A stretch of DNA of 64,000 bases. Source: a virus (taxonomy: Duplodnaviria > Caudoviricetes). This document shows positions 1 through 64,000 of this stretch, one piece after another (within the stretch, counting starts at the first letter, position 1; each line of letters starts with the position of its first letter). The notes under the pieces were generated by a model. The model did no database searches. It was given only the letters and a program-made list of their open reading frames with translations, and was not told the DNA's origin. The DNA lies in IMG/VR virus record IMGVR_UViG_3300027805_000006. The stretch is one strand, 5' to 3'. Position numbers and translations under genes: made by a program.

Positions 1-2
1 AC

Positions 3-719
3 GGTACCTACTGGCACAGCGCTAAGTTCCAAAATGAAAAGCAGAGTTTAGAAAAACTGACCATGATGGAGCAGATTGGCTGTCGTCTAATTACGCTGCA
101 GGAGCACCTGTGGGTCAATAAGCCTGAGCACGTCAAGAACCGGTTGGCGTCAATTCTAGGTAGAAATAAACGAGTGCAGGGTAGAAAAACAGAGGTACGC
201 GAGATTGACAAGGAAGCGGCGCGGGAGTTCCTAACTGAGAACCACCTTCAGGGCTATGCACGTTCAACTGTGCAACTTGGTCTGTTTTACAAGGATGAAC
301 TCATCTCAGTTGCTACCTTCTCAAAGCCAAGGTGGGCAAAAAAGCATGACTGGGAATTAATTCGCATGGCTTCAAAGGCTGGATTAATGGTGCAGGGTGG
401 ACCATCAAAACTTATATCTGAGTTTAGGAAAAATTATTCTGGAAGTTTAATAAGTTACGCTGATCGGTGCTGGAGCACAGGCAACGTTTATAATCAAGTT
501 GGTTTTAAGTTTAGCCACTTTACGACTCCCTCCTATTGGTGGATCCACCATATGTTGGGAACATATGCCAGGTACCAGACACAGAAGAAAAAACTTCCAA
601 GGCTCCTCACAGATCTTAATAAGACGTTTTCTCCAGAACTTTCTGAGGAAGACAATATGCGAATTGCTGGGTTTTTGCCGCTGTATGACCGAGGAAATAG
701 CGTTTGGATTTTAGCCTAA
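3..719 (+). CDS. Hef-like homing endonuclease (PD-(D/E)XK/Vsr-like), 5' end outside the window
   Basis: The frame is open from base 3 (GTYWHSAKFQNEKQSLEKLTMMEQIGCRLITLQEHLW), matching the GxYWHS...LIxxxExxW nuclease motif. It is followed by the Hef-type C-terminal domain (FLTENHLQG, LGLFYKDELISVATF, WELIRMAS, SYADRCWSTGNVY, YDRGN). Confidence 0.8.
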   Translation, partial: GTYWHSAKFQNEKQSLEKLTMMEQIGCRLITLQEHLWVNKPEHVKNRLASILGRNKRVQGRKTEVREIDKEAAREFLTENHLQGYARSTVQLGLFYKDELISVATFSKPRWAKKHDWELIRMASKAGLMVQGGPSKLISEFRKNYSGSLISYADRCWSTGNVYNQVGFKFSHFTTPSYWWIHHMLGTYARYQTQKKKLPRLLTDLNKTFSPELSEEDNMRIAGFLPLYDRGNSVWILA

Positions 720-1028
720 TTCGTTGCTGACGACAAGCGTCTTGACGCCATCTCGCTCTTCTACCTTTAGACGGAGCGTATCTAGTTGCTCATCCGATAG
801 GTAACTATTCATGCCCCATCTTTTTCCATGCTTCGTGGAAAATAGCCAGTCATTATACTTGTATTCTACTGACGACAACTCACCGTCTTTTATTTGCGTG
901 TATTTTCCAATAAGTTCAGCAACGTGCACTGGCTTACCAGCATCGAGCCACTTTTTGATTGTTTCGACGGCAAGCCTACCTCGCATGGATACCTTATCGC
1001 TGAAGTCCAGTATTTCCGTCAGAAGCAT
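711..1028 (-). CDS. Hypothetical protein, candidate head-internal protein (leader MLLTE)
   Basis: 105 aa, last gene of the tightly packed 711-2668 array. C-terminal LKV..RDGVKTL resembles LKV..IDGVKTL in 2315-2668. Confidence 0.75.
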   Translation of the reverse strand: MLLTEILDFSDKVSMRGRLAVETIKKWLDAGKPVHVAELIGKYTQIKDGELSSVEYKYNDWLFSTKHGKRWGMNSYLSDEQLDTLRLKVEERDGVKTLVVSNELG

Positions 1029-1625
1029 TTAAACCTCTTTTTGATTTACCCAAATAGTTTCAAGAGGTTTCTTTACTATGCTTTTTCCTTCAGAAATAAT
1101 TCCAATTTTCATCTGCTTAATCATTTGGGGAGTTATGTCTCTTGAGCGAAGACCACCTCTTAAGAAGAAATGAACAGGTACAGGTGCATCGCCAAGCATG
1201 CGGCGAATAGTACGCATTCTTCCTCTTCCCTCGTGTCCCCTTATTTTTGGCAGTGAAAACAGATCATCTTCATCTTCTGAAAATTGTATTGATAAGAAAG
1301 GAATTCCAACCGCATATCCCTCTTTTATCAGACGTTCAAGTTCTATAGATGTAGGTTCCTGTGCGCCATCATCAGAAAGAGCCAGGCTTAAAAACACTGA
1401 AGGCTTAACCATTGCCACAAAGCCCTCATACCAAACATTTTGATTACTTGGTACTGAACCTAGCCCATCAGAAGCGCTAAAGGTTATATCACCTATTCTG
1501 TAATTTTTTTCCGCGTGGGCTGGTGACCAGGCAGGAGCATCAACAATTTTCTTGGCATAGACCTTTCGGTCTTCTTTATTTTCTCTTACGGATGTAATTC
1601 CAAGAAACTGCTTAAACGTCTTCAT
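1029..1625 (-). CDS. Candidate head-internal protein with ParB/sulfiredoxin-like domain
   Basis: Leader MKTFKQFL. PFL...KIRGHEGRGRMRTIRRMLGDAPVPV resembles the ParB/Srx (D)GHHR...A...LG...VPV motif. Confidence 0.65.
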   Translation of the reverse strand: MKTFKQFLGITSVRENKEDRKVYAKKIVDAPAWSPAHAEKNYRIGDITFSASDGLGSVPSNQNVWYEGFVAMVKPSVFLSLALSDDGAQEPTSIELERLIKEGYAVGIPFLSIQFSEDEDDLFSLPKIRGHEGRGRMRTIRRMLGDAPVPVHFFLRGGLRSRDITPQMIKQMKIGIISEGKSIVKKPLETIWVNQKEV

Positions 1626-1628
1626 AAC

Positions 1629-1991
1629 TTATTTTTCCTTATGACCAGTAAAAATAAGTTTATTGTGCCCTTTACCATTAACATTAAACAGTATTTTAAA
1701 CTTGTCCACGTCTTCTTCTTTAATTTCCATCTCTCTTTGGCCCGTAAAGTCACCAAAATCCTCGTTCCAGTGATCGTAATAGATAACAACAGGTGTTTGT
1801 ATTTTTCCAGAAGAGTCCGTATATGGATGCCCAACTTCCGCACCACCGACCACTCCGACATAATAGCCATCATCATAGTTGTCAATAAAGATATTCAAAC
1901 CATTGTGCGTATCACTAACACGGTTTATCATTTTTATAAAAAATGCCGCGTCTATCATCTCAGTAATAAACTGTTTAAAGGTTTTTTGCAT
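1629..1991 (-). CDS. Candidate head-internal protein (leader MQKTFKQFITE)
   Basis: 120 aa. Paralogous N-terminus with its neighbours (FxxE(M/F)xDxxFxxK(M/L)I). Confidence 0.75.
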   Translation of the reverse strand: MQKTFKQFITEMIDAAFFIKMINRVSDTHNGLNIFIDNYDDGYYVGVVGGAEVGHPYTDSSGKIQTPVVIYYDHWNEDFGDFTGQREMEIKEEDVDKFKILFNVNGKGHNKLIFTGHKEK

Positions 1992-1992
1992 T

Positions 1993-2328
1993 TTAATCTT
2001 TCATCAGCAGCGCATTTCTCTTCTTGCCGGTGGGAGATAGTACAGTGCCAAAATAAAGTTTATCAATATCATCTTTGTGAATGGATAAAACCGCTGGAAC
2101 AAATGTGTGTTCATACTCGCTCCACGCTTTGAACTCAATATCTATACCACCGCCAGAATTAACACTAACACCATCATATTCTGGTGATTCAATTTCACCT
2201 TCTTCATAGTTACCATCATTGTAGTAGCCTTGAAGATAAAGAGGGGAAATAGCCTGCTTTTTCCTAATTAACTTTACAAGAAACTCTGAATCCATAAATT
2301 CAAGAAGGAAGTGCTTAAATGTTTTCAT
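1993..2328 (-). CDS. Candidate head-internal protein (leader MKTFKHFLLE)
   Basis: 111 aa, paralogous N-terminus, abuts or overlaps its neighbours. Confidence 0.75.
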   Translation of the reverse strand: MKTFKHFLLEFMDSEFLVKLIRKKQAISPLYLQGYYNDGNYEEGEIESPEYDGVSVNSGGGIDIEFKAWSEYEHTFVPAVLSIHKDDIDKLYFGTVLSPTGKKRNALLMKD

Positions 2329-2668
2329 CTTTAGTAAGTATTAAGGTTTTGACGCCATCAATTGTTTTTACTTTGAGGTTTGGAATTAGGCTTCTGTGAA
2401 TATGGATAATTGGATTATTTTTATCAAAATCATCATCAAAATTCTTCCTATATTCAACAAACAGACCTTCCAAACTTCCCACCCAGACCTTGTTAATAAA
2501 ACCTTTTGCTTGCATAGAAGAATCGTTTGGCAAGTCATATTGAACAAGTGGAAAGTCTTCTGGTGCTATTTTAATGGCAAATTTGCCGCCGGCATCAACT
2601 GACTTCTTTATCATCTTGACAATGAATTCTTTATCGAACTCTAATAGAAATTGCTTGAATGTCATCAT
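2315..2668 (-). CDS. Candidate head-internal protein (leader MMTFKQFLLE)
   Basis: 117 aa, first gene of the array, about 20 nt downstream of a GTAAATA box. Confidence 0.75.
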   Translation of the reverse strand: MMTFKQFLLEFDKEFIVKMIKKSVDAGGKFAIKIAPEDFPLVQYDLPNDSSMQAKGFINKVWVGSLEGLFVEYRKNFDDDFDKNNPIIHIHRSLIPNLKVKTIDGVKTLILTKDENI

Positions 2669-2689
2669 TTTTGAAAGTAAAGTACAATA

Positions 2690-2696
2690 TATTTAC
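2690..2696 (-). promoter_or_regulatory. Late promoter-like box GTAAATA for the internal-protein array
   Basis: TAAATA core in the intergenic gap, as upstream of most late genes here; gp55 is encoded in the window. Confidence 0.6.
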
Positions 2697-2736
2697 TGAG
2701 AATAGAGACTATTATAACAATTATTCAAGACAAAAC

Positions 2737-2758
2737 GAAAGGGCCCGAAGGCCCTTTC
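2737..2758 (-). terminator. Rho-independent terminator after tail sheath, C(UUCG)G tetraloop
   Basis: Minus strand GAAAGGGCC-TTCG-GGCCCTTTC followed by GTTTT; T4-type UUCG hairpin. Confidence 0.85.
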
Positions 2759-2778
2759 TTAATTAGGTTAGAAATTTA

Positions 2779-4626
2779 TTAGATTTCTGCGCCAGTGTTT
2801 ACAACACGAATTGGGATGTAGATAAATTCTGCTGCCTTTGTTGGTTTGATTGCAACATCTAGATATAGTTCGTTGCGATCAATACGGTCTGGCGTGTTAT
2901 TGCTCTCATCACAGTATGAAGCATAATCCATAAGACCACGCTTGATAAGGATGTCATTCATGATACCATCGGCTGCTGCCTTCAGGTTGTCACGAGTGAT
3001 TTGGTCATTTGGCTCGAACACGAAAGGTAGAGCACCCTTACGAAGGGCTCTGCGTAGGAACATGACCAGCCGTACAACGTTGATGCGGTCCAGAGCAGAT
3101 GCTGCCGGTGCTGACGTCTTCTGACCCCATACAATTAGACCACGACCTGGGAAGAATACGATTGGATTGATGTTCTTGTCGTACTCATACAGGTTGTCGC
3201 GTTGACCTTCATTCAGATTTGACTCGATGAAAGTGGTTGCTGTGCCTGGGGTGCCAGTAAAGTAACCTACCTGTGAAACACCTGTTACGATACCACGCTG
3301 GATACCGGCTGGAGCAAACCATACATATGAAGCGTTATCGCTATATGCAAGTGTCTTAAGTGCTGTTCCTGATGGTGCGCCTAGAACGTTACGTCCATCT
3401 AGGTTAGACATCAGGCACCATGGGTAGTAGTAAGCAGCATTATTGCTGGAGAAGCGGGCTGATGAAAGCGCCCATTGAGCGGCTTGCTCAGGTGTCTTGT
3501 CGCCTGGAACATCAGCAATTACCATTGCCTCTTCTTTGACTGAAGTGCTAAGAGCAAGAAGTTCATCAACTACTTCTGGATAGCCTGGGCAAAGGATTAG
3601 ATTATACTCATACAGTGGTGAGCGAACTTCGGTATTGCTGTTGATTGCAGCCTGAAGAGCAGTTGTAATTGCAACCCGCTTAGCAGCATCATTTGCGCCT
3701 AGAGGAGCAGAGATTGTTACTGGGTTAACATCAATAGTAAATTCATCACCTGCTACGAATGGTGTAGTTCCAGCGATTGCAGTAAAGTTGATTCTATTGT
3801 TGTCAAATGGAGAACCTACAACACCAGAACCTGCAACACCAGAAACTGTACCAGTTACGGAATAGGCTGTTGGCGTTGTGAATGTTACAGTAAAGGTTTC
3901 ATCAATTGCTAGGGTATCAGGGACTAGAGCAACTAGTGTTCCATTTCCCGTGTTTGCAACACCTGGTACTGCAACATATACTAGCGAGAACATGAACTTA
4001 TCACCAATTGCAAAAGGTGTAGAACCATCGTTAACAGTCAAATCAACTACTGTTGAGGTGAATGGAATTCCAACAGCGCCTGCACCAACATAACCAGACA
4101 GTGAGCCTGTTACGGTGAAGGTAGATGGTGATGTGAATGTTACAGAAATTGTCTGTGGCTCAACCACAGAACTTGCACCAGAGATTGAACTAATTGTTCC
4201 ATTTCCAATTCCATTGAATACGATGGAACTAGACTGTGCCTCTGGAGTTCCTAGGCTCATGAATGAACGTGGCTCATCAGACAAGTCAATATTTGCGCGT
4301 ACGACAAATGCACGATTTCCAATGTCAAGGAACTGATTGAGTGCCAATAGACCATACTCATTACGAGCATCACCGTGGAATTCATTATTTGAGGAATCCT
4401 TCCGGAAATGTGGAATACCATACAGTTCAAGTGCTTGTGCTCTTGAGGTAACTGTGCGTACTACTCCAGATTCCAGAGTGCCGGCTGCAGGGGTGACACC
4501 ATTTGGTTGGGTCTTTCCTGCTCTTGTTGCCACGAAGAACAGTGGCAGCGTTGGAGCAGAAACAGGGATAAAAAAGCTCTCATTAACTACTGAGACTGAG
4601 ACGCCTGGTGATACTAGTGTTGGCAT
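2779..4626 (-). CDS. gp18: Contractile tail sheath protein with two inserted beta-rich modules
   Basis: N-terminal SPGVSV..VNES. C-terminal sheath motifs: YYYPW, WFAPAG..RG, INPIVFFPG.G..VWGQKT, ALDRINVVRL, FVFEPND, NTPDRIDRNEL. Confidence 0.95.
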   Translation of the reverse strand: MPTLVSPGVSVSVVNESFFIPVSAPTLPLFFVATRAGKTQPNGVTPAAGTLESGVVRTVTSRAQALELYGIPHFRKDSSNNEFHGDARNEYGLLALNQFLDIGNRAFVVRANIDLSDEPRSFMSLGTPEAQSSSIVFNGIGNGTISSISGASSVVEPQTISVTFTSPSTFTVTGSLSGYVGAGAVGIPFTSTVVDLTVNDGSTPFAIGDKFMFSLVYVAVPGVANTGNGTLVALVPDTLAIDETFTVTFTTPTAYSVTGTVSGVAGSGVVGSPFDNNRINFTAIAGTTPFVAGDEFTIDVNPVTISAPLGANDAAKRVAITTALQAAINSNTEVRSPLYEYNLILCPGYPEVVDELLALSTSVKEEAMVIADVPGDKTPEQAAQWALSSARFSSNNAAYYYPWCLMSNLDGRNVLGAPSGTALKTLAYSDNASYVWFAPAGIQRGIVTGVSQVGYFTGTPGTATTFIESNLNEGQRDNLYEYDKNINPIVFFPGRGLIVWGQKTSAPAASALDRINVVRLVMFLRRALRKGALPFVFEPNDQITRDNLKAAADGIMNDILIKRGLMDYASYCDESNNTPDRIDRNELYLDVAIKPTKAAEFIYIPIRVVNTGAEI

Positions 4627-4678
4627 ATTTTTCTCCTATCAACGCGTTGAATGCGTTTTGTTTATTTTCTAACAGAGG

Positions 4679-4685
4679 TATTTAC
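4679..4685 (-). promoter_or_regulatory. Late promoter-like box GTAAATA for gp18
   Basis: TAAATA about 50 nt upstream of the ATG; SD AGGAG present. Confidence 0.65.
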
Positions 4686-4839
4686 GGGTTTAACCGGTTT
4701 TTCCTTTGGTTTTTAAGTTACTTTGCAACATTCCACTAGGCTAAGACTTTTAATTTTAGCAACAATTTCATCTACTTATGATTTGTGTAAAGTTGCTCTT
4801 AGACCAAACCAATATGCACCCTTATGAAACCATTTTGCT

Positions 4840-5658
4840 TTATACAACTGGTTCTGGTTCTGGTGGAACTGGTCCAATTGGCGGCTTCTGTTCGTAGTTA
4901 GGGCTGCTTGGGTCTGTTGTGTCAATAATCTCCTCAGCCAGCGGTGTATCAAACCTCACAATAGCACCGTCAGCATCCACTTCATTTACTTCCATACTTC
5001 CTAGGTCACCAATTCTAATGAAGATTTTTCTGACAAGGTCATCCTTTACGCCCATTGGAATGCTTAGATAGATGGGCATTTCAAAGGTTAGCGTCCATTG
5101 TACAATTCTTCTATCAGTTGAAGATGGATAATTTTCCTCATTAGCAATATCAGTAAGTTCAACTCGCGTCAATTTTGTCCAGTCAAATGGTCCATCTGAC
5201 TTTTGAATTTGAATATCAGGGTTGAACAGTACTAATACCTGTTCAAGTATCTGGTGCATCTGGTCCATATTTGATGAATAGATGCTTAGTTCAATTGTCG
5301 TATTGTATGGAATAGGCATTGCTCTTTTTACAACAGTCAAGTCATCAGGAAACACGCCGCCTACCGGCATAGTAACTCGCTGGTCTAATAGGCCTGGTGT
5401 TCTTCTTCTCTCTGGTGCTAGTGTAATGCTCTGCATATGAACTGCCATGACTGGCAGGCTGAACGTTCTATTTTGTGTATTGCCTGCCATAACTGCAGAA
5501 ACTACTCGGTCTCGGTGTCCAATCACAATTGGTACTGATATCAACTGCTGTTCATCACAAGAACCTTTACCTGTTTTAACGCACAGCCCATAGAATATGC
5601 TGCAGAACTGCAGCATATATGCTCGTATTTGACTGTTATAGAAGTAATGGTTTATCAT
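4840..5658 (-). CDS. gp15: Tail terminator / sheath stabiliser
   Basis: N-terminus HYFYNSQIRAY resembles T4 gp15 (YFYNSSFRRY). Also PIPYNTTIELSIYS..MDQMHQILEQVLVLFNP, and it lies between gp14 and gp18. Confidence 0.85.
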   Translation of the reverse strand: MINHYFYNSQIRAYMLQFCSIFYGLCVKTGKGSCDEQQLISVPIVIGHRDRVVSAVMAGNTQNRTFSLPVMAVHMQSITLAPERRRTPGLLDQRVTMPVGGVFPDDLTVVKRAMPIPYNTTIELSIYSSNMDQMHQILEQVLVLFNPDIQIQKSDGPFDWTKLTRVELTDIANEENYPSSTDRRIVQWTLTFEMPIYLSIPMGVKDDLVRKIFIRIGDLGSMEVNEVDADGAIVRFDTPLAEEIIDTTDPSSPNYEQKPPIGPVPPEPEPVV

Positions 5659-5664
5659 ACGTAT

Positions 5665-5671
5665 TATTTAA
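5665..5671 (-). promoter_or_regulatory. Late promoter-like box TTAAATA, 6 nt before the gp15 ATG
   Basis: Minus strand TTAAATA-ATACGT-ATG; no SD. Confidence 0.5.
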
Positions 5672-5689
5672 ACTGGGTTAGTTGAAACT

Positions 5690-7537
5690 TTACAACTTGC
5701 TTGTCAATGATTTCTTTTCTTCAAGGTTCAAAATCGCCAACTGTGATGGCTTGTGTGCAGAGCGTTCATTTCGCCTGTCAGTTTCAACGAAAATCCAGCG
5801 GTTCTTGACCGTGCTGAACTTATAAAGACGGGATGCAATCCTCATTTCTGGAGGATAGTTTAGTCTAAAGAACGAACCATCTGTTTGGCCTGCAACATCA
5901 GGTAGTTTAAAGCCCTCAGTGTAAGGCTGTCCATCTGGTGGCAGACCGTCTTCAACATAAAGACCTCTGCCATCATAACTACCAGGTCGATTAAACCTGT
6001 CCATACCAGATGCATTTTCACGAACGTTTGTTCCCTTCTCGGGAACAGCCTGTTCTGCTTCAGCCTGATTATTCTCTGTAACAGTTAGAGGTGCAGTTTG
6101 AATTTGCTCAATGCCATCAAAGAATGTTGCATCGTCAATTGAATATTTTTGCGTATTGATGGTGCCAAGAATGTCTCGGTGTTCCTGTCCTGGAATTAAC
6201 TGCTGTGCAGTGAATCGATAGAGGATAGGCTTCCACCCAGTGCTATAGCCCTCTGCTGACCAGCCCACATCAGTTATCTCCAGAAATTTGCGTACTGGCT
6301 TTAGGTTGTGGTCATACTGAATTTCTGCTGGAAGGTCAAGAACGTCACCTACGACAATTGGGCGCCCAAGTGCTCTTACCATTTCAGCAAATGAAAGAGT
6401 AAAGGTGTAAACATCTGCAATCTGGAAGCCAAACTTAGACATATCATTCATACCATCAAATGGCTGATACGATGCCTTAAGTTGAATACTGGATGTTGCG
6501 TAGTCTCTGTCTCTATTCTCCATCCAAAGTGTGTCTTGTATGTTATCAAGACTTGTAGCAGTATAGTCAAACAGTTCAAGTTTATCTACAGACCATGCTT
6601 CCCCAATACCACCAAGAAAAACAGTTGGCACAATTCTCCAGTACCTTGACGCTGATGACTGTTTGATGCTGATTGTTGCCGCTGTTGGAATATCAGGAAG
6701 GTTAACTACATCTACTCTAAACCAGTCAAGTTCTATAGGCACGGTAAAAAAATCACCTAGTGCAAATGGAATTGTTCCTGCTGTAATAGTGAATGAGCCT
6801 TCTTCACAGTTGAAGCGTTGGTTAACCGTCGCAACACCTACTACAGAAATTCCAGTGCTTTCCATAAACGTCACTGAGAATGTTGTGGCTGAGAGGGCTG
6901 AAAGCATAAACAAACCAGGTCTAGATGAAAGACCAGATCTAAATGCTTCAAATACTCCATTTCCAGTGCCGGTATATTCAACTTTGGTATAGTCGACCTT
7001 ATAGCCACCATTTGAGCGGTCAATTCTAACCTGTCTTGCCCTTACTGGCCCTGGCTGTGTAATCTTAAATGATGTTATGTGTTGTGCTGCAGAAACCCCT
7101 GGCGCATTTTCATCTTGTCCATAACTTGTTTGCCGCACACCAAAATCATAGCCTATCCATGCTGGTGTTAATAGTACGTCTGTGCTAGTTTCATCGCTTA
7201 CCCATGACGGAGCAAGAGAGTCAAATGCATTTGATGCATCTCCACTGGATGAAATTGCGCTTCCATTTCCAGTCAAGTCAATTAATTTTCCCTGTTCGTG
7301 AATTCCCAGCAGTTTGAAAACATTGATTGGCACACCAGAAATATTGAGTGCCTCTGCTGCTAGTTGCTCCTGGAAGTTGTTCTCTGGAACAGCACAGTCG
7401 CCTTGAGTGATAGTGAAGTCACCCTTACACAGATCGGGTGGGATATAAGGGCCTGGGCTAGGCAACGGAGAATTTGCAGGGTTATTGATTGACCCTGCAC
7501 CGTCTGGGCACTCAGTAATTGGAAGTTTGGATGTCAT
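5690..7537 (-). CDS. gp14: Neck/head-closure protein with large internal insertion
   Basis: gp14-like segments (AEALNISGVPINVFKL; ENRDRDY...FGFQIADVYTF; GDVLDLP...FLEITDV) flank an insert of about 250 aa with a discoidin-like part (AFD...W...WIGYDFG) and a GTGNG module. Confidence 0.75.
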   Translation of the reverse strand: MTSKLPITECPDGAGSINNPANSPLPSPGPYIPPDLCKGDFTITQGDCAVPENNFQEQLAAEALNISGVPINVFKLLGIHEQGKLIDLTGNGSAISSSGDASNAFDSLAPSWVSDETSTDVLLTPAWIGYDFGVRQTSYGQDENAPGVSAAQHITSFKITQPGPVRARQVRIDRSNGGYKVDYTKVEYTGTGNGVFEAFRSGLSSRPGLFMLSALSATTFSVTFMESTGISVVGVATVNQRFNCEEGSFTITAGTIPFALGDFFTVPIELDWFRVDVVNLPDIPTAATISIKQSSASRYWRIVPTVFLGGIGEAWSVDKLELFDYTATSLDNIQDTLWMENRDRDYATSSIQLKASYQPFDGMNDMSKFGFQIADVYTFTLSFAEMVRALGRPIVVGDVLDLPAEIQYDHNLKPVRKFLEITDVGWSAEGYSTGWKPILYRFTAQQLIPGQEHRDILGTINTQKYSIDDATFFDGIEQIQTAPLTVTENNQAEAEQAVPEKGTNVRENASGMDRFNRPGSYDGRGLYVEDGLPPDGQPYTEGFKLPDVAGQTDGSFFRLNYPPEMRIASRLYKFSTVKNRWIFVETDRRNERSAHKPSQLAILNLEEKKSLTSKL

Positions 7538-8310
7538 AGGTTCACTTGAGGTGGCTCACAGGAAATATGATATCTATTTAGGGCAACCAGTGTAGTTTCC
7601 TTGCGACACCGACAACACGAGGCTCTTGGCACAAATTGTCTTCCTTTATTAACTACTGACAGATGTGCACGTTGTGCTTCTGTCATAGGAATTCCCTTTG
7701 GGCGGCCTCCCTTGTTGGTACCAAGTTTCATGCGAGTTACTGCCGCCTTTTGACCGCGCTGTTTGAGAACTTCTTGAGGTGCTGAGGAATAGTAGCGCTC
7801 TTGACCAGCTTTGAGATTTTGCTTTTGGCCGCCGGTGCGCTTCTTGCCGGTATTGGCCTTGGCACGCTTGGCCACAATCTCAGGAGTAGCGATCTTCTTG
7901 ATGTGTTCAGCCATGGCGACAGCGTCAGCCTTGCGCTTTGCCCACATCAAATCTGCTGCCTCCTTGCACTTCCGCCGTGCTTCTTCACGCAAGGTCTTGA
8001 TTTCTTCCTGATTTGCATTTCCACCCTTGATGATGTTCATGCACATAGGATTTGATAGCATTTCATCAGTTACAATTTCACCTTCCCGTCTAATGAGCGT
8101 TGCACGATCTTCACAATGCTCCAGAATTTGAACAATGTGGGCATTTTTGCCATGCTTTTTAATACTCTTCCAAAGGCGTGATCCACTTCCTTGATACCCG
8201 TCGTTTAGATCATCGGTGCTGTGTAGTCCTATGTACCACTTGCCGGTGAGCGTGCAGGTAGTCTTGTAGATGATGTGATACTTGCGGTGTTTCGGTCTAG
8301 TGACTTCCAT
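7534..8310 (-). CDS. Free-standing GIY-YIG (Seg-like) homing endonuclease
   Basis: IIYKTTC...GKWYIGLHSTDDLNDGYQGSG, NUMOD3-like basic repeats and a C-terminal Cys cluster. Confidence 0.9.
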   Translation of the reverse strand: MEVTRPKHRKYHIIYKTTCTLTGKWYIGLHSTDDLNDGYQGSGSRLWKSIKKHGKNAHIVQILEHCEDRATLIRREGEIVTDEMLSNPMCMNIIKGGNANQEEIKTLREEARRKCKEAADLMWAKRKADAVAMAEHIKKIATPEIVAKRAKANTGKKRTGGQKQNLKAGQERYYSSAPQEVLKQRGQKAAVTRMKLGTNKGGRPKGIPMTEAQRAHLSVVNKGRQFVPRASCCRCRKETTLVALNRYHISCEPPQVNL

Positions 8311-8332
8311 AGGTGCTCCTTGCTGAAGTACC

Positions 8333-8340
8333 TATTTATA
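8333..8340 (-). promoter_or_regulatory. Exact T4 late promoter TATAAATA for the GIY-YIG gene
   Basis: Minus strand TATAAATA, then SD AGGAG and ATG at 8310. Confidence 0.75.
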
Positions 8341-8365
8341 TCATTAGGCCCAAACATTCCACAGT

Positions 8366-10246
8366 TCATCCACAGAGGAACGACGCGTTACCCTTGCCCA
8401 CTAGACCACCAAATTCATAGTTTAGAAGTTGCTCGCGAAGTTCGGTAAGGTCCTGCCGTGCTTCAGATACTAGCAGTTCTCCATTGAGGTTGATCGGCCC
8501 TTGGGCGCCAGGAGTTCCAGAACTAAATTTAGTTCTTATCATTCCTAACTGCATCTTGCATTCAGCAATCGCAAAGTTCTGGATAAACTGCTTGCAATAG
8601 CGGTCAAGGATAAGTTCCTGTTCAGTTCTTTCCATTGTGCATTCTAGCACTACCTTCTCGGCGCGTGAGATGCGTCTTGCAATCACCATTTGGCGACTTG
8701 CTTCATCCCACACAAATGGAACATCACCAGCAAAAATTCTTTGGAAATCTTCAGATAGCGAATGAACAAGGTGGATTGACAGGGTATCAGTATAGCCTGC
8801 ACTGTAGTATTGGTTTAGGAAAGTTTGAAAGTAAATGTTGCTGTCCCAGTTCAATGAATTTGAGCCAAGGATATTGAGGCGGTGTATTTTGCTTACATTC
8901 ACAACCTTATCAAGTCCTGCAACTGGGTCGTTCATATAGTAAATCTGTTGGTCAGGCAGCAGAGTAAAAAGAACATACTGCATCTTATATGCATGGTCAC
9001 ATAGTTGACGATATGTTTCAAGCGCATTATCAATAGCAATGTTGAAATGTTCTTCCTTTAACTCTACACATACTGTTGGCCAGCCCAGTTCACCCTTTAT
9101 AATTTGAATAAGGCGTACTCTTTCATCATATGAGCCATCGGTTCCGATTGCAATTTTGTCAGTTGATGGTGTGCCTGGTTGATCAGTGTTGGCTTTCACC
9201 CAAGTTGAGCCATTCCAAACATTCAGCACTCGCTGAGTTGTGTTGTAGAAGAGTTGACCCAGATATGGTGGAAGAATTTCTACTGGCTCTGCAACAATTG
9301 TGTTGATACAAGCAGGTGATGTTGGTCCACCCACATACAACGTATTCGTAGAATTTGGATAAATCCAAGAAGCACTATCCCAATACTGTGCTCTTCCGAG
9401 AGTAAAATCAAAGAAAAAATCGCCAGCGGCTGGGCTTTCTGGAAGTTTAATTCCGCTGCTTACATTACCAAGTGGTAGCCAAGTTGCCCCATTTCTTACC
9501 TGGAAATTTGCAGCAGATGCAGTAACCCATTTAGTACCGTCAAAAACCTTTAAGATAGAACCTGCTGTTAGAAAGTAAGTTTGTCCTAGCGTGCCTGGGT
9601 TGTATGTCCCAGACATAATTGCGTCTGAGCGTGTTGGTATCCAAGTTGTTCCAGTCCAAAATTGAACTACGCCAAGCCCAGTGTCATAGTACACCATACT
9701 GGGTGTTGGGGCAGTGGGCACAGTTGAGAAACTGGGAATATTTCCAGTATATGTACTGCTGTCCTTCTCAATCCGAGACCCTTCAAGTGGGTAAGATTGA
9801 ACGCCAAATAGATAATACTGCAGGATATTAGAAGAAGGATAAACTCCTGCATAGTAGAGTTGATTTGATACTGTGTTTGTGACAGTAATCTGAAATGAAC
9901 TTCTACCTGTAATTGGATCTGCAACTCCAGTGAGAGGAGCATTTAATGCAGCCGAGTAGAAGGCAATGACCTGCGCGCTGCCAGGTTCCTGGATGTAATC
10001 TACTGGAGTTGAAAAATCAGTGCTTCCTGAATATTGCCTTCCATCTTCTGGATGGTCTTCATACGATAGCGGAATGGTCTTTAGTATTATAACTGCGCCA
10101 TCAACTACAGAAATATCAGATGGGTAGGATATGTCAAGTTGAATAGTAGTTGGGGTGGGTCTCGAAATGCCCACCTGAAATTTTCTTGATTCAACCCATA
10201 GATCATGGGTATTTTTTGCTGACAGTGATGATATTCCGTTTGCCAT
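8366..10246 (-). CDS. gp13: Neck protein (head-tail adaptor) with N-terminal extension of about 375 aa
   Basis: The C-terminal part (IKGELGWPTVCVELKEEHFNIAIDNALE...F, AIAECKMQLGMIRTKF...GPINLNGE) is gp13-like. The N-terminal part has repeated G.xYxT..L..WNG..W motifs. Confidence 0.85.
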   Translation of the reverse strand: MANGISSLSAKNTHDLWVESRKFQVGISRPTPTTIQLDISYPSDISVVDGAVIILKTIPLSYEDHPEDGRQYSGSTDFSTPVDYIQEPGSAQVIAFYSAALNAPLTGVADPITGRSSFQITVTNTVSNQLYYAGVYPSSNILQYYLFGVQSYPLEGSRIEKDSSTYTGNIPSFSTVPTAPTPSMVYYDTGLGVVQFWTGTTWIPTRSDAIMSGTYNPGTLGQTYFLTAGSILKVFDGTKWVTASAANFQVRNGATWLPLGNVSSGIKLPESPAAGDFFFDFTLGRAQYWDSASWIYPNSTNTLYVGGPTSPACINTIVAEPVEILPPYLGQLFYNTTQRVLNVWNGSTWVKANTDQPGTPSTDKIAIGTDGSYDERVRLIQIIKGELGWPTVCVELKEEHFNIAIDNALETYRQLCDHAYKMQYVLFTLLPDQQIYYMNDPVAGLDKVVNVSKIHRLNILGSNSLNWDSNIYFQTFLNQYYSAGYTDTLSIHLVHSLSEDFQRIFAGDVPFVWDEASRQMVIARRISRAEKVVLECTMERTEQELILDRYCKQFIQNFAIAECKMQLGMIRTKFSSGTPGAQGPINLNGELLVSEARQDLTELREQLLNYEFGGLVGKGNASFLCG

Positions 10247-10275
10247 AGATTTTCCAGGCTAAAAGTGATTACTAC

Positions 10276-10283
10276 TATTTATG
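10276..10283 (-). promoter_or_regulatory. Late promoter-like box CATAAATA for gp13
   Basis: Back-to-back with the + strand box at 10306-10313. Confidence 0.65.
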
Positions 10284-10305
10284 GAATACCTGTGACTTTT
10301 TTAAT

Positions 10306-10313
10306 GATAAATA
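10306..10313 (+). promoter_or_regulatory. Late promoter-like box GATAAATA for the LysM-like gene
   Basis: GATAAATA-GAAGC-ATG(10319). Confidence 0.55.
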
Positions 10314-10318
10314 GAAGC

Positions 10319-10606
10319 ATGAAATATAGACATGTACTTCACGCTTTTAGACCAACCGAGACGATTGAGGCAGTAATGCGCCTCATGGGAAGGCACAACC
10401 TCACAAAAGAGCAGTTGCGCCACCTAATGGTAGCATTTGATGAACTGAATGGAAAAATTGTCCCACGAGTGGGGATGACCTACAAGATCCCTCTACCGTT
10501 TGAAACTGTAGATGACTTTGGAAATATTGTCTATCTACCAGAGCCTGCACTTCCTGAAGAAGCTAATCTTCAGGAAGAAAATAATGGGAGAATTGAAGAG
10601 GTTTGA
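10319..10606 (+). CDS. Small LysM-like domain protein
   Basis: Start moved to ATG 10319, after the promoter box. HAFRPTETIEAV...FDELNG...PRVGMTYKIP fits the LysM pattern (H.V..GETL..IA...L...N...L..G..L.IP). Confidence 0.55.
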   Translation: MKYRHVLHAFRPTETIEAVMRLMGRHNLTKEQLRHLMVAFDELNGKIVPRVGMTYKIPLPFETVDDFGNIVYLPEPALPEEANLQEENNGRIEEV

Positions 10607-10992
10607 GAGGCTCTCTTGATTGCCTCGATAATAATTCTTGAAGGCAGTTCGCGATTTATCTGCTTGCCCTGAAGAATGTCTAATGCTACCTTGTCTATAA
10701 GCGTAGTATCTTCGGATTTTACTGGTGGAACTACTTCCATCTTTATTCCTAGCAATGAAAACTGCTGTGAAATTTCATCAAAGTTTAGTGATGACTGGAC
10801 TGTAGTGAACTTTACACCTACAGTTTTCAAGTCCTTTAAAATTCTAATTGCTGCAACTTTATTACAGTTTTGTTGCATTAGTAAAGACACAAATGCCTTC
10901 TCGTCTTTTGGAACTCCAGACAATTTTAGCCCAACTCCCTTATCATCTTCCCAAGGCCACTCTCCTTGCCAGTGCTTCTTTATGTTCTTCAT
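10570..10992 (-). CDS. Hypothetical protein (weak resemblance to bL12 C-terminal domain)
   Basis: 140 aa; its start overlaps the exonuclease stop (ATGA overlap). Contains the segments NKVAAIR and LGIKMEVV. Confidence 0.65.
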   Translation of the reverse strand: MKNIKKHWQGEWPWEDDKGVGLKLSGVPKDEKAFVSLLMQQNCNKVAAIRILKDLKTVGVKFTTVQSSLNFDEISQQFSLLGIKMEVVPPVKSEDTTLIDKVALDILQGKQINRELPSRIIIEAIKRASQTSSILPLFSS

Positions 10993-11588
10993 GTGAGCAC
11001 CGCGCTCACAATTCTGGCAACATTTATGGCATCATCCTTCCCACGATGATGTGTTCCTTCAAATTTCAACTGAAGATGGTCAAGCATTGACATGAGGTCC
11101 TTCTCTTTGAACAACTTGTGTTTAAGAGCAAACAACGTCTTTACATTGAAGTGACTTCTCATCATAGCAAATGGGTTATCCCACTTCTGTATGCCATATA
11201 ACTGTTGAACACCACCTTTACCATCACTAGCAAGTTTTGTTCTATCAAACTCGCCGCATGAAAACCAAACGTGTTCCTTCAATATTCCATAGTCTTGCTT
11301 AATTGATTTAAGGACAACCTCAATGTCATGTCCCTTATCTACCTCTTCCTGCGTCCAACTTGTCAATTGAGTGCAGAATGGAGAAACAGAAGAAAATCGA
11401 GGCTTAACGACGTAACTCTCTGGGTAGATAATTTCGCCAGTATGAGGTAAAAGCCCGCATATGCCTATTTCAATAATTTCGCTGGGTCTATCTGCTTGTT
11501 CCTGTCTAGTTTCCCAGCAGGTGCATTCAACATCAACTACCCAAACTAAGTCAGTTACTGCTACCATTTTCTTTGAAATAGTCTTCAA
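10989..11588 (-). CDS. DEDDh 3'-5' exonuclease (ERI-1/KapD-like)
   Basis: VVDVECTCW...EIIEIG; FSCGEFD; HHRGKDDAINVA. Confidence 0.9.
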   Translation of the reverse strand: MKTISKKMVAVTDLVWVVDVECTCWETRQEQADRPSEIIEIGICGLLPHTGEIIYPESYVVKPRFSSVSPFCTQLTSWTQEEVDKGHDIEVVLKSIKQDYGILKEHVWFSCGEFDRTKLASDGKGGVQQLYGIQKWDNPFAMMRSHFNVKTLFALKHKLFKEKDLMSMLDHLQLKFEGTHHRGKDDAINVARIVSAVLT

Positions 11589-11790
11589 TTACCTTGCGCT
11601 CAGCAATAAGAGAAATGCGCTCAACATTTATCTGATGAAGGGCGTGATGGATAGATGTGTATGGATCTGAAACGTGATTTAGGCGCGCAGCGAATGAATT
11701 ACCTCTTGCCACAAGTTCGCCCGCCATTCTTGATAGTACGTAAAGCCGTGCTTCAATCCACTCAGCGCGTTCTTTGGAAATCGGCTGCAT
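11551..11790 (-). CDS. Hypothetical protein, 79 aa (MQPISKERAEW...)
   Basis: C-terminal half of the track ORF 11551-11973. The ATG at 11790 has a purine-rich SD (GAAGGGAAAAATG) and fills the gap between its neighbours. Confidence 0.55.
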   Translation of the reverse strand: MQPISKERAEWIEARLYVLSRMAGELVARGNSFAARLNHVSDPYTSIHHALHQINVERISLIAERKVIEDYFKENGSSN

Positions 11791-12385
11791 TTTTCCCTTC
11801 CATAGCGTTGACGAACCACTTTGGTACTTCTGTATTTGTCCACTTAGCAAACCTTGACTTAGACTTAATATAGAACGTACGATACGCTTGAATAGCATCT
11901 TCATGTTTAAAATCTTCTGGCATCGCCTGTGCAAACGGTGTTTGCTGCCCCCTTGGTAGATTACTAGGTGCAATTGAAAGAAATGGTTTAAGCCGCTCAG
12001 CAGAATGTTGCTTTTGGTAGCGCGCTGAATATTCCCTCAAACACCCATCAAATAGTTGAAATAGCCAGTGGTAATTGGCATCCGTCTCTCTTGCCCAAAC
12101 AGAGCAGGGGTGGTTAGCATGAGCCACCATGTAGCACTTTGAATTTTCAACTATGATTTTTTCTGGTAAAAACCCATCTGAATCAATTTGAGTTTTTTCT
12201 CCATGGAGAAGATGCACCCGCTTTGTCTTCCCAGACTTCAACTGCACTGCCCGCATTTCACCATCTAGAAGTCGATGAGTTGTTGATAGCATTTGTGCAT
12301 ATTCCAAAATCATTTTTACCACATGCTTGTCGCAGTGGAAACGTGCTGCCTCATACGGCAATGGTGAGAGTGCAAAAATATTCAT
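11762..12385 (-). CDS. Pyrimidine-dimer DNA glycosylase / DenV-related family protein
   Basis: MNIFAL...AARFHCDKHVVKMILEYAQMLST; HANHPCSVW; L..EYS.RY.K.H; FAQAMP...AY..FY...K...AKWT. Confidence 0.75.
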   Translation of the reverse strand: MNIFALSPLPYEAARFHCDKHVVKMILEYAQMLSTTHRLLDGEMRAVQLKSGKTKRVHLLHGEKTQIDSDGFLPEKIIVENSKCYMVAHANHPCSVWARETDANYHWLFQLFDGCLREYSARYQKQHSAERLKPFLSIAPSNLPRGQQTPFAQAMPEDFKHEDAIQAYRTFYIKSKSRFAKWTNTEVPKWFVNAMEGKNAADFQRTR

Positions 12386-12392
12386 ATCTACA

Positions 12393-12423
12393 ATTATATG
12401 TAGAAGTTGAAAAGGATAGTAAA
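12393..12423 (-). promoter_or_regulatory. Early (sigma70-like) promoter TTTACT-N19-TATAAT
   Basis: Perfect -10 box upstream of the DenV-like gene, with the same geometry as the promoter at 14355-14385. Confidence 0.45.
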
Positions 12424-12433
12424 AAATTACAGG

Positions 12434-13324
12434 TTAAAGGCTAATTAGCGCGTAACCAGCATATGCTGTTGAGAACGAGACAGACAGTTCATTTGGAGAA
12501 AGATAAGTAACATCTTGCGGTAGAATTGGCTTATAAACACCACTACCAGTATCTACAATAAAAGTAGAATGGACAAATCCGTTGGAAGCATTTAAACCAT
12601 GATTAAAAGTCCATGTATTAGATGCACTTGCTTGCGTGTGGGTATACTTTCCTAAACTTGAAATGTAGGAAGCATTTATAATCTCCCATAATGTTCCATT
12701 ATGAATTTTTACAACACCAGCGCTTGTATCGTACCAAAGTTGCCCTAGATATGGTAGTGCCGGAGCAGTTGTTCCAGCATATTGCTGAGTTGACTTCAGC
12801 ATGTTTTGCTGAAGTACTTCACCCCATCCAGAAAAATTACGGCCAATTAGTTCAAGTGGTCTGCCCTCAATGGTGACCCCAGGAGGTACTACAATTGGAC
12901 TTTCGCCGCTTACTATTAGATAGTATGTTGATACATTGTAAATTTTACCAGTGCCAGCCATGTGGCTAGGTGTTGATGCTGTTAGTACTGGCTCTACTAC
13001 ATTGATTGTTGTTTGAGAAGAAGCAAATGAAGATGGTGAATGATCGCCGGAATTCAACTGCGTATAAACTGTGTATTTCCCATTATAAGTTGGATTGTCC
13101 TTTACAAAAAACGTAGTAGCAACAACCAACTCATAACCAGCAGGTGCGGCAAGCGGAGATGTGTAGAACTGTACGACGGAACCCATCGTATCACGATAGT
13201 ACTTACCATGAAAAACACTCGTCCAATTTCCAGACATATTATCAGGTGTAATCCCAATAACAAACTTTCCAGGAGAAGAGGGTGTTCCAGCAATTACGCT
13301 TTCAATTTGAATTTCACGAGCCAT
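12434..13324 (-). CDS. Virion structural protein (baseplate/fibre-associated)
   Basis: LIGRNFSGWGE..QQN, GQLWYDT...NG..W and a C-terminal THTQ...SNTW.FNHGL module; has its own CATAAATA box. Confidence 0.7.
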   Translation of the reverse strand: MAREIQIESVIAGTPSSPGKFVIGITPDNMSGNWTSVFHGKYYRDTMGSVVQFYTSPLAAPAGYELVVATTFFVKDNPTYNGKYTVYTQLNSGDHSPSSFASSQTTINVVEPVLTASTPSHMAGTGKIYNVSTYYLIVSGESPIVVPPGVTIEGRPLELIGRNFSGWGEVLQQNMLKSTQQYAGTTAPALPYLGQLWYDTSAGVVKIHNGTLWEIINASYISSLGKYTHTQASASNTWTFNHGLNASNGFVHSTFIVDTGSGVYKPILPQDVTYLSPNELSVSFSTAYAGYALISL

Positions 13325-13346
13325 ATCGCATCCAGAATATTTTTAC

Positions 13347-13354
13347 TATTTATG
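13347..13354 (-). promoter_or_regulatory. Late promoter-like box CATAAATA
   Basis: About 23 nt upstream of ATG 13324. Confidence 0.6.
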
Positions 13355-13383
13355 CAATGGTCAAACCTTTTACCATGCTATTT

Positions 13384-13827
13384 TCAAAATGCCTTCTCAA
13401 GAAGACCTACATTGTCTGCGTGAGTTGGCGCAGTCCACCCAGCCGGCTTAATTAAATCTGGTAGTCCCAGTGGGTTGGGCCGCTCGGGTTTGATACCTGG
13501 ATTTTTTTCCATATTCTTCTCATGCACACGCGCCCAAGCCTCGTAAGCATCAACTTGAAACGCATCAAGAGTTCCAATTGCAACAACGCAAAGGTCAATC
13601 ATAGCATCCACGACATCTTCTGCATCCTCAGGCTTTCCACTAGAAAAGGCTTTCTTTGCCTCATCGAGTTCTTCCTGCAGGAAGTTCAACCTGAACTCTA
13701 GAAACTTTCGGAGTTTCTCTCGATCAAATGCACTAACTACTTCTCGAACACCAAACTTAGTGTGCATATCATTAATGTCTGCTACCCAATCGCCCTCAAG
13801 CGTAAAACCTAGATCTTCAGTATTCAT
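13384..13827 (-). CDS. MazG-like / PRA-PH family NTP pyrophosphohydrolase
   Basis: FRLNFLQEELDE...EDVVDAMIDL.VV..G...AW.RVH..NM.K...LIKP.GW..P. Confidence 0.85.
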   Translation of the reverse strand: MNTEDLGFTLEGDWVADINDMHTKFGVREVVSAFDREKLRKFLEFRLNFLQEELDEAKKAFSSGKPEDAEDVVDAMIDLCVVAIGTLDAFQVDAYEAWARVHEKNMEKNPGIKPERPNPLGLPDLIKPAGWTAPTHADNVGLLEKAF

Positions 13828-13836
13828 TTTATTTTC

Positions 13837-14337
13837 CTATAAAAAATTTGCCTTAGCATCCTCAAGTGTCCAGTACCAGCCTTGCTCATTCTCCCAAGAT
13901 CCATCCTCTTGCTTCTGCGGGTTTGCATATTTGGACCTTCTAACAAGCTTTCGTTCTAGCATATGTGCAAAACTGTTATAGCCTAGAAACTCGTACTCAT
14001 GATAACCATGTTGTTGGAATATATCATAGATAATATCGCGCCCTGCATCAATTTCCTGAATGGCAAAGCGATATTCATTGTTAGAAAGCGAGATATATTT
14101 TCCGTCGCTACTCTTTATTTCATGAAATAGACCGTTTAGACGATAGTCATTTGGTGCAAAATCACTTGAAATTTCAGCGCCAATCTGCTTAACCTTCTCC
14201 TTCTCTGCCGTATCAATCGCAAGACCAATTGTTTGGATGTGCGTCTTGCCTTGATGGACAAAGTACCTTTCCTCAAGGAGACACCAACCGGCTTTTCTTT
14301 CGGCAGAAAAAAGTAAGGTCATATTACCTGCTTCCAT
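13837..14337 (-). CDS. Hypothetical early protein
   Basis: 166 aa directly downstream of an early-type promoter; the start may be 14322. Confidence 0.7.
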   Translation of the reverse strand: MEAGNMTLLFSAERKAGWCLLEERYFVHQGKTHIQTIGLAIDTAEKEKVKQIGAEISSDFAPNDYRLNGLFHEIKSSDGKYISLSNNEYRFAIQEIDAGRDIIYDIFQQHGYHEYEFLGYNSFAHMLERKLVRRSKYANPQKQEDGSWENEQGWYWTLEDAKANFL

Positions 14338-14354
14338 ATTACACTGTATATTAA

Positions 14355-14385
14355 ATTATACCACAGAATGCAACCTGGGTGTAAA
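14355..14385 (-). promoter_or_regulatory. Early promoter TTTACA-N19-TATAAT with extended -10 (TGTGGTATAAT)
   Basis: Resembles the T4 early consensus (GTTTAC...TGTGGTATAAT). Confidence 0.65.
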
Positions 14386-14407
14386 TTTAAAAAGGTTGAC
14401 TGCTTGA

Positions 14408-14533
14408 CTTGCTGCAGAGAAGGGCTATCAACTTATTCATATTTGGGACTTTGAGGTTCGAGAAAGCTGGGAAAAATTACAAAGCATTTTACGCTCTAAG
14501 TTGGGCGCAACACAAAAAGTTTATGCACGAAAT
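14408..14533 (+). pseudogene. Remnant of a Hef-like homing endonuclease
   Basis: Unannotated frame LAAEKGYQLIHIWDFEVRESWEKLQSILRSKLGATQKVYARN. It parallels IGCRLITLQEHLWVNKPEHVKNRLASILGRNKRVQGRK of the gene at 3-719. There is an in-frame TGA at 14405 and no start codon. Confidence 0.8.
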
Positions 14534-14563
14534 TATTCTTTATACACACAAAAACAGGTCGTA

Positions 14564-14589
14564 AAAAAGCCGCCCGAAGGCGGCTTTTT
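14564..14589 (-). terminator. Rho-independent terminator after gp23, C(UUCG)G loop, potentially bidirectional
   Basis: AAAAAGCCGCC-CGAA-GGCGGCTTTTT on the + strand. Confidence 0.9.
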
Positions 14590-14611
14590 GCATTGAAATT
14601 AGCTAAACGGA

Positions 14612-15892
14612 TTAGCTAAATGCCACATTTTGTACTAGAACGCGAGCGTAGTAATCTGCGCTGTTGCCCAGTGATGTGCCTGTGCTTGTGAAAGTTGCCT
14701 TACCATAACGTGTCATCAGGCTGACTGCTGGCATGAAGGTGTTGGCATCAACAACTACGCCAGAAGACATTAGAGGAACGTATGGGCAGTAGAAGTAACC
14801 GCTGTCGAGTTCAGAGGCACCGCCCTTGAAGCCGATCAGGATGTCTTCGCCTGTTGCGCCGGCAGCATTTACTGCACCGCCGCTGATTGACCATGCGTCA
14901 TTTACACCCCAATTGTATGAGTAAACCTTCATCTGACCATTCATTGTGCCAACCATACGGTTGCCAACTGGTGCATCGAAGGAACCTGATACTGCTGGTG
15001 CAAATACTGACTTAGCGGCTGACTGGAGCATAGAAGTGATCAGGTGACCACCGACTAGCCAGTTGCCAGGACCACGACGGGTCTTAGCACCGATTTCGTT
15101 AGCCATCTTGTTGATCAGTACGCCGAGGTGGGCATAGCGATCGCCTAGATAGTTAGGTGCAAAACCTGGTGTGGCTGATGCAAAGTCGAACGTTGCCGTT
15201 GTGTTTGCCAGAGCCAGTAGGTCTGTCAGGATTTCATTGTCGATTTCGTGAGCGATTTGTGCTGATAGAGCAGCAGTTAGTTCGCTCTCGAGGTCCAGAC
15301 CGTGCTGTGCATTCAGGTCTTGAGCAGCTTCCATTGACCAGCGAGCTTGCAGCTTACGTGAGCCAGCTGTGATGGTCTGCTTCAGAACTGATAGACGCAT
15401 TGCCTTACCACCAAAGCCTTCGAAGTTGCCAGTCGTGGCGGCGAAGCCGTCAGATGTAGCAGCTGTTACAGCTGGTGGGTAGCCGGCGGTACCGACGTTT
15501 GCAGAAGAGTAGAAACGCTTCATCTTGCTGTTATTGCCGAAGGCTTCGTCGCCAGCAGCAATATCGTTTCCAGCAACTACTGAGGCGCCAGTGGCGTCAG
15601 CAGCTTCGCTGAAAGCAAAACGCAGTGAGTATACTAGTCCTACTGGACCAGACATTGGCTGAACGCCAACTAGGTCAGAGGAAATCGTACCTGGAAGGAT
15701 ACGACGGATCATTGGAATTACAATCTTCTGGAAGTTTGCAATATCACCAGCGCCTTGAGCGCCAGCTGGTGCTGTTTCCATTAGATGCTTTTTTTGGTTT
15801 TCTAGAAGAGTCTCGACGACCTGCTTCTTTGAACCCTGGAGGCCTTCAAGAAGAGCCTCTTTGGTCTCTTGCCAGTTTTCAAACAGTTGCAT
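14612..15892 (-). CDS. gp23: Major capsid protein
   Basis: PMIRR...LVGVQPMSGPVGLVYSLR; RKLQARWSMEAAQDL.AQHGLD.E.EL; EIDNEIL; GYFYCPYVPL; F.P....TRY. Probable protease site after LME39. Confidence 0.97.
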   Translation of the reverse strand: MQLFENWQETKEALLEGLQGSKKQVVETLLENQKKHLMETAPAGAQGAGDIANFQKIVIPMIRRILPGTISSDLVGVQPMSGPVGLVYSLRFAFSEAADATGASVVAGNDIAAGDEAFGNNSKMKRFYSSANVGTAGYPPAVTAATSDGFAATTGNFEGFGGKAMRLSVLKQTITAGSRKLQARWSMEAAQDLNAQHGLDLESELTAALSAQIAHEIDNEILTDLLALANTTATFDFASATPGFAPNYLGDRYAHLGVLINKMANEIGAKTRRGPGNWLVGGHLITSMLQSAAKSVFAPAVSGSFDAPVGNRMVGTMNGQMKVYSYNWGVNDAWSISGGAVNAAGATGEDILIGFKGGASELDSGYFYCPYVPLMSSGVVVDANTFMPAVSLMTRYGKATFTSTGTSLGNSADYYARVLVQNVAFS

Positions 15893-15921
15893 AGTGATCT
15901 CCTTTTGGGATGTTGGCAGAT

Positions 15922-16815
15922 TTACTTGATACCTGCGAGGCGCTTCAGGTGTGCAAGTCCTTCATTGACTGGCACAGCCTTTTGCTGGGTAGTTGCTACT
16001 GACTCTTCGCCAGTTACAACCTTCGTTTGTGTTTCAACAGCTTTTTCTTCAGTCAGTGCCTGTGCAACTTCTGCTGCCTGCTCACCTTCCTTTAGAATTC
16101 TGCCAATGAAAAATTTGTATGATTCTTCAAGACGAGCAGTGTCAACGTTCTTTAGGACCATTGCCATTTGCTCACGCTTCTTGCCAGTCAGAGAAGATAG
16201 AACCTGCTCCATCTTGGCTTCGCGAATCATCTTGTTGATTTCTTCTTCGCTATCAGCAAGACGCTTTTCAGCATCTGATAGCTTTTGTTCTGCTACGTTC
16301 AGTTTAGACTGAATTGCCTCTTCATCAACATAGCTTTGTGAGTACTCGTTGACGAAGGCTTCAAAAATGCGACGACCGAATTCATTCTGCTTGACGACTT
16401 CAAGATCTTCTTTGAGTTCGTCCATTTCAGAAGTCAGGCGCATTTCGAAGAAAGCGTCGATTTTGTCGACTAGAGAGTCTAGCTCTGTTGCAACTTCAGT
16501 TGCGAGCTTATGCTTCTCTTCAACTAGCTTTTCAGCGTATTCTGCCTCTAGATCACGGAAGCGCTCGATGTCTCCCTTGAGCTCAGAAATTTCCTTTGTT
16601 AGGGCTTCTGCAACGAAACCATCTACTTTAGAGATGAGTTCGTCTCTTTCAGAAATCCACTGTTCAGCTAGTTCATTACGAACTTCCATTGAAACGTCTT
16701 CACGGACTTTCGTCTTGAAGGCTTCAACAGATGCTGTCCATTGCTCAGAAATCTCTGTTTTGGTTTCTTCGCTGAGAAGCTCGGACTGTAGAAGCTTGTT
16801 CAGAATCTCATCCAT
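15922..16815 (-). CDS. gp22: Prohead core scaffolding protein
   Basis: Acidic coiled coil directly upstream of gp23; LVDKIDAFF..., GRRIFEAF..EY. Confidence 0.85.
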   Translation of the reverse strand: MDEILNKLLQSELLSEETKTEISEQWTASVEAFKTKVREDVSMEVRNELAEQWISERDELISKVDGFVAEALTKEISELKGDIERFRDLEAEYAEKLVEEKHKLATEVATELDSLVDKIDAFFEMRLTSEMDELKEDLEVVKQNEFGRRIFEAFVNEYSQSYVDEEAIQSKLNVAEQKLSDAEKRLADSEEEINKMIREAKMEQVLSSLTGKKREQMAMVLKNVDTARLEESYKFFIGRILKEGEQAAEVAQALTEEKAVETQTKVVTGEESVATTQQKAVPVNEGLAHLKRLAGIK

Positions 16816-16896
16816 TGCGTTCTCCTTTTACGTTCACAGCTCGCGCTGTATCTTTTTAAAAAGGTTTCATATAATGAAAACCTTGGCGCGTGTTCC

Positions 16897-16904
16897 TATT
16901 TATA
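16897..16904 (-). promoter_or_regulatory. Exact T4 late promoter TATAAATA for gp22-gp23
   Basis: Sits just downstream of the terminator at 16922-16946. Confidence 0.8.
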
Positions 16905-16921
16905 CAGAAACGTTAAAAAAT

Positions 16922-16946
16922 GCCGTAAAAACGGTGTTTTTACGGC
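16922..16946 (-). terminator. Rho-independent terminator
   Basis: Perfect 11-bp stem GCCGTAAAAAC/GTTTTTACGGC with a 3-nt loop, followed by ATTTTTT on the minus strand. Confidence 0.75.
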
Positions 16947-16961
16947 TTTAAACTTAAAAAT

Positions 16962-17171
16962 TTATTCGTCTGAAGTTTCTTCTTCAGAGTCAAACTCAGG
17001 CATTTCTGCGCTATTCAAACGTTCTTCATTTTCTAAACTTGCTGCTTGTGCTAGACCAGCAACTTCTCGTGTCTTAGATACGAAATAATCGTGCATTGAA
17101 ACGGCAGCTTGTTCTTCCTTGCCGTTAATGATGTCCTGAAGCATTCCTTTTAGAAGTTCTCTGTTATCCAT
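16962..17171 (-). CDS. gp67-like prohead core protein (copy 1, 69 aa, acidic tail)
   Basis: LKGMLQDIINGKEEQAAVSMHDYFVSKT resembles the T4 gp67 N-terminus; acidic C-terminus. Confidence 0.7.
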   Translation of the reverse strand: MDNRELLKGMLQDIINGKEEQAAVSMHDYFVSKTREVAGLAQAASLENEERLNSAEMPEFDSEEETSDE

Positions 17172-17200
17172 AATATTCCTTTATGCAGTTTGAGACAATT

Positions 17201-17207
17201 TATTTAC
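17201..17207 (-). promoter_or_regulatory. Late promoter-like box GTAAATA
   Basis: About 30 nt upstream of ATG 17171. Confidence 0.55.
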
Positions 17208-17220
17208 AGAGCTGCGGAGG

Positions 17221-17652
17221 TCATTTTGCAATCTCCTCTAAGGATTTTGCTAGACTTGACATCGCATCCATATAGTCTTGTGAGGATGAAGAGAATTTTC
17301 CTTCTAACTCCTTCTTTAGTAGATCACAAACTTCGCCAGCAAATTGCTTCCATTCCTTGATTTTTCTGAACTCCTTATGCTTTTCATTTATTACCATTGC
17401 AACATTCAACGTGCCGTGAGTATTGTATGCATTGCCTTTATCACGAAGACCTTCACGCAGGGCGCTGATTGCCACCTTACAAAGTTCACGATCTATCACT
17501 ACCTTTGGAGCAATCGACCCGTACTTATCATCCAACCTACTCTTGGCAATCAAGAGAGCGTCTTTAACATCAAGAGAAAGGTCAAATGCTGAATCGGATT
17601 TACTAACAGTGAATCCGGCAAACCCTTCAACAATAATTTCAGAAAGCTTCAC
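17221..17652 (-). CDS. Hypothetical head-region protein with leader MKLSE (GTG start)
   Basis: 143 aa, between the two gp67-like genes. Confidence 0.7.
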   Translation of the reverse strand: MKLSEIIVEGFAGFTVSKSDSAFDLSLDVKDALLIAKSRLDDKYGSIAPKVVIDRELCKVAISALREGLRDKGNAYNTHGTLNVAMVINEKHKEFRKIKEWKQFAGEVCDLLKKELEGKFSSSSQDYMDAMSSLAKSLEEIAK

Positions 17653-17703
17653 GTAATTCTCTCTATTTTATAATTGCGCGTCTGTCAGACCTGCAGAAAT
17701 TAA

Positions 17704-18108
17704 TTACTTATCTCCAAGTTGATATGGCTTGTCACCAGCAGAAACTCCGCCAACTTTGCCTTTGATTACTTGCTTCTTCTTCCAACCTGCCTTTTCAAGG
17801 GCACGATGAGTAGCAGCCAAAGATGTACGATTTCCAACGGTAACTGTGTTATCGTCAGGATCTACTTCTGCACCATTAAGGTCTTCATAATCCATCGCAT
17901 CTTTTCCACCTGGGTGATGGTAAACGATCTTGTCATGGACAGTTGCTTCTGCTTCCGAAAGATCAAGTTCTTCGAATGCGGTCTGTGAAAGACCAGCAAC
18001 TTCACGGGTTTTTGAAACGAAGTAGTCGTGCATAGATACTGCAGCCTCTTCTTCCTTGCCATTGATAATGCTCTGTAGCATTTCCTTGAGTTTTTCTTGA
18101 TTGCTCAT
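17704..18108 (-). CDS. gp67-like prohead core protein (copy 2) fused to an extra C-terminal domain
   Basis: Start taken at ATG 18108 (MSNQEKLKEMLQSIINGKEEEAAVSMHDYFVSKTREVAGL). The first 40 or so aa are nearly identical to 16962-17171. Confidence 0.75.
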   Translation of the reverse strand: MSNQEKLKEMLQSIINGKEEEAAVSMHDYFVSKTREVAGLSQTAFEELDLSEAEATVHDKIVYHHPGGKDAMDYEDLNGAEVDPDDNTVTVGNRTSLAATHRALEKAGWKKKQVIKGKVGGVSAGDKPYQLGDK

Positions 18109-18178
18109 AATTGCCCTTTTTAATATGGTTGTATGCATTTAAATAAATTTAAACTGCACAGTGGTAATTTATCGTAGA

Positions 18179-18790
18179 TTATTTTGAGCCCTTGCGAATT
18201 GCTTCAAGAAGACATAAAATTTCCTTTTTCAAATAAGCTTGTGCATTCTTATCATGTACTACTGTTTCAGCAAGAGACATAATCTTCTTGCTTCCAAGTG
18301 CTTCCATAACTGCAGATGGGTAGGCATCAGGAGCAGATGGCTGTGACACGATGTCTACGGTAACGAATGAGAAGTCAGAAACTTCTCCACTCTCATTTAC
18401 GTTTCCAGTTCCGCGTGATGATACTCCTAGTCTTACTCCACCCTCAATTAGACCGCGTGCAATATTTCCGCAGGGGGTGTTAAGAAGTTTCATCTTGCCA
18501 ACAACGTTATTTCCATCCATTGTCATTTCAGAAATGACGTGTGATACTCTTCCAAGGTCAATTGACAGGGTGTCAGGGTGATTTAGTTCGCCGCAAATGC
18601 TAAAGCCTTCGCTGATTTTCTTCTGTGCAGACTCAACTACCTTTGACATTTCTGCGGAGCGGTACTTTCTTCCATTTCCATTTACACACTCTGCCTGCAT
18701 CAGAATACCCTTTAGGTATAGGTCTTGGCCCTTGCGCATTTCGCAGAGGCTAGCAGTAGATGGTGAAAGCTGTTCTGTTAAGATTTTCAT
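18179..18790 (-). CDS. gp21: Prohead protease
   Basis: G..MQAE..N.NGR.Y; GELNHP (His); LGVSSRGTG (Ser); FVTVDIVSQPSAPDA. Confidence 0.95.
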   Translation of the reverse strand: MKILTEQLSPSTASLCEMRKGQDLYLKGILMQAECVNGNGRKYRSAEMSKVVESAQKKISEGFSICGELNHPDTLSIDLGRVSHVISEMTMDGNNVVGKMKLLNTPCGNIARGLIEGGVRLGVSSRGTGNVNESGEVSDFSFVTVDIVSQPSAPDAYPSAVMEALGSKKIMSLAETVVHDKNAQAYLKKEILCLLEAIRKGSK

Positions 18791-18828
18791 TTTTTCCCCT
18801 TAAGCATGGGTAAAAGTGTAATTACGTT

Positions 18829-18836
18829 TATTTATC
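18829..18836 (-). promoter_or_regulatory. Late promoter-like box GATAAATA for gp21
   Basis: Lies between the homing endonuclease stop and the gp21 start. Confidence 0.6.
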
Positions 18837-18864
18837 TGATATAAGCACATTTGCTTATATATTT

Positions 18865-19695
18865 TCATGCGCAGCATGTGCTTATAACCTTTGATATCCA
18901 AGCATTCACTGTACTTTCAGGAATGCCCGTTTGCTTCGAAATATCTACTCTGAGTATTCCAACTTTTGCAAGCGATATAACGTGAAGTTGAGTCTCTCTA
19001 GAGTGTCTTTTCATAAAGATGAATCCCGGTATCTTTGCAGCATCAATTGACTGCAGTAACGAAGAATGTTCAATGTTTTTTCTGTACGATGGATTTTTTA
19101 TACCAGATATGGATGAAGACTGTTTTTTACGATACTCAGAGTTGTTTTTGTTTTTTCCACGGTGAAGAATGCTTATTTTTTTAGCCATTCTGGCAAGAGC
19201 ATCTGAAGTTTGCTTTGTGCGCCCTCTCAGTTTATCTGATATTTGCGCGATATAGGCATGTGTATGTTTTGTTCTACCACTCAGTGCCGCAGACATTCTC
19301 TTCAACCCCAAATCAGTATCTTTAGTTTTGCCTCTACGTTTTTCTGCAGTTTTTGCTACAGCAGTCTTTAGTTTTTCTTTATCTCTTTGCCAGCGCTTGC
19401 ACAACGGAACAGTATCCAAATATCCTCCTCGGCCACCAAGCACTAAATTGAGACACTTTGGGTCAAGAAGCGTTTCGTAATTTACAAGTTTGCTTTCAAG
19501 AAGATATGCCTCATGCTTAGTTAGATGCTGCGCAAGAACTTGTTTTTTAGGCACGGCCGTCCTAAGCGCGCGCTTTAACGCCTTTCCTGATCCCCAATAA
19601 ACATCGGTGCGTATAGTTTTGTTTCCCGGCAACTTTCTAACACCGATGTAGTACTCACCGGTGTCAAAAGTTGTTTTATACGCATAATGCGTCAT
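18865..19695 (-). CDS. Free-standing GIY-YIG (Seg-like) homing endonuclease between gp20 and gp21
   Basis: Start moved to ATG 19695, just after the portal stop. HYAYKTT...YYIGVRK...YWGSG; repeated K.RG.TK.T motifs; C-terminal HTH. Confidence 0.85.
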   Translation of the reverse strand: MTHYAYKTTFDTGEYYIGVRKLPGNKTIRTDVYWGSGKALKRALRTAVPKKQVLAQHLTKHEAYLLESKLVNYETLLDPKCLNLVLGGRGGYLDTVPLCKRWQRDKEKLKTAVAKTAEKRRGKTKDTDLGLKRMSAALSGRTKHTHAYIAQISDKLRGRTKQTSDALARMAKKISILHRGKNKNNSEYRKKQSSSISGIKNPSYRKNIEHSSLLQSIDAAKIPGFIFMKRHSRETQLHVISLAKVGILRVDISKQTGIPESTVNAWISKVISTCCA

Positions 19696-19696
19696 T

Positions 19697-21361
19697 TTAT
19701 GCTGCTGGAGGTGTAGTTTCTGCTGCTGGCGCTTCAGCCGGCGCTTCTGCCGGCGCTTCAGCAGGCGCCTCTCCGCCAAAGAAGCCACCACCTAATTCGC
19801 CACCTGCTCCAAGTTCGGCGCCTGGCATACCAGCACCTGCTTCAGGGGTTACTGCTTCTCTATTCTCATAAACGGCGGGGTCATAAATTTGCTGCATAGA
19901 TGGGATATTAGTATTCTCAGTAATCCCACGCTCTTCCTTAACCATCACCTCGTTCATCTGGATCTCATCATCGGTCAGACCTAGGTATCTCTTCAGAACG
20001 AAGCGCTTTGAGAGTGTCTTTTCAGCAGAGATATTGTTGAACGAACTAATGAGATCTGCATCAAGAGCCGCTTGGCGATAAAGGGCAAAGTTTGCTGGTT
20101 CTGGGAGTTTAAGGCTGAACAGTTCGTCATCAATCTTTAGACCACACACCTTTAAGTAAATCTTAAACTCATTGTCAAGAATATCTTCAAGACGATCTTG
20201 AAGGCGCTTGACGAAGTTAGCAAAACGCAGTTCCTCAATATAAGCGATACCCACTTTTCCATCATTGTATTGAGACCCACCAGCATCAGAGCCAGAAAGG
20301 TACGATGATGGTACTCTGAGCCCTCGGAACAATTTATCTCTAAAGTACTTTAGTAGATTTGTACCGAAGTCCTCAGTTCCACCTGCTAGAGTTTCTACCT
20401 TCGATCCTCGACCAGTTGCAGTGACTGGGAAGAAGTAGTCTTCTTGAAGGCTTGTTGGGTCATATTGTCCGTCAATGATGTCCTTCTGACCGCTGCTTGT
20501 TTGACCAGGAACTCTCTTTTGGCGAATTTCATTCTTTACCTGCTCGAGGTACTGCTTTACCCGCTGTGCTGGCATATTGCCGACGTCGACGTAGAACACA
20601 CGCCGCTCTGGAGCACGTACGATTCTATAAATGACAACTGCATCTTCAATCATTGACAGTTGTCTGAATATTCTAAAGATTGGGCGAAGAACTGACTGAC
20701 CAAATGGTGCGCTGTCTCCCATCTCATCTGACATTGAGAAGTGAATCATCGCCGCTGCAGGAATAACATCCATCTCCTCATTTCTCACGCCATAGTTAGA
20801 TGTGCTGCCTGATGGCTTTCCTGGTTGCTTAAGATGGTAGTTGATTTTATTTCCCTGTTGGTCAATTTCAATACCATGCACTAAAGATGGATCAACCCAC
20901 ACCCAGCGCTTCGTATCAGATGTCTTTCTGAAGAAGCAGTCACCATATTTGATGAGATCACGGCAAATCTTGAACATTCGACGGTTGAGTTCCTGCATCT
21001 GCGACCATTGTCTAACAGCCTGACGAAGGGTAACTGCTGTTGTATCTGAAACGTCTTGATTTTCTTCTTTGTTATATTCAATAATAAATGGAAGCTTTGT
21101 CTTGCTATCTTTATTGCTCATCTCTTCTGCAATAACGTCAAGTGCTCTGGAAATATCAATGTCTGCGTCCATTGAGTCATATTGTTTGTAATTTGCCATT
21201 CTTGACCCTGGGCCTCTCAGAATTTGAGAGTACCACGTGATTGCCGCCATTGACGTTAGGTCAGTTGTCCTTGGGTCATAGGCATCTGTAGAAATGGTAG
21301 TATAAAGTTGCTTTCTTGACGCTGGAGTTATAATTTTCCAATATGATGAAAATTGTGCCAT
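19697..21361 (-). CDS. gp20: Portal vertex protein
   Basis: FG.SVL......RQL.MIEDAVVIYRIVRAPERRVFYVDVGNMP...QY; EDYFFP...GRGSKVETL.G; L..LRVP.S; EELRF..FV.RLQ. Confidence 0.97.
   Translation of the reverse strand: MAQFSSYWKIITPASRKQLYTTISTDAYDPRTTDLTSMAAITWYSQILRGPGSRMANYKQYDSMDADIDISRALDVIAEEMSNKDSKTKLPFIIEYNKEENQDVSDTTAVTLRQAVRQWSQMQELNRRMFKICRDLIKYGDCFFRKTSDTKRWVWVDPSLVHGIEIDQQGNKINYHLKQPGKPSGSTSNYGVRNEEMDVIPAAAMIHFSMSDEMGDSAPFGQSVLRPIFRIFRQLSMIEDAVVIYRIVRAPERRVFYVDVGNMPAQRVKQYLEQVKNEIRQKRVPGQTSSGQKDIIDGQYDPTSLQEDYFFPVTATGRGSKVETLAGGTEDFGTNLLKYFRDKLFRGLRVPSSYLSGSDAGGSQYNDGKVGIAYIEELRFANFVKRLQDRLEDILDNEFKIYLKVCGLKIDDELFSLKLPEPANFALYRQAALDADLISSFNNISAEKTLSKRFVLKRYLGLTDDEIQMNEVMVKEERGITENTNIPSMQQIYDPAVYENREAVTPEAGAGMPGAELGAGGELGGGFFGGEAPAEAPAEAPAEAPAAETTPPAA
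19728..19768. repeat. 12-bp tandem repeat encoding (AEAP)n at the portal C-terminus
   Basis: GGCGCTTC(A/T)GC(C/A), about 3.5 copies. Confidence 0.8.
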
Positions 21362-21373
21362 TTATTTTTCCTA

Positions 21374-24300
21374 TTACGCTGTGCCTGTTGTAATAAAGCC
21401 CCAAAGTTTTTCAGCAGAAGTCATCTCTGGTCGATTTAGCGATTTGAGCATGTTCTCTGTTGGGTCACCTTGAGAAGTTAAGAATGCAAGTGTCTGCTTC
21501 AAAACTTCAAGTTGCTGCTGCGCTACAGTCAAAAGTTCTGCTTGACTTAGCCCCTCTTTAGTTGCTGCTACCGCTGTTCCTTCTGCTGGAGTTGTTTCTG
21601 TTGTTGCTGGAGTTTCATTTTTATTTAGACCTGGCTCAACCACAGTTGGCTGTTTAGCAGGTTGAGGTGTTGCTACTTGTGGTGGTTGCTGCTGTGCTGG
21701 GGCTGCCTGAACTGCTTCTTTCTTTACTGGCTCTGCCTGCACGGTCTGTTTTGCAGGTTCTGCTTGAATATTCTCCTTCTTTGCAGGTTCTGCCTTTACA
21801 GGTTCTTCCTTCTTCTTTTCTTCCTTCTTTTTCTTTTCTTCTTCCTTTCTAGCCGCTTCAGCATTAACGTTTCTAACTGATTGAACGGTGCGAGAAGCAG
21901 ATGCAGCGAGGTCATCGAGAGTTGTCACTCTATCGTTAACTAGAACTTCTGTCTTCTTCTTTGATTTCTCTAACGCCTTTTGGTTTTCCTCACCGATGGA
22001 GCGCAGGGTTGCTCCTTCTTTTTTCCATAAGTCTTCACGCAGTTTTGCACCTTCTGCGATGCCTTGGTCAAGTTCATCTGCCTGTGCTCGCAGACCCTTT
22101 ACCCACTTGTTATCCTTGCCCACGAATGGAAGAGACTCAATAATTAACGCGAGGCCCTTCAGAATCCCGGCGCCTAGCATCTTCCAAAAGTCCACGAATG
22201 CAGAGGTACCGTAATCAATAATTTTTGTGGTGTTGACCTTGAAACTAATACCAAGTGCTTCAAATACTGAGTTTACGCCCCAGTCAAAAATCCTTGTAAA
22301 TCCAGTAAACAAACCATTTAACCCCGCAATTAACATTCCCCCTAATTTTCCAAACAATCCTTCGCCAAAGCCAAGTGCAGCGCCCATTTCACCAGTGAAT
22401 AATTCCTCAATAGCACTTATGATTCCACCAAGAAGAGCACTTCCTTTAAAGAAACCACTAATTGATGAAAATATTCCCTTGACTGCAGCAACTGCACCGT
22501 TAAACATACCAGATACTGAACCTACCGCCTTTGCCGCCAAACCAGAAATTGATGAAAATATTCCCTTGACTGCAGCAATTGCACCGTTAAACATACCAGA
22601 TACTGAACCTACCGCCTTTGCCGCCAAACCAGAAATTGATGAAAATGCGCTGGAAAACATACCAGTGACTGATGAAAAAATTCCCTTAAAAATTCCTGTT
22701 ATAGGGGTAAGTACTTTTCCAGCAGTTGTTGCAATTGTTGAAAATACACCTGAAACTTTTGAACCAAAATCTTTTAAGAATTTCATTGCACCAGTAGCAG
22801 CGCCAATTCCTTTGCCCTGTATGGCTGCAAGTATTTTGGCATACCACATTGACTGTATTGCAGTTTGTGCCACAAGGCCTGTCACCTCAATTGCAGCCTC
22901 TCCTAAAGGGTTCTTTGCAAAGCCGGAAAATACTGTCATTCCCTTTCCAATTGTCTGCAGAATTCCACCAGTCTCCTTTCCAATCTCTTCATTTTGTACT
23001 GGCCCTGCATCTGTCTGAAGTTTTGCTTTAGCTGCTGCCTTTTGTGCTTCTCCATACGGAGTTCCAGCAAGTTTTTCACTTAACTGTTCACCGATAAATT
23101 CTGCCTGAATATTTCCAGTATTTTGCATTGCCTGCAGACGAGATTCCATCTGACCAGATAATTCAACGAATCTCTTTTCTTCTTCTGGGGTTTTCCTTTT
23201 CTTTTGTGATAGCCTTGCTAGTTCTTCGGTTTCGCCAGCAGACATGCCAGTAATTGCGCCAGCCTGACGTATTAGTCCTGCTGCCTGCATTCGTTGCTGG
23301 GCAGTTGCCTTGCGCTGGGCAAGCAGCGCATTAGTAAGCCCTGCCGATGCCTCTTTGGTCAAGCCCATCTGCTGACCTAAAGTAGCAGTATCCATCAATT
23401 GCGCCATCCGGGCCTGGCGTTCAGCAGGTGCAAGTCCTATTAAATCCTCCTGTACGTTTTCATTACTAGCAATGTCCTTCATCAATTCTTGGAAGGCAGT
23501 TGAAGTCATCATCGTAGTTTTACGAAGCTTCTCAAACTGCTTTACCTGCGCATTAGTAGCATCTGCCTGCTTTTCCATTGGAATGCCAAGCATTACAGAA
23601 TTAGTCTGCATTGATGCTGCTAACCTTTCTGCTGCTGGGCCAAATGTGCCTAGTCGTGCAAGGTCATGTGTTGTCTTATCAACTCTATCGCCGAAGTCAT
23701 CAAAACTTCTTGCTCTTACAACCGCTGCCTGGTTGTCCTCCATCATCTCTGTGTATTCCTGCAGACTCATACCTGCAGTAATTGCATCACCATAAAGACC
23801 GGCTAGACTACTTGCTGCGCTAACACCGCGGGCCTGAAGATAAAAAATATCTTTGCCTAAACCAACAAATGCATCACCTAATATTCTAAGCGCATTTCTT
23901 AGCTCTATTTTGAATTTTTCAGTCTCTTCTCCCGCTTCTTCAACTTTGCCAGAAAAGTCATCTACATCTCTGCCTGCCGACTCAAGTTCTCCAGCAAAGT
24001 CATCGACATCACGTGCAGAACTGCGAATAGTTGCTGTAGATTCGGCAACGGCTTCTCCGAGGTCACCAGCAAAGTCATCTATATCCCTAACAGTTGCCTT
24101 TACGGTTTCTACAGACCCAGCAAAGTCGTCTACTGAGCGTACAAGGGCATCACTACCTTCAGCCGGCCCCTTAACCTCTGCAACACTGTCAATCTTTGAA
24201 ACTGCGCCCGTAAAGGAAGAGCCAAGGGCTCTAATTCCCTTTCTCATTCCAAGAAGGTCGCCTCTTACACCCCTAAAAGATTTGCCTAATTTTTCTGCTT

Positions 24301-24499
24301 CAAATGTCAGATCTTTTAACCCACGGGTGGCAACAATAATCGTCTTATCAAGAGATTCTGAATCTTGACTTTGCTTACCTCCCTTGCCACCAGGCAGCCT
24401 TCTTTGCTCAGACGGAGCAGCGCCCTTGTTAGCAAGTAGCGACTGCTCAAGCAGTTTCTCTATTCGTTGCAGGGTTTTTAATGCTTGGGTTTCATCCAT
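21374..24499 (-). CDS. Tape-measure-like protein
   Basis: 1041 aa, largely helical and Ala/Gly-rich with amphipathic F-periodic repeats. Lies head-to-head with gp26/gp51 and has a late box at 24548. Confidence 0.75.
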   Translation of the reverse strand: MDETQALKTLQRIEKLLEQSLLANKGAAPSEQRRLPGGKGGKQSQDSESLDKTIIVATRGLKDLTFEAEKLGKSFRGVRGDLLGMRKGIRALGSSFTGAVSKIDSVAEVKGPAEGSDALVRSVDDFAGSVETVKATVRDIDDFAGDLGEAVAESTATIRSSARDVDDFAGELESAGRDVDDFSGKVEEAGEETEKFKIELRNALRILGDAFVGLGKDIFYLQARGVSAASSLAGLYGDAITAGMSLQEYTEMMEDNQAAVVRARSFDDFGDRVDKTTHDLARLGTFGPAAERLAASMQTNSVMLGIPMEKQADATNAQVKQFEKLRKTTMMTSTAFQELMKDIASNENVQEDLIGLAPAERQARMAQLMDTATLGQQMGLTKEASAGLTNALLAQRKATAQQRMQAAGLIRQAGAITGMSAGETEELARLSQKKRKTPEEEKRFVELSGQMESRLQAMQNTGNIQAEFIGEQLSEKLAGTPYGEAQKAAAKAKLQTDAGPVQNEEIGKETGGILQTIGKGMTVFSGFAKNPLGEAAIEVTGLVAQTAIQSMWYAKILAAIQGKGIGAATGAMKFLKDFGSKVSGVFSTIATTAGKVLTPITGIFKGIFSSVTGMFSSAFSSISGLAAKAVGSVSGMFNGAIAAVKGIFSSISGLAAKAVGSVSGMFNGAVAAVKGIFSSISGFFKGSALLGGIISAIEELFTGEMGAALGFGEGLFGKLGGMLIAGLNGLFTGFTRIFDWGVNSVFEALGISFKVNTTKIIDYGTSAFVDFWKMLGAGILKGLALIIESLPFVGKDNKWVKGLRAQADELDQGIAEGAKLREDLWKKEGATLRSIGEENQKALEKSKKKTEVLVNDRVTTLDDLAASASRTVQSVRNVNAEAARKEEEKKKKEEKKKEEPVKAEPAKKENIQAEPAKQTVQAEPVKKEAVQAAPAQQQPPQVATPQPAKQPTVVEPGLNKNETPATTETTPAEGTAVAATKEGLSQAELLTVAQQQLEVLKQTLAFLTSQGDPTENMLKSLNRPEMTSAEKLWGFITTGTA
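22461..22646. repeat. 87-bp (29-aa) near-perfect tandem duplication in the tape measure gene
   Basis: Units start at 22461, 22548 and (partial) 22635, with one mismatch between the full copies; peptide SISGLAAKAVGSVSGMFNGA(I/V)AAVKGIFS. Confidence 0.95.
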
Positions 24500-24530
24500 T
24501 GTTTAGCCTGGAAGTGACGCTCTTTCGAGC

Positions 24531-24537
24531 GTAAATA
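24531..24537 (+). promoter_or_regulatory. Late promoter-like box GTAAATA for gp26
   Basis: Faces the minus-strand box at 24548-24555. Confidence 0.55.
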
Positions 24538-24547
24538 TATCATAGCA

Positions 24548-24555
24548 TATTTATC
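24548..24555 (-). promoter_or_regulatory. Late promoter-like box GATAAATA for the tape measure gene
   Basis: The leader contains the hairpin ACGCTC-GAAA-GAGCGT (24517-24532). Confidence 0.6.
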
Positions 24556-24563
24556 ATACGGGG

Positions 24564-25343
24564 ATGTATATGGAAAATGCGCAAAATCCACTTTTGCAGA
24601 AACTAAAACTTCCGGGCCGAGTATTTCAACTACCATCGCGCGGCGCACTTTACAGAAATGGTGAAGTTAATTGCATGGAAGGTGAAATTCATGTGCACGC
24701 GATGTCAGCATTAACCGAAATTAACCTAAAAAACCCAGACCTGTTGTTCAATGGAAAGGCTCTCGAAGAGGTATGCAGGGAATGCATTCCAGAAATTAAG
24801 AAGCCCACTGAACTTTTTGGCAGAGATGTAGATGCACTAATGTTTTTCCTTCGTGTAGTAACATACGGGCCTCAGTTTGAAATCAATGTAAAGCACACCT
24901 GCGACGAAGCAAAGAATCATTCCTATGTGGTTGATTTGGAGAAGATGATTCAGGAAATGCGCCCACTTGACCCAACAACAAAGTTTGAGGTAGTTCTCCA
25001 GAATGGGCAAAAAGTAACCCTTCACCCAGTCAAGTTTGAGCATATGATTAAACTTTTCCAGATGAATACTGGAAAACAAGAGTTGAATTCAGATGACGTC
25101 AAAGCCAATATCATCTTTAACCTAGTCAATTTGGTTGAGAGCGTAGATGGTATTACAGACCGTGCAATGATTGAAGAATGGGCTAAGTTGCTTACCACTC
25201 CAATGCAGAATAAAATAACTGAAGTCATCGAGAAGATGAATCAGTGGGGCCCAAACCAAACTATTCAACTGAAGTGCAAGGACTGCAGCGAGATGATGAA
25301 TGTTGAACTGCCTCTGAACCCAATAAGTTTTTTCACCGAATGA
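24564..25343 (+). CDS. gp26: Baseplate hub assembly protein / tail chaperone, T4 gp26-like
   Basis: LPSRG..Y; EI.L.NPDLLFNG; L...DVDAL..FLR..TYG; HTC...; CKDC..; C-terminal PISFF. Confidence 0.75.
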   Translation: MYMENAQNPLLQKLKLPGRVFQLPSRGALYRNGEVNCMEGEIHVHAMSALTEINLKNPDLLFNGKALEEVCRECIPEIKKPTELFGRDVDALMFFLRVVTYGPQFEINVKHTCDEAKNHSYVVDLEKMIQEMRPLDPTTKFEVVLQNGQKVTLHPVKFEHMIKLFQMNTGKQELNSDDVKANIIFNLVNLVESVDGITDRAMIEEWAKLLTTPMQNKITEVIEKMNQWGPNQTIQLKCKDCSEMMNVELPLNPISFFTE

Positions 25344-25564
25344 TCATTTCTGGTGAGGCGAGCAGGATCGCCGAGATGATCAATTCAATGGGTATAGAAG
25401 TAAGAAACCTGCTCAAGTCAGCAATTGAGATTGCTTACTTTTCAAGAGGCTCCATTCAATATGAATCAGTACTGCATATGACCCCGCTTGAGCGGGATAT
25501 TGCAGTTGAATTTATCAATAGGAGACTTGAGTTAGCCTCCAAGATGTCATTCCCTGTATTCTGA
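25340..25564 (+). CDS. gp51: Baseplate hub assembly catalyst, gp51-like
   Basis: 74 aa, ATGA overlap with gp26; Y.SVLHMTPLERDIAVEFI..R pattern. Confidence 0.6.
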   Translation: MIISGEASRIAEMINSMGIEVRNLLKSAIEIAYFSRGSIQYESVLHMTPLERDIAVEFINRRLELASKMSFPVF

Positions 25565-25567
25565 TAA

Positions 25568-26803
25568 CTACGTAGTCAGTTTGATGCCAATGGTGTTGAT
25601 GATGCGTGGCAGTTCATCAATATACTGCCGCGGCACCCCATCAATTCCATCGTGCATCATAATGCCGTGACGGTCAATCTCATTCCAAATTAGGTAGCGC
25701 GCCCCTCTCTCCCACTCAAAGTAGTTTGAGAATACGCGTTTTTGGTTCTTGAGCGATGGGTTAAGTTTCAAGTTTGCTGCACACACCGCCTTCTTTGCAC
25801 GTGAGTACTGCCTCGAAATAGTTTGAAGCCGAGCGCCAATCTTCTCAAGACGACTTTGACTTACATCTCCTGACGCTTGAATGATAAGTTGAGCGGTAAC
25901 TGAAAAAGAATTGCCTCCTGACATAATTGCTGGTGAAATTCTTGACCCATTTGCAAGGCTCATACATACCTTCTTTACAACAGAAATTCCTTCTTCATTC
26001 CACTCAAGCCCGAGAGTGTTTTCACAGAGGTCCTTTCGCCACTTCTGCTTATCGTCGATTAGTTGTTTAAGGTCTGGGTAAAGCATCTTCACGAGACGTT
26101 GCTTAGTACTATAAATTTCACTAATGTGTGACATTAAATATTGCGTATATGCACTATCAATATCAATTGATGCACCAAACAATTTTTCACGCAACCAAGA
26201 TGGCCACGTCTCAATTGCAGCAATTGGCCAAATTGAGGTATCACGCTGCTTCAATTTACCAGCAGGTTGAAAAACAAAATTTACTTCGTCTTGCTGAAGA
26301 AGCCACTTGACAGGCGCAATTAAATCAACACGACCCTCACTATAAAGTTGGTCAAGTATATTTGACGAGTTGCTTCTGATGATATAGACCTTTGATATAA
26401 CTCCATCTGGGCGTTCAGCAGGCACAAACTGAAGATCAAGTTCTGTTGTCTGAGCCTCAATATTATTTTCTAACTTTTTTGGAATAAGCAGTGATATCTG
26501 CTTGTCATCATTTGCAATATTGTAGCCTAGTTGCTGTACGTCAAAAAAATAATCTAGGGCACGCCTATAGTCATATACCCAATCCCTAAGAGCAACGAGC
26601 CGCAGTTTAATTGGATAGAATGCTCTGCACGCAGCGTTGCGCATTGAATGCGAGTGCAGATTTGCAAGAAAAAGAATTAAGTCTTGCCTATCTTGCTGCC
26701 TCTGTCGATGAATTCTACTCTTGTCGTTGTAGAAGCGACTGACGTGAAGAGGATCTGCAGGGCTGATCACCCGGCTTGCCTTCACCCTGTAGATTGCGCT
26801 CAC
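25568..26803 (-). CDS. Divergent family-A / T7-like nucleic acid polymerase core
   Basis: G(K)L..., LREKLF, motif A IDIDSAY (D214), motif B SVVKKVCMSLANGS (K277) and motif C MMHDG (D385), in PolA order and with PolA-like spacing. Confidence 0.6.
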   Translation of the reverse strand: MSAIYRVKASRVISPADPLHVSRFYNDKSRIHRQRQQDRQDLILFLANLHSHSMRNAACRAFYPIKLRLVALRDWVYDYRRALDYFFDVQQLGYNIANDDKQISLLIPKKLENNIEAQTTELDLQFVPAERPDGVISKVYIIRSNSSNILDQLYSEGRVDLIAPVKWLLQQDEVNFVFQPAGKLKQRDTSIWPIAAIETWPSWLREKLFGASIDIDSAYTQYLMSHISEIYSTKQRLVKMLYPDLKQLIDDKQKWRKDLCENTLGLEWNEEGISVVKKVCMSLANGSRISPAIMSGGNSFSVTAQLIIQASGDVSQSRLEKIGARLQTISRQYSRAKKAVCAANLKLNPSLKNQKRVFSNYFEWERGARYLIWNEIDRHGIMMHDGIDGVPRQYIDELPRIINTIGIKLTT

Positions 26804-27027
26804 ACGCGCCCGGTCTTCAACTTCTTATAAATTGACTTTACGCTATCTGGTCGAACAAGCAGTTGATAGCGTGGTGCTGAAGGCTGACTATTTTCCGATT
26901 TTGCAAATCTATTTTCGTACGTCTTAACGACGTATCCATCTTTCTTAATATCCTTACCTGCCTCTGATAAGGTAGTAGCGAGACCCAGCGCCGCCCGCCG
27001 CATCCTCTTTGCTTGTTTTCCGTTCAT
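26800..27027 (-). CDS. Small basic hypothetical protein
   Basis: 75 aa, SD AGGAG, stop overlaps the start of the polymerase-like gene. Confidence 0.7.
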   Translation of the reverse strand: MNGKQAKRMRRAALGLATTLSEAGKDIKKDGYVVKTYENRFAKSENSQPSAPRYQLLVRPDSVKSIYKKLKTGRV

Positions 27028-27048
27028 ATATATTCTCCTATAAAAAGG

Positions 27049-27651
27049 TCACCAGATCCCAGCGTACTTGGGATTTAAAACAGTATCTGCCCAGTCAGGG
27101 ATATATCCAAAATTTTGCTTAAAAAATAACACTTCCCAGTTTTTGGATGATGCTGTGCCAAGCTTAGAGAGCCTAGGTCTTACGATTATAAATCGTATAT
27201 CCTGCGGCTGCCTTAATCCCTTCACAAGGAGAGGTTCTTTAACACCCATCATTTGAATGATTGTATCACTTGGGCTGATCTGTTCCAAATGAAACGCAGG
27301 TATTGGGAGTTGAATTGAGTGAATGACTGAAGGATGTGGAGTTGGCAGTGCCCTAAGACCCTTGCTTGATTCACAAAATCTAACGATTGAATTTAAAAAT
27401 GACTGATACGTAAAGTCATTCACACCGCCTCGCTTAACGTGCGCTTTCACCATATCACGGTCGGGTGGGAAATAAGTTGTTTTTACATCGCCTCTCTGCT
27501 TGGCATTGTACGGCCCAAGGAACTCTGCGGCCTGCACATGCAGGTTGTAGTGGTTTGAAAGAACTGGAATAAGGTCTGAAAAGTCTTGAATTTTTCCTTG
27601 ACGTGAAGCATCAAGCCGGGCATTCCACCTAGGCAGTGTAGTAGTTTCCAT
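27049..27651 (-). CDS. Hypothetical protein, possibly a TnpB-like N-terminal (REC/WED) fragment lacking RuvC
   Basis: 200 aa. The ORF is well supported; the TnpB resemblance is by-eye only (R.RL...YN; Q..L...; IRFIIVRPR...NWEVLF). Confidence 0.55.
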   Translation of the reverse strand: METTTLPRWNARLDASRQGKIQDFSDLIPVLSNHYNLHVQAAEFLGPYNAKQRGDVKTTYFPPDRDMVKAHVKRGGVNDFTYQSFLNSIVRFCESSKGLRALPTPHPSVIHSIQLPIPAFHLEQISPSDTIIQMMGVKEPLLVKGLRQPQDIRFIIVRPRLSKLGTASSKNWEVLFFKQNFGYIPDWADTVLNPKYAGIW

Positions 27652-27657
27652 AATAGT

Positions 27658-28236
27658 TTAAACTTTAGAATACCAAAATTCAATAATTGGTAATAGGTCA
27701 TCAAGATAATAGACGTCAATGCTCTTGCTTATTCCAGCAGCTAAAAGAGTTAGGCGCGGCTTAACACCATTCTCTGTAAGTACACGATAATCAGCTCGGA
27801 CGTCTAAAGTATCCACTGCAACAAAAATAGCAGTTCTATTCCACTTAAAGATAAGCATAGGAGACTTATCAATTTTGCAAGCGTCAACTGCTGCTTCATC
27901 GAACCATTTAAACACATTCGCAGTATTTGAAACAAGCGATGTGAAATTATCTGGAGTAGAGTATGATTTACATTCTATAGAATGTTTAAAATTAAAGCCC
28001 TCTTTTCTCTCATTTACTGGAACAACGTCGCCAACAAAGATCTTAAGTGCTTCCTCGCCGAACATTTGACCTATAGTTTCAAAGTTCTTTCCGCCCACAC
28101 GAGCGCCCGACCCGGGTGTACGGATAAAATTAAGTGGTGCAAGTGCAGCGGTAAGCTTTTTTGCAACGGTGCCTTCGAAGCCGTTGCCTTTTCCCTTGGA
28201 ATTAAATCGCTTTTTCTTGTCTTTTGGCTGTTCCAT
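27658..28236 (-). CDS. Holliday junction resolvase (PD-(D/E)XK, Hjc-like)
   Basis: NSKGKGNGFE..VAKKL; RTPGSGA; GDV; SIECK; W..EA..DA.....PMLIFK.NR. Confidence 0.85.
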   Translation of the reverse strand: MEQPKDKKKRFNSKGKGNGFEGTVAKKLTAALAPLNFIRTPGSGARVGGKNFETIGQMFGEEALKIFVGDVVPVNERKEGFNFKHSIECKSYSTPDNFTSLVSNTANVFKWFDEAAVDACKIDKSPMLIFKWNRTAIFVAVDTLDVRADYRVLTENGVKPRLTLLAAGISKSIDVYYLDDLLPIIEFWYSKV

Positions 28237-28930
28237 TTTTTACCATCTTTGCTAATTGTTTGGATGTTATTCCAAGTTGACGAAGTGCTGCACACCCAGA
28301 TTTATATGTGATACCATTCACGGTATACTGCACTGCATTTACTGGGGTTCTACCTACATTCATTTTCCCGACCTCAGCCATTGCAGTGCGCCGCTTGGGA
28401 TCTTCAAGCATAATTTTTTGTGCTGCCGCCATCTTTGCACGAGTTTCTGCAGAGCGTGTTATTCCTTTAAGCCCATCAGAGGTCTTCCTCTTCTCTTCGG
28501 CGGTTCGCGGAATACCCAGCTTGGCATTCCTCATCTTCTTCTTTACTTCTGGGTTTGCTAATGCAACCTTGACCCCGGCACTGATCTTTTCTATGATCTC
28601 GCTCCTACGCAGCATAGTATCTTCGCCCCATCCTCCCTCCGCACGCGCTATGTTAAAGAGTATTATCCCCTCAGATCTAAGGCGATCTATGTGCTCGTTT
28701 TCAATTGCAAAGTAGAATGCCTTGTCATAAGGACCAAGCAATTCGGTGATCTCATAGCTAAACGCTTCAGCCCCATACTTCTGCCAAGCATGCTGCAGAT
28801 GCCTGTTGAAATGTTTATTGTTTAGTAACAATCCAACGTGCACGCCCCACCGCTTGTCTATGTTCTTGGCTGAGCCCAAGTAGACCTTTTGATTAGCTGA
28901 ACATGTAATAGTGTAGATGCCTCCGCGCAT
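28202..28930 (-). CDS. Free-standing GIY-YIG homing endonuclease (I-TevI-like, NUMOD3 repeats)
   Basis: GIYTITCSANQKVYLGSAKNIDKRWGVH...L.....H.N.HLQ.AW.KYG; repeats R(S/T)AE...K. Confidence 0.92.
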   Translation of the reverse strand: MRGGIYTITCSANQKVYLGSAKNIDKRWGVHVGLLLNNKHFNRHLQHAWQKYGAEAFSYEITELLGPYDKAFYFAIENEHIDRLRSEGIILFNIARAEGGWGEDTMLRRSEIIEKISAGVKVALANPEVKKKMRNAKLGIPRTAEEKRKTSDGLKGITRSAETRAKMAAAQKIMLEDPKRRTAMAEVGKMNVGRTPVNAVQYTVNGITYKSGCAALRQLGITSKQLAKMVKNGTAKRQEKAI

Positions 28931-28934
28931 ACCC

Positions 28935-28942
28935 TATTTATG
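28935..28942 (-). promoter_or_regulatory. Late promoter-like box CATAAATA, 4 nt before the endonuclease ATG
   Basis: CATAAATA-GGGT-ATG. Confidence 0.55.
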
Positions 28943-28980
28943 CGTAGTGGGAAAGCAAAAGGGTCAGGTCGACCTGATGT

Positions 28981-29058
28981 TTACTCGATGTCCTTAAGCT
29001 TTCGCTTCTGTGGCGGCTCGGGAGATACGTCTATAGCGGCGATATTTTGTTTTTGCAT
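28981..29058 (-). CDS. Possible 25-aa small ORF (MQKQNIAAIDVSPEPPQKRKLKDIE)
   Basis: Fills an intergenic gap directly downstream of the GATAAATA box at 29087-29094; weak SD. Confidence 0.35.
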   Translation of the reverse strand: MQKQNIAAIDVSPEPPQKRKLKDIE

Positions 29059-29086
29059 AATAGTTAAAATAGGTATGGGATAAAAA

Positions 29087-29094
29087 TATTTATC
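29087..29094 (-). promoter_or_regulatory. Late promoter-like box GATAAATA
   Basis: Intergenic, downstream of the 29129 stop. Confidence 0.55.
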
Positions 29095-29128
29095 GCCCCC
29101 GTTTCAACCTTTTTTATGCAATCAACAT

Positions 29129-29596
29129 TTATTTCTTTTCAGTGAAGTTGTCTTCGAAGTACTTTGCCTTTTGCACCGTGTAGGTGAACTCATCTTCATC
29201 AGTCTGGCGGATTAGATAGTCGCCCTTCTTAATGGTTTCAGTGTTACCCTCAAGGTCAATTTTTGAAGTATCACCTTCATACTTAAACGCTTCTACTTCT
29301 TCAGCATCTCGATAGACAATAAATCCCTCAGCATCTTCTTTTTGGTTTGCTCTTACAGGAACATAGTTATCCTCTAGTTCCTCTGAATCCATAGTGGAAA
29401 CAAGTTTGCGCTTGCCTGAAGTATCAGAGAACACCTCATATTCTGTTGGGACGCTATCTGGTACTTTTTTGACCATATAGACAGCATTAGGCACATAGTT
29501 AAGTGCGCTGTCTTTATTTTCCTTCCAGATATCAGCAGCCTTGATTGTTTCAAGGGCTTCTTCACTGATAGACAAAAGTTCCTGGAGAAGTTTCAT
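29129..29596 (-). CDS. Acidic protein with leader MKLLQE and a PGDYG-like domain
   Basis: C-terminal ETIKKGDYLIRQ...F.Y......F..NF; candidate internal protein. Confidence 0.7.
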   Translation of the reverse strand: MKLLQELLSISEEALETIKAADIWKENKDSALNYVPNAVYMVKKVPDSVPTEYEVFSDTSGKRKLVSTMDSEELEDNYVPVRANQKEDAEGFIVYRDAEEVEAFKYEGDTSKIDLEGNTETIKKGDYLIRQTDEDEFTYTVQKAKYFEDNFTEKK

Positions 29597-29975
29597 ATTC
29601 GGTCCTGAATTGCAAGTTAGTTATAGAGAGCAGCGCGGCATCTGCGCTTTTTATAATGTTATTTAGTTGATTTTCGTACTCAATAATTTTTTTTTCTGGA
29701 ATAGACATAAAATTCAGCATTACTGCAATGTGTTCTACAATCTTACAGTTACCCATTAATTCAAAGTCCTTAAGTAAAGGTTCTTCTTCTACCTCTTCTA
29801 CGCTCAAGATGTAGTGCTCGTATGGGAATTCCAGTCTTCGCCGTAAAAACAGTTGACCAAATAATTTTGATTTTGCCGTTCCAACGTCACATATCTTATT
29901 TAATGCAGCAGTAACAACCTGTTGCATCTTATCACGTGAGGCGAGTGCGGCTTCTAGTCTGTCAATATTAGTCAT
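29562..29975 (-). CDS. Hypothetical protein
   Basis: Start taken at ATG 29975 (SD GGGG, 22 nt after the GTAAATA box at 29997-30003). Confidence 0.65.
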   Translation of the reverse strand: MTNIDRLEAALASRDKMQQVVTAALNKICDVGTAKSKLFGQLFLRRRLEFPYEHYILSVEEVEEEPLLKDFELMGNCKIVEHIAVMLNFMSIPEKKIIEYENQLNNIIKSADAALLSITNLQFRTEYETSPGTFVYQ

Positions 29976-30026
29976 ACTGACCCCAATAATAAACAATATT
30001 TACAGAGCACTCGTGAAAATATATTC

Positions 30027-31766
30027 TTATTGAACTACAACTTCGGAAAATCCATTTATTTTTCTAACAAGAAGGCTGTTGTCAAGTCTTCCGGCAATTG
30101 CTGGGTGATGACTAATTACAAAGATGCTCATTTCTTCATCTCGTGCCTTCTCTTTCAGAAGCCGGACAATTGAATCGATTCCGTTTTGGTCCAGGGCGCC
30201 ATCTAACTCATCAATTAACAGAACATTAGTACGAGCGTGTAGGTGGTGCAGTACGTCTCTAAATGCAAGCATTAGCGCAGTATTCACCCGCTTCTTTTCA
30301 CCAGCGCTCAGATTTCCAAAGTCTAGTTCTCTCCCAAACTCAGAAACAGTACAACTCATATCTGCATCAAACTTTACTAGGTGCGGCAGACCAAGAGTAC
30401 GAGTGTAGAGATTTACTCTGGAGTTTAGGAATGGAATTGTTTGATTGATAATTTTCCTGCGCAGGAAAGAATTTTTATCTGTAAGCAGTTTTACAAGAAA
30501 GTTTTGGTGGTCAAGCCTTTTACGAAGGACATCAACTTTAGAAAAGTCAATCGTATCTACCGCCTCATTTAAAAGAGTATCTCGAGCCTCGACGTGCGGG
30601 TTTTCAGCCAACTTTAACTCTTCAATTTTGTTTCGAAGAGATGCAGCATTTTCTCGTGCTGTCAGCAGGTCAGCAAGGTCAGGGTGTTTGATTTCACTTT
30701 CGAGAGTGGCAAGTCGGTCCTTCTTTTGCTTTAACTCTACATCGAGAGTTGTTTCCTTCTCTTCAGTTTCAAGAAGTTTTGCACCTTTTTCTTCTAGCAA
30801 TTGACGAAGGGCGCTGAGACGCTCTGGCGCACTTGCATATGTCTGCGAGCAGTATGGACACCTTTGGTCTACCAAGTGGCTCTCTTCACCTATTAACTTT
30901 TCTACTTCTTTTGAAAGGAACTGCTTGTCCTTCTTCAATGGCACTAGACGCGCAGAAAGGTATGCGCTCTCTTCCTTCAGTTTATCCTTCTCATCATGTA
31001 GAGACTTCTCAGAGACAAAATCGATTGTTGCAAGCGCCTCAAGCGTTGCCTCGATATTCGTAATATTTTCTGCTCTAGACGTTTCCCACCGACTAACGCG
31101 GTCTTCTGCTTCCTTCAGGTGCTTCTTGTGAAGGTCAACTGCAACCTGTTGCTGAGCACAAACGGCTTCTGCAATCTTAATATCACTTTCTGTTTGCCTG
31201 ATTTTCTCCTTTAGCATCTGCGCCTTCTCAGAAAGCATTGTGATGTTGAATAACTCCTCAATCTGGTTGCGCTGCTGGGCAATTGGTAACTGCAAGAAGG
31301 CAGGAGAATTTCCAGAGAAAATTACTGTCTTTGTAAAAAGGTCGTATGAAATTCCGATGATGCTCTCAATTAACTCGTCGCACTCTGTCACACCCTTGCC
31401 TGGAGTAATGTCCTCACCATCGCGCTTGATTTCAATCTTGTACTCTTCACCTCGCGCTCGATAAATCTCATATTCAATGCCACCTTTTTCAAAAATAAGA
31501 CGAACTTCCATCAGCGTATTCTTAGTGGCATTGGTACTATTGATTAGACGCTGTAGGCTAATGCTATCAAATGGCTTATTGAAGATTGCGTAGCAAAGAG
31601 CATTAATGATTGATGACTTGCCGCTGCCATTGCTTCCACCATTGTCTAGGTTTTGTCCTTCAATCGATACCGTCTTCTGCTCAAAGAGGTCAAATACCTG
31701 TGTTTGGTTACCGTATGACAGAAAGTTTCTGACTTCGAGCGTCTTGAAGATAAGAGGGATTGACAT
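30027..31766 (-). CDS. gp46: Recombination endonuclease ATPase subunit (Rad50/SbcC-like)
   Basis: Walker A GGSNGSGKSS, zinc hook CPYC, signature LSAGEK, Walker B LLIDE, H-loop SHH. Confidence 0.96.
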   Translation of the reverse strand: MSIPLIFKTLEVRNFLSYGNQTQVFDLFEQKTVSIEGQNLDNGGSNGSGKSSIINALCYAIFNKPFDSISLQRLINSTNATKNTLMEVRLIFEKGGIEYEIYRARGEEYKIEIKRDGEDITPGKGVTECDELIESIIGISYDLFTKTVIFSGNSPAFLQLPIAQQRNQIEELFNITMLSEKAQMLKEKIRQTESDIKIAEAVCAQQQVAVDLHKKHLKEAEDRVSRWETSRAENITNIEATLEALATIDFVSEKSLHDEKDKLKEESAYLSARLVPLKKDKQFLSKEVEKLIGEESHLVDQRCPYCSQTYASAPERLSALRQLLEEKGAKLLETEEKETTLDVELKQKKDRLATLESEIKHPDLADLLTARENAASLRNKIEELKLAENPHVEARDTLLNEAVDTIDFSKVDVLRKRLDHQNFLVKLLTDKNSFLRRKIINQTIPFLNSRVNLYTRTLGLPHLVKFDADMSCTVSEFGRELDFGNLSAGEKKRVNTALMLAFRDVLHHLHARTNVLLIDELDGALDQNGIDSIVRLLKEKARDEEMSIFVISHHPAIAGRLDNSLLVRKINGFSEVVVQ

Positions 31767-32806
31767 TACTTCAACTCCTCATATAGGTCAACTAGCATCG
31801 AGGGGTCAATTGTCTGCGATGGCTGGACGCCCTCTGTTATCAACTTGCGCACCGTATTGTCAAGTGATGTTAGGTCAATTTCACCTTCCATTTCTAATCC
31901 TTCTTCTAGTTGCTCTTTCCTTGCCATAAGGTCCTCTTCAACTGAAAATTCTCTTAGCCCCAGTGTCTTTATCATTTCTTCCTTAAGCGCCTGCACGTCG
32001 CTGTAGCCAATATCAACATCCAACATACAGCGTACGCGACTGTTTTCCGGAAAATATGCTTCACCATCTAACACGCGGCTCAACTTCGTCTTGAAGAAAA
32101 GTGGTGCTTTTTCCCAGTTATGAAACCAAATATCTTCATTTTCAACGTCAAACACCGCGCATCCTCTTTCACTGTCACCAGCATCCCCAAAATTAGTTGG
32201 AAATGTATTGCCAATGTAGATTATGTTTTTGAATGTTTGTCTCTTATGAAAGTGCCCACTGAAGATAAACTGCGGTCCAGAAAAATCCTCAGGATCGGGT
32301 CCGTGCTCCATCCGCCTATCAGCACCAGTGACAATAAAGTTTCTAAATTCAAAGTGACCAATCACATAACGACTTGAATTGATGTCAGGCACCTGTATTG
32401 GATATTCTTCCCTAAAGAGATAGGGAGCCGCATAGAATTTTTTAGTAAGTTTCTTTGGCTCACTTACAAGGTGAAAGTTGTTTAGGTCATTGAAGATATC
32501 AGTCGAAAATATCTCTCTGTTTGAGCGATGGTAGAGGTCGTGATTGCCGATAATAAAAATCACAGGTAAGCCGATAGCATTTAACCGCCTTGCACCCTCT
32601 TGAGAAAATTTCAGGGTCTTGACATTTATCTGATTTCTATTTTCAAACCAATCACCTAAAAATGCAATATGTGAAGGTTTTTCCTGCTTTGCTACTTCGA
32701 TAAGCCAATCGATATACTGCAGATTATCAAGATTGTGCTGCTCAGAGTTATTGCGACACCCCCAGTGGATGTCAGTAAACATTAGAAGTTTTTTGATTTC
32801 CTGCAT
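31766..32806 (-). CDS. gp47: Recombination endonuclease nuclease subunit (Mre11/SbcD-like)
   Basis: FTDIHWG, LGDWFE, GNHD, GHFE, SGHFHKRQ, YIG. Confidence 0.96.
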   Translation of the reverse strand: MQEIKKLLMFTDIHWGCRNNSEQHNLDNLQYIDWLIEVAKQEKPSHIAFLGDWFENRNQINVKTLKFSQEGARRLNAIGLPVIFIIGNHDLYHRSNREIFSTDIFNDLNNFHLVSEPKKLTKKFYAAPYLFREEYPIQVPDINSSRYVIGHFEFRNFIVTGADRRMEHGPDPEDFSGPQFIFSGHFHKRQTFKNIIYIGNTFPTNFGDAGDSERGCAVFDVENEDIWFHNWEKAPLFFKTKLSRVLDGEAYFPENSRVRCMLDVDIGYSDVQALKEEMIKTLGLREFSVEEDLMARKEQLEEGLEMEGEIDLTSLDNTVRKLITEGVQPSQTIDPSMLVDLYEELK

Positions 32807-33967
32807 TTATTTTTCCACGTAAAAAATTTCACCACAATCCCATACAGGGCTTTTCAACCCGTGCTTAAATTGTGGATGAATTTTATATTCCTTTGGTTCA
32901 TCAAACCCAATTATGTTTAGATTAAACTGCTGTGGAAGTGGCCAAGCACCACTAACCTTTAAACACTTACCGTCAAGTAAAAGTTGTTCATCTTTTGAAA
33001 TATTAATGTAGTTTTCAAACAGCCTATCCTTTACTTCATTTGGCATTATATCAATTTCATCTTCAAACAGCGATATAAGCGTAATTGACTTTCTTAGGCA
33101 GGATATTAATTTTTCTTGGTGATAGCCATTATAGGCACCTGCTGCTTCACTATGCCAGTATAAGCCGTTAATTTCAATTGCAAGGTTATGTTCAGGCAGA
33201 TAGAAATCCAGTTCCCTCGGCTTTATAATTTTTCTATCATTTTCAACAAAATTGATGTTATTTTCTAACAACCACGTTTTAACGCGTATGTGTTGAGTGC
33301 TAATCTGGTGTGGAAAACATTTCTTGCACCTTGGTATTTGAGAGCACCAAACACGTCGTGAAAAAATATGACCACAAATATGCTGTAGTTTTACTTCTTG
33401 AGAACTAGTAGGATTTTCAACAAGTGATAGATTTTCTTTTTCAAGCAAGAAAGACAATCTTCTGGTGAATGCCTGAGACTTAATTTCCTGGGATTGATCA
33501 CGCAATTTGCCTAGATTAAAGGCGTTCTCTACACCATATTTTTTAAGCATTACTTTTTTAAAATAGGAACCTCCAAAATAGTGCTCTGGTGTGGAGCCAT
33601 ATTTCTGAAGAACCGTTGCTGCTGCTTTATGTTTTGTTACTTCTAATTTTTGAGGATAGTCTATTCCATATTTTTTAATGTTAGATTGCTTTCTAGCATA
33701 CTGAGTTGTCTCAGCGTTAGCGCTGCATCTTGCAGAACAAAACTTTCTAAAAGTGCCTCTTGCGAATATTGTAGATTGACCACAAATAGCACACCCCTCA
33801 GGTTGCCCGTTTTGATCTATCCAAGCAACCTCAGCAGGTGTTCTTCCATTTAGTAACTTTTTGATTTGCGGAGTTACTAACTTTTTCCAATTGGAATTTA
33901 TTGAACCATCCTCTTTTATAATTGCTGATTTTTTAAGAATATCAGTTATCACTGCTGTTGCCACCAC
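32807..33967 (-). CDS. Hef-like / PD-(D/E)XK homing endonuclease between gp55 and gp47
   Basis: Cys motifs CAICG...FCSARCS, KYG repeats, RELDFYLPEHNLAIEINGLYWHSE, LISLFEDE, C-terminal VWDCG. Confidence 0.85.
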   Translation of the reverse strand: MVATAVITDILKKSAIIKEDGSINSNWKKLVTPQIKKLLNGRTPAEVAWIDQNGQPEGCAICGQSTIFARGTFRKFCSARCSANAETTQYARKQSNIKKYGIDYPQKLEVTKHKAAATVLQKYGSTPEHYFGGSYFKKVMLKKYGVENAFNLGKLRDQSQEIKSQAFTRRLSFLLEKENLSLVENPTSSQEVKLQHICGHIFSRRVWCSQIPRCKKCFPHQISTQHIRVKTWLLENNINFVENDRKIIKPRELDFYLPEHNLAIEINGLYWHSEAAGAYNGYHQEKLISCLRKSITLISLFEDEIDIMPNEVKDRLFENYINISKDEQLLLDGKCLKVSGAWPLPQQFNLNIIGFDEPKEYKIHPQFKHGLKSPVWDCGEIFYVEK

Positions 33968-34400
33968 TCATAAAAGCTGTTTCATCAGAAGTTTTTCCAG
34001 ATGAACGCTCTTGAAATGAGAAGGAAGGATTAACGCCAGCATCCACAAGAAGTTCATCGCGTATGTCACGTTGCTTCTTTTCATCTGCAAGGTATTGAAG
34101 AAAACTTCGATAAACAGCAGTAGTGTAGAAAGCGAATGGATTGTCTGACTTCTCAGGATCAAACTTGTGCCAGTTTGCACACAGATTAACAACGGCAAAT
34201 GACACCATATCTTCTCTAAATGAATATCCGCCAAAGCTTGCGGAATAGGAATACCGCTCGGCAATCATGTGGAGATATTTTGCGAGAATAGGTGACAACT
34301 TGCCCTTTTCTTTTGCCTCTTTAATGGATTCAAGCAATTGAGCATTAGTGACATAATGTCCCTTCGTAGTAGTAGATCTTGGTTTCTTGTAGGTAGGCAT
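33942..34400 (-). CDS. gp55: Late-transcription sigma factor
   Basis: HYVTN..L; IAERYS...F.GY..REDM; FDPEKS.NPFA(F)YT...YRSF......EKKQ. Confidence 0.93.
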   Translation of the reverse strand: MPTYKKPRSTTTKGHYVTNAQLLESIKEAKEKGKLSPILAKYLHMIAERYSYSASFGGYSFREDMVSFAVVNLCANWHKFDPEKSDNPFAFYTTAVYRSFLQYLADEKKQRDIRDELLVDAGVNPSFSFQERSSGKTSDETAFMSGGNSSDN

Positions 34401-34505
34401 TATTTTCCTTTACGGTCACGCATCTAAACGCAATATTTGTAATTGTAACATTTTCTTTACACGCCGTTTATCAAAATTTAGGTCCAGGACGATTAGACAA
34501 ACGAG

Positions 34506-34513
34506 CATAAATA
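34506..34513 (+). promoter_or_regulatory. Late promoter-like box CATAAATA at the start of the baseplate operon
   Basis: Upstream of ATG 34525/34537. Confidence 0.65.
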
Positions 34514-34524
34514 CCTAAAGTCCC

Positions 34525-35220
34525 ATGGAGATAAGTATGGAATTCTTGTCAGAAGAAGAAAAGGCAGAGAAAATTGGTTATCAAGACAAGCGAGTTGTTG
34601 TCATGGTTGGTCGTTTTCAGCCTCCAACGCGTGGGCACTACAAGGTTATTGACGCGATGAAGTCATTCATCAGGTCAAACCCAGACCTTGACCTTGATAG
34701 GATGCCAGTAGTTGTCATTGTAGCAGGAAGCAAGTCTGATTCAGATAAGAAAAGAAATCCACTCAGTGGCGATGACCGTAAGAAATTCATGGAAAGTTCT
34801 GGAAAAGCAAATGGGGTAACTTTTCTGATTGCACCCAATGCATTTGCTGCCTTCACAAAGGTAAGAGAAGAAGGAATGGAGCCCATCGCAGTTGCTTGTG
34901 GTGAGGACCGTGAAAAGGACTATCTAAAGATTCTAGATAAGCACTTCAGGGATGAGGATGATGAGCCAATTGAACATCATGTAATCTCGCTGGACCGCGA
35001 CTTTGATACTGAAAAAGATGATGGTGAAGACTATTTTAATATGGTCATTGACATGATAAACAATGGCGATGAAATAGATGATAACCAAATAAGCGGATCA
35101 TTAGCACGTCATGCAGTAAAGAATGATCAGTTAGATGCTTTTGCATACATTGTTGGGCTAGACGCAAAGAAGAAGTTGGCAGAAAAACTATTTGACAAAG
35201 TGAAGGAGGCTATTGAATGA
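34525..35220 (+). CDS. Cytidyltransferase-like (HIGH-family) nucleotidyltransferase
   Basis: VGRFQPPTRGH (HIGH-like), KRNPL, VACGEDR, ISGS.AR. The start could be ATG 34537, which has SD GGAG. Confidence 0.85.
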   Translation: MEISMEFLSEEEKAEKIGYQDKRVVVMVGRFQPPTRGHYKVIDAMKSFIRSNPDLDLDRMPVVVIVAGSKSDSDKKRNPLSGDDRKKFMESSGKANGVTFLIAPNAFAAFTKVREEGMEPIAVACGEDREKDYLKILDKHFRDEDDEPIEHHVISLDRDFDTEKDDGEDYFNMVIDMINNGDEIDDNQISGSLARHAVKNDQLDAFAYIVGLDAKKKLAEKLFDKVKEAIE

Positions 35221-36425
35221 TAAAGAGCCTCATTACGAGCGCAGTTTCTTCTGCTTTACCACTTGCCGTGAATAACACTGTTGGCGATGTAAAAACAAAA
35301 ATTGCTGAACTAGGTAGCAAAGTCAAAAATGTTTTCAATAATTCTGGACCATTTACAAAACTTGGTGCCAATGCACCATCTCTTACAAGCACGGCGAAGG
35401 AGCAACTTTTAGCCAGAACAGACTTGAAGGCAATTGCGCCAAATATGACAACTCAGGATATAGATGAGAAGATTAGAGATATGGCAGGTAACCCGTGGCA
35501 GGGGACTGAACTTGACTCTGATGCTGCTACAAAATTGGTGCAAGATGCTGTTGACCAAGATGTCACCGCTGCACAGATGAAACAGGCTAAGAATGAGAAT
35601 GCTCCAGTAGAACAGGATTTATCGCACATAATAAAACTTACTGAGGTATGGTCAAGTTTAGAGGTGCCATTTAGAATTATGCCTGAAATTACTGAAAGTC
35701 GTTCAGTTGAATATGAAGCGGTGCAACCTCCCCAATCACCATCTGCATTTCAGAAATACAAAGGAACAACAAATACCCAGTGGACAGTAAATGCCACGTT
35801 TATCTGTAGAACGTCTGCTGAAGCAACAAACAATTTGATTTTCTTGAACCGGCTTAGAGGGTGGACAATGCCATTCTTCGGTTCTAAACTTTCAAGATAT
35901 GGACAAGAGTGGGCTTCACGGCTTGGAGCACCTCCTCCAGTTCTAATTCTAGAAGGCTGGCGACAGAATATGCTTGGGCCTACTTATGTTGTAATTACTT
36001 CCCTAAACTGGAACTTTCCGCGCGATGTTGACTATATTCCTGCATATGAAATTGATTCTGCTGATACTGGGGAAATAATGTACCGTGATGACACAACACC
36101 AAACATACCATTTCCAACGGTGATGCAACTGCAAATTCAACTTGTTGAAGCCTTCTCTACTGACCAAGTTAATGGATTTGACTTACCTAAGTTTAGGGCA
36201 GGAAAGTATAAAGAAGCATTTGAGCGACTTCCACGTGGACAAGCAGGCACTATTACTGAGTGGGCAGAAGATGTACAGCAAGAAGCACAGCAAGTTGGCA
36301 GCGGCCAAACAAACGTCACATCTGAGAGTACTTCTCCTCCATCTGAGCCTGAAGCAGTTCAGTACACAAGCCCAGAAGAACCTCTAACGAACCGTACTGG
36401 TGGCTATTATGGTGGAGGTGAATAA
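35217..36425 (+). CDS. Baseplate tail-tube initiator/cap-like protein (gp48/gp54-like)
   Basis: Tube-fold-like segment FRIMPEITESRSVEY...FQKY..T...WTV.ATF; PPPVLIL..W...GP..VVITSLNWNFP.DVDYI; position before the gp53-like gene. Confidence 0.6.
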   Translation: MIKSLITSAVSSALPLAVNNTVGDVKTKIAELGSKVKNVFNNSGPFTKLGANAPSLTSTAKEQLLARTDLKAIAPNMTTQDIDEKIRDMAGNPWQGTELDSDAATKLVQDAVDQDVTAAQMKQAKNENAPVEQDLSHIIKLTEVWSSLEVPFRIMPEITESRSVEYEAVQPPQSPSAFQKYKGTTNTQWTVNATFICRTSAEATNNLIFLNRLRGWTMPFFGSKLSRYGQEWASRLGAPPPVLILEGWRQNMLGPTYVVITSLNWNFPRDVDYIPAYEIDSADTGEIMYRDDTTPNIPFPTVMQLQIQLVEAFSTDQVNGFDLPKFRAGKYKEAFERLPRGQAGTITEWAEDVQQEAQQVGSGQTNVTSESTSPPSEPEAVQYTSPEEPLTNRTGGYYGGGE

Positions 36426-36802
36426 TGGCTGAAAAAAATAGCACACTTGTAAAAACTTCAAGATACGTTGCTGGAGGCACCTCCGAAGTAAACAGGAATG
36501 CAATTGAATGGTGGGAAAAAAATACCATTAATCGTGATCCTTCAGACACATCCTATGTTGTAGAAAAGCGCTTTGAGGGGCGTTTAGATATGATAATTGC
36601 AGTCAATATAGGTGAACAATTTTCTAGATATTGGTGGGTTGTTGCTATGATGAATAGTGTTCTTGACCCATTCAATGAAGTGAAAGAAGGAAGAGTTCTA
36701 TATCTTCCAACAAAAGAACGGCTGCAAAGTATGCTTACTGGAAAAATGGGTGGCATACCTTCAACTCGACAAGTTCCAATATCAATATTACCAATAGTAT
36801 AA
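36425..36802 (+). CDS. gp53: Baseplate wedge protein, gp53-like (LysM-like fold)
   Basis: RLDMI......YWWVVAMMN...DPF.E...G.VL.LP. Confidence 0.75.
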   Translation: MAEKNSTLVKTSRYVAGGTSEVNRNAIEWWEKNTINRDPSDTSYVVEKRFEGRLDMIIAVNIGEQFSRYWWVVAMMNSVLDPFNEVKEGRVLYLPTKERLQSMLTGKMGGIPSTRQVPISILPIV

Positions 36803-39013
36803 ATGACAGATCCAAAAACCACCACGTCGTACGAGTTGTTTAATCCACTCGACGCATTTTCAACATATTCAACTCACTTCGTTATACTTGCGGCTCGTAC
36901 CACAGAGAATGCAAGGCTGTTTACAGAAGTTGAAAGAAACGTTGAAACACTTGCTGCTATAGATGCGACGCCTGCACTGGGGGACAAAGTAAACTACCCA
37001 GGAGCAAAGGGTGATGTATTTCTTGTGATTGATACCCGCAGATTCTCGCAGTATACTGTTGAGAATATGAAATATGAGGTTTTGATAAATGGGCTGTCAA
37101 AGGGGCAATCACACGCAAACTTAGCGACTTTGGTCGAAATGACTGTGCTAGATAGCGTTGGAATTTCTTTCATCAACTACATGCAATGGCTGATGGATTC
37201 AAAAATGCAGACCAATTTTGACGGTATGATTTTCTTGATTCGCGTCATATTCGTCGGTCACCTAGAAGATGGCACATCTCAAACTGTGCAGGATATTACT
37301 ATTCCCGCCCACCTCTTTAAGATGGAGGTCAATCTTGATTATGCGAAGGGCATTTATAATTTAGAGTTTATGCCAAATACGAATTTCTCAATTAGCGAAC
37401 ATCGTAGGTGGCTAAACATTGGTACTGCATCGAGTTATTTTACTGGTGATGGAAACAAGACGCTTGGTGGACTTATTGATTCTTTTGAAGTTAGACTAAA
37501 TGAAGAATCTTCAAAAAATTACAATGCACTACAACCACTGCTGAAGCAGGCTGGTAGGCCGCCGGCCCAGACAACGGGTAAATTTGGAAGACTTGTAAAG
37601 TATCAAATTACTGTTCCAGAAGATTGGAGAAAATTCACATTTACTGGAGCAAGTGTGAATGCGGCAGAGGAAAGAAACTTTGTTGATGAATTGAAAAAGC
37701 AAGAGTCTGCAAAGACAGAACAACAGAAAAAACAGTCTTCACCTAGCGATGGTACGTCTGCGCCCACAAAAGATGCTCATATGTCTGTAAATGCTGGCAT
37801 ACTAATTACCGATGTGCTAGATTTAATATTCAAACAAGTGAAGGAAATTGCACAATTTGCAAATTCTGAAAAAGTATCAGATACTGACAAGTATCTAACA
37901 TTCTATAAGCACGTGATCGGTATTACCAGCGACGAAGAAACTGTTACGCTACACGTAGATGTAGTGCCTTTTGAAGTACCAAATATTAAGCCTCCATCGC
38001 AGAAAGATACAGCGTCTTCTGTTTCACAACATCAAGATAAATTCTATGTTGAAGTTACTGATGCAGCCACTAAAACAAAAAAGAGAATACCAAAGAACTA
38101 TTTTGAACTCGATTATATTTTTACTGGAAAAAATACGCATATACTAAACTTTGATATGAAGATCCAGGATCTTCAATTTATGCTAGCATCAAATACCAAG
38201 GTTAGTGAAGGCGAATTAGTCTCACAGGTACTTGAGGGACAGGGAGATAAACAAAAGGCAGAAGCACAGGCAAAACTTTCGCCAAGAATAAAAGAAGTTT
38301 TATCTGCACGACAATATGACCCGCTTCTAATTCCCACCCTAACAAAGGAGGAACTTGCATCTTTTTCTGCGTTTACAAACTTTAGAAATAAAGAAGAACA
38401 ACGAGAAACAACTGCATATGTACAGCAGTATTCAAGGAACCTTTCAGCATTTTATGCAATAAGCCCAGTTCAAATTTCTATGACCATAAAAGGCAATCCA
38501 CTTATTATGGGAAAGTTTAATTTGCCTGAATTTCCACCAAATATTTCAACTACTACAAATACTGGCGCTGAAGGTGGCCAAACAACGGCTACGAGTCAAA
38601 CAGCAAAGCAAGAGTATAGACAAAAATTTGAAGAGCGAGTGCTGAAGAAGAAAAACGGTGTTGTGAGAGGAAATACGCCTGGCACTTTCAGTGTTAATCC
38701 ACCAATTGGCAATGACAGTTATGTTTCTACCCCAGTGTTTGTTAAGGTAAACATTAAGGGACCAAATGTTGATTTCTTAGACAATGGACAGATTGTAACT
38801 TTAGATGACGCAGGCAAAAATCTTGCACCATTTGCAACTGAGGTACTGTATGATAACTACTATGTAGTGTTTAAAGTAGTAAACAAAATAGAGCGTGGTA
38901 TCTTTACGCAGGAACTAGAACTGTGGTCTCATAACGTATATGGTCAAGGAAAGTTAACTTCTGAGCAGATTCAGACGAAACAGCCCAATAAGGCACCAGC
39001 AACTACTGGATAA
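36803..39013 (+). CDS. Baseplate hub protein (gp27-like)
   Basis: 736 aa between the gp53- and gp5-like genes; C-terminal MTIKGNP...Y.VFKV.NKIE.GIFTQEL.L is typical of hub proteins. Confidence 0.6.
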   Translation: MTDPKTTTSYELFNPLDAFSTYSTHFVILAARTTENARLFTEVERNVETLAAIDATPALGDKVNYPGAKGDVFLVIDTRRFSQYTVENMKYEVLINGLSKGQSHANLATLVEMTVLDSVGISFINYMQWLMDSKMQTNFDGMIFLIRVIFVGHLEDGTSQTVQDITIPAHLFKMEVNLDYAKGIYNLEFMPNTNFSISEHRRWLNIGTASSYFTGDGNKTLGGLIDSFEVRLNEESSKNYNALQPLLKQAGRPPAQTTGKFGRLVKYQITVPEDWRKFTFTGASVNAAEERNFVDELKKQESAKTEQQKKQSSPSDGTSAPTKDAHMSVNAGILITDVLDLIFKQVKEIAQFANSEKVSDTDKYLTFYKHVIGITSDEETVTLHVDVVPFEVPNIKPPSQKDTASSVSQHQDKFYVEVTDAATKTKKRIPKNYFELDYIFTGKNTHILNFDMKIQDLQFMLASNTKVSEGELVSQVLEGQGDKQKAEAQAKLSPRIKEVLSARQYDPLLIPTLTKEELASFSAFTNFRNKEEQRETTAYVQQYSRNLSAFYAISPVQISMTIKGNPLIMGKFNLPEFPPNISTTTNTGAEGGQTTATSQTAKQEYRQKFEERVLKKKNGVVRGNTPGTFSVNPPIGNDSYVSTPVFVKVNIKGPNVDFLDNGQIVTLDDAGKNLAPFATEVLYDNYYVVFKVVNKIERGIFTQELELWSHNVYGQGKLTSEQIQTKQPNKAPATTG

Positions 39014-39017
39014 CAGC

Positions 39018-40115
39018 ATGAACTTGATACCATTTGTAGAAGGAATTGTAATTGACACATCTGACCCACAACAGATGGGCAGAATAAAGGTGCACTGTCC
39101 ATCTATTGACGGTGACAAAATTGATCCTGCAAGTATTCCATGGGTTTCATATGTTAGTCCATTAGCAGGGCAAACAGTAAATTATCCTGCAGGCAGTTCA
39201 GCAGCAGTGGCGCGAGGACCACATTCATATGGGTTTTGGGCTATCCCCAAGATAGGAACTCTAGTAATTGTTGGCTTCTTATATGGTGACCATAACCTGC
39301 GCTTCTATATTGGCTCATACTTTGGCGATCATGGTAATCGTTCTCTTCCTGCAGGAAGAAATACATCATCTGCTGGGCCAATTACAGACATTCTCGAGCC
39401 TGTTGAACCATCTGCTACCAATCTTAAGCAGCAGTTTCAGGGAAAACTAGATACTTCAGAGGCACGTACGCGCGGGGGCTATGAACGTCAGGTGGCTCAG
39501 CCACGGACAGATAAAGATGGTACTGAAGGCTACCATAAAGGCACAGTTGAAAGTGGCTTAGACCCACAAACATACTGCATAACAACGCCTGGTAGAAACA
39601 GCATCATTATTCAGGACAACCCTGAAAATGCAAGAATTAGAATTAAAACTGCTGAGGGGGCACAGATAATTCTGGATGATGCAAATGAGCGCATCTATGT
39701 AAGCACGGCAAAAGGTAAGAGTTGGGTAGAACTTGACCAAGATGGTAGAATTCATGTATATGCTGCAGATAGCATAAGCGTAACTTCAGGTGCAGACATC
39801 AACTTTAGCGCCAAGGGCGACTTTAATGTGCATGCAGGCGGAAATATAAATTTACTTGCGGTGGGGCATGGACGCCTGACTGCATGTAAGGACATTTCAC
39901 TGAGCGCTGATACTACCGTAAATATTGAAAGTAAAGACCAGATGAACTTGTTATCAGCCGCAAGTATTATTCAGACGGGTAAGAAAGACATTCACCTCAA
40001 TGGTCCAGATGCAAGTTCAGCGCTATGTGCAGAAGAACCAAAAACTGTCCCACAGCACGAGCCTTGGACAAGAAGTGCAACTAAGGGCAAACGTGGTAAA
40101 AATTGGAAAGCATAA
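39018..40115 (+). CDS. gp5: Baseplate central spike, gp5/VgrG-like OB fold plus beta-helix, no lysozyme domain
   Basis: EGIV.DT.DP.QMGRIKV; G(F)WAIPKIGT.V.VGF..GD....YIG; later GKSWVELDQDG.IHVY and beta-repeats. Confidence 0.8.
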   Translation: MNLIPFVEGIVIDTSDPQQMGRIKVHCPSIDGDKIDPASIPWVSYVSPLAGQTVNYPAGSSAAVARGPHSYGFWAIPKIGTLVIVGFLYGDHNLRFYIGSYFGDHGNRSLPAGRNTSSAGPITDILEPVEPSATNLKQQFQGKLDTSEARTRGGYERQVAQPRTDKDGTEGYHKGTVESGLDPQTYCITTPGRNSIIIQDNPENARIRIKTAEGAQIILDDANERIYVSTAKGKSWVELDQDGRIHVYAADSISVTSGADINFSAKGDFNVHAGGNINLLAVGHGRLTACKDISLSADTTVNIESKDQMNLLSAASIIQTGKKDIHLNGPDASSALCAEEPKTVPQHEPWTRSATKGKRGKNWKA

Positions 40116-40118
40116 GAA

Positions 40119-40505
40119 ATGATAACTAGGAAGGCAATTTATAGAGGTTTTTCTACTGCTTATCATAAAGATAACAGGACTGCGGGCTTTACAACGGCAA
40201 ATGTTGAAGCAGTCAAGAGAGACCTTTTGAATCACATCCACACCGTCAAAGGTGAGCGAGTGATGATGCCTAATTTTGGGACTAGAATTCCGCTGCTAGC
40301 ATTTGAGCCGCTGGACCAAAAAACACTTGCAATTGTCGAATATGACTTGAGAGAAGTCTTCAACTATGACCCGCGTGTTGAACTGGTAGAGTTGGCAGTA
40401 ATGGCACTGCCAAACGAAAATGCCATAGTTGCGTATGCAGATTTACGCTACCTAGAGATTAATGCAACCGAGACGCTTAAACTCGAGTTTCCTGTGGGTG
40501 GTTGA
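40119..40505 (+). CDS. gp25: Baseplate wedge subunit, gp25-like
   Basis: AVKRDLLNHI.T.KGERVMMPNFGT.I....FEP; YDPRV. Confidence 0.9.
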   Translation: MITRKAIYRGFSTAYHKDNRTAGFTTANVEAVKRDLLNHIHTVKGERVMMPNFGTRIPLLAFEPLDQKTLAIVEYDLREVFNYDPRVELVELAVMALPNENAIVAYADLRYLEINATETLKLEFPVGG

Positions 40506-40529
40506 TAAAAACCGAGATGGAATAATCAC

Positions 40530-40535
40530 TAAATA
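40530..40535 (+). promoter_or_regulatory. Late promoter-like box TAAATA for the gp6-like gene
   Basis: In the 57-nt gap after gp25. Confidence 0.5.
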
Positions 40536-40562
40536 ACTCTATTATTTGAATGGTGTGGTAAT

Positions 40563-43500
40563 ATGGCGTTGAGGACAACATACTCTGCTGAGCAATGGGA
40601 AAAGGTTTATCAGGCATTTTCTGCTGTAAATTTTACATCCTTTGACTTTGATACCATCAAGCAGTCACTTATTGACTATACTAAGACGTACTACCCTGAA
40701 CAGTTCAATAGTTACATTGAAAGTTCAGAGTTTATCGCTTTGCTAGAGATATTTGCCTATATCTGCGAGCAACTTGCCTATCGAATTGATATGGTAAGTC
40801 ACGAAAATTTCATCACGACTGCTCAGCGCAAGCAGTCTATTCTTCGCCTTGCGAAACTTATTTCATACAAGGCAACAAGAAATATCGCCGTTCGTGGTCT
40901 TGTAAAAATCACTACGGTGGTAACCACTGAGCAGGTATTTGACAGCCGAGGCGTAAATCTATCAGGATTAACCATCGTCTGGAATGACCCAAATAATTCT
41001 AACTGGAAAGAGCAGTTCTTCCTGGTGATCAACCGAATTTTGAATTCCAGGTTTGGCGAACCGCAGAAGACCTTCCAAATCGGTGATGTGGTAATGGACC
41101 TTTATTCTCTAAAGAATAATGCTGATTCATTCCCTGTTGGTGTTTTCCCATTTACCGTAAACACTGGTACTGAAACACACCCAATGGAATTTGTTCCCGC
41201 TGACCTAGATGAAAATGGTCCTTTCGAGCGAGAGCCTGACCCAATTGCTGCAATGTCAATCATCTATGCAAATGACGGTATAGGCGATGGTTCAGACTAC
41301 ACTGGCTTCCTTGGCTTCGTAAAGCAGGGCGTTCTGTCACGTGTTGATTATGAAATTGCGGATGTGCTGCCAAACCGCCAGTTAGATTTTGAAACAGGAA
41401 ATATCAACCATACTGATGTGTGGGTTCAGCGAATTGATACCTTCGATAGAATTATTGAGCGCTGGAAACAAGTCGATAGCATCTCTGAGCAAAACCTTAC
41501 GTTCAATGAGATTAGAGACACACGTAAGAAGTTCGAGGTTGATACTCTAGAAAATGACAGAATAAAAGTAATATTTGGTGATGGTGACTTCAGCGATATT
41601 CCTCAAGGAACGTTTAGGTTCTGGGTAAGACAGTCTGCTGGCAGAAGTCTAGTAATTCAGAAGAATAGACTTGTAAATCAGGGAATGAACTTCTCATACA
41701 CAGGGTCTTCTGGAAATGCTGAGACGTGTGGTATTACGTTCAGCCTCACTAGTACTCTTCAGAATGGTTCTGCAACTGAAAGTATTGAGCATATTCGTCG
41801 GTCTTCTCCAGCCACATACTACGCACAAAATAGAATGGTAAATGGTCAGGACTACAACACATATATGTTGAAGGATCCAACCATTCTTAGACTGAAGGCT
41901 ATCAATCGAACTTTTGCAGGTCAACCAAAATACATTGACTGGAATGATGCTTCTGGTTCATATGAAAATGTAAAACTGTTTGGCGATGACCTAACGATGC
42001 GTTATTCCATTGGGGTAAATTCGCAAACAACATCAATAAGTGGAAGAGCACTTATTGACAGCATTATTGAGCCACTAATGAATACCAGTGGCGTAATTAA
42101 TATGATGCTGCACATTTCAGCAAGTGACCCAATTATGAAGGGTGTTGTATCTTCTCCAAGAAGGAAGTTTATTGAAGATAATAGAGGTGGTATCTATTTT
42201 GATAAAAACAACTCATTCGTTAGTCTAATTTCTGCAGTTACTGCAGATGGTTCTTTAAAGGAAAAAACTGCAATTCAGGCGCTGATTGACCGTCACTACT
42301 ATGGCGAACCTCTTGAAACTGTAGTTCTCGGCGATGGCACCATTCTTGGTAGAATTCCAGATCCAGATTTATTCCCAAAAGATGACAGCAAAATCTATCA
42401 GCAAAATCTGCCAAGAACAATAGATGGTGTGAATAAGTTTCCACCAGGAGATATCGGTTCAGGGCTTCAGCCTATTGCAGATCAAGATTATTTTGGTCTT
42501 CGCTATAATCGCTATACGAATGGTATTGGAAATGGTAGTATTGATGTCACAACATATAACACCGATTGGGTTGCTTCAAACTATTGGATGAATGGAGAAG
42601 TATTCACGTTAGAAGTTCAAACAGACGGTGAAACTATTTCTGTACGAAGCAACTTAAGAGGTACATTCCCATCAGCAACAGTTGGCGAGGTTTATTACTT
42701 CTTGCCTGAGGGGCAGATTACCCCAGTTGAAATGTTTTTGGTGACTGTCGGCACAATTCCATTTGAGCAGGGAGATGCATTTATTCTTGATACCTCTTCA
42801 GCGGGTAGTCTGTCTGCTCGCACCTACCCATCTGATGCCACACAAGTATTCAATTTGAATGGATGGTGGCAGATTTTAGGCTTCTCTGAAATGCCAGCAT
42901 ATTCATCAGGAATTGTTGATAGTGAGTATTTTGACCAGAAATTTACAACTGAAGAAACTGACCCAACCCTTAGACAACATTCATGGCTAATTTTTGTGCG
43001 TAAGATTCGTCAGCAGCCAACCAATAATGTAATTGGATATGAAGTTCATAGTCGTGAACTAAAGTTGGTGATTGAAAGTCTGACAACTAAGTTTTGGTTT
43101 AATGCGGTGGATCAACTTATTGACAATGAAACAAAGAAAGTTGTCTTTGATAATGTTAAAATTCTACGATCAAATCTAAATTGGAATGGTGAACTCCTTG
43201 GCAAAAATCAAGTATATGACGTTGTTGGCGCTGTAGTTGACAGCGATGGCATTACTAATTTCAATAGACTGGAAATTGTTCCAACAGACTTGCTAAATGA
43301 GGATGAAAGTGGAAATCTCATTCCTGACCGACTGCTTCAGTTTGAAAACTTTGCAGGAACAGGAACTGGTTCCCCTTCATATGAGTACTTTATAGTAGGG
43401 GCACCAGAAGTTCTGCTTGAGGGTGCTCAACTAGCAGATGCAATTGCTGCATTTGGCGTTGCTCCACCAGGTGCGCTCGCAGTGTATGATAGTGGTGATA

Positions 43501-44165
43501 CTGTATGGTATGGAAGAAGACTGAGAATGCCAACTCTCGGTGGAGATACTGGGCTCGACTTTATGTGGTCACATTTCTCTCCATTTACTAACATCATTGA
43601 TCCATCTGTGACAAATATTCATGATGTGTATCTGATGACGCGCGGCTACTATGATAATGTCATCAGTTACATTCGTGGTGTAAGTACTACCCCAGCAGTT
43701 GCTCCAACTCCACTTGAACTTCGTTCTTCATATGGTTATCTGTTGAAGAATAAGATGCTGTCAGATACCGTCGTTCTACACCCAGGAAAGATTAGGTTGC
43801 TCTTTGGTAATATGGCAGAGCCACAACTCAGAGCAAAATTCAAAGTTGTTAGAAGTGCAGGTGCTTCTCTGACTAATGAGCGCATCAAGGAAGAAATTCT
43901 AAATGTCATCAATATCTTCTTTGATATTGACAACTGGGATTTTGGAGACACATTCTATGCAACCGAACTTATAACGCTTATCCACCAGAGGCTGCCTGCA
44001 GATATCTCCTCTGTAGTACTTGTACCTGTCTATAGTAGCAATTCTTTCGGCTCGCTCTTCACTGTTCAGAGCGGTCATGATGAAATTCTACAATCTGCTG
44101 CAGAACTTTCTGATATTGAAGTAGTTGAGGCGCTTACACCAACAGTAATTAGACAGTCAAGGTGA
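40563..44165 (+). CDS. gp6: Baseplate wedge subunit, gp6-like (1200 aa, with insertions)
   Basis: DFDTIKQSLIDY...YPEQFN.Y..SS; AQRKQSILRLAKLISY; GSATESIEHIRR..P..Y..QNRMVNGQDY; FDI.NWDFG.TFY..EL. Confidence 0.85.
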   Translation: MALRTTYSAEQWEKVYQAFSAVNFTSFDFDTIKQSLIDYTKTYYPEQFNSYIESSEFIALLEIFAYICEQLAYRIDMVSHENFITTAQRKQSILRLAKLISYKATRNIAVRGLVKITTVVTTEQVFDSRGVNLSGLTIVWNDPNNSNWKEQFFLVINRILNSRFGEPQKTFQIGDVVMDLYSLKNNADSFPVGVFPFTVNTGTETHPMEFVPADLDENGPFEREPDPIAAMSIIYANDGIGDGSDYTGFLGFVKQGVLSRVDYEIADVLPNRQLDFETGNINHTDVWVQRIDTFDRIIERWKQVDSISEQNLTFNEIRDTRKKFEVDTLENDRIKVIFGDGDFSDIPQGTFRFWVRQSAGRSLVIQKNRLVNQGMNFSYTGSSGNAETCGITFSLTSTLQNGSATESIEHIRRSSPATYYAQNRMVNGQDYNTYMLKDPTILRLKAINRTFAGQPKYIDWNDASGSYENVKLFGDDLTMRYSIGVNSQTTSISGRALIDSIIEPLMNTSGVINMMLHISASDPIMKGVVSSPRRKFIEDNRGGIYFDKNNSFVSLISAVTADGSLKEKTAIQALIDRHYYGEPLETVVLGDGTILGRIPDPDLFPKDDSKIYQQNLPRTIDGVNKFPPGDIGSGLQPIADQDYFGLRYNRYTNGIGNGSIDVTTYNTDWVASNYWMNGEVFTLEVQTDGETISVRSNLRGTFPSATVGEVYYFLPEGQITPVEMFLVTVGTIPFEQGDAFILDTSSAGSLSARTYPSDATQVFNLNGWWQILGFSEMPAYSSGIVDSEYFDQKFTTEETDPTLRQHSWLIFVRKIRQQPTNNVIGYEVHSRELKLVIESLTTKFWFNAVDQLIDNETKKVVFDNVKILRSNLNWNGELLGKNQVYDVVGAVVDSDGITNFNRLEIVPTDLLNEDESGNLIPDRLLQFENFAGTGTGSPSYEYFIVGAPEVLLEGAQLADAIAAFGVAPPGALAVYDSGDTVWYGRRLRMPTLGGDTGLDFMWSHFSPFTNIIDPSVTNIHDVYLMTRGYYDNVISYIRGVSTTPAVAPTPLELRSSYGYLLKNKMLSDTVVLHPGKIRLLFGNMAEPQLRAKFKVVRSAGASLTNERIKEEILNVINIFFDIDNWDFGDTFYATELITLIHQRLPADISSVVLVPVYSSNSFGSLFTVQSGHDEILQSAAELSDIEVVEALTPTVIRQSR

Positions 44166-44172
44166 ATGAATT

Positions 44173-44571
44173 ATGAAACTAACTGAAATTCTTGATGAAA
44201 ATGAATCGGTGTTGGCAGGTATACTTGAGCGTAAATTTGGAAAGGAACCAATTTACGTAGTAGCGCGCTTTCGACGTCCATTTACACTTGGCAGAAAACT
44301 TTATGTTGGTAAATTACGATTCAATGCTGGTGAAAAAATACAAAAGGAAGACATGCGAAAAGATGGAAACTGGCGCTTTATTTTAAAACTAGACAGCCCT
44401 AAAGATGTAGTTTACCCACTTGCAGATTATTTTGACAAACAGTTTATGCTAAAGAAAATGGGTAAAGACAATAAGTTGGTACTAGTTAATAGACAGCAAG
44501 AAGATTATTATCCATATCCAGAAGAACTTGAAGCAGGCTTTGCAAAACTTGAGGCCGCAGAAAAAACATAA
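44173..44571 (+). CDS. Candidate head-internal protein (leader MKLTEIL)
   Basis: 132 aa inserted in the baseplate operon; the leader matches 711-1028 (MLLTEIL). Confidence 0.7.
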   Translation: MKLTEILDENESVLAGILERKFGKEPIYVVARFRRPFTLGRKLYVGKLRFNAGEKIQKEDMRKDGNWRFILKLDSPKDVVYPLADYFDKQFMLKKMGKDNKLVLVNRQQEDYYPYPEELEAGFAKLEAAEKT

Positions 44572-44612
44572 AGTCTATCCAAAAGTCGCCGCCGAGAAGC
44601 ATCAGTCTTCTG

Positions 44613-44620
44613 CATAAATA
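44613..44620 (+). promoter_or_regulatory. Late promoter-like box CATAAATA with a hairpin leader
   Basis: Followed by TGCTATCA(44621-28)...TGATAGCA(44642-49), then ATG 44651. Confidence 0.65.
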
Positions 44621-44650
44621 TGCTATCAGATAATATTTTCGTGATAGCAA

Positions 44651-47600
44651 ATGGCACAACAACCTGATTACGTTCTACCTTTCAACAATCTGATTCAGTA
44701 TGTTCCCAAGAACCTGAGGAACAGCGTCGTAACGGGATTGTTGGATAATCTGTTCAACCGGTTCATGACTAGAGATGAATCTGTTCCACTATACGGGTAT
44801 ATTGGAAAGAAGCCCAGTGCTGAGGAAGATAAATCTCCAAAAATTACCCAACTTACAGTAGAGCGTGATATCAATGCTATTACGCCAGTTCTCAACTTTA
44901 AGGTTGGCAGTGAGCATATTCCATTTACATTCCAAGACATTCTGAAAAAAGCAGAGCGACTTGGAATTGATGCAAATTCACAAAACTGGCTGTACAGCCA
45001 GGGCAATAACTTTAAGCCACCTGTAGACTTTGACAAGTTTGTAAATTTCTACAAGTACTACTGGATAGGAAAGGCAATTGATGCTATTCCAGAAATGGAA
45101 TGGAATCCTGAACTACTTCCAGAATACTATGTCATTAAAAAGCCAGCACTTACAGATTTAGTAAAACTAAATGTGCGTGTATCGTCTGGACCACTTGATT
45201 CATATGTACTAACTGGCTCAGGATTCTTAGACCAGTCATTTACCGTACAGTTTCTTGACGCATATAACTTTACAATTACTCCTTCTGCAGCGCTACAGGG
45301 ACCAGGAGGTTTATATTCTCCCATTCCTGCTTCCTACAATCTGCCTATACTGCCAACCGGTATTGTTAATCCTGCTGATGATGAGAGACCATTTTCCTAT
45401 CAGGTCACTGGTCCTCAAGGCACCTTTACCCTACTTGAATTTAAAATTACACGTGAGCCAACTTTTGATAGTTTTGGCACACATGATGGCTGGACAAGTT
45501 ATGTTGCAGCAGACACCATAGCAATCGATACTACATTTCTCACTGATGCCTATTCACTAAATTTTTCAGGCTCACTTGGAATAAAGCCAAAAATAAGTGG
45601 AGTTCAAGCACTAGATGTCTTTCAAACAATAGACGGAGTTCAACTTCGTGAAGGTGATAGAGTTTTAATTCAGGCACCAGCGCCCATAAGCGGAATTTAT
45701 ATTGTTTCAAAGCAAGTGTGGACGCGTGCCCCTGACTTTGATACTGATACCTGGTCAATTGGCGCAAGAACATTTACTGAACTAGGTACTCTATATGGCG
45801 GAAAAGTTTGGGAATCATTGGGTGCGCCGAGTGCGTGGGGTTGGATTGACACTGGGCTAACTGAAAGTTTGACCAATGATTGGCAGGAAGGCAACCTTTG
45901 GCTAAAGGGAAGTGAAGTTGATGCCCTTGGAATTCCAAGATCAAATATAATTCAAGCAACACGCCCAATTATTGAATATTACGCAGATGTCCAATTAAAT
46001 TCTCGCGTTGTTGATGGTGTTGCACAAGACAGTGAATTACTAGGAAGCAACTACAAGCAAGAAAAAAGTGAGTTTAATCAACTTCCACTGTTTGACCTTT
46101 TCACATATGATAATCACCATTCAGGTTTAGTCAGTTCAATTTTCTATTATGAAGAAGACCCAACAGCAGAAGTAGATGTGGCACTACAGAGAAGAATAAG
46201 ACGAAGCACCAACGAAAGTGCTGACTTTATATTCAATCATGGCTGTGTAGATAATGACCAACGAATTTTATTTTTCAAACAAGATAACCTTCTAAAAACT
46301 ATTTGGTTAGCAGGTTATAACTCCCCAAGCACAGTTGATGTCACATTTAATGGCAGTGGTGATGGTGCCATCACCACTGTTACACCAAGTGAATTTACAC
46401 AGCAGCAAATTTGGACTTTGACAGCGACTGGACCAACAACGTTTGATATATCTGGCTCAAAGATGGTTGAACTACCAGTGCCATTCAATCAGGTGGTGGT
46501 TGGAATTGCATATGATAATGGAGAAATTTCATTTACCATAAATGCTGGAATTACACCATTTTCGGCTGGTGATACTTTCATTATTAGAATTGCAAATCTT
46601 GAGCGTCCTCGCTATGTTTTCAGAAATGAAGATAGCGTAGTAAATGACTTATTTGGTGGATACGCTGGTGATATTAATGGGATTGGTGCCTGGCAGTCAT
46701 CAAGAACATTTATTAACAACCCATACAATGAATCTCGCGCTGAAATTGCTGAAGGATCAATTTACTCTCACTTCCGAAGTATCCTTGGAAATCAAGTTGA
46801 GGGGCGACCAACAGATTATGCTTTTGGTGGAAATATAAAACTATGGAGTGAGCAGCACACTCTTCTAGCATCTCTATTAATGCAGAAGGACCTTACACCT
46901 GTTTCTGTGATTGACCTTGCCCAGCGCCTATATGATAATGCACTGAATGCTGTCAGAGATATCTACATGCAAAAGATTGTTGAATATTTTTCAACAAATG
47001 AAACTGTTACTAGTGATGGTACGCCTGCAGGAACAGCAAAAGTAGAATCGCTTCTTGAGTATGTCTTACAACTTCGTTCGCTTGATCATCAAGTAAGAAC
47101 AGTAATGTTTGACACAACGGCTGGTGTTTTAGGATTTCCAATTACGCTGCCTTCACTAGGAATTCTAGAGCCAGTTGTTCCAACATACATGTTTGATCCT
47201 GTTCTTGGAAGCACGCTGTTTATTCATCATGATGGACACGCCACGGTACCATTTGTGAATGATGAAACATTTAAACAGCAGATTTTTGGTGCATATGCTG
47301 GTAAAAATATTCTTAGGAGTGATGGTACAGAAACACCTGCCGTAGGTTCATTCTCTGCAACCCCACCTCCCGTTCCTTACAAAGGTGAATTTTGGCTACC
47401 ACCCACAGGTGAAGTTTATTCATTTGCCGTAGATTTTGATACTGAAGCCACACCTGATGCTTCCGTTGCAGGAACAGTTTGGTTTAAGAGAAGCAGTAGC
47501 CAATTGTATATTAGCAATGGCATTACATGGGATTTACAGCCAACGCACATAACATATTGGACCCAAGTTGATCTTGCAGCAACATTAAATGAGATGCTGT

Positions 47601-50600
47601 TGTTAGTAGAACAGCGTCTCTATGGTGATATAAACCAAAATCAACGAAGATACGATTTTTCTGCAATTGTGACAAATCAATCATTTCAAGAACAACTACG
47701 TCGCGAGTTATTCACATTTGCTGCTGTAAATGGTTTAGATCCACTTGGTACAAACTATGATGCTACTGACCCATTTACTTGGAATTATTCTCAATCAATT
47801 GCATTTGCGCCCGTAACAACTCCTACAGTTCCAGCACGTTGGTACAATGCCATGATGGCTCACCAACAGACATTTGTAGGGATTATTCCAACTGAGCGCC
47901 CAAATCTAGAACCTTGGAAACTTTTTGGTTTTTCTACTTTTAGCGCATGGTGGTCATCACTGACACCGCTACAGCAAGTAGCATACACACCTTTTGCCAC
48001 ACCTGATGATTTACTAGATGGTACATTTATAAATGGTGGCTCTGTTCGTGCTGTTGAAACTAATACATCTGCATCTACCACATTATTTGGTCTGACAACT
48101 ATCGATGATGTGGCATTGTCAAGTGGTGATGTTGTTCTACTAACTTCTGAGGTGCTACCACAAAATAATGGTGCCTGGATTGTTTCACCCGGACCTTGGG
48201 CTAGGACTGCCGCCCCATTGGCGTTTAAGACGTTCTTTAATGTTGAGCAGGGCAACTCACAAGCAGGTACAGTTTGGGCGCTGACAGGTACCGTTGCAGC
48301 CGTTGGTACAGATCCAGTCAATATTGCTCAGGTACGGGCATGGAGTACCGAAATGTGGGTAGATATTTTGGCTATTTACCCAACTCTAAGGCTAAGCGTA
48401 AATCCATGGACAGATGCCTTGCTACCACCATATATTAAGCAATGGTTTATTGAGCCAACAATTGCACCAGCAACTCCTGGTGTAACAAATCAAATTGCAT
48501 CTTTTGCACTAACAAATTCTATTCCTCCTGGAGTTGCTGCTCCTTATCAGTTTGGTGAAGGAAGCCCAGTGGAAGAAGTATGGTCACGTTCAATTGACTA
48601 TGGTTATTCTAAAGCAAAAGCGCTATTTAGATTTGACCCACTCGCGTTCCTGGGTTTCTGCTGGGGCTTTAATTGGGTAGAAGTTGATGGCATCCTCTAC
48701 GATGGATATGACCTAAACATGCCACGCCACCAGTACTTCAAGTTGCACGGTGAGCCTCTGAAGAGTATTGATAGGACAACGGCATTTAACTTTACTTCGG
48801 TAACAGGAACTTCTGCAGTTGATCTTACCATTCAATATGATGCATATGACATAAACAGGCGTCAGAACTTCAGCGTGAGAACAGCAGATGGCACAATTAT
48901 TGGATACGTACAAGAAGGGCTTTCTAACATCTTCTCTGCTTCTGGCATAACTATGCTTTCATCCAGTTTCTTTATTGAAGATAAAGGCTATCCATTTAAG
49001 ATGGGTGATAAGGTAAGAGTAACTGCAAATGCCGACGGAACAAATCTTCAGGTGGTATTTACTCCTGCAATCTATCATCAAATTTACGGTTTTGGTCAAA
49101 TTTTTACAAACTCTCTAAGAGAAATTTCCACTGACACAACCACCAGTTATGCAATAAATGCATTTAGAGAATGGGATGTAAACATGGGTCACCGGGCTGG
49201 TGGCTTAATAGCAACTGATGACCTAAAGATTTTTACTGAAACAAGTACTCTTAGCCCAGCGTCTTATTCTTTGTTGTTTAAAAAGAATGACGGCATGAAA
49301 AGCATATGGTTACAGGGCTTAAGAATTACGGTACAGCAATATGGAACCGTTGCAATTCAAAATGGTTTCCAGATGAACTACCCAGCAGGTGATGGTAGTG
49401 ATTGGTCATTTAGAATAGAAGGGTATAATCCAAGATTTTTAGACATCACATACTATACATTCTCACCTACATCTGCTAGACAGACATTCTATGCTCTTGA
49501 CCAGTCTGCAACGAATTTGGCTTGGACGCAACCTCTTGAGAAGAATGCTACTGTTACGACACAACTACCACAGACAATAACTGGCATACAGAATGTTCTT
49601 GACTTCCTATTTGGGTATGCACAATATACTGAAGACCAAGGCTGGGAATTTACGTATATTGATGGAACAAATATAGATGCTGAAACTGGAAGAAATAGAG
49701 ACTGGCAACTTGAATTCGAAAAATTTGTTGATAGAGTGTATAGAGGAATAGACCCAGGACAGGGTGTTATTGTCAATCCATTTATTGATCAAGTACAAGT
49801 TAAACAGTCTTCTGGGCTGCTTGGAACATTTGGGAATGAGGTGTTGTTTGATATCTACAGCCATGCTGCCGTATTTGATATTAACGGAAGTAAGTTAAGT
49901 AAGAATGACGTATTTGTTTCTAGAACAAATCAAAAATCACACATCGATGCAGTATCCCCAATGTTTTCAATACATGCGTTGATTGATGAATTTGAGCATC
50001 TGTTTGTTTTTGAAAACTATGTTGATCCCTCAGAAAGCAATGGGGTGCTATATGACCCATTTTCTGGTGCTCGTACAGTAACATATAAGTTTAATGGTAG
50101 AAAACAAATCGGCGGCACCCTCAGACCTGAGTTTGGTGGTTACTATCTAGTTGGAAATGAAGTTAAGCAGAACCTTCAGGCAAGTACAGATAACCTTGCT
50201 GCGCTATATGATGCAAATGAAGTTTTTGAAAACACAAAAACAACTAAGAATGCGCTTGCTCTTTTAGGCTTCAACACAAAAGACTACTTTACCAGTCTTG
50301 ATATTACTGACCGTTCACAGTTTAATTTCTGGAGAGGGCTGATACAGTCGAAGGGAACCAATATGTCCATCGACGCGTATCTGAACAACAACCGCTTCAA
50401 AGATGCAAAACTTGACGAATATTGGGCTTATAAGATTGCTGAATACGGTGATGCGCGTCAGAAGACCTTCCCTGAACTTCGTGTTCAGGTGCAGGACTGC
50501 CTGCAGCAGTTCACTCAACTCCAGTTTGATGCCGCGGTTGAACTTCCCAACTTTACCCAGATTACACGCTTTGACGAACACCGCTGGTTCACAATTGATG

Positions 50601-53572
50601 ACCTAAATCAAGACACCTTCTTTAAGGCAGAACCAGTTGGTAGTTTCTCCAAAACGGTTACTATGAATGAGATAGTTCAACTACCATTCATTGCAGATGC
50701 CCTAATCATTTCTGGCTCTGTCACACAGCTAAATGCAGCTTCTTTACTTGCGACTGCTAATGGAACGATAACAATTACCGGTTATGGAGCAGCAACACCA
50801 CGCTATAATCCAATAAAATTGTTTAACTATGAAGACGATGAACTAGTTGAAGAAATTCCACTATGGCACCCTGCTACTGGAAAGCACTCACCTGTTGCAC
50901 TAGAATCAGTTAATATTATTAGTTCTGAAAATCCTGCAAAGTACAACTATTCAACACTGCTAATTAATAATCCTGCATACGATGCACTTCGTGCTTGGGG
51001 AGATAAAGAGGTAGGAAGAATTTGGTTTAACACAAAAAATTTGTTCTATGTCCCTTATTATGATTCATTTGTTTTCCCAAATAGAGCAGAAAGACTAAGC
51101 CGCTGGGGAGCACTTGCCGATTATGCAACTATTGATGTTTATGAGTGGGTAAAATCTGCCGTGCCACCATCTGAGTACGATGCTCTTGCACGAATTGACG
51201 CCGGCAATGCAGATATTGATGACACTGTAAAAGCATCTGGGCAAGTTGCGCTTGAGGAACTTTATGCCCGTGATAGAATTTATAAGATTGCACCTGTCGC
51301 TTGGTCATTTTCACCTGTTGCAACTGATGTTGATTGGGGTGATAGACCACCTATGAAGTACAGCGGTGACATTACAAACTCTGTTGGATTAGTTGTAAAC
51401 GGTGAATTCATATTCTTAGACACCGGCTCATTTGCGCAACTGGGTATCATTTCTGGAGATAGAGTTGGCACTTGGCAACATGGAGTTTCTCCTGGACCAT
51501 TATCAGAGGGTGTTATAAATGATACCTTCCAGCAACTACTTCTGGACAGTTCATCTGGAACATCACTTGCACCAATACCAACTACTGTTATTTCAAGCGT
51601 GGGTCCTGATGATTTTACTTGTTCAGTTTCAGTTGAGGCTGTTTCTTACCCAGATACCCGCTTTATTGGAGAGATAGCAGTTACCCAAGAACAAGATGTA
51701 AATCAGTTAACTGATATTGATGGCAATCTAATTGCGCTTTGGGACCACAACTTCTATATTCGCGTGACAGAGGTATCAACTGGCGAATATTCTCGTTTTC
51801 TTGCGTATACAATTAGAATTGCTGGTTCAGGGTCTGGTACCGCTCTTGACCCATTCGTACAGGACCCATTAGTAACTTCAGTGACCAATGGTTCAATTTA
51901 TGACTATACTATAACTGAACTTGGTTTAAGATTTAGGGTGGTGTCATCTACAACTGGTATAGTTGATGGTGATTTTGCGGTAAGAGCAATAGGGCAGGCA
52001 TATGGAACAAACACCCTACTTATTAAAGACGCTGTCACTGTAAATTGGATTATTGCAGCAGAAGATGGTCAATATACAAATGATACCACAGATACACTGT
52101 ACGCATATAACAATGAGATTGGCTGGCGTGTATGGAATGTTCCAACACAGGCTGAATTGAACAGTGATGGTAAACAACCAAGCAGCAGTTGGAAACCATA
52201 TGTTGGAGAGGCAAAGGAGTTCTATCCTACTTTTGATGACCTGCAGGAAGCAGTTGAGTACACAGAAAATCCGCTCACATTAAACGATGGGACAGTAGTA
52301 CCAAGATACCTAAGTGATTGGACAGAGTGGGAAAAACTACAGGATATAAAGGTCTCAAGAATTTCAGCAACAACTGCTGATATGCTATTCAATATTTCTG
52401 AGTTTGATTTTTCACTCACCAAGTTTGATGTTAGCCGCACCGCAGTCTATGTAAATGGAATTGCTCAGTTGAAAGCAGCATATGAAATATCTGGTGGAGA
52501 ACTTACCGTTCTGAATGTGCAGCAAGGGTTCACTGTAGATATAATTATGCGCAAGTATAATCCACCTGCATCTGAACTGGGATTCAATCCAGATGTCGAA
52601 GATGACCTGTCATTCAGGAGACAATACAAGAAGGACTATGAATATGTTGCACAGGAAGTGAGAGATAAGGATGGAAACCTAAACACCATCTACTATTACT
52701 TCTGGGTAAAAAATAAGTCAACAGTTGCAACTGGAAAGAAAATGTCTGTACAGGCCATAACAGACAATTTAAGAACCGGTCCTGTAAACTTCCTTACGTT
52801 CCAGAATATTCTTCCAGCACAGACGGTTCCAACAATTCTGCCTTGGAGATATGATGCTATCACAATTTCTGGTCTGTCTTATGTTGTTACTAAGGATGAT
52901 ACCTTCAAACTCAGATTTACCAGAAACTTTACTCTTAGAGACGACCCAAATGAACTTGACTTGAAGAATACTCACACAGAATGGGGGCTAATTAGACCTG
53001 CCCAGAAGTCAAAGATCCCTGAGAAATTATGGTTGAAGTTAGTTGATAGCATGGCAGGACTAGATGCTGCTTTAAATCCAGTTCCTTCTTTGCGTCGAGT
53101 TCTTTATGATGAAAGAAATGGAACAACTACAAGGTATGGCTTTGGTAATGAGCAAACTCTTGCTCCTTCTAATTTGCTCAGGTCATCAGTTTCTTACACT
53201 ATAGTAAATACTAAACAAACTGAAGAAACAATGACAGAAATAGTGCCTGACTATATTGAATTTATTGATGCGGTGGTTGATATTGCATCAACAGATGAAT
53301 ATGATAACCCGATTGAAAAGCAGGAAGCAAAGAAAACAAAGGCACTTCAGGTTGAGCAAGTATTCTTCTCAACATCTGCCCAGATAAGATCAACAATGAC
53401 TGATATTTGGACATCAGCATCTGTTGCCCAAATTAATGAAATTTTCTTTGCCGCGCTTGAGGACATACTGGCAAGTAACTTTGAACTTACCGATATTTTC
53501 AAGACATCAAGGCTTTCCATTTATTCAATTCAAGAAAAACGCGCCGGAAACGTAGTACCAACATATGAATAA
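44651..53572 (+). CDS. Giant virion structural protein (2973 aa; probable gp7-like baseplate component)
   Basis: Follows the gp6-like gene. The N-terminus (P...DFDKF.N...YYW) is of the kind seen in jumbo-phage baseplate proteins, and it carries fibre-type modules. Confidence 0.7.
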   Translation: MAQQPDYVLPFNNLIQYVPKNLRNSVVTGLLDNLFNRFMTRDESVPLYGYIGKKPSAEEDKSPKITQLTVERDINAITPVLNFKVGSEHIPFTFQDILKKAERLGIDANSQNWLYSQGNNFKPPVDFDKFVNFYKYYWIGKAIDAIPEMEWNPELLPEYYVIKKPALTDLVKLNVRVSSGPLDSYVLTGSGFLDQSFTVQFLDAYNFTITPSAALQGPGGLYSPIPASYNLPILPTGIVNPADDERPFSYQVTGPQGTFTLLEFKITREPTFDSFGTHDGWTSYVAADTIAIDTTFLTDAYSLNFSGSLGIKPKISGVQALDVFQTIDGVQLREGDRVLIQAPAPISGIYIVSKQVWTRAPDFDTDTWSIGARTFTELGTLYGGKVWESLGAPSAWGWIDTGLTESLTNDWQEGNLWLKGSEVDALGIPRSNIIQATRPIIEYYADVQLNSRVVDGVAQDSELLGSNYKQEKSEFNQLPLFDLFTYDNHHSGLVSSIFYYEEDPTAEVDVALQRRIRRSTNESADFIFNHGCVDNDQRILFFKQDNLLKTIWLAGYNSPSTVDVTFNGSGDGAITTVTPSEFTQQQIWTLTATGPTTFDISGSKMVELPVPFNQVVVGIAYDNGEISFTINAGITPFSAGDTFIIRIANLERPRYVFRNEDSVVNDLFGGYAGDINGIGAWQSSRTFINNPYNESRAEIAEGSIYSHFRSILGNQVEGRPTDYAFGGNIKLWSEQHTLLASLLMQKDLTPVSVIDLAQRLYDNALNAVRDIYMQKIVEYFSTNETVTSDGTPAGTAKVESLLEYVLQLRSLDHQVRTVMFDTTAGVLGFPITLPSLGILEPVVPTYMFDPVLGSTLFIHHDGHATVPFVNDETFKQQIFGAYAGKNILRSDGTETPAVGSFSATPPPVPYKGEFWLPPTGEVYSFAVDFDTEATPDASVAGTVWFKRSSSQLYISNGITWDLQPTHITYWTQVDLAATLNEMLLLVEQRLYGDINQNQRRYDFSAIVTNQSFQEQLRRELFTFAAVNGLDPLGTNYDATDPFTWNYSQSIAFAPVTTPTVPARWYNAMMAHQQTFVGIIPTERPNLEPWKLFGFSTFSAWWSSLTPLQQVAYTPFATPDDLLDGTFINGGSVRAVETNTSASTTLFGLTTIDDVALSSGDVVLLTSEVLPQNNGAWIVSPGPWARTAAPLAFKTFFNVEQGNSQAGTVWALTGTVAAVGTDPVNIAQVRAWSTEMWVDILAIYPTLRLSVNPWTDALLPPYIKQWFIEPTIAPATPGVTNQIASFALTNSIPPGVAAPYQFGEGSPVEEVWSRSIDYGYSKAKALFRFDPLAFLGFCWGFNWVEVDGILYDGYDLNMPRHQYFKLHGEPLKSIDRTTAFNFTSVTGTSAVDLTIQYDAYDINRRQNFSVRTADGTIIGYVQEGLSNIFSASGITMLSSSFFIEDKGYPFKMGDKVRVTANADGTNLQVVFTPAIYHQIYGFGQIFTNSLREISTDTTTSYAINAFREWDVNMGHRAGGLIATDDLKIFTETSTLSPASYSLLFKKNDGMKSIWLQGLRITVQQYGTVAIQNGFQMNYPAGDGSDWSFRIEGYNPRFLDITYYTFSPTSARQTFYALDQSATNLAWTQPLEKNATVTTQLPQTITGIQNVLDFLFGYAQYTEDQGWEFTYIDGTNIDAETGRNRDWQLEFEKFVDRVYRGIDPGQGVIVNPFIDQVQVKQSSGLLGTFGNEVLFDIYSHAAVFDINGSKLSKNDVFVSRTNQKSHIDAVSPMFSIHALIDEFEHLFVFENYVDPSESNGVLYDPFSGARTVTYKFNGRKQIGGTLRPEFGGYYLVGNEVKQNLQASTDNLAALYDANEVFENTKTTKNALALLGFNTKDYFTSLDITDRSQFNFWRGLIQSKGTNMSIDAYLNNNRFKDAKLDEYWAYKIAEYGDARQKTFPELRVQVQDCLQQFTQLQFDAAVELPNFTQITRFDEHRWFTIDDLNQDTFFKAEPVGSFSKTVTMNEIVQLPFIADALIISGSVTQLNAASLLATANGTITITGYGAATPRYNPIKLFNYEDDELVEEIPLWHPATGKHSPVALESVNIISSENPAKYNYSTLLINNPAYDALRAWGDKEVGRIWFNTKNLFYVPYYDSFVFPNRAERLSRWGALADYATIDVYEWVKSAVPPSEYDALARIDAGNADIDDTVKASGQVALEELYARDRIYKIAPVAWSFSPVATDVDWGDRPPMKYSGDITNSVGLVVNGEFIFLDTGSFAQLGIISGDRVGTWQHGVSPGPLSEGVINDTFQQLLLDSSSGTSLAPIPTTVISSVGPDDFTCSVSVEAVSYPDTRFIGEIAVTQEQDVNQLTDIDGNLIALWDHNFYIRVTEVSTGEYSRFLAYTIRIAGSGSGTALDPFVQDPLVTSVTNGSIYDYTITELGLRFRVVSSTTGIVDGDFAVRAIGQAYGTNTLLIKDAVTVNWIIAAEDGQYTNDTTDTLYAYNNEIGWRVWNVPTQAELNSDGKQPSSSWKPYVGEAKEFYPTFDDLQEAVEYTENPLTLNDGTVVPRYLSDWTEWEKLQDIKVSRISATTADMLFNISEFDFSLTKFDVSRTAVYVNGIAQLKAAYEISGGELTVLNVQQGFTVDIIMRKYNPPASELGFNPDVEDDLSFRRQYKKDYEYVAQEVRDKDGNLNTIYYYFWVKNKSTVATGKKMSVQAITDNLRTGPVNFLTFQNILPAQTVPTILPWRYDAITISGLSYVVTKDDTFKLRFTRNFTLRDDPNELDLKNTHTEWGLIRPAQKSKIPEKLWLKLVDSMAGLDAALNPVPSLRRVLYDERNGTTTRYGFGNEQTLAPSNLLRSSVSYTIVNTKQTEETMTEIVPDYIEFIDAVVDIASTDEYDNPIEKQEAKKTKALQVEQVFFSTSAQIRSTMTDIWTSASVAQINEIFFAALEDILASNFELTDIFKTSRLSIYSIQEKRAGNVVPTYE

Positions 53573-56500
53573 ACTGCTAAACAAAAGTTCAACGTATGTT
53601 CAAAGTCTAGTTGACTTTGCGCTTGACACTAAGCCATACCACTCAAAGATAACTGAAATTGCAGTTGAATATCAGTTTGAGGATACTATCAACGTAAAGA
53701 TGGAGGATTCAATCTTCAGCAGGTTGATGACGAAGGCAGCATGGGGATATAACTTCTTTTCAGATGCAAATCCGGCAAATAGGGCTTTTCCGCTCCAACG
53801 AGTTGTGTCTCCATTTATTTTCAGCAACTATAAAAATGATGATCCTCTAAATTCTCTTGGTGGCTTCAAGGTAGGAAGAGATGAAAACACTGATATGGCT
53901 TTAGTGCCAACTGTTTTCAACAAGAGAACTAGCGCCGGAATTTTTGACGCAAATATACAGAAAAGTGCTGGTAGTACTTTATCGCTTATTGAGGGACTTG
54001 ATTATTTCCATAACTATGGGTCAAACGAATTTAGAGTTTCTACACCAAGTCCAACCGAATTAGACCAAAATCGTAGGTGGCAGGAAACACGAGCAGAGAG
54101 TGTGGTGCTTACAACTACTCTTGCTCTTCAAAGTGTTGCTCTTGACGTACTAAACCCAAACAGCATAAACAGGCAAGTTAGGTCTTTACTTGGACAAATT
54201 GAAGTACATCTTGTTTCCTATCCAAATGCTGCTGCATCTGCTGAACTTGCAACACTAATATCTGCTGTTGATTTACCAAGTATGCCGACTTCGTATGAAG
54301 CACTGCTTAATTCGCTATGTACTACTTTCTATTTTAGCCAATCTATAGCATCAACGGTATGGAATATAACACATAATCTTGGCGGTGCACCAGATAATGT
54401 AATGATAAAGAATGAATTTGGTGCTGTAATTACACCTGCGTTTATCAGTAATACATCAGCAAATACTACAGTAGTCACATTTTCAGCCGCTACATCTGGT
54501 GATGCAATTCTTATAAAGAATATTACACCAGCGTTATCTGGATACTCAGGGTGGATTGGTCAAGATTCATATCCAACTCCGACGAGCAAGTATGTAAATG
54601 AAAAATTAAGTCAACTATCTCCCTCTCTATATTTCAATCATTTTTCTGATTTAAGATTAAGAGAAAATGGTGGTGCATTCTATGATGGAATAGTTGCTGC
54701 AGGCTTTACTATTTCAAATGTAGTGGCTGTATTTGGAACAGATTCAGATGAATGGACGCTAAAGGTCATTGACACCGTTCCTCAGGTTGTTTCAGTGACT
54801 GGAAAAAATTATGGGTTAATAGGGGCATTTGTTGTAGGTAGTTCATTTACAAGTCCCTATCTTACATTTGATAGCAGCACTTCTGCAGGTACACTAACGC
54901 TAGGTGATGAGTATATTCTAACTCCAGACGGCAAGATAGTTATTGACAATACTGCTCCGCTAGAAGTTTGGAATATTATCAAGACAAATCCACAATCATA
55001 TAGCAGACCTTCTTTTGTTTCTACTCGTTTTGGGTATATCCAAAGTGCAACTACAGTTATAGGTCAAGTAACTATTATTGATGGAACTATTCCAACTGGG
55101 ACAATAATTCTGACTGCTACATCTGGAACAACATTTAGTCTGTCAAGCACTATCGAGCCTTCATATACTGGATCTGTTACTGTTGGGGTTCCATTCAATG
55201 ATGGGCGTCTTCAGTTTACTATTATGGCAGGGTCAGCCCAGCCGTTTGCAGCTGGTGACCAGTTCCTAATAAACATCATAAATGAACCGCCACAGCATTT
55301 TGATCTAGGTCTTTACTATGGCTATGATCTTGACAGTTATGATAATCAGACTGTAGTTTATGAAAACCAGAATTCATCTGACCCGCTGTACAATGTGCCT
55401 TTAGATTTTAGATATGACAGCAGGTTCTTTGACTTTGATATCAATTCACTTGGTCTTGCCCTGACACAAGCAGTGGTAGATGGAAGACAATTCAAACTTA
55501 CCGCTGCGCCAGACGGAGCACCAATTGCAGTTCTGCAAAAGGATGGAAGTGGTCCTACTAATGTGATTGACCTTGCTGGACCAACTTCTGGAATTGCGCC
55601 TGACCCTTCGCTGACAAGTGTGCCAGTTGTTTCAATGCCTGGAGATCCAAATCCTTCTCCAGACCTTCAAGTATTCTATGCACAAACATTTGGCCTACAG
55701 TATTCTGATGATGGTGGAACCACTTGGTCAAGCGCAATATCTGTTCCAGTAAATGTTCCATACTCAAATGCTTCTCTTGGCATAAGTTTAACAATCCCAT
55801 TTACATCAAAGCCATTTATCGCAGTTACCAGCGATACTGGAATTAGTGGCGGTGATGTATTCTTCTTTAGAGTGACAAATCCTGGTCCAATACAAGACCC
55901 AATTCCAGCAATCTTTTCATCACCAAATGTGCCAAGAATTGCTATGTATGGTGAAGGGTTTTTCAACAGTCCTGCTGCCGATTGGACAATTACCTTTAAT
56001 TCGTCTGACCAGTACACGCTAACAGGCATATACACCACCGGCACTTTAGCAGGTTCAACTGTTACTGGATATCCAGTAACAGGAAATTTGAGTGTGCCTG
56101 GAGCATGGGTAAATCGAAATCTTACATATAAAGATGATTACCTATATTTTACCATTATTCCATCTATATTAGGTTTTGCTTCTGGTGATGAGTTCTATTT
56201 CAGCACATATGATGAAAAGCCGGCGGTGCTTGTGCATGGTTCTGTAAGTGGTTGGCAGCCAATGGCTGAATATGGTAAGTGGTACTGGAATGGAAAAATT
56301 GGATTTAAGATTGATGAGACATTGGCTATTGTCTTTAAGAATAATCAACCCATAGCATCTAGCGATGGTGATTATACACGAATTAGTGTAAGTCAAGTAC
56401 GTCCAGATACACCTTCACTTGTTTATACATTTAATAGGGTTGTTGATGGTAGTACCATAACCTTTATGGTTAACCGTTCTGATGTGGGTATTGTTGATTT

Positions 56501-58067
56501 CTGTCCATCAACTGGTGTATTCATTGACAAGTATATAAAAGTTATCCTTTCAGATCCATCTACAACATTTCAAGTATGTACATACCCTGATGAATTAGAT
56601 TTTTGGAACGCGCAGGACACTGTTATTTTTAAATCTGACGTTGGTGCACTGCAACCTAAAACAGATGACTTTGTAAATGTAAAGAAAGCAGAAGTAGGAA
56701 GGCTTGCAATAAATCTAGATTACTCAATTTTACCAACGCCCCCGACGCTTTTGCCATTGTCGCCCTTTTCGATTGACCCAGATTTTATTGACCTATCTAC
56801 TGGCACGTATTTCGGTGCGCCGCCAGTTGAGACATATTCGCCTGAAGCAATTTTACTGAACAATTGGTTACCGCTAAAGGTTGATGGATATGATGCTGTT
56901 TCTTCTTTTGCCCACCTCCCAGATACTGCAACTGAAATGCGTGTTAAAAGCGCATCATCGGGAGAAAGTGTAGGAACGATTTACACACTAGGTACATTAA
57001 ATGAGCCTATAAGATTTCAATGGGATGAAGCATTCTTTAACAAGTACCTTCCACTTAATTCACAGGCAAATGTCATCACCTATGGCTCTCACCTAAATGA
57101 AAATGTAAGAGTTCTTATTTCTGAGAAGGTAAACTTTCTAACCAGCGGTGGCGCTCTTTTTGAAAATGCGTTATTCTCAGATGTAATGACCATCTCAGCA
57201 ATCGATAATCACACCATAAACATTGATCTAAATCAGTTTGAGAATGTAAATGCAAACGTCGCTGATGGTCCATTTGATGGCTTCCTACCAGGATATAGCA
57301 ATTTACCCTATGATGCAGAAGATGCGCTCGGAATTGATTTTATAAGTTTGGCTGCTGCTAGCGGTCAGTATGATACTGGCACGCCGCTTGTTGATAACTT
57401 CCTTAGGGCGGTATATTTAAACTCTCTGCCAATTCTTACTGCTGAGCAGTTGGCAGAGTTAACTAGTATTTCTTATTTGATAGATGATTACCTTCAGCCC
57501 GGTGGGATTGGTGCAACTTCGCTGATGCAGTTCCTAACAGCGCTTGATGCTGATGCATATGCTGCAGGCGGCGTTGAGCCAACTCTTGGAATTCCAAAGC
57601 GCGGGATGGCCGCTGATATTAATAAGACAGATTCTTCTACTGCGACTTCAAATATATCTGAGGCATTTTCTGCTGTTGCAAACGTTTTACCTTTATCCTA
57701 CGATGAAAGTGGATATGGCTCTGGTGGCTTTGATGCTGATGGAGATGTGATTGTTTATTTTACAGCGGGTGCATCAATGAACCCTGCAAATAACTATACC
57801 TTCCCCTATCCTGTTCCACCCAGCGCATCATATTCTACTTTAGATACGCCATTTACTACATCTATTGCTGCAAGGGTGTTTGAAATAACGTTCCCTGCAC
57901 CACCAATCAACTATGCGGCGCCGACCATTCCAGTTTTCCCAGTTTTTAGAATTTTGACGCCTACCATCACAACTCCGCTAACTATTTCATATGTAGAGCA
58001 GATAAATGCTCGAAAATTTAGGTTTAGTATGGCTTCTACAGAAGAAGCGAAGGTTATAACTACGTGA
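53565..58067 (+). CDS. Large virion structural protein (1500 aa) with repeated beta modules
   Basis: Overlaps the previous stop. N-terminal YV.....KPYHSKI; several F.xG..PF..GD.F modules and one SQ..AS..W.I.HNL module. Confidence 0.75.
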   Translation: MNKLLNKSSTYVQSLVDFALDTKPYHSKITEIAVEYQFEDTINVKMEDSIFSRLMTKAAWGYNFFSDANPANRAFPLQRVVSPFIFSNYKNDDPLNSLGGFKVGRDENTDMALVPTVFNKRTSAGIFDANIQKSAGSTLSLIEGLDYFHNYGSNEFRVSTPSPTELDQNRRWQETRAESVVLTTTLALQSVALDVLNPNSINRQVRSLLGQIEVHLVSYPNAAASAELATLISAVDLPSMPTSYEALLNSLCTTFYFSQSIASTVWNITHNLGGAPDNVMIKNEFGAVITPAFISNTSANTTVVTFSAATSGDAILIKNITPALSGYSGWIGQDSYPTPTSKYVNEKLSQLSPSLYFNHFSDLRLRENGGAFYDGIVAAGFTISNVVAVFGTDSDEWTLKVIDTVPQVVSVTGKNYGLIGAFVVGSSFTSPYLTFDSSTSAGTLTLGDEYILTPDGKIVIDNTAPLEVWNIIKTNPQSYSRPSFVSTRFGYIQSATTVIGQVTIIDGTIPTGTIILTATSGTTFSLSSTIEPSYTGSVTVGVPFNDGRLQFTIMAGSAQPFAAGDQFLINIINEPPQHFDLGLYYGYDLDSYDNQTVVYENQNSSDPLYNVPLDFRYDSRFFDFDINSLGLALTQAVVDGRQFKLTAAPDGAPIAVLQKDGSGPTNVIDLAGPTSGIAPDPSLTSVPVVSMPGDPNPSPDLQVFYAQTFGLQYSDDGGTTWSSAISVPVNVPYSNASLGISLTIPFTSKPFIAVTSDTGISGGDVFFFRVTNPGPIQDPIPAIFSSPNVPRIAMYGEGFFNSPAADWTITFNSSDQYTLTGIYTTGTLAGSTVTGYPVTGNLSVPGAWVNRNLTYKDDYLYFTIIPSILGFASGDEFYFSTYDEKPAVLVHGSVSGWQPMAEYGKWYWNGKIGFKIDETLAIVFKNNQPIASSDGDYTRISVSQVRPDTPSLVYTFNRVVDGSTITFMVNRSDVGIVDFCPSTGVFIDKYIKVILSDPSTTFQVCTYPDELDFWNAQDTVIFKSDVGALQPKTDDFVNVKKAEVGRLAINLDYSILPTPPTLLPLSPFSIDPDFIDLSTGTYFGAPPVETYSPEAILLNNWLPLKVDGYDAVSSFAHLPDTATEMRVKSASSGESVGTIYTLGTLNEPIRFQWDEAFFNKYLPLNSQANVITYGSHLNENVRVLISEKVNFLTSGGALFENALFSDVMTISAIDNHTINIDLNQFENVNANVADGPFDGFLPGYSNLPYDAEDALGIDFISLAAASGQYDTGTPLVDNFLRAVYLNSLPILTAEQLAELTSISYLIDDYLQPGGIGATSLMQFLTALDADAYAAGGVEPTLGIPKRGMAADINKTDSSTATSNISEAFSAVANVLPLSYDESGYGSGGFDADGDVIVYFTAGASMNPANNYTFPYPVPPSASYSTLDTPFTTSIAARVFEITFPAPPINYAAPTIPVFPVFRILTPTITTPLTISYVEQINARKFRFSMASTEEAKVITT

Positions 58068-58076
58068 CCTGCCGAA

Positions 58077-58082
58077 TAAATA
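58077..58082 (+). promoter_or_regulatory. Late promoter-like box TAAATA
   Basis: Upstream of ATG 58107; SD GAGGA present. Confidence 0.55.
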
Positions 58083-58106
58083 CATCCAAATCAATGTGAG
58101 GAAGAT

Positions 58107-58721
58107 ATGCAAGAGACATTCAAAACGTTAGTTTCCGGTCATGTTCTTATTAAGGACAATACCACAGGAGAAGTGCTGGTTGACAAGCAAAATGCTATTC
58201 ATCCTAAGAATATGGCTACAGCAATTGCTAGGGGACTAGCAAATTCTGTAAATCATCAAGTTTTTAAAATGAAACTTGGGAATGGTGGTACATACATCGA
58301 TGCTTCTATGCAGATAGTATTTCAGCCACCTATTACCACTGGTGACACTGCAGATCTTTACAATGCAACATATGCAGAGGTTGTTGATGATGAAGATGCA
58401 AGCATCTCTGCATATCCAGGAAATTCTGTTGTTTATACAAATATTCCTGCTTCAACAAACACCCGAGTAATTGTTACTTGCGTTGTTTCTTCAAATGAGG
58501 CTATCAATAATCCAACAGACGGGGGCGATGGTGACCCAAGTCTAAATCCAGAAGGTACATTCTTCTTTGATGAACTTGGTCTTTTCACCAAGCAAACAGA
58601 CTCTAACCTACTGAATGGTGCAGATGAACTAATGCTGTCACATTTAATCTTTAGCCCAATTGAACACACTGGAAATCGTGAACTGACAATTGTTTATACG
58701 TTGACCGTGTCAGTGTCGTAA
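58107..58721 (+). CDS. Virion structural protein (baseplate wedge / fibre-anchor-like)
   Basis: GHV.I.D...V.K.NAIH; M..GNGG; FDELGLF; L.SH.IF.PI.....R..TI.YTL. Confidence 0.65.
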   Translation: MQETFKTLVSGHVLIKDNTTGEVLVDKQNAIHPKNMATAIARGLANSVNHQVFKMKLGNGGTYIDASMQIVFQPPITTGDTADLYNATYAEVVDDEDASISAYPGNSVVYTNIPASTNTRVIVTCVVSSNEAINNPTDGGDGDPSLNPEGTFFFDELGLFTKQTDSNLLNGADELMLSHLIFSPIEHTGNRELTIVYTLTVSVS

Positions 58722-58874
58722 TTACCGCAATAATACTGTATAAGTACAGTAAATATTGTTTGAATATAACAACTATATCCATAACCATAACCATATCAAT
58801 ACGCAGCAAAGGTGAAATATCTTGTTATATGCATATAAAAATAAATCACTGCATGCTGCGAAAAGGAGTAATTT

Positions 58875-60545
58875 GTGCGCGTAACTTTTAGACAAGGTAT
58901 TGCTAGATATCAGACAGATGTCAATGCCACTCCTACCTTTCTGCAGAAATCGCCGCTAAATGTACAGTTTGTTGACTTAGTAGTATCACCAGATCCTACA
59001 GTCATTATATTTGCACATAAAAATGCGACGTACGTATTTGAAGAAACTAAAACAGTAAGAAATGCTTGGGGTCCATTTACTGGCACTACAACGTATTATC
59101 TCTACTGGGACATTGATCTTCTTACGGCCCAAATAACACGCGGTATTACAATTCACCCGCCAATCATTTCAGGTGTTGCGCCTGTAAGCCCTCCAATCGA
59201 CCAGCATTGGTTTGACAGTCTAAACACCGTAATGAAGGTGTGGAATGGAGTCAAATGGATTGAGAAGATTAGGGTATTTGCTGCAACATACAGTTCATCT
59301 GCTATCATCAAGCCATATGCCCTTGGAACACAGGTAGGCATAACTGGAGACTTTGAGACTGGCAGTATTATTCTTGACTCATTTCTTAATCCATTAAGAC
59401 AGTCAGACGGATCATTTGTTACATCAACAACTGATATGTCAGTTGTCGGCGTTGGTACACGCCGTGTCAGATTCGAATCTGACCTTGTGACATTGATGGC
59501 AAATGAGTATATTCCAAAGAACAGCCTTATTCACCTTCAGGCAGGAAGAAAAGCGATCTTAGCACGAAATACGGATTTAATGACTCGTGTAGATGGTATT
59601 GCACTAGAAGATATGCATGCCGGCGAAACATCAATTATTGTTACTGGTGGACTTGTAAAAGACAACACTTGGTCTTGGCCAATAAATTCTGTAAACAGAC
59701 CTCTTTTCTGTGGTCCTACTGGAGAACTTACGCTAATTCCTCCTGTGCAAGGGGTGCTACAAAGAGTTGGTTATGTGTTTGACACAGATGCAATTTACAT
59801 TGATATACACCCAGTGGTAATGCTTGATACTATTAACGTTCCAGCACCACCGCCACCTCCACCGCCACTTTCTCCAGTTCCAGACTTTACGGTGCTACCA
59901 TTTACTACTACTGGAATTGCACCATTTACAGTGCAATTCCAAGATCTTTCTATCAATTCACCAACTTCTTGGGAATGGGACTTTACAAATGATGGTTCAG
60001 TAGACTCAACTCTGCAGAATCCGACATATTCATACACCACCTCAGGGGTTTATAACGTAAGGCTGAAAGTTGCAAATGCCTATGGGACTAATCAGGTAGT
60101 AAAAACATCATTCATAACGGCAACAACTCCACCACCTTCTGGAACGTTTACTAACCTAGAGATCAACATTGGTGGTCCAATGCAAGTTGATAGAAACCAA
60201 TTATTTACTATTGTCATAACAACTAGAAATACTGGTTTCTTAACTGCAACTAACGTCGTGCGGCGTATTGAAGTTCTTGATCTAAGTGGAAACCAAATTG
60301 CTGTCAGCGGTTTACCTGTTGGCTCTACATTGAATAGAGTTACAACTGCACCGCCAAGGAATATTGTGGTATTACCATCAGTAGTGTCAATGGCAAGTGG
60401 ATCTACGCTCACCAACACATTTACGCTACAAGCCCCGCCGACAGGTGGAAACCAATCAATTCGTGTTATCGCATACGTAAGTAGTCCAGAGGCTGACGTA
60501 GAAGAAGGTGATAACAGCGTTTCACTATATGTGATGGTGGTGTAA
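58875..60545 (+). CDS. Virion structural protein with PKD domain (GTG start)
   Basis: SD AAGGAG. PKD motif P..DFT...GIAPFTVQF.D.S...PTSWEWDF..DG..DST.QNP.Y.Y...G.Y.V.L.V.N..G; proline linker. Confidence 0.85.
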   Translation: MRVTFRQGIARYQTDVNATPTFLQKSPLNVQFVDLVVSPDPTVIIFAHKNATYVFEETKTVRNAWGPFTGTTTYYLYWDIDLLTAQITRGITIHPPIISGVAPVSPPIDQHWFDSLNTVMKVWNGVKWIEKIRVFAATYSSSAIIKPYALGTQVGITGDFETGSIILDSFLNPLRQSDGSFVTSTTDMSVVGVGTRRVRFESDLVTLMANEYIPKNSLIHLQAGRKAILARNTDLMTRVDGIALEDMHAGETSIIVTGGLVKDNTWSWPINSVNRPLFCGPTGELTLIPPVQGVLQRVGYVFDTDAIYIDIHPVVMLDTINVPAPPPPPPPLSPVPDFTVLPFTTTGIAPFTVQFQDLSINSPTSWEWDFTNDGSVDSTLQNPTYSYTTSGVYNVRLKVANAYGTNQVVKTSFITATTPPPSGTFTNLEINIGGPMQVDRNQLFTIVITTRNTGFLTATNVVRRIEVLDLSGNQIAVSGLPVGSTLNRVTTAPPRNIVVLPSVVSMASGSTLTNTFTLQAPPTGGNQSIRVIAYVSSPEADVEEGDNSVSLYVMVV

Positions 60546-60546
60546 T

Positions 60547-61482
60547 ATGACAACTATCTTAAAACCAGTATATGTTGTTGAAGACCTTGGCGAATTCTCA
60601 CGGCTTCCTGATGGCGCTATTATCAATATTGGCGGTGTTGCTGGACCAACATTCACTGTCGGTGGTAGAGGACTTCTTTTTGATGATGGTTCATCCACAT
60701 CTGCAACGCCAGGCACTGGTACTACACTACAGGTAGCCTATGGCAATTCACTAACGCCGGCGCAGATAAACACAACAATTGGCAAGGACATTGTATTCAA
60801 TGCCTTAAACAATAATAAGTTTATCTTTGATGCAAGCACTGGTACTGTTATTATTCAGGGAAATCTGAATGTTCTAGGTACAAGTAACGTAGTAGAAGGA
60901 ACAGTTTCTAATCTAGATCAGGTTAATATTCAAACACCTGATCCATCAACTATTGGATTTACTATCCAGCCAATGGTTGGGATAACACCGGTTGTAAATC
61001 TAGTCGATATTAAGGCTATAAATGGTGGTCCTACAGTATTCAGTATTGGTCCTACAGGCACCACCTCAGTTACTGATATACTAATTAGCGGTACTGTAAA
61101 TGGTACCCCTATTTCTGAAATTCTTGACCACCTCAATGCAGTAGTTTTTCCTGCAAAGCACACGGCTGCACAGATTTCTGCAAACACTACTGGTCTGACA
61201 AATGTATCTGGTAATACTGTTCAGGAAGTAATTGAAAGTATTGATTCACAGATCAGTGCATTCACAGCAAATGATGTTCAGGGCTATGAACACGTACAAC
61301 TATTATCATCAGCAATTTGGGTAGTAGCACACGGTGCAAATAGCAAGAGAGTTCAGGTGTCTGTATGGGATAATGCTGATAGCATACTTATTCCAGATGC
61401 AGTCGTAATAACTGATATGAACACGGTAACTATTGCATTTGCTAGCCCATTGACTGGTAGAGCAATATTGCTGATTTTCTGA
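60547..61482 (+). CDS. Virion structural / fibre-associated protein
   Basis: Beta-rich; C-terminal HVQ..SS..W.V.HG...V.V.V.D module. Confidence 0.7.
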   Translation: MTTILKPVYVVEDLGEFSRLPDGAIINIGGVAGPTFTVGGRGLLFDDGSSTSATPGTGTTLQVAYGNSLTPAQINTTIGKDIVFNALNNNKFIFDASTGTVIIQGNLNVLGTSNVVEGTVSNLDQVNIQTPDPSTIGFTIQPMVGITPVVNLVDIKAINGGPTVFSIGPTGTTSVTDILISGTVNGTPISEILDHLNAVVFPAKHTAAQISANTTGLTNVSGNTVQEVIESIDSQISAFTANDVQGYEHVQLLSSAIWVVAHGANSKRVQVSVWDNADSILIPDAVVITDMNTVTIAFASPLTGRAILLIF

Positions 61483-61492
61483 TGAACATCAA

Positions 61493-61498
61493 TAAATA
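61493..61498 (+). promoter_or_regulatory. Late promoter-like box TAAATA
   Basis: Upstream of 61527. Confidence 0.5.
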
Positions 61499-61526
61499 TA
61501 CTTGAACTGCAAAATATCAAAACACA

Positions 61527-61754
61527 ATGAAAAAACATATTGAAACAAGCGACATTGTACTTGCAGCAACACTGAAAGTCAATGGTCAAAAACTAGATCG
61601 TATCGAGAAGCAGGGGAACCGTGGTATATTCTGCTTCTTAGATGTTGATGAGACATTACTAAATGAGTTTGATTTAGGAAAAAGTCTCGTAGAACCAGTT
61701 TCTTTCAACAACGCTATAAAGGCGCTGACGACAGCCACAAGGCGAATCAATTAA
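61527..61754 (+). CDS. Small protein, DUF5659-like
   Basis: T.DIVLAATL...G..L..IE.....G.F.F...V.P..F..AIK.L pattern. Confidence 0.55.
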   Translation: MKKHIETSDIVLAATLKVNGQKLDRIEKQGNRGIFCFLDVDETLLNEFDLGKSLVEPVSFNNAIKALTTATRRIN

Positions 61755-61783
61755 CCACAACCCTTTTTTAGGAGAAAATTACT

Positions 61784-64000
61784 ATGAAGATTAATGGCTC
61801 ACTGGTATTTGATGCCTCATCAGCGTCAGAAATCCAGAATCTACGTGTCGAAAAGGTAGCATCAAACCCAACTTGGGTTGCTGCCGATTCCGGCCGTGTT
61901 ATTTTCAACACAACAGCAGGTATTCTGTACATTGGTGTTGGTGCACCAACCAGCAACTGGGTTGCCCTAGCAACTGGTGGTGATGCTACTGCACTGCAGA
62001 CAGAAGTCAACAACCTCGAGGCTGCTCTAGGCACTGGTATCAATCCTGCCGATGGCACATTCGTTGCTGCTGCTTTCTCAGCATTCAACAATGTAACAGC
62101 ACCAACAACATATACTGACGTTCTGTATCAACTAGACCAAGCCATCGAAGGCAAGGACGCCCTAGCTGAACTAAACGACGTTGATGTTACTGGCGTAGTA
62201 GGTGGTCAGTTCCTACAGTACAATGGTTCCACAAGCAAGTGGGAAGATCGTACTCTAGTTCTAGACGACGCTTCTGACGTAACACTAACCGCTCCAACAG
62301 CCGGACACGTTCTATACGTCAACGGTTCTGGTCAGTGGGTAAATGCTGCTCCAGGCGCAACATCTGGTGTACAAGGCTATGATGCTGAACTTGCTGCTCT
62401 AGCAACAGTTGTTTCAGGTGCTGACGTACTACCATACTTCACCGGTTCAGGTTCTGCAACTGGCACAACTCTGACATCATTTGCACGCACACTGCTTGAT
62501 GATCCAGATCTAGCCACTGCACAAGCAACTCTAGGCATTCAGCCAGTTGACTCAACACTAACAGCAATCGCTAGCCTAACTGGTGGCATCGTTGTTGTAA
62601 GTGCTGATGGCACTGCTGCTTATGCACGTACCCTGATTGCTCCATCAGAAGGTATCACCATCACCAACCCAGACGGTGTTGCTGGTAACCCAACATTTGC
62701 TCTAGCAAATGACCTGAATGCATACGAAGGTCTAGCAACAACTGGATACGTTGTACGTACAGGCGACGGCACAGCAACAACCCGTGCAATCACTGGTACT
62801 GCTGGAAACGTTGTTGTAACAAACGGTGACGGCGTTGCTTCTAACACTAACGTTGACCTTGCTGCAGTAGTACAAGCAACTGGCGGTTCATTCCTAAAGG
62901 TAACACTAGATGGTTATGGTCGCGTAACTGCAAATACCGCTGTAACAACAGCCGATATCACTGCTCTAGTTGATGCTACATATGTAAACGTCGCTGGCGA
63001 TACAATGACTGGCACGCTAAACATGGGTGGTAATACCATTACTGGTCTAGCTACACCAACTGCAGATACAGAAGCCGCCACAAAGGCATATGTAGATGCT
63101 CTAGCAAATGGTCTATCATGGAAAGATGCAGTTCGCGTCGCTTCAACAGGACCAGCAACATTGGCAACAGCTTTTGCTGCAGGTCAAACAGTTGACGGCG
63201 TAACACTAGTTGCTGGCGATCGTATCCTTATTAAGGACCAGGCAACTGCTTCTGAGAATGGCATCTATATTGTTCAGGCTTCTGGTGCTCCAGTACGCGC
63301 TGCTGATATGAATGATGCTGCTGAGTTTGATGGTGCTGCTCTGTTCGTACAAGAAGGTACTGTTAACCAAAGCTCAGGCTGGACACAAACAGCAACCGTT
63401 GCTACAGTTGGTACAGATTCTGTCACATTCTCACAGTTCACAGGCGGTGCTCTATACACATGGGGTACAGGTCTTGGAAATTCTGGCAACACGATTTTCG
63501 TAAATCTTGGTGCTGGTATCTCCGAACTACCATCTGACGAAATCGGTATTGACCTATATGCCCCAACCGGCGGCGGTCTAATCCTAACACAAGATGGTTC
63601 TGCATATTCAACTAACGCAGCTGCTAAGCTTCACCTAAAGCTTGCTGCAGCAGGTGGTCTAACGCAAGACGCAACTGGTCTGTACATTCCTGCTGATGGC
63701 GTAACAAACGCTATGCTGTTGAATGACTTCATCAATACTGATGGTGATTCAGGCACTGGTTCTATCGCTCTAGGCGGTACCCTTGAAATCCAAGGTAATT
63801 CCGTACAGGGTATCGTAACTTCAGTATCAGGCGGTGTATTCGTAGTAACTGCATCTGATGCAAGCACCTCACAAAAGGGCACAGCATCTTTCGATTCAGG
63901 TGACTTCGCGGTAGCAAGCGGTGCAGTAAGCATCAAGGCAGGCGGTGTTGATAACAACCAACTAGCCTTCAGCACAGTAACATTTGCTGGTAATACCGGC
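61784..64000 (+). CDS. Long tail fibre-like protein, 3' end outside the window
   Basis: Missing from the ORF track because it has no stop. SD AGGAG, then ATG 61784 (MKINGSLVFDASS...), open for 739 codons. Contains VTLDGYGRVT, GDTMTGTL, AATKAYVD and QTVDGV.L..GDRIL.KDQ...ENGIY fibre motifs. Confidence 0.88.
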   Translation, partial: MKINGSLVFDASSASEIQNLRVEKVASNPTWVAADSGRVIFNTTAGILYIGVGAPTSNWVALATGGDATALQTEVNNLEAALGTGINPADGTFVAAAFSAFNNVTAPTTYTDVLYQLDQAIEGKDALAELNDVDVTGVVGGQFLQYNGSTSKWEDRTLVLDDASDVTLTAPTAGHVLYVNGSGQWVNAAPGATSGVQGYDAELAALATVVSGADVLPYFTGSGSATGTTLTSFARTLLDDPDLATAQATLGIQPVDSTLTAIASLTGGIVVVSADGTAAYARTLIAPSEGITITNPDGVAGNPTFALANDLNAYEGLATTGYVVRTGDGTATTRAITGTAGNVVVTNGDGVASNTNVDLAAVVQATGGSFLKVTLDGYGRVTANTAVTTADITALVDATYVNVAGDTMTGTLNMGGNTITGLATPTADTEAATKAYVDALANGLSWKDAVRVASTGPATLATAFAAGQTVDGVTLVAGDRILIKDQATASENGIYIVQASGAPVRAADMNDAAEFDGAALFVQEGTVNQSSGWTQTATVATVGTDSVTFSQFTGGALYTWGTGLGNSGNTIFVNLGAGISELPSDEIGIDLYAPTGGGLILTQDGSAYSTNAAAKLHLKLAAAGGLTQDATGLYIPADGVTNAMLLNDFINTDGDSGTGSIALGGTLEIQGNSVQGIVTSVSGGVFVVTASDASTSQKGTASFDSGDFAVASGAVSIKAGGVDNNQLAFSTVTFAGNTG

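What the first reader, a model, noticed from the sequence alone, without database searches (positions are those of the whole stretch)
711..2696. Five-gene tandem array of paralogous proteins with T4 capsid-targeting-sequence-like leaders: candidate injected internal or anti-defence cassette
Seen: five abutting minus-strand ORFs under one GTAAATA late box begin MMTFKQFLLE, MKTFKHFLLE, MQKTFKQFITE, MKTFKQFL(GITSVRE) and MLLTE. Three continue with (F/M)xDxxFxxK(M/L)I, and two end in LKV..DGVKTL, yet the bodies are otherwise very divergent. Known: T4 internal proteins IPII/IPIII carry the CTS MKTYQEFIAE and IPI begins MKTFKEF. The leader directs packaging and is removed by gp21 after (I/L)-x-E. 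IPI inhibits the GmrSD restriction enzyme, and T-even IPI loci are hypervariable arrays. Inference: this is an unrelated, diversified array of capsid-packaged effectors injected with the DNA, possibly aimed at host defence systems.
Basis: partly seen in the sequence, partly recalled or inferred. Interest (0 to 1): 0.85.

Follow-up and report, generated by a model that had tools for sequence, protein, structure and literature searches.

The report
T4-style capsid-loading tags, jumbo phage
Four adjacent genes of an uncultured giant T4-related phage start with nearly the same 10-residue tag that phage T4 uses to load proteins into its head. They are therefore probably head-packaged, protease-trimmed cargo; this is a new example of a known mechanism, not a new kind of system.

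Summary
Five abutting minus-strand ORFs lie between the tail sheath and tail tube genes, behind a terminator and a (A/G)TAAATA late-type promoter motif.

O1-O4 begin M(x)TFK(Q/H)F[LI]. This keeps the four positions shown in T4 IPIII to matter: 4 and 7 for targeting, 8 and 10 for processing.

The window also encodes the T4-type head machinery: portal, a gp21-family S77 protease with its His and Ser motifs, and a gp23-type capsid protein with LxE sites in its propeptide.

"Five paralogues" is only partly right:
- O2 and O3 are firm paralogues and O1 is a divergent one. They form a small helix-plus-beta-barrel family restricted to this clade.
- O4 is an unrelated ParB/sulfiredoxin-fold protein.
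- O5 is an orphan whose start resembles T4 Alt's propeptide.

In relatives the same tag heads many unrelated proteins. The small domain is also fused in front of the O4 body, with a [LVI]xE site at the junction.

One tagged protein of the cultured relative RsoM2USA (ORF89) is a published abundant virion protein.

Packaging is likely (about 0.7). An anti-defence role is untested.

This scan has already found T4-like tags on other phage DNA.

The parts
2737..2758 (-). Intrinsic terminator after the tail sheath gene, upstream of the array
   Evidence: 9-bp stem with 6 GC pairs, a 4-nt loop and a T run; sequence.
2690..2696 (-). GTAAATA late-promoter-like motif; the TAAATA core starts 27 nt before the O1 ATG
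   Evidence: TAAATA occurs 52 times on both strands of the 104-kb record. Thirty-nine sites are followed within 100 nt by the start of an ORF of 60 aa or more. These include the sheath, protease and neck genes and the genes for the large virion proteins. T4's late promoter is TATAAATA (established knowledge).
2315..2668 (-). O1, 117 aa: tag MMTFKQFLLE plus a divergent small helix/beta-barrel domain
   Evidence: ORF. Leave-one-out profile E 3e-9, or 1.4e-4 without the tag. No homologue by word search. Absent from the close relative L061, where a homing endonuclease gene sits instead.
1993..2328 (-). O2, 111 aa: tag MKTFKHFLLE plus the small-domain family
   Evidence: Leave-one-out E 1.9e-22, and 4e-16 against a tag-stripped profile built only from fusion proteins. 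86% identical in L061, where the tag reads MTSFKQFLTE.
1629..1991 (-). O3, 120 aa: tag MQKTFKQFITE plus the small-domain family; closest to the N-domain of the fusion proteins
   Evidence: Leave-one-out E 1.5e-20. 42% identical to the N-terminal domain of P0006. Model pLDDT 87: a helix followed by a small beta-barrel. 100% identical in L061.
1029..1625 (-). O4, 198 aa: tag MKTFKQFL, with the probable cut site displaced to VRE15, plus a ParB/sulfiredoxin-fold body carrying an invariant GHEGRxR motif
   Evidence: 49 homologues, nearly all starting M-x-TFKQF[LI]xE directly before the body. Model pLDDT 90.6. All nine PDB representatives with Z of 2 or more are ParB/Srx-fold proteins, best Osa 4ovb at Z 6.7 over 122 residues. 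BFVD hit to a 1096-aa 'ParB/Sulfiredoxin' phage protein, E 1.6e-13.
711..1028 (-). O5, 105 aa: orphan starting MLLTEILD, with start codon abutting the O4 stop (TAAATG)
   Evidence: ORF. Not found by the family profile when left out. Only local matches to O1. No database homologue. Its L061 counterpart is 49% identical. LTEILD is shared with the start of ORF 44173-44571. T4 Alt starts MELITELFDE.
18179..18790 (-). gp21-type prohead protease (Peptidase_S77), the enzyme expected to remove the tags
   Evidence: Pfam PF03420, E 8.9e-28. 32% identical to T4 gp21, with GELNHP and GVSSRG conserved.
14612..15892 (-). gp23-type major capsid protein, with LLE and LME sites in its N-terminal propeptide
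   Evidence: Pfam PF07068, E 2.3e-88. Sequence. 25% identical to T4 gp23. Alignment to mature gp23* places the cut near LLE30 or LME38.
44173..44571 (+). 132-aa ORF starting MKLTEILDE: the second (Alt-like) tag class, lying between two giant virion protein genes
   Evidence: Eight more ORFs with this tag class lie 4.6-11 kb before the window start.

Best explanation
O1-O4 are late-expressed proteins loaded into the prohead by an N-terminal capsid targeting sequence of the T4 internal-protein type.

Proposed mechanism. An amphipathic tag, M-x-T-F-K-Q-F-[L/I]-x-E, docks the protein on the scaffolding core as the shell assembles. The phage's gp21-family serine protease then cuts after the [L/I]-x-E. 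For O4 the cut is after a later V-R-E, as T4 IPI is cut after a later I-T-E. The mature protein stays in the head with the DNA and most probably leaves with it at infection.

Cargo. There are two kinds. One is a basic ParB/sulfiredoxin-fold protein (O4), probably an NTP-binding or NTP-hydrolysing, possibly DNA-nicking enzyme that acts at the moment of DNA entry. The other is three copies of a small acidic-to-neutral helix-plus-beta-barrel domain (O1-O3). In relatives this small domain is also the tagged front half of fusion proteins whose back half is the O4 body or another domain, with a [LVI]xE site between them. The small domain is therefore functionally tied to the cargo, as a carrier, partner or inhibitor.

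O5 may enter by a different, Alt-like propeptide, or not at all.

The locus lies between the sheath and tube genes, is flanked by homing endonuclease genes, and changes content between close relatives.

Shown here: the tags, their N-terminal specificity and modularity, the protease, the folds, the fusions and the promoter-like motif.
Inferred: packaging, cleavage, ejection and every downstream function.
For: 1. Tag identity. T4 IPII and IPIII start MKTYQEFIAE and IPI starts MKTFKEF.... Mutagenesis of the IPIII tag mapped targeting to residues 4 and 7 and processing to residues 8 and 10 (PMC9026906). Here F4, F7, L/I8 and E10 are the conserved positions.

2. Machinery. The window encodes an S77 protease with the conserved His and Ser motifs, a T4-type portal and a gp23-type capsid protein with LxE sites in its propeptide.

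3. Modularity. The tag heads unrelated proteins:
- the ParB/Srx fold and the beta-barrel domain in this window;
- an amidoligase-like protein of about 500 aa;
- proteins of 119-151, 201 and 281-285 aa in 46 related loci;
- at least seven proteins in RsoM2USA.
The motif is almost exclusively N-terminal and is held at the peptide level.

4. Cut-site logic. In unfused O4 homologues the body starts right after F[LI]xE. In fusions the same body is preceded by SLDE, KVDE, SVNE or LITE.

5. Experiment in a relative. RsoM2USA ORF89 (MKTFKQFLSE..., 253 aa) is one of ten abundant virion bands identified by LC-MS/MS (PMC8504454; mapped).

6. Timing. O1 has the (A/G)TAAATA motif that also precedes the virion genes.

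7. Precedent for the cargo. ParB/Srx domains of the DdrB type are known head-packaged, late-gene-linked phage domains (PMC5512222). O4's fold recurs inside very large phage proteins, including ones carrying lysozyme or acetyltransferase domains.
Against: - There are no proteomic or N-terminal data for this phage, and it is uncultured.
- O4 lacks E at position 10. Its presumed VRE site has V at P3, which is not the canonical L/I.
- O1 has no Shine-Dalgarno sequence, and database gene callers started O2 and O3 at the Met just after the tag.
- The mature small proteins are acidic to neutral, unlike the basic T4 IPs.
- The RsoM2USA identification rests on gel bands and says nothing about tag removal.
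- XacN1 and PA5oct, other relatives with the same head module, have no such tag.
- The promoter motif is a consensus match only.
Confidence: 0.7

Rival explanations
1. The proteins are packaged by the tag, but they act in head assembly or DNA condensation (as proposed for T4 IPIII and IPII) and not as effectors in the next host. The small domain would be a core or scaffold accessory.
For: - T4 IPIII loss slows head assembly, and the roles of IPII and IPIII are unsolved.
- The small domain is present in three to four copies and has no enzyme-like fold.
- It also sits in front of cargo like a pro-domain.
Against: - O1-O3 are not basic.
- Copy number is not conserved: O1 is missing from a close relative, and some relatives carry only the O4 gene. 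That argues against a needed assembly role.
- O4 has an enzyme fold typical of injected conflict proteins.
Confidence: 0.2
2. The shared N-terminus is an address or recognition peptide for something other than the head. Candidates are docking to the neck or tail, whose genes surround the array, or recognition by a modifying enzyme, as this scan proposed for a radical-SAM-linked tag in phage RB43.
For: - Tagged genes cluster around the neck, sheath and tube genes and not in the head module.
- An earlier case (e1-127136) shows that a shared leader need not be a capsid signal.
Against: - The tag matches the experimentally defined T4 CTS at all four functional positions and ends in the gp21 cut motif.
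- T4's own IP genes are also scattered outside its head module.
- The fusion junctions keep a [LVI]xE site, which only makes sense for protease processing.
Confidence: 0.08
3. The tags are merely inherited from a common ancestor by gene duplication and have no present targeting role. The proteins would be ordinary cytoplasmic late proteins.
For: O1-O3 are paralogues, so a shared start is expected among them.
Against: - O4 and at least five other tagged families have unrelated bodies.
- The tag is kept while bodies diverge to below detection.
- Synonymous codons vary freely.
- Between close relatives, the O2 tag changes at four of ten residues yet keeps the pattern.
Confidence: 0.05

Closest known systems
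[quoted passage not shown]
   Same: - A tag of about 10 residues with aromatic residues at 4 and 7, L/I at 8 and E at 10. MKTFKQF matches IPI's MKTFKEF at 6 of 7 positions.
- A gp21-family protease is present.
- The bodies are unrelated and fast-evolving.
- The locus is variable.
   Different: - The host phage is a jumbo phage whose capsid protein is only 25% identical to gp23.
- The bodies share nothing with the IPs and are not basic, apart from O4.
- One cargo is an enzyme fold.
- Some relatives use a tagged small domain fused in front of the cargo, with an internal cut site.
- Packaging is not demonstrated.
T4 Alt (packaged ADP-ribosyltransferase with a short N-terminal propeptide, MELITE|LFDE)
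   Same: O5 (MLLTEILD) and a second tag class in this genome (MKLTELFE, MKLTEILDE, MKMFELFEED) resemble Alt's start and contain an L/I-x-E site. Distant O4 homologues begin MKVSELFE or MKVRELFE.
   Different: The resemblance covers 6-9 residues only. The bodies show no ART domain. The targeting role of Alt's own propeptide is itself not proven.
DdrB-like ParB/Srx domains of phage P1 DdrB and of polyvalent proteins (Iyer et al. 2017, PMC5512222)
   Same: ParB/Srx fold, encoded next to late virion genes, found solo or inside very large phage proteins, and a precedent for incorporation into the head.
   Different: - No sequence-profile match to any Pfam ParB model.
- Delivery here would be by a T4-type tag, not by the P1 Dar system or a giant fusion.
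- The lineage-specific DdrB residues were not checked.
Osa (plasmid pSa fertility-inhibition protein, PDB 4ovb)
   Same: Best structural match to O4 (Z 6.7, 122 residues). A ParB/Srx fold with reported ATPase and DNase activity, used in a conflict between mobile elements.
   Different: 17% identity; a plasmid protein with a type IV secretion context; the score is in the range where only the fold is shared.

Membership tests
T4-type CTS-tagged internal head proteins | N-terminal tag of about 10 residues with the residues shown to matter in IPIII: positions 4 and 7 for targeting, 8 and 10 for processing | tested here: met
   O1-O3 have F4, F7, L/I8 and E10, counting from the M before x-T. O4 has F4, F7 and L8 but its E is displaced to residue 15, as in IPI where it is at 19. 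O5 does not meet it.
T4-type CTS-tagged internal head proteins | Phage encodes a gp21-family (S77) prohead protease with catalytic residues | tested here: met
   PF03420, E 8.9e-28. GELNHP and GVSSRG align with T4 gp21. That these motifs hold the catalytic His and Ser is from my own knowledge.
T4-type CTS-tagged internal head proteins | The same tag on otherwise unrelated proteins (a modular signal) | tested here: met
T4-type CTS-tagged internal head proteins | Late expression | tested here: inconclusive
   GTAAATA lies 27 nt upstream of O1, and the motif is concentrated before virion genes. No transcript data.
T4-type CTS-tagged internal head proteins | Protein present in the mature head with the tag removed, and ejected with the DNA | not testable with these tools
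   Indirect only: tagged ORF89 of RsoM2USA was identified in virions (PMC8504454). Its N-terminus was not determined.
ParB/sulfiredoxin superfamily (O4) | The alpha+beta ParB/Srx core fold | tested here: met
   Model pLDDT 90.6. All nine PDB representatives with Z of 2 or more are ParB/Srx proteins. Foldseek gives many weak ParB/Srx rows.
ParB/sulfiredoxin superfamily (O4) | Conserved Arg-containing phosphate-binding motif in the active-site pocket | tested here: inconclusive
   GHEGRxR is invariant in 25 homologues and sits at the strand-to-helix turn at residues 130-136. I did not superpose it on a solved active site.
ParB/sulfiredoxin superfamily (O4) | Match to a curated sequence model (ParBc, ddrB-ParB and the like) | tested here: not met
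   No Pfam hit for O4 or any of 25 homologues, even at E up to 10. No PDB profile hit.
T4 IPI (inhibitor of GmrSD-type restriction) | Sequence or fold similarity of the mature protein to IPI* | tested here: not met
   No Pfam or PHROG hit. IPI* is not among the structural matches of the small-domain model. Only the tag is alike.
Five-member paralogous family (as claimed) | Each member recovered by a profile of the others | tested here: not met
   O2, O3 and O1 are recovered. O5 is not (E above 1). O4 has a different fold.

The most novel reading that the evidence does not exclude
The small beta-barrel domain is not an effector but a dedicated, protease-releasable carrier or inhibitor for packaged enzymes. 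It brings the ParB/Srx enzyme, and other cargo in relatives, into the prohead, either fused or as a separate acidic partner, and keeps it harmless beside the phage's own DNA until ejection. Together with a second, Alt-like tag class in the same genome, this would mean two separately addressed cargo sets whose full membership can be read from sequence alone.
Probability: 0.15. Interest if true: 0.7.

Novelty: new member of a known kind. Interest (0 to 1): 0.5.

Why it matters
The T4 capsid targeting sequence is one of the few known rules for what a phage carries into a cell besides DNA. The same rule seems to hold, at the same four residues, in a jumbo-phage clade whose capsid protein is only 25% identical to T4's.

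If so, the packaged (and probably injected) protein set of such phages can be listed from sequence. Here that list includes a ParB/Srx-fold enzyme and, in relatives, an amidoligase-like enzyme.

The finding also points to a cultured phage, RsoM2USA, where the prediction can be tested directly. If packaging is confirmed, the tags could be tried for loading foreign proteins into large phage heads, as has been done in T4.

Tried and rejected
- Megablast of the locus against phage records: no match.
- Pfam and PHROGs on all five proteins: nothing. Pfam on 25 O4 homologues at E up to 10: only noise. PDB sequence-profile search with the O4 alignment: nothing.
- Word-index homology searches for O1 and O5 returned only the proteins themselves.
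- The exhaustive profile search with the small-domain alignment found only 16 true hits in 1.84 billion representatives. The 1045-aa hit P0064 is a false positive made of acyl-CoA-binding-like repeats.
- The small-domain model has no convincing structural relative. The best Z is 5.3, among generic Sm/SH3-like barrels; Foldseek PDB shows E above 0.07; Atlas TM is below 0.5. I do not name a fold family for it.
- Complex prediction of mature O4 with mature O3 gave no verdict (median score 0.09; one of three runs reached 0.58). It is not evidence either way.
- The tag pattern was absent from XacN1 and PA5oct, so their virion proteomes could not be used.
- The family profile does not detect the ORFs with the second tag class. 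I dropped the idea that they are remote paralogues of O1-O3.
- I considered the tag as a secretion signal and rejected it: it is short, charged and not hydrophobic enough.
Full report
**Where the window comes from.** The window is part of a 104-kb IMG/VR viral record judged 26% complete. The same proteins occur on a 330-kb contig, so this is a jumbo phage.

The window carries a T4-type head and tail module:
- portal (PF07230);
- prohead protease (Peptidase_S77, PF03420, E 8.9e-28);
- major capsid protein (PF07068);
- tail sheath and a gp15-like sheath stabiliser.

By capsid protein, the nearest cultured phages are Ralstonia phage RsoM2USA (55% identity), Xanthomonas phages XacN1 and Xoo-sp13 (about 50%) and Pseudomonas phage PA5oct (40%). 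T4 gp23 is only 25% identical and T4 gp21 32%.

**The observation.** Five minus-strand ORFs lie at 2315-2668 (O1), 1993-2328 (O2), 1629-1991 (O3), 1029-1625 (O4) and 711-1028 (O5). They overlap or are separated by at most 3 nt.

Upstream, the sheath gene ends in a strong hairpin terminator at 2758-2737. GTAAATA lies at 2696-2690, 27 nt before the O1 start.

The array lies between the sheath and tail tube genes. The tube gene was identified through the syntenic close relative L061 (phrog_4542, E 1e-40). A homing-endonuclease-like gene converges on O5.

**Is TAAATA a late signal?** The hexamer occurs 52 times on both strands of the record. Thirty-nine of those sites are followed within 100 nt by the start of an ORF of at least 60 aa, usually with A or G just before the hexamer. 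Genes preceded by it include the sheath, protease and neck genes and those for the largest virion proteins. This is close to T4's late promoter TATAAATA (established knowledge). It is a consensus match, not expression data.

**The tag.** From the T4 record itself, IPII and IPIII begin MKTYQEFIAE|A, and IPI begins MKTFKEFTSTTTPVSTITE|A.

A review of the original mutagenesis states three things. Only the first 10 residues of IPIII are needed for head incorporation. Targeting depends mainly on residues 4 and 7. Processing depends on residues 8 and 10 (PMC9026906).

O1-O3 have F4, F7, L/I8 and E10. O4 has F4, F7 and L8 but continues GITSVRE|N. This parallels IPI, which also lacks E10 and is cut at a later I-T-E.

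In the 104-kb record only these four ORFs carry the motif.

**The protease and its sites.** The window's protease aligns with T4 gp21 and keeps GELNHP and GVSSRG. To my knowledge these motifs hold the catalytic His and Ser.

The capsid protein has LLE and LME in the N-terminal stretch that precedes the region aligned to mature gp23*. The enzyme and its expected specificity are therefore both in place.

**What the five proteins are.**

*O1, O2 and O3.* O2 and O3 match each other over their full length (BLASTP 1e-6). Each is recovered by a profile built without it (2e-22 and 1.5e-20). Both are also recovered by a tag-stripped profile built only from foreign sequences (4e-16 and 6e-15). O1 is a divergent member: 3e-9 when left out, and 1.4e-4 without its tag, aligned end to end.

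*O5.* O5 is not recovered (E above 1). It shares only two short stretches with O1 and has no database homologue.

*The small-domain model.* The AlphaFold model of O3 has pLDDT 87. It shows a low-confidence N-terminal tag helix, a second helix, then a small beta-barrel. It has no convincing structural relative. The family is rare: 16 true hits among 1.84 billion representatives.

*O4.* O4 belongs to a different family with 49 homologues. Its model (pLDDT 90.6) has a ParB/sulfiredoxin fold. Every one of the nine PDB representatives with Z of 2 or more is a ParB/Srx protein: Osa (Z 6.7), sulfiredoxins, serine kinase SerK, SbnI, Atu1540, PadC, ParB and KorB.

A GHEGRxR motif is invariant in the family. 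No sequence model recognises the family.

In the viral structure library, the O4 fold recurs inside very large phage proteins. These include a 1096-aa protein annotated ParB/Sulfiredoxin (E 1.6e-13, 35% identity), as well as lysozyme- and acetyltransferase-bearing giants. That is the picture drawn for DdrB-like ParB domains of polyvalent and head-packaged phage proteins (PMC5512222).

*Charge and composition.* The mature small proteins are acidic to neutral (pI 4.8-6.9), and O4 is basic (pI 8.8). O1-O3 have 33-37% G+C against 42% for the window.

**The tag is modular and N-terminal.** Nearly all O4 homologues start M-x-TFKQF[LI]xE immediately before the conserved body.

In 46 related viral loci plus two contigs, the same tag heads several kinds of protein:
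- an amidoligase-like protein of about 500 aa between gp15 and the sheath;
- several unrelated proteins of 119-151 aa;
- proteins of 201 aa and 281-285 aa.
One locus (L036) has seven tagged ORFs.

The core motif occurs 41 times in 303,513 six-frame residues. Thirty-six hits fall in the first 20 residues, and two more sit at GTG/TTG starts. Forty-six distinct DNA instances mix synonymous codons at each conserved position. This rules out a nucleic-acid signal or recent gene conversion.

RsoM2USA has at least seven tagged genes, against none in reversed-pattern controls. XacN1 and PA5oct have none.

**Fusions.** About a dozen relatives encode proteins of about 288 aa. In these, a tagged small domain is followed by the O4 body without its own tag. 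The junctions read SLDE|E, KVDE|D, SVNE|E, VPE|E or LITE|G, so a [LVI]xE site sits just where the free O4 body begins.

One relative (P0055) joins the small domain to a different C-terminal domain. The small domain is thus tied to the cargo and may be released from it by the protease. Whether it is a carrier, a partner or an inhibitor is unknown. A complex prediction for O3 with O4 gave no verdict.

**Experimental anchor.** The RsoM2USA paper identified ten abundant virion bands by LC-MS/MS, among them ORF89 at 28.57 kDa (PMC8504454). ORF89 is the 253-aa protein that begins MKTFKQFLSE. This shows that a tagged protein of this clade is in the particle. It does not show that the tag is removed.

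**Variability.** A close relative (L061) has O3 at 100% identity, O4 at 87.5%, O2 at 86% and O5 at 49%. It lacks O1 and has a homing endonuclease gene in that position. The O2 tag differs at four of ten residues between the two phages yet keeps the pattern. Other relatives have only the O4 gene after the sheath. Homing-endonuclease-like genes flank the locus in several relatives.

O5's MLLTEILD shares LTEILD with ORF 44173-44571. Distant O4 homologues start MKVSELFE or MKVRELFE in place of the IP-type tag. But O5 is not an IP-type tagged protein, and its packaging is much less certain.

**Verdict.** Loading into the head by a T4-type tag and trimming by the gp21-type protease is the best reading for O1-O4 (about 0.7). 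The enzyme-like nature of O4 and the literature on packaged ParB/Srx domains make a role at DNA entry plausible. An anti-defence function is untested, and no protein resembles IPI.

This is a known mechanism in a distant clade with new cargo. The scan has reported T4-like tags on other phage DNA before. I therefore rate it a new member of a known kind, of moderate interest.

Noticed in passing
window 44173-44571 (+), and 4.6-11 kb before the window start (record 18654-25112, minus strand): A second family of N-terminal tags, M-K-[LVM]-x-[EQ]-[LI]-[LF]-x-E (for example MKLTEILDE, MKMFELFEED), on nine ORFs. It resembles the start of T4 Alt (MELITELFDE). A 143-aa ORF in the head module (17221-17652) starts VKLSEIIVE, and the protease itself starts MKILTE.
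   Followed up: partly
window 3-719 (+); L061 4660-6216; L006 3775-5382 and 6861-8450: Large homing-endonuclease-like genes (PHROG 559/3339, Mom-like C-terminal part) flank the array and occupy O1's position in relatives. Several copies occur per locus, and they may drive the turnover of this locus.
   Followed up: partly
L018 3431-4987, L005 2431-3987 and similar loci: An amidoligase-like protein of about 500 aa between gp15 and the sheath carries the same tag (MISFKQ[FY]L). In L005 the database gene call starts 12 codons too late and misses the tag.
   Followed up: partly
window 7534-8310 and 18865-19791 (-): Two further homing-endonuclease-like genes (phrog_314) are inserted in the neck and head modules, one between the portal and the protease genes.
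   Followed up: no
RsoM2USA record 57328-67654 (L014): ORFs 81, 82, 88, 89 and 90 share a C-terminal motif (...ELIDAGYE...) but have different N-terminal tags: MKTFKLFLSE, MKLHEISE, MKTFKQFLSE and MSFKTFLES. This is a paralogous set that mixes both tag classes.
   Followed up: no
window 1629-1991 and 1993-2328: Public gene calls for O3 and O2 (P0060, P0061) start at the Met just after the tag, so automated annotation hides the tag in databases.
   Followed up: no

Follow-up and report, generated by a model that had tools for sequence, protein, structure and literature searches.

According to predictions, TV-Pols combine primase and polymerase functions (PMC2579912). CcPol-MP, a primase built on a PolA domain, uses dNTPs (PMC7581432) and represents the PolA-SSB primases found on SCCmec and on mobile elements of Bacillota (PMC7581432, PMC10061031). 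It extends primers and, together with a small partner, primes with dNTPs (PMC7581432, PMC10061031); because both extension and dNTP priming have been proven, it serves as a working model of the reactions open to a minimal PolA enzyme. Among the T7-like RNA polymerases (RNAPs), N4 RNAPII pairs a catalytic subunit, gp16 (~400 aa; PDB 6dt7), with a second, small one.

Here, working from metagenomic sequence and a predicted structure, we describe a 411-aa protein, encoded by a giant T4-like phage that is uncultured, whose predicted fold is that of a pared-down polymerase of the Pol I/T7 type and which retains the catalytic residues. It resembles TV-Pols in its minimal superfamily-A core without an exonuclease, in its size (400–600 aa) and in being an extra viral polymerase beside the normal replicase (PMC2579912), and it resembles CcPol-MP as a truncated PolA-type polymerase without an exonuclease and with a small protein encoded alongside. 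CcPol differs in being recognizably Pol I-like (15–22% identity) and in keeping the ribonucleotide-discriminating residues. In addition, the CcPol partner is encoded downstream and has a predicted OB fold, whereas the small basic ORF of the 411-aa family lies upstream, and the CcPol operon contains a helicase, which is missing from the module of the 411-aa protein in the neighborhoods examined.

The gene occupies positions 25568..26803 on the minus strand of the window, by which we mean the whole 64-kb stretch of DNA analyzed, with its stop codon at 25568–25570. Its GTG start and the stop of the 75-aa ORF upstream of it overlap by 4 nt (GTGTGA); the start is supported by the homologs, which begin at the equivalent position in the alignment (MSAIYRV vs MTTIYRL). 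A homolog search returned 272 unnamed proteins of ~410 aa, and the protein belongs to an undescribed family. Across 67 homologs, residues D214, K277, H384 and D385 never vary; in an alignment of 36 diverse homologs, reaching down to 27% identity, R187, R205, D214, Q221, K277, H384 and D385 are invariant. Conservation of the two Asp residues, on which the first-pass annotation had staked its polymerase assignment, was thereby confirmed in both sets. tblastn searches with the 411-aa protein and two divergent homologs gave no match in 50,697 phage records, and therefore no cultured representative was found; megablast with 12 kb of the window also gave no match. Part of the 64-kb stretch occurs in one freshwater metatranscriptome.

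The motif strings quoted in the first-pass annotation were all located at the positions it had given: AGKLKQR at residues 181–187, WLREKLFG at 203–210, SIDIDSAYTQ, which contains D214, and GIMMHDGID, which contains H384 and D385. D214, the proposed catalytic Asp of motif A (26162..26164, minus strand), lies at the end of strand 211–215 of the model and is followed at +7 by the invariant Q221, a D-x6-Q spacing as in T7 RNAP (DGSCSGIQH). Motif B, the O-helix ISVVKKVCMSLANGS (residues 273–287 from the alignment columns; 25943..25987, minus strand), includes K277; its conserved positions are K277, M281, N285, G286 and S287, with K277 and G286 invariant in the 36-homolog alignment. The pair H384–D385, proposed as motif C (25649..25654, minus strand), is located in a turn preceding strand 386–390 of the model. 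The metal-binding Asp pair of PolA and the His preceding the second Asp thus have counterparts in D214, H384 and D385, which the model places at a strand end and in a turn, as expected. The spacing of 63 residues from D214 to K277 and 108 from K277 to D385 agreed with the earlier measurement and is PolA-like, and the order of motif 2 Arg, motif A Asp, motif B Lys and motif C His-Asp is shared with the family-A DNA polymerases (DNAPs). We propose that R187 (26243..26245, minus strand), the invariant Arg of a β-hairpin, is the counterpart of both the motif 2 Arg and the conserved hairpin Arg of TV-Pols.

The O-helix Arg binds the nucleotide phosphates, and this Arg and the Tyr are regarded as hallmarks of the helix. 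The PolA pattern R-x3-K-x3-F-x3-Y-G is altered at all three of these other positions in the 411-aa family: the Arg position, four residues before K277, is Ile or another hydrophobic residue in nearly all members (I273), the Phe position is Met, and the Tyr position is a nearly invariant Asn (N285). The exchange of Tyr for Asn had been recognized earlier, but the loss of the Arg had been missed. The change at I273 also separates the family from the TV-Pols, since only the Lys of the RxxxK fingers motif is kept; a further departure from the family-A DNAPs is HDG in place of HDE in motif C. The proposed likeness to T7 RNAP proved accurate, as this enzyme contains RSVTKRSVMTLAYGS, which is identical to ISVVKKVCMSLANGS at 8/15 positions and has Tyr639 opposite Asn285. 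An invariant Arg, R256, is present in an earlier fingers helix in the 36-homolog alignment.

Sequence-based searches did not place the protein. It had no match in Pfam (at E ≤ 0.1), so that neither PF00476 (PolA) nor PF00940 (RNA_pol) detects it, and none in PHROGs, NCBIfam or PADLOC, and sequence and profile searches of the PDB gave only a spurious match to TraH (E 0.19). In hhalign, the family showed no significant relation to T7 gp5, either as a single sequence (E 0.18) or as a profile (E 0.079, the T7 DNAP-like profile having little depth, as its members share at least 85% identity), to T7 RNAP (E 0.12), to N4 RNAPII (E 0.77) or to an N4 RNAPII-like profile (E 0.19). These non-significant alignments pair QPAGKLKQRDTSIWPI of the R187 hairpin with T7 DNAP NPNGAVTGRATHAFPN, whose Arg is the motif 2 Arg, and N4 RNAPII CKQAIMTALYGS with motif B. 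The family profile found nothing at E ≤ 10 in Microcystis phage Ma-LMM01, which is reported to bear a TV-Pol, and the ESM Atlas, searched by features and by shape, yielded nothing usable. Because sequence and profile methods gave nothing significant, the link to PolA and T7 RNAP depends on the motifs together with the fold predicted for the protein; the relationship originally suggested was supported by the fold searches (Foldseek, VIA) and not by profile comparison.

The AF2 model of the 411-aa protein (pLDDT 91.7, pTM 0.85) contains a polymerase core at residues ~133–411 (25571..26407, minus strand), delimited by the VIA and Swiss-Prot model matches. In the model, this core comprises a two-helix thumb stub (146–169), a β-hairpin (173–192), the palm and the fingers. 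The thumb helices, 146–155 and 159–169, are only ~10 residues each and lie at the position expected for the TV-Pol thumb. As in TV-Pols, the hairpin strands 173–181 and 187–192 carry an invariant Arg, R187, in the second strand, and D214 and D385 are invariant. In a wide VIA search, the best 20 of 48,161 chains were all family-A DNAPs or T7-like RNAPs, led by Pol theta (Z 10.3, 242 aa, rmsd 4.2), with Klenow at Z 9.5, yeast mtRNAP at Z 8.6, T7 RNAP at Z 8.0 and N4 RNAPII gp16 (404 aa) at Z 5.3. Foldseek returned Klenow as the top match in the PDB (probability 0.99), and 29 of the best 30 matches among Swiss-Prot models were Pol I, theta or nu. BFVD matches include a 'Putative DNA polymerase I', an 'A-family DNA polymerase' and giant-virus proteins of 1019 aa (E 9e-4) and 1054 aa (E 0.12), the last two of which we presume may be TV-Pol-helicase fusions. 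The model therefore bears out the predicted family-A/T7-like fold, matching only family-A and T7-like polymerases over residues ~130–411. Klenow, Pol theta, Pol nu and T7 gp5 are the best structural matches; compared with the family-A DNAPs, however, the core is ~280 rather than ~400 aa, only two helices of 10 residues remain of the thumb, and the 3'–5' exonuclease is missing.

The minimal core claimed in the first-pass annotation is present, but the separate domain formed by the first 130 residues had been overlooked. This N-terminal domain (residues 1–132; 26408..26803, minus strand) is α/β and family-specific, and was predicted with a pLDDT of 81.7 when folded alone. Searched by itself, it had no match in Foldseek, and in VIA the best score was Z 4.2, followed by scattered winged-helix DNA-binding domains at Z 3.0–3.9, so that the modeled domain weakly resembles a winged helix. 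The N-terminal domain of TV-Pols (TV-PolN), in contrast, is all-helical (PMC2579912).

The gene lies in a conserved module (the genes given below with coordinates are all on the minus strand). Directly upstream is the translationally coupled 75-aa basic ORF (26800..27027; MNxKxAKxxR ... IYRxLKK; phrog_15472, function unknown), a conserved family found in 10/12 large relatives and each time directly upstream of the polymerase-like gene. Its product is a candidate partner; a complex prediction with the polymerase-like protein scored 0.01, with the tool verdict 'no answer', and so bears on binding in neither direction. A conserved 200-aa ORF (27049..27651) is a facultative member of the module, occurring in 7/12 relatives, and had no match in Pfam, PHROG, NCBIfam, PADLOC or PDB; PDB profile searches with both the 200-aa and the 75-aa neighbor returned noise only. 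Next comes a PDDEXK_15 nuclease gene (27658..28236; PF24608, E 3.6e-23; phrog_244, 'RusA-like Holliday junction resolvase'), whose product is probably a junction-resolving enzyme. A GIY-YIG homing endonuclease gene (28202..28930; PF01541, phrog_314) overlaps it by 35 nt and is inserted upstream of it; a GIY-YIG gene also fills this site in L058, a relative at 37% identity. Farther upstream are a gp46-like (SbcC/Rad50) gene (30027–31766; phrog_77, E 1e-88) and a gp47-like (SbcD/Mre11) gene (31766–32806; phrog_100, E 1e-57), which heads a conserved block with it. Homing endonuclease genes occur near the polymerase-like gene, which also adjoins a gp26-like baseplate hub gene and a tape-measure-like gene where it borders the baseplate/tape-measure cluster. 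No iteron-like repeats were found around it.

The linkage to a Holliday junction resolvase, proposed for this locus, is strongly supported and extends beyond it. A junction nuclease is encoded just upstream of the polymerase-like gene, on the same strand, in 12/12 large genomes: PDDEXK_15 in eight, at a distance of 0.15–2.7 kb, and endonuclease VII in the same slot in the other four. This complementary distribution supports the annotation of PF24608 as a junction-resolving nuclease. Among the members that diverge most, the nuclease and polymerase-like genes are directly adjacent or overlap. The gp47/gp46 block precedes the polymerase-like gene in L004, L077, L079 and L080, and these two genes are still farther upstream in every flank that was read. 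TV-Pol loci differ in this respect, as none of the neighborhoods examined here contains a D5-like helicase, an integrase, a resolvase-type recombinase or a transposase, with the junction nuclease and gp46/47 present instead.

Expression in a late operon, as first suggested, is unproven. The gene is co-oriented with homologs of gp55, gp47 and gp46, which are early/middle genes in T4, and only degenerate NATAAATA boxes are present, 2 kb upstream. Exact TATAAATA occurs twice in the 64-kb window, neither time near the polymerase-like gene, and one-mismatch matches are not enriched over the window as a whole (89 observed vs 77 expected). Among the genes of the phage is one for a gp55-like late sigma factor; in T4, gp55 directs late transcription by the host RNA polymerase.

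The near-complete relatives, of 336–368 kb, belong to uncultured T4-like jumbo phages of ~340–370 kb. Family-B polymerase and gp41 are each encoded in 5/5 of these, and a gp61-like primase is encoded beside gp41 in 6/6 complete relatives, whereas neither PolA nor T7 RNAP was detected with Pfam in the near-complete genomes. Since the relatives also encode these replication proteins, the polymerase-like protein is an accessory enzyme, in agreement with the initial proposal. The idea of a replacement primase was rejected in view of the gp61-like primase. In one relative (G001), the gp41 gene is ~54 kb away from the polymerase-like gene.

A minimal DNA-dependent RNA polymerase of the T7/N4 RNAPII type, transcribing some phage genes or producing RNA primers or R-loops for recombination-dependent replication, would account for part of the motif evidence. 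In both motif A (D-x6-Q) and motif B (K-x3-M-x3-x-G-S), the family looks more like the corresponding T7 RNAP segments than like Pol I, which counts against the DNA-polymerase reading; the VIA matches include yeast mtRNAP, T7 RNAP and N4 RNAPII gp16, and N4 RNAPII proves that T7-like catalytic subunits of ~400 aa exist. The nucleotide site argues otherwise: the Tyr with which T7 RNAP reads the 2'-OH is the nearly invariant Asn, and the steric-gate candidate at position 219, the counterpart of T7 Gly542 by inferred motif register, is Y, F, L or M across the family. Moreover, the best VIA scores belong to DNAPs, N4 RNAPII scores lower, the only polymerases among the best 30 Swiss-Prot matches are DNA polymerases, and PF00940 detects nearly all of 120 listed N4 RNAPII homologs but not the 411-aa family. 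The protein also lacks promoter-recognition elements, its neighbors are DNA nucleases rather than transcription factors, placing it in a context of recombination and not of transcription, and the late sigma factor of the phage and the primase of its relatives are already present. We consider an RNA polymerase unlikely. A specialized nucleotidyltransferase without a part in genome copying, acting in template-independent 3'-tailing, Pol theta-like end joining or the synthesis of a short anti-defense nucleic acid, would fit the fingers, which lack the O-helix Arg and Tyr and conserve Asn285 and R256. It would also suit the very short thumb, which in the model implies low processivity, the place of Pol theta as top structural match, tied with others, and the terminal-transferase activity of CcPol-MP (PMC7581432). 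Nevertheless, the R187 hairpin and R205 are conserved, and their PolA counterparts hold primer and template; the strict linkage is to recombination nucleases, and there is neither a PADLOC match nor a linked defense or anti-defense gene. Such a role appears improbable.

Two further readings have very little to recommend them. Transposons and small viruses are where TV-Pols are typically found, and phage Ma-LMM01 contains one (PMC2579912); this and the nearby homing endonuclease genes could suggest that the protein is the replicative primase-polymerase of a selfish TV-Pol-type element residing in the phage genome. The gene is, however, single copy in 12/12 large genomes and holds the same syntenic position in these and in all short contigs examined, next to none of the helicase, integrase, recombinase or transposase genes named above, and its synteny persists despite divergence to 27% identity, which indicates vertical inheritance; a mobile element is thus highly improbable. 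Equally hard to credit is a catalytically dead polymerase derivative that binds DNA or has a structural role in the virion. The adjacent baseplate hub and tape-measure-like genes and the absence of the O-helix Arg and Tyr would be compatible with it, but those structural genes are on the opposite strand or are read separately, and the family shows no variation at the metal-binding Asp pair, the His of motif C, the O-helix Lys or the hairpin Arg.

We favor, with a probability of about one half, a minimal DNA polymerase resembling TV-Pols that acts on recombination intermediates and may double as a primase. As the gene is always beside that of a nuclease cutting DNA junctions, its product probably provides additional DNA synthesis in recombination or repair. 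Its core of ~280 residues, with a thumb stub, an Arg-bearing hairpin, a two-Asp palm and helical fingers with the O-helix Lys, would carry out template-directed DNA synthesis on intermediates of recombination or repair, where it would fill gaps or extend 3' ends at D-loops and at branches that have been resolved. It might also make its own primers, as has been proposed for TV-Pols and shown for CcPol-MP. The analysis establishes the ORF and its conservation, the invariant motif residues, the predicted fold, the accessory status and the gene linkage, although linkage by itself does not demonstrate a common pathway. From these we infer catalytic activity, a DNA rather than an RNA product and the ability to prime, as well as any partnership with the nuclease or the small neighboring proteins. 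With the O-helix Arg and Tyr both missing (I273, N285), substrate handling may differ from that of every characterized relative. More tentatively, the family could represent a third, previously unrecognized branch of minimal PolA-superfamily enzymes: a resolvase-coupled primase-polymerase that restarts or completes synthesis at T4-type recombination intermediates, with a new N-terminal DNA-targeting domain and an altered nucleotide-binding site that lacks the O-helix Arg and Tyr and has invariant Asn285 and Arg256.

The polymerase core is among the smallest in the PolA/T7 superfamily and is a possible scaffold for compact engineering. Because two O-helix hallmarks are missing, the enzyme could reveal the true essentials of catalysis, priming and sugar choice. 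T4-type phages supply the textbook example of recombination-dependent replication, for which the family-B polymerase gp43 is generally considered sufficient. A clade of T4-like jumbo phages nevertheless keeps a second, unrelated polymerase tied to junction resolvase and Mre11/Rad50 genes, and its conservation points to an undescribed DNA-synthesis step at T4-type recombination intermediates.

The polymerase-like gene occupies a 411-codon ORF with a GTG start (25568-26803, minus strand). This start shares four bases with the TGA of an upstream 75-aa ORF (GTGTGA), an arrangement of the kind typical of translational coupling. The N-termini of homologues align with it (MSAIYRV versus MTTIYRL), and because they begin at the same point we take the long GTG start to be correct; some gene callers settled on later starts or shorter calls, giving 400 and 358 aa. 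Each motif string quoted in the first-pass annotation was found at the residue assigned to it in the 411-aa protein, and translation confirmed the nucleotide positions of R187 (hairpin) and D385 (motif C).

An AlphaFold2 model of the protein, built from 67 sequences (pLDDT 91.7, pTM 0.85), was compared with 48,161 chains using VIA-align without a Foldseek pre-filter. Each of the first 20 rows was a family-A DNA polymerase or a T7-like RNA polymerase, and the alignments covered residues ~130–411. Matches included Pol theta (Z 10.3, 242 residues, rmsd 4.2), a Taq-derived polymerase (Z 9.8), Klenow (Z 9.5), Aquifex Pol I (Z 9.2), yeast mtRNAP (Z 8.6), Pol nu (Z 8.5), T7 gp5 (Z 8.1) and T7 RNAP (Z 8.0), with Pol gamma, DpoZ, N4 vRNAP and N4 RNAPII lower down; family-B polymerases came next in the list, at Z about 5. 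The Foldseek check against the PDB returned Klenow as first match (E 0.037, probability 0.99), and Pol I, theta or nu filled 29 of 30 rows in a search of Swiss-Prot models (residues ~144–410 aligned). The modeled order of secondary structure fits PolA topology: a strand, two short helices (146–155 and 159–169), a hairpin (173–181/187–192), a strand that ends with D214, helical fingers that include K277, a long helix and the H384-D385 turn. On this model, an active polymerase fold is highly probable. Residues 1–132 form a separate α/β domain (pLDDT 81.7 when folded alone) with no convincing fold match, the best reaching Z 4.2, followed by many winged-helix DNA-binding domains (Z 3.0–3.9); a DNA-targeting role for this domain is only a lead.

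The main new result is the linkage of the polymerase gene to a junction nuclease. Along the minus strand, the window carries gp55-like, HNH homing endonuclease, gp47-like and gp46-like genes, two small ORFs, a GIY-YIG homing endonuclease, a PDDEXK_15 nuclease, a 200-aa ORF, the 75-aa ORF and the polymerase, a run that converges head-on with a gp26-like baseplate gene. This order is kept in relatives at 52%, 47% and 39% identity, and in the most divergent members (27–30% identity) the PDDEXK_15 gene abuts the polymerase-like gene directly. At the loci of relatives carrying the gene, PDDEXK_15 overlaps it by 4 nt (L078) or lies 38 nt upstream (L079 and L080), with gp47/gp46 immediately before PDDEXK_15 in L077, L079 and L080. 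Among 12 large related jumbo-phage genomes, PDDEXK_15 (PF24608; 27658-28236 in the window) occurs once in each of eight, always 0.15–2.7 kb upstream of the polymerase-like gene on the same strand; in G002, G007, G011 and G012 its slot is filled by an endonuclease VII gene (PF02945, T4 gp49 family). The two are mutually exclusive in the slot (8 versus 4 of 12), and one or the other stands by the polymerase-like gene in 12/12 genomes, bearing out the resolvase linkage proposed in the first-pass annotation. The exchange of two unrelated folds in one slot argues for equivalent function, and PDDEXK_15 is very probably a junction-resolving nuclease, in line with its PHROG label.

The 75-aa ORF, which is basic, is present in 10/12 of these genomes and the 200-aa ORF in 7/12; neither product has a recognizable fold. 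The GIY-YIG gene (28202-28930, minus strand) runs on for 35 nt past the point where the PDDEXK_15 gene begins. At another relative's locus, L058, a GIY-YIG gene sits at the equivalent position (3559-4302) beside a polymerase only 37% identical, so the insertion site is old or recurrent. The same locus carries a nucleoside 2-deoxyribosyltransferase-like gene (5523-6029; PF15891, E 2e-31) directly upstream of the polymerase-like gene. The HNH homing-endonuclease-like gene (32807-33967, minus strand; phrog_3339 and phrog_559) lies between the gp55-like late sigma and gp47-like genes. In G010, PDDEXK_15 lies upstream of the polymerase-like gene, and immediately beyond that gene, on its downstream side, comes an endonuclease VII remnant of 55 aa that includes an in-frame TGA.

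Placement of the gene in a late operon, as first annotated, was not established. Many structural genes have a NATAAATA box, which differs from the T4 late promoter at one position, 20–50 nt ahead of them on the coding strand (for example at 10276, 13347, 18829, 24548, 34506, 44613, 58075 and 61491). Exact TATAAATA occurs just twice in the window, each time ahead of structural genes, so this phage may accept any first base in its late-promoter consensus. Two NATAAATA variants on the minus strand (29094-29087 and 28942-28935) stand ahead of the run from GIY-YIG to polymerase, and none in the window stands directly before the polymerase gene or the 75-aa ORF. The gene is codirectional with the gp55, gp47 and gp46 homologs, which are early or middle genes in T4. 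On the other strand, the gp26-like baseplate hub gene (24564-25343) overlaps by ATGA a 74-aa ORF (25340-25564) that ends 3 nt from the polymerase-like stop, so the two units converge without an intergenic terminator. The nearby 1041-aa tape-measure-like protein (21374-24499) has tandem segments that are almost identical (GIFSSISGLAAKAVGSVSGMFNGA...) and, close to its C-terminus, a low-complexity region rich in Lys, Glu and Pro.

The window belongs to a 104-kb IMG/VR viral contig (26% complete, CheckV) with T4-type core genes for the major head protein, portal, tape-measure-like protein, gp26-like and gp5-like baseplate proteins, gp46/gp47 and a gp55-like late sigma factor. Relatives reach 336–368 kb (97–100% completeness; three with terminal repeats). 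Three family queries found no match in 50,697 deposited phage genomes, so that collection includes no cultured member of the clade; in one freshwater metatranscriptome run, about one-third of the sampled words of 25000-29200 were present. A family-B polymerase and a gp41-like helicase are encoded in each of five relatives of 336–368 kb, and a gp61-like primase (333–376 aa) adjoins the helicase gene in six; these large relatives carry no Pfam PolA or T7 RNAP genes. The polymerase-like enzyme therefore replaces neither replicase nor primase, in agreement with its proposed accessory status. Its gene is single-copy in 12/12 large genomes; in a 350-kb relative (G001:C1:36932-38173) the family match spans one TGA, which may simply terminate an upstream gene that overlaps the span.

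A word-indexed search gave 272 family proteins at E <= 0.01, all unnamed or 'hypothetical' and most of 405–425 aa; HMMER, run exhaustively over 1.84 billion representatives, matched only 39 clusters and revealed no link to any other family. The 411-aa protein had no match in Pfam, PHROGs, NCBIfam, PADLOC or PDB sequence and profile searches. Using hhalign with single sequences and built profiles, comparisons with T7 RNAP, T7 gp5 and N4 RNAPII were non-significant (E 0.08–0.77), pairing QPAGKLKQRDTSIWPI with the T7 gp5 motif-2 hairpin NPNGAVTGRATHAFPN and VKKVCMSLANGS with CKQAIMTALYGS of N4 RNAPII, the local pairings that would be expected. Without a significant match, the family stands as a separate, very divergent branch, whose superfamily placement rests on predicted structure and motif logic. 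It shares the architecture of TV-Pols, which are defined as the minimal core of superfamily A and predicted to act as primase-polymerases in transposons and viruses (PMC2579912), but lacks their RxxxK motif, helicase/transposon context and helical N-domain, and its profile had no match in Ma-LMM01, a phage reported to carry a TV-Pol. We therefore file it as a probable new variant within the PolA/T7-RNAP/TV-Pol superfamily and assign it to no named family. The only biochemically characterized minimal-PolA relative of the TV-Pol kind is CcPol-MP of SCCmec, in which CcPol extends primers with dNTPs and, together with its small partner MP, primes de novo (PMC7581432); MP was later predicted to adopt an OB fold (PMC10061031). 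Jumbo or T4-like phages are not mentioned in the 2023 PolA reclassification (PMC10201439), and the 2021 jumbo-phage survey (PMC7824862) and 2024 polymerase-swapping study (PMC11348598) describe no minimal PolA-like enzyme in T4-like phages.

Several functions can be weighed against these features. A minimal RNA polymerase seems unlikely. In its favor, motif A has T7-like D-x6-Q spacing, the PolA O-helix Phe is replaced by Met as in T7 RNAP, and RSVTKRSVMTLAYGS, as first annotated, occurs in T7 RNAP with 8/15 residues common to motif B; against it, nearly all of the 120 N4 RNAPII-like proteins listed, unlike this family, carry PF00940. A specialized or template-independent transferase is a doubtful reading. 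The protein departs from known polymerases in a stub thumb, an HDG motif C, a nearly invariant Asn for the O-helix Tyr, and Ile or another hydrophobic residue at K-4, where PolA, T7 RNAP and TV-Pols have Arg; the role of that Arg may have passed to R256, an invariant residue of a preceding fingers helix. The TV-Pol-like architecture notwithstanding, a mobile-element replicase is very improbable. We consider a non-catalytic relic equally remote: D214, K277 and D385 are all invariant in 36 diverse members (identity down to 27%), and the invariant residues (F87, G93, G182, R187, P193, W200, P201, R205, F209, D214, Q221, R256, K277, G286, Y361, W364, E365, R369, G380, H384, D385 and G389) cluster at the annotated motifs; residue 219 varies (Y, F, L, M).

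The reading we favor, with a probability of roughly 0.5, is DNA synthesis on intermediates of recombination or repair, in which the enzyme would act together with the resolvase and gp46/47 by gap filling, 3′-end extension and possibly self-priming. For the neighboring nuclease, slot exclusivity with endonuclease VII supports annotating PF24608 as a junction-resolving nuclease.
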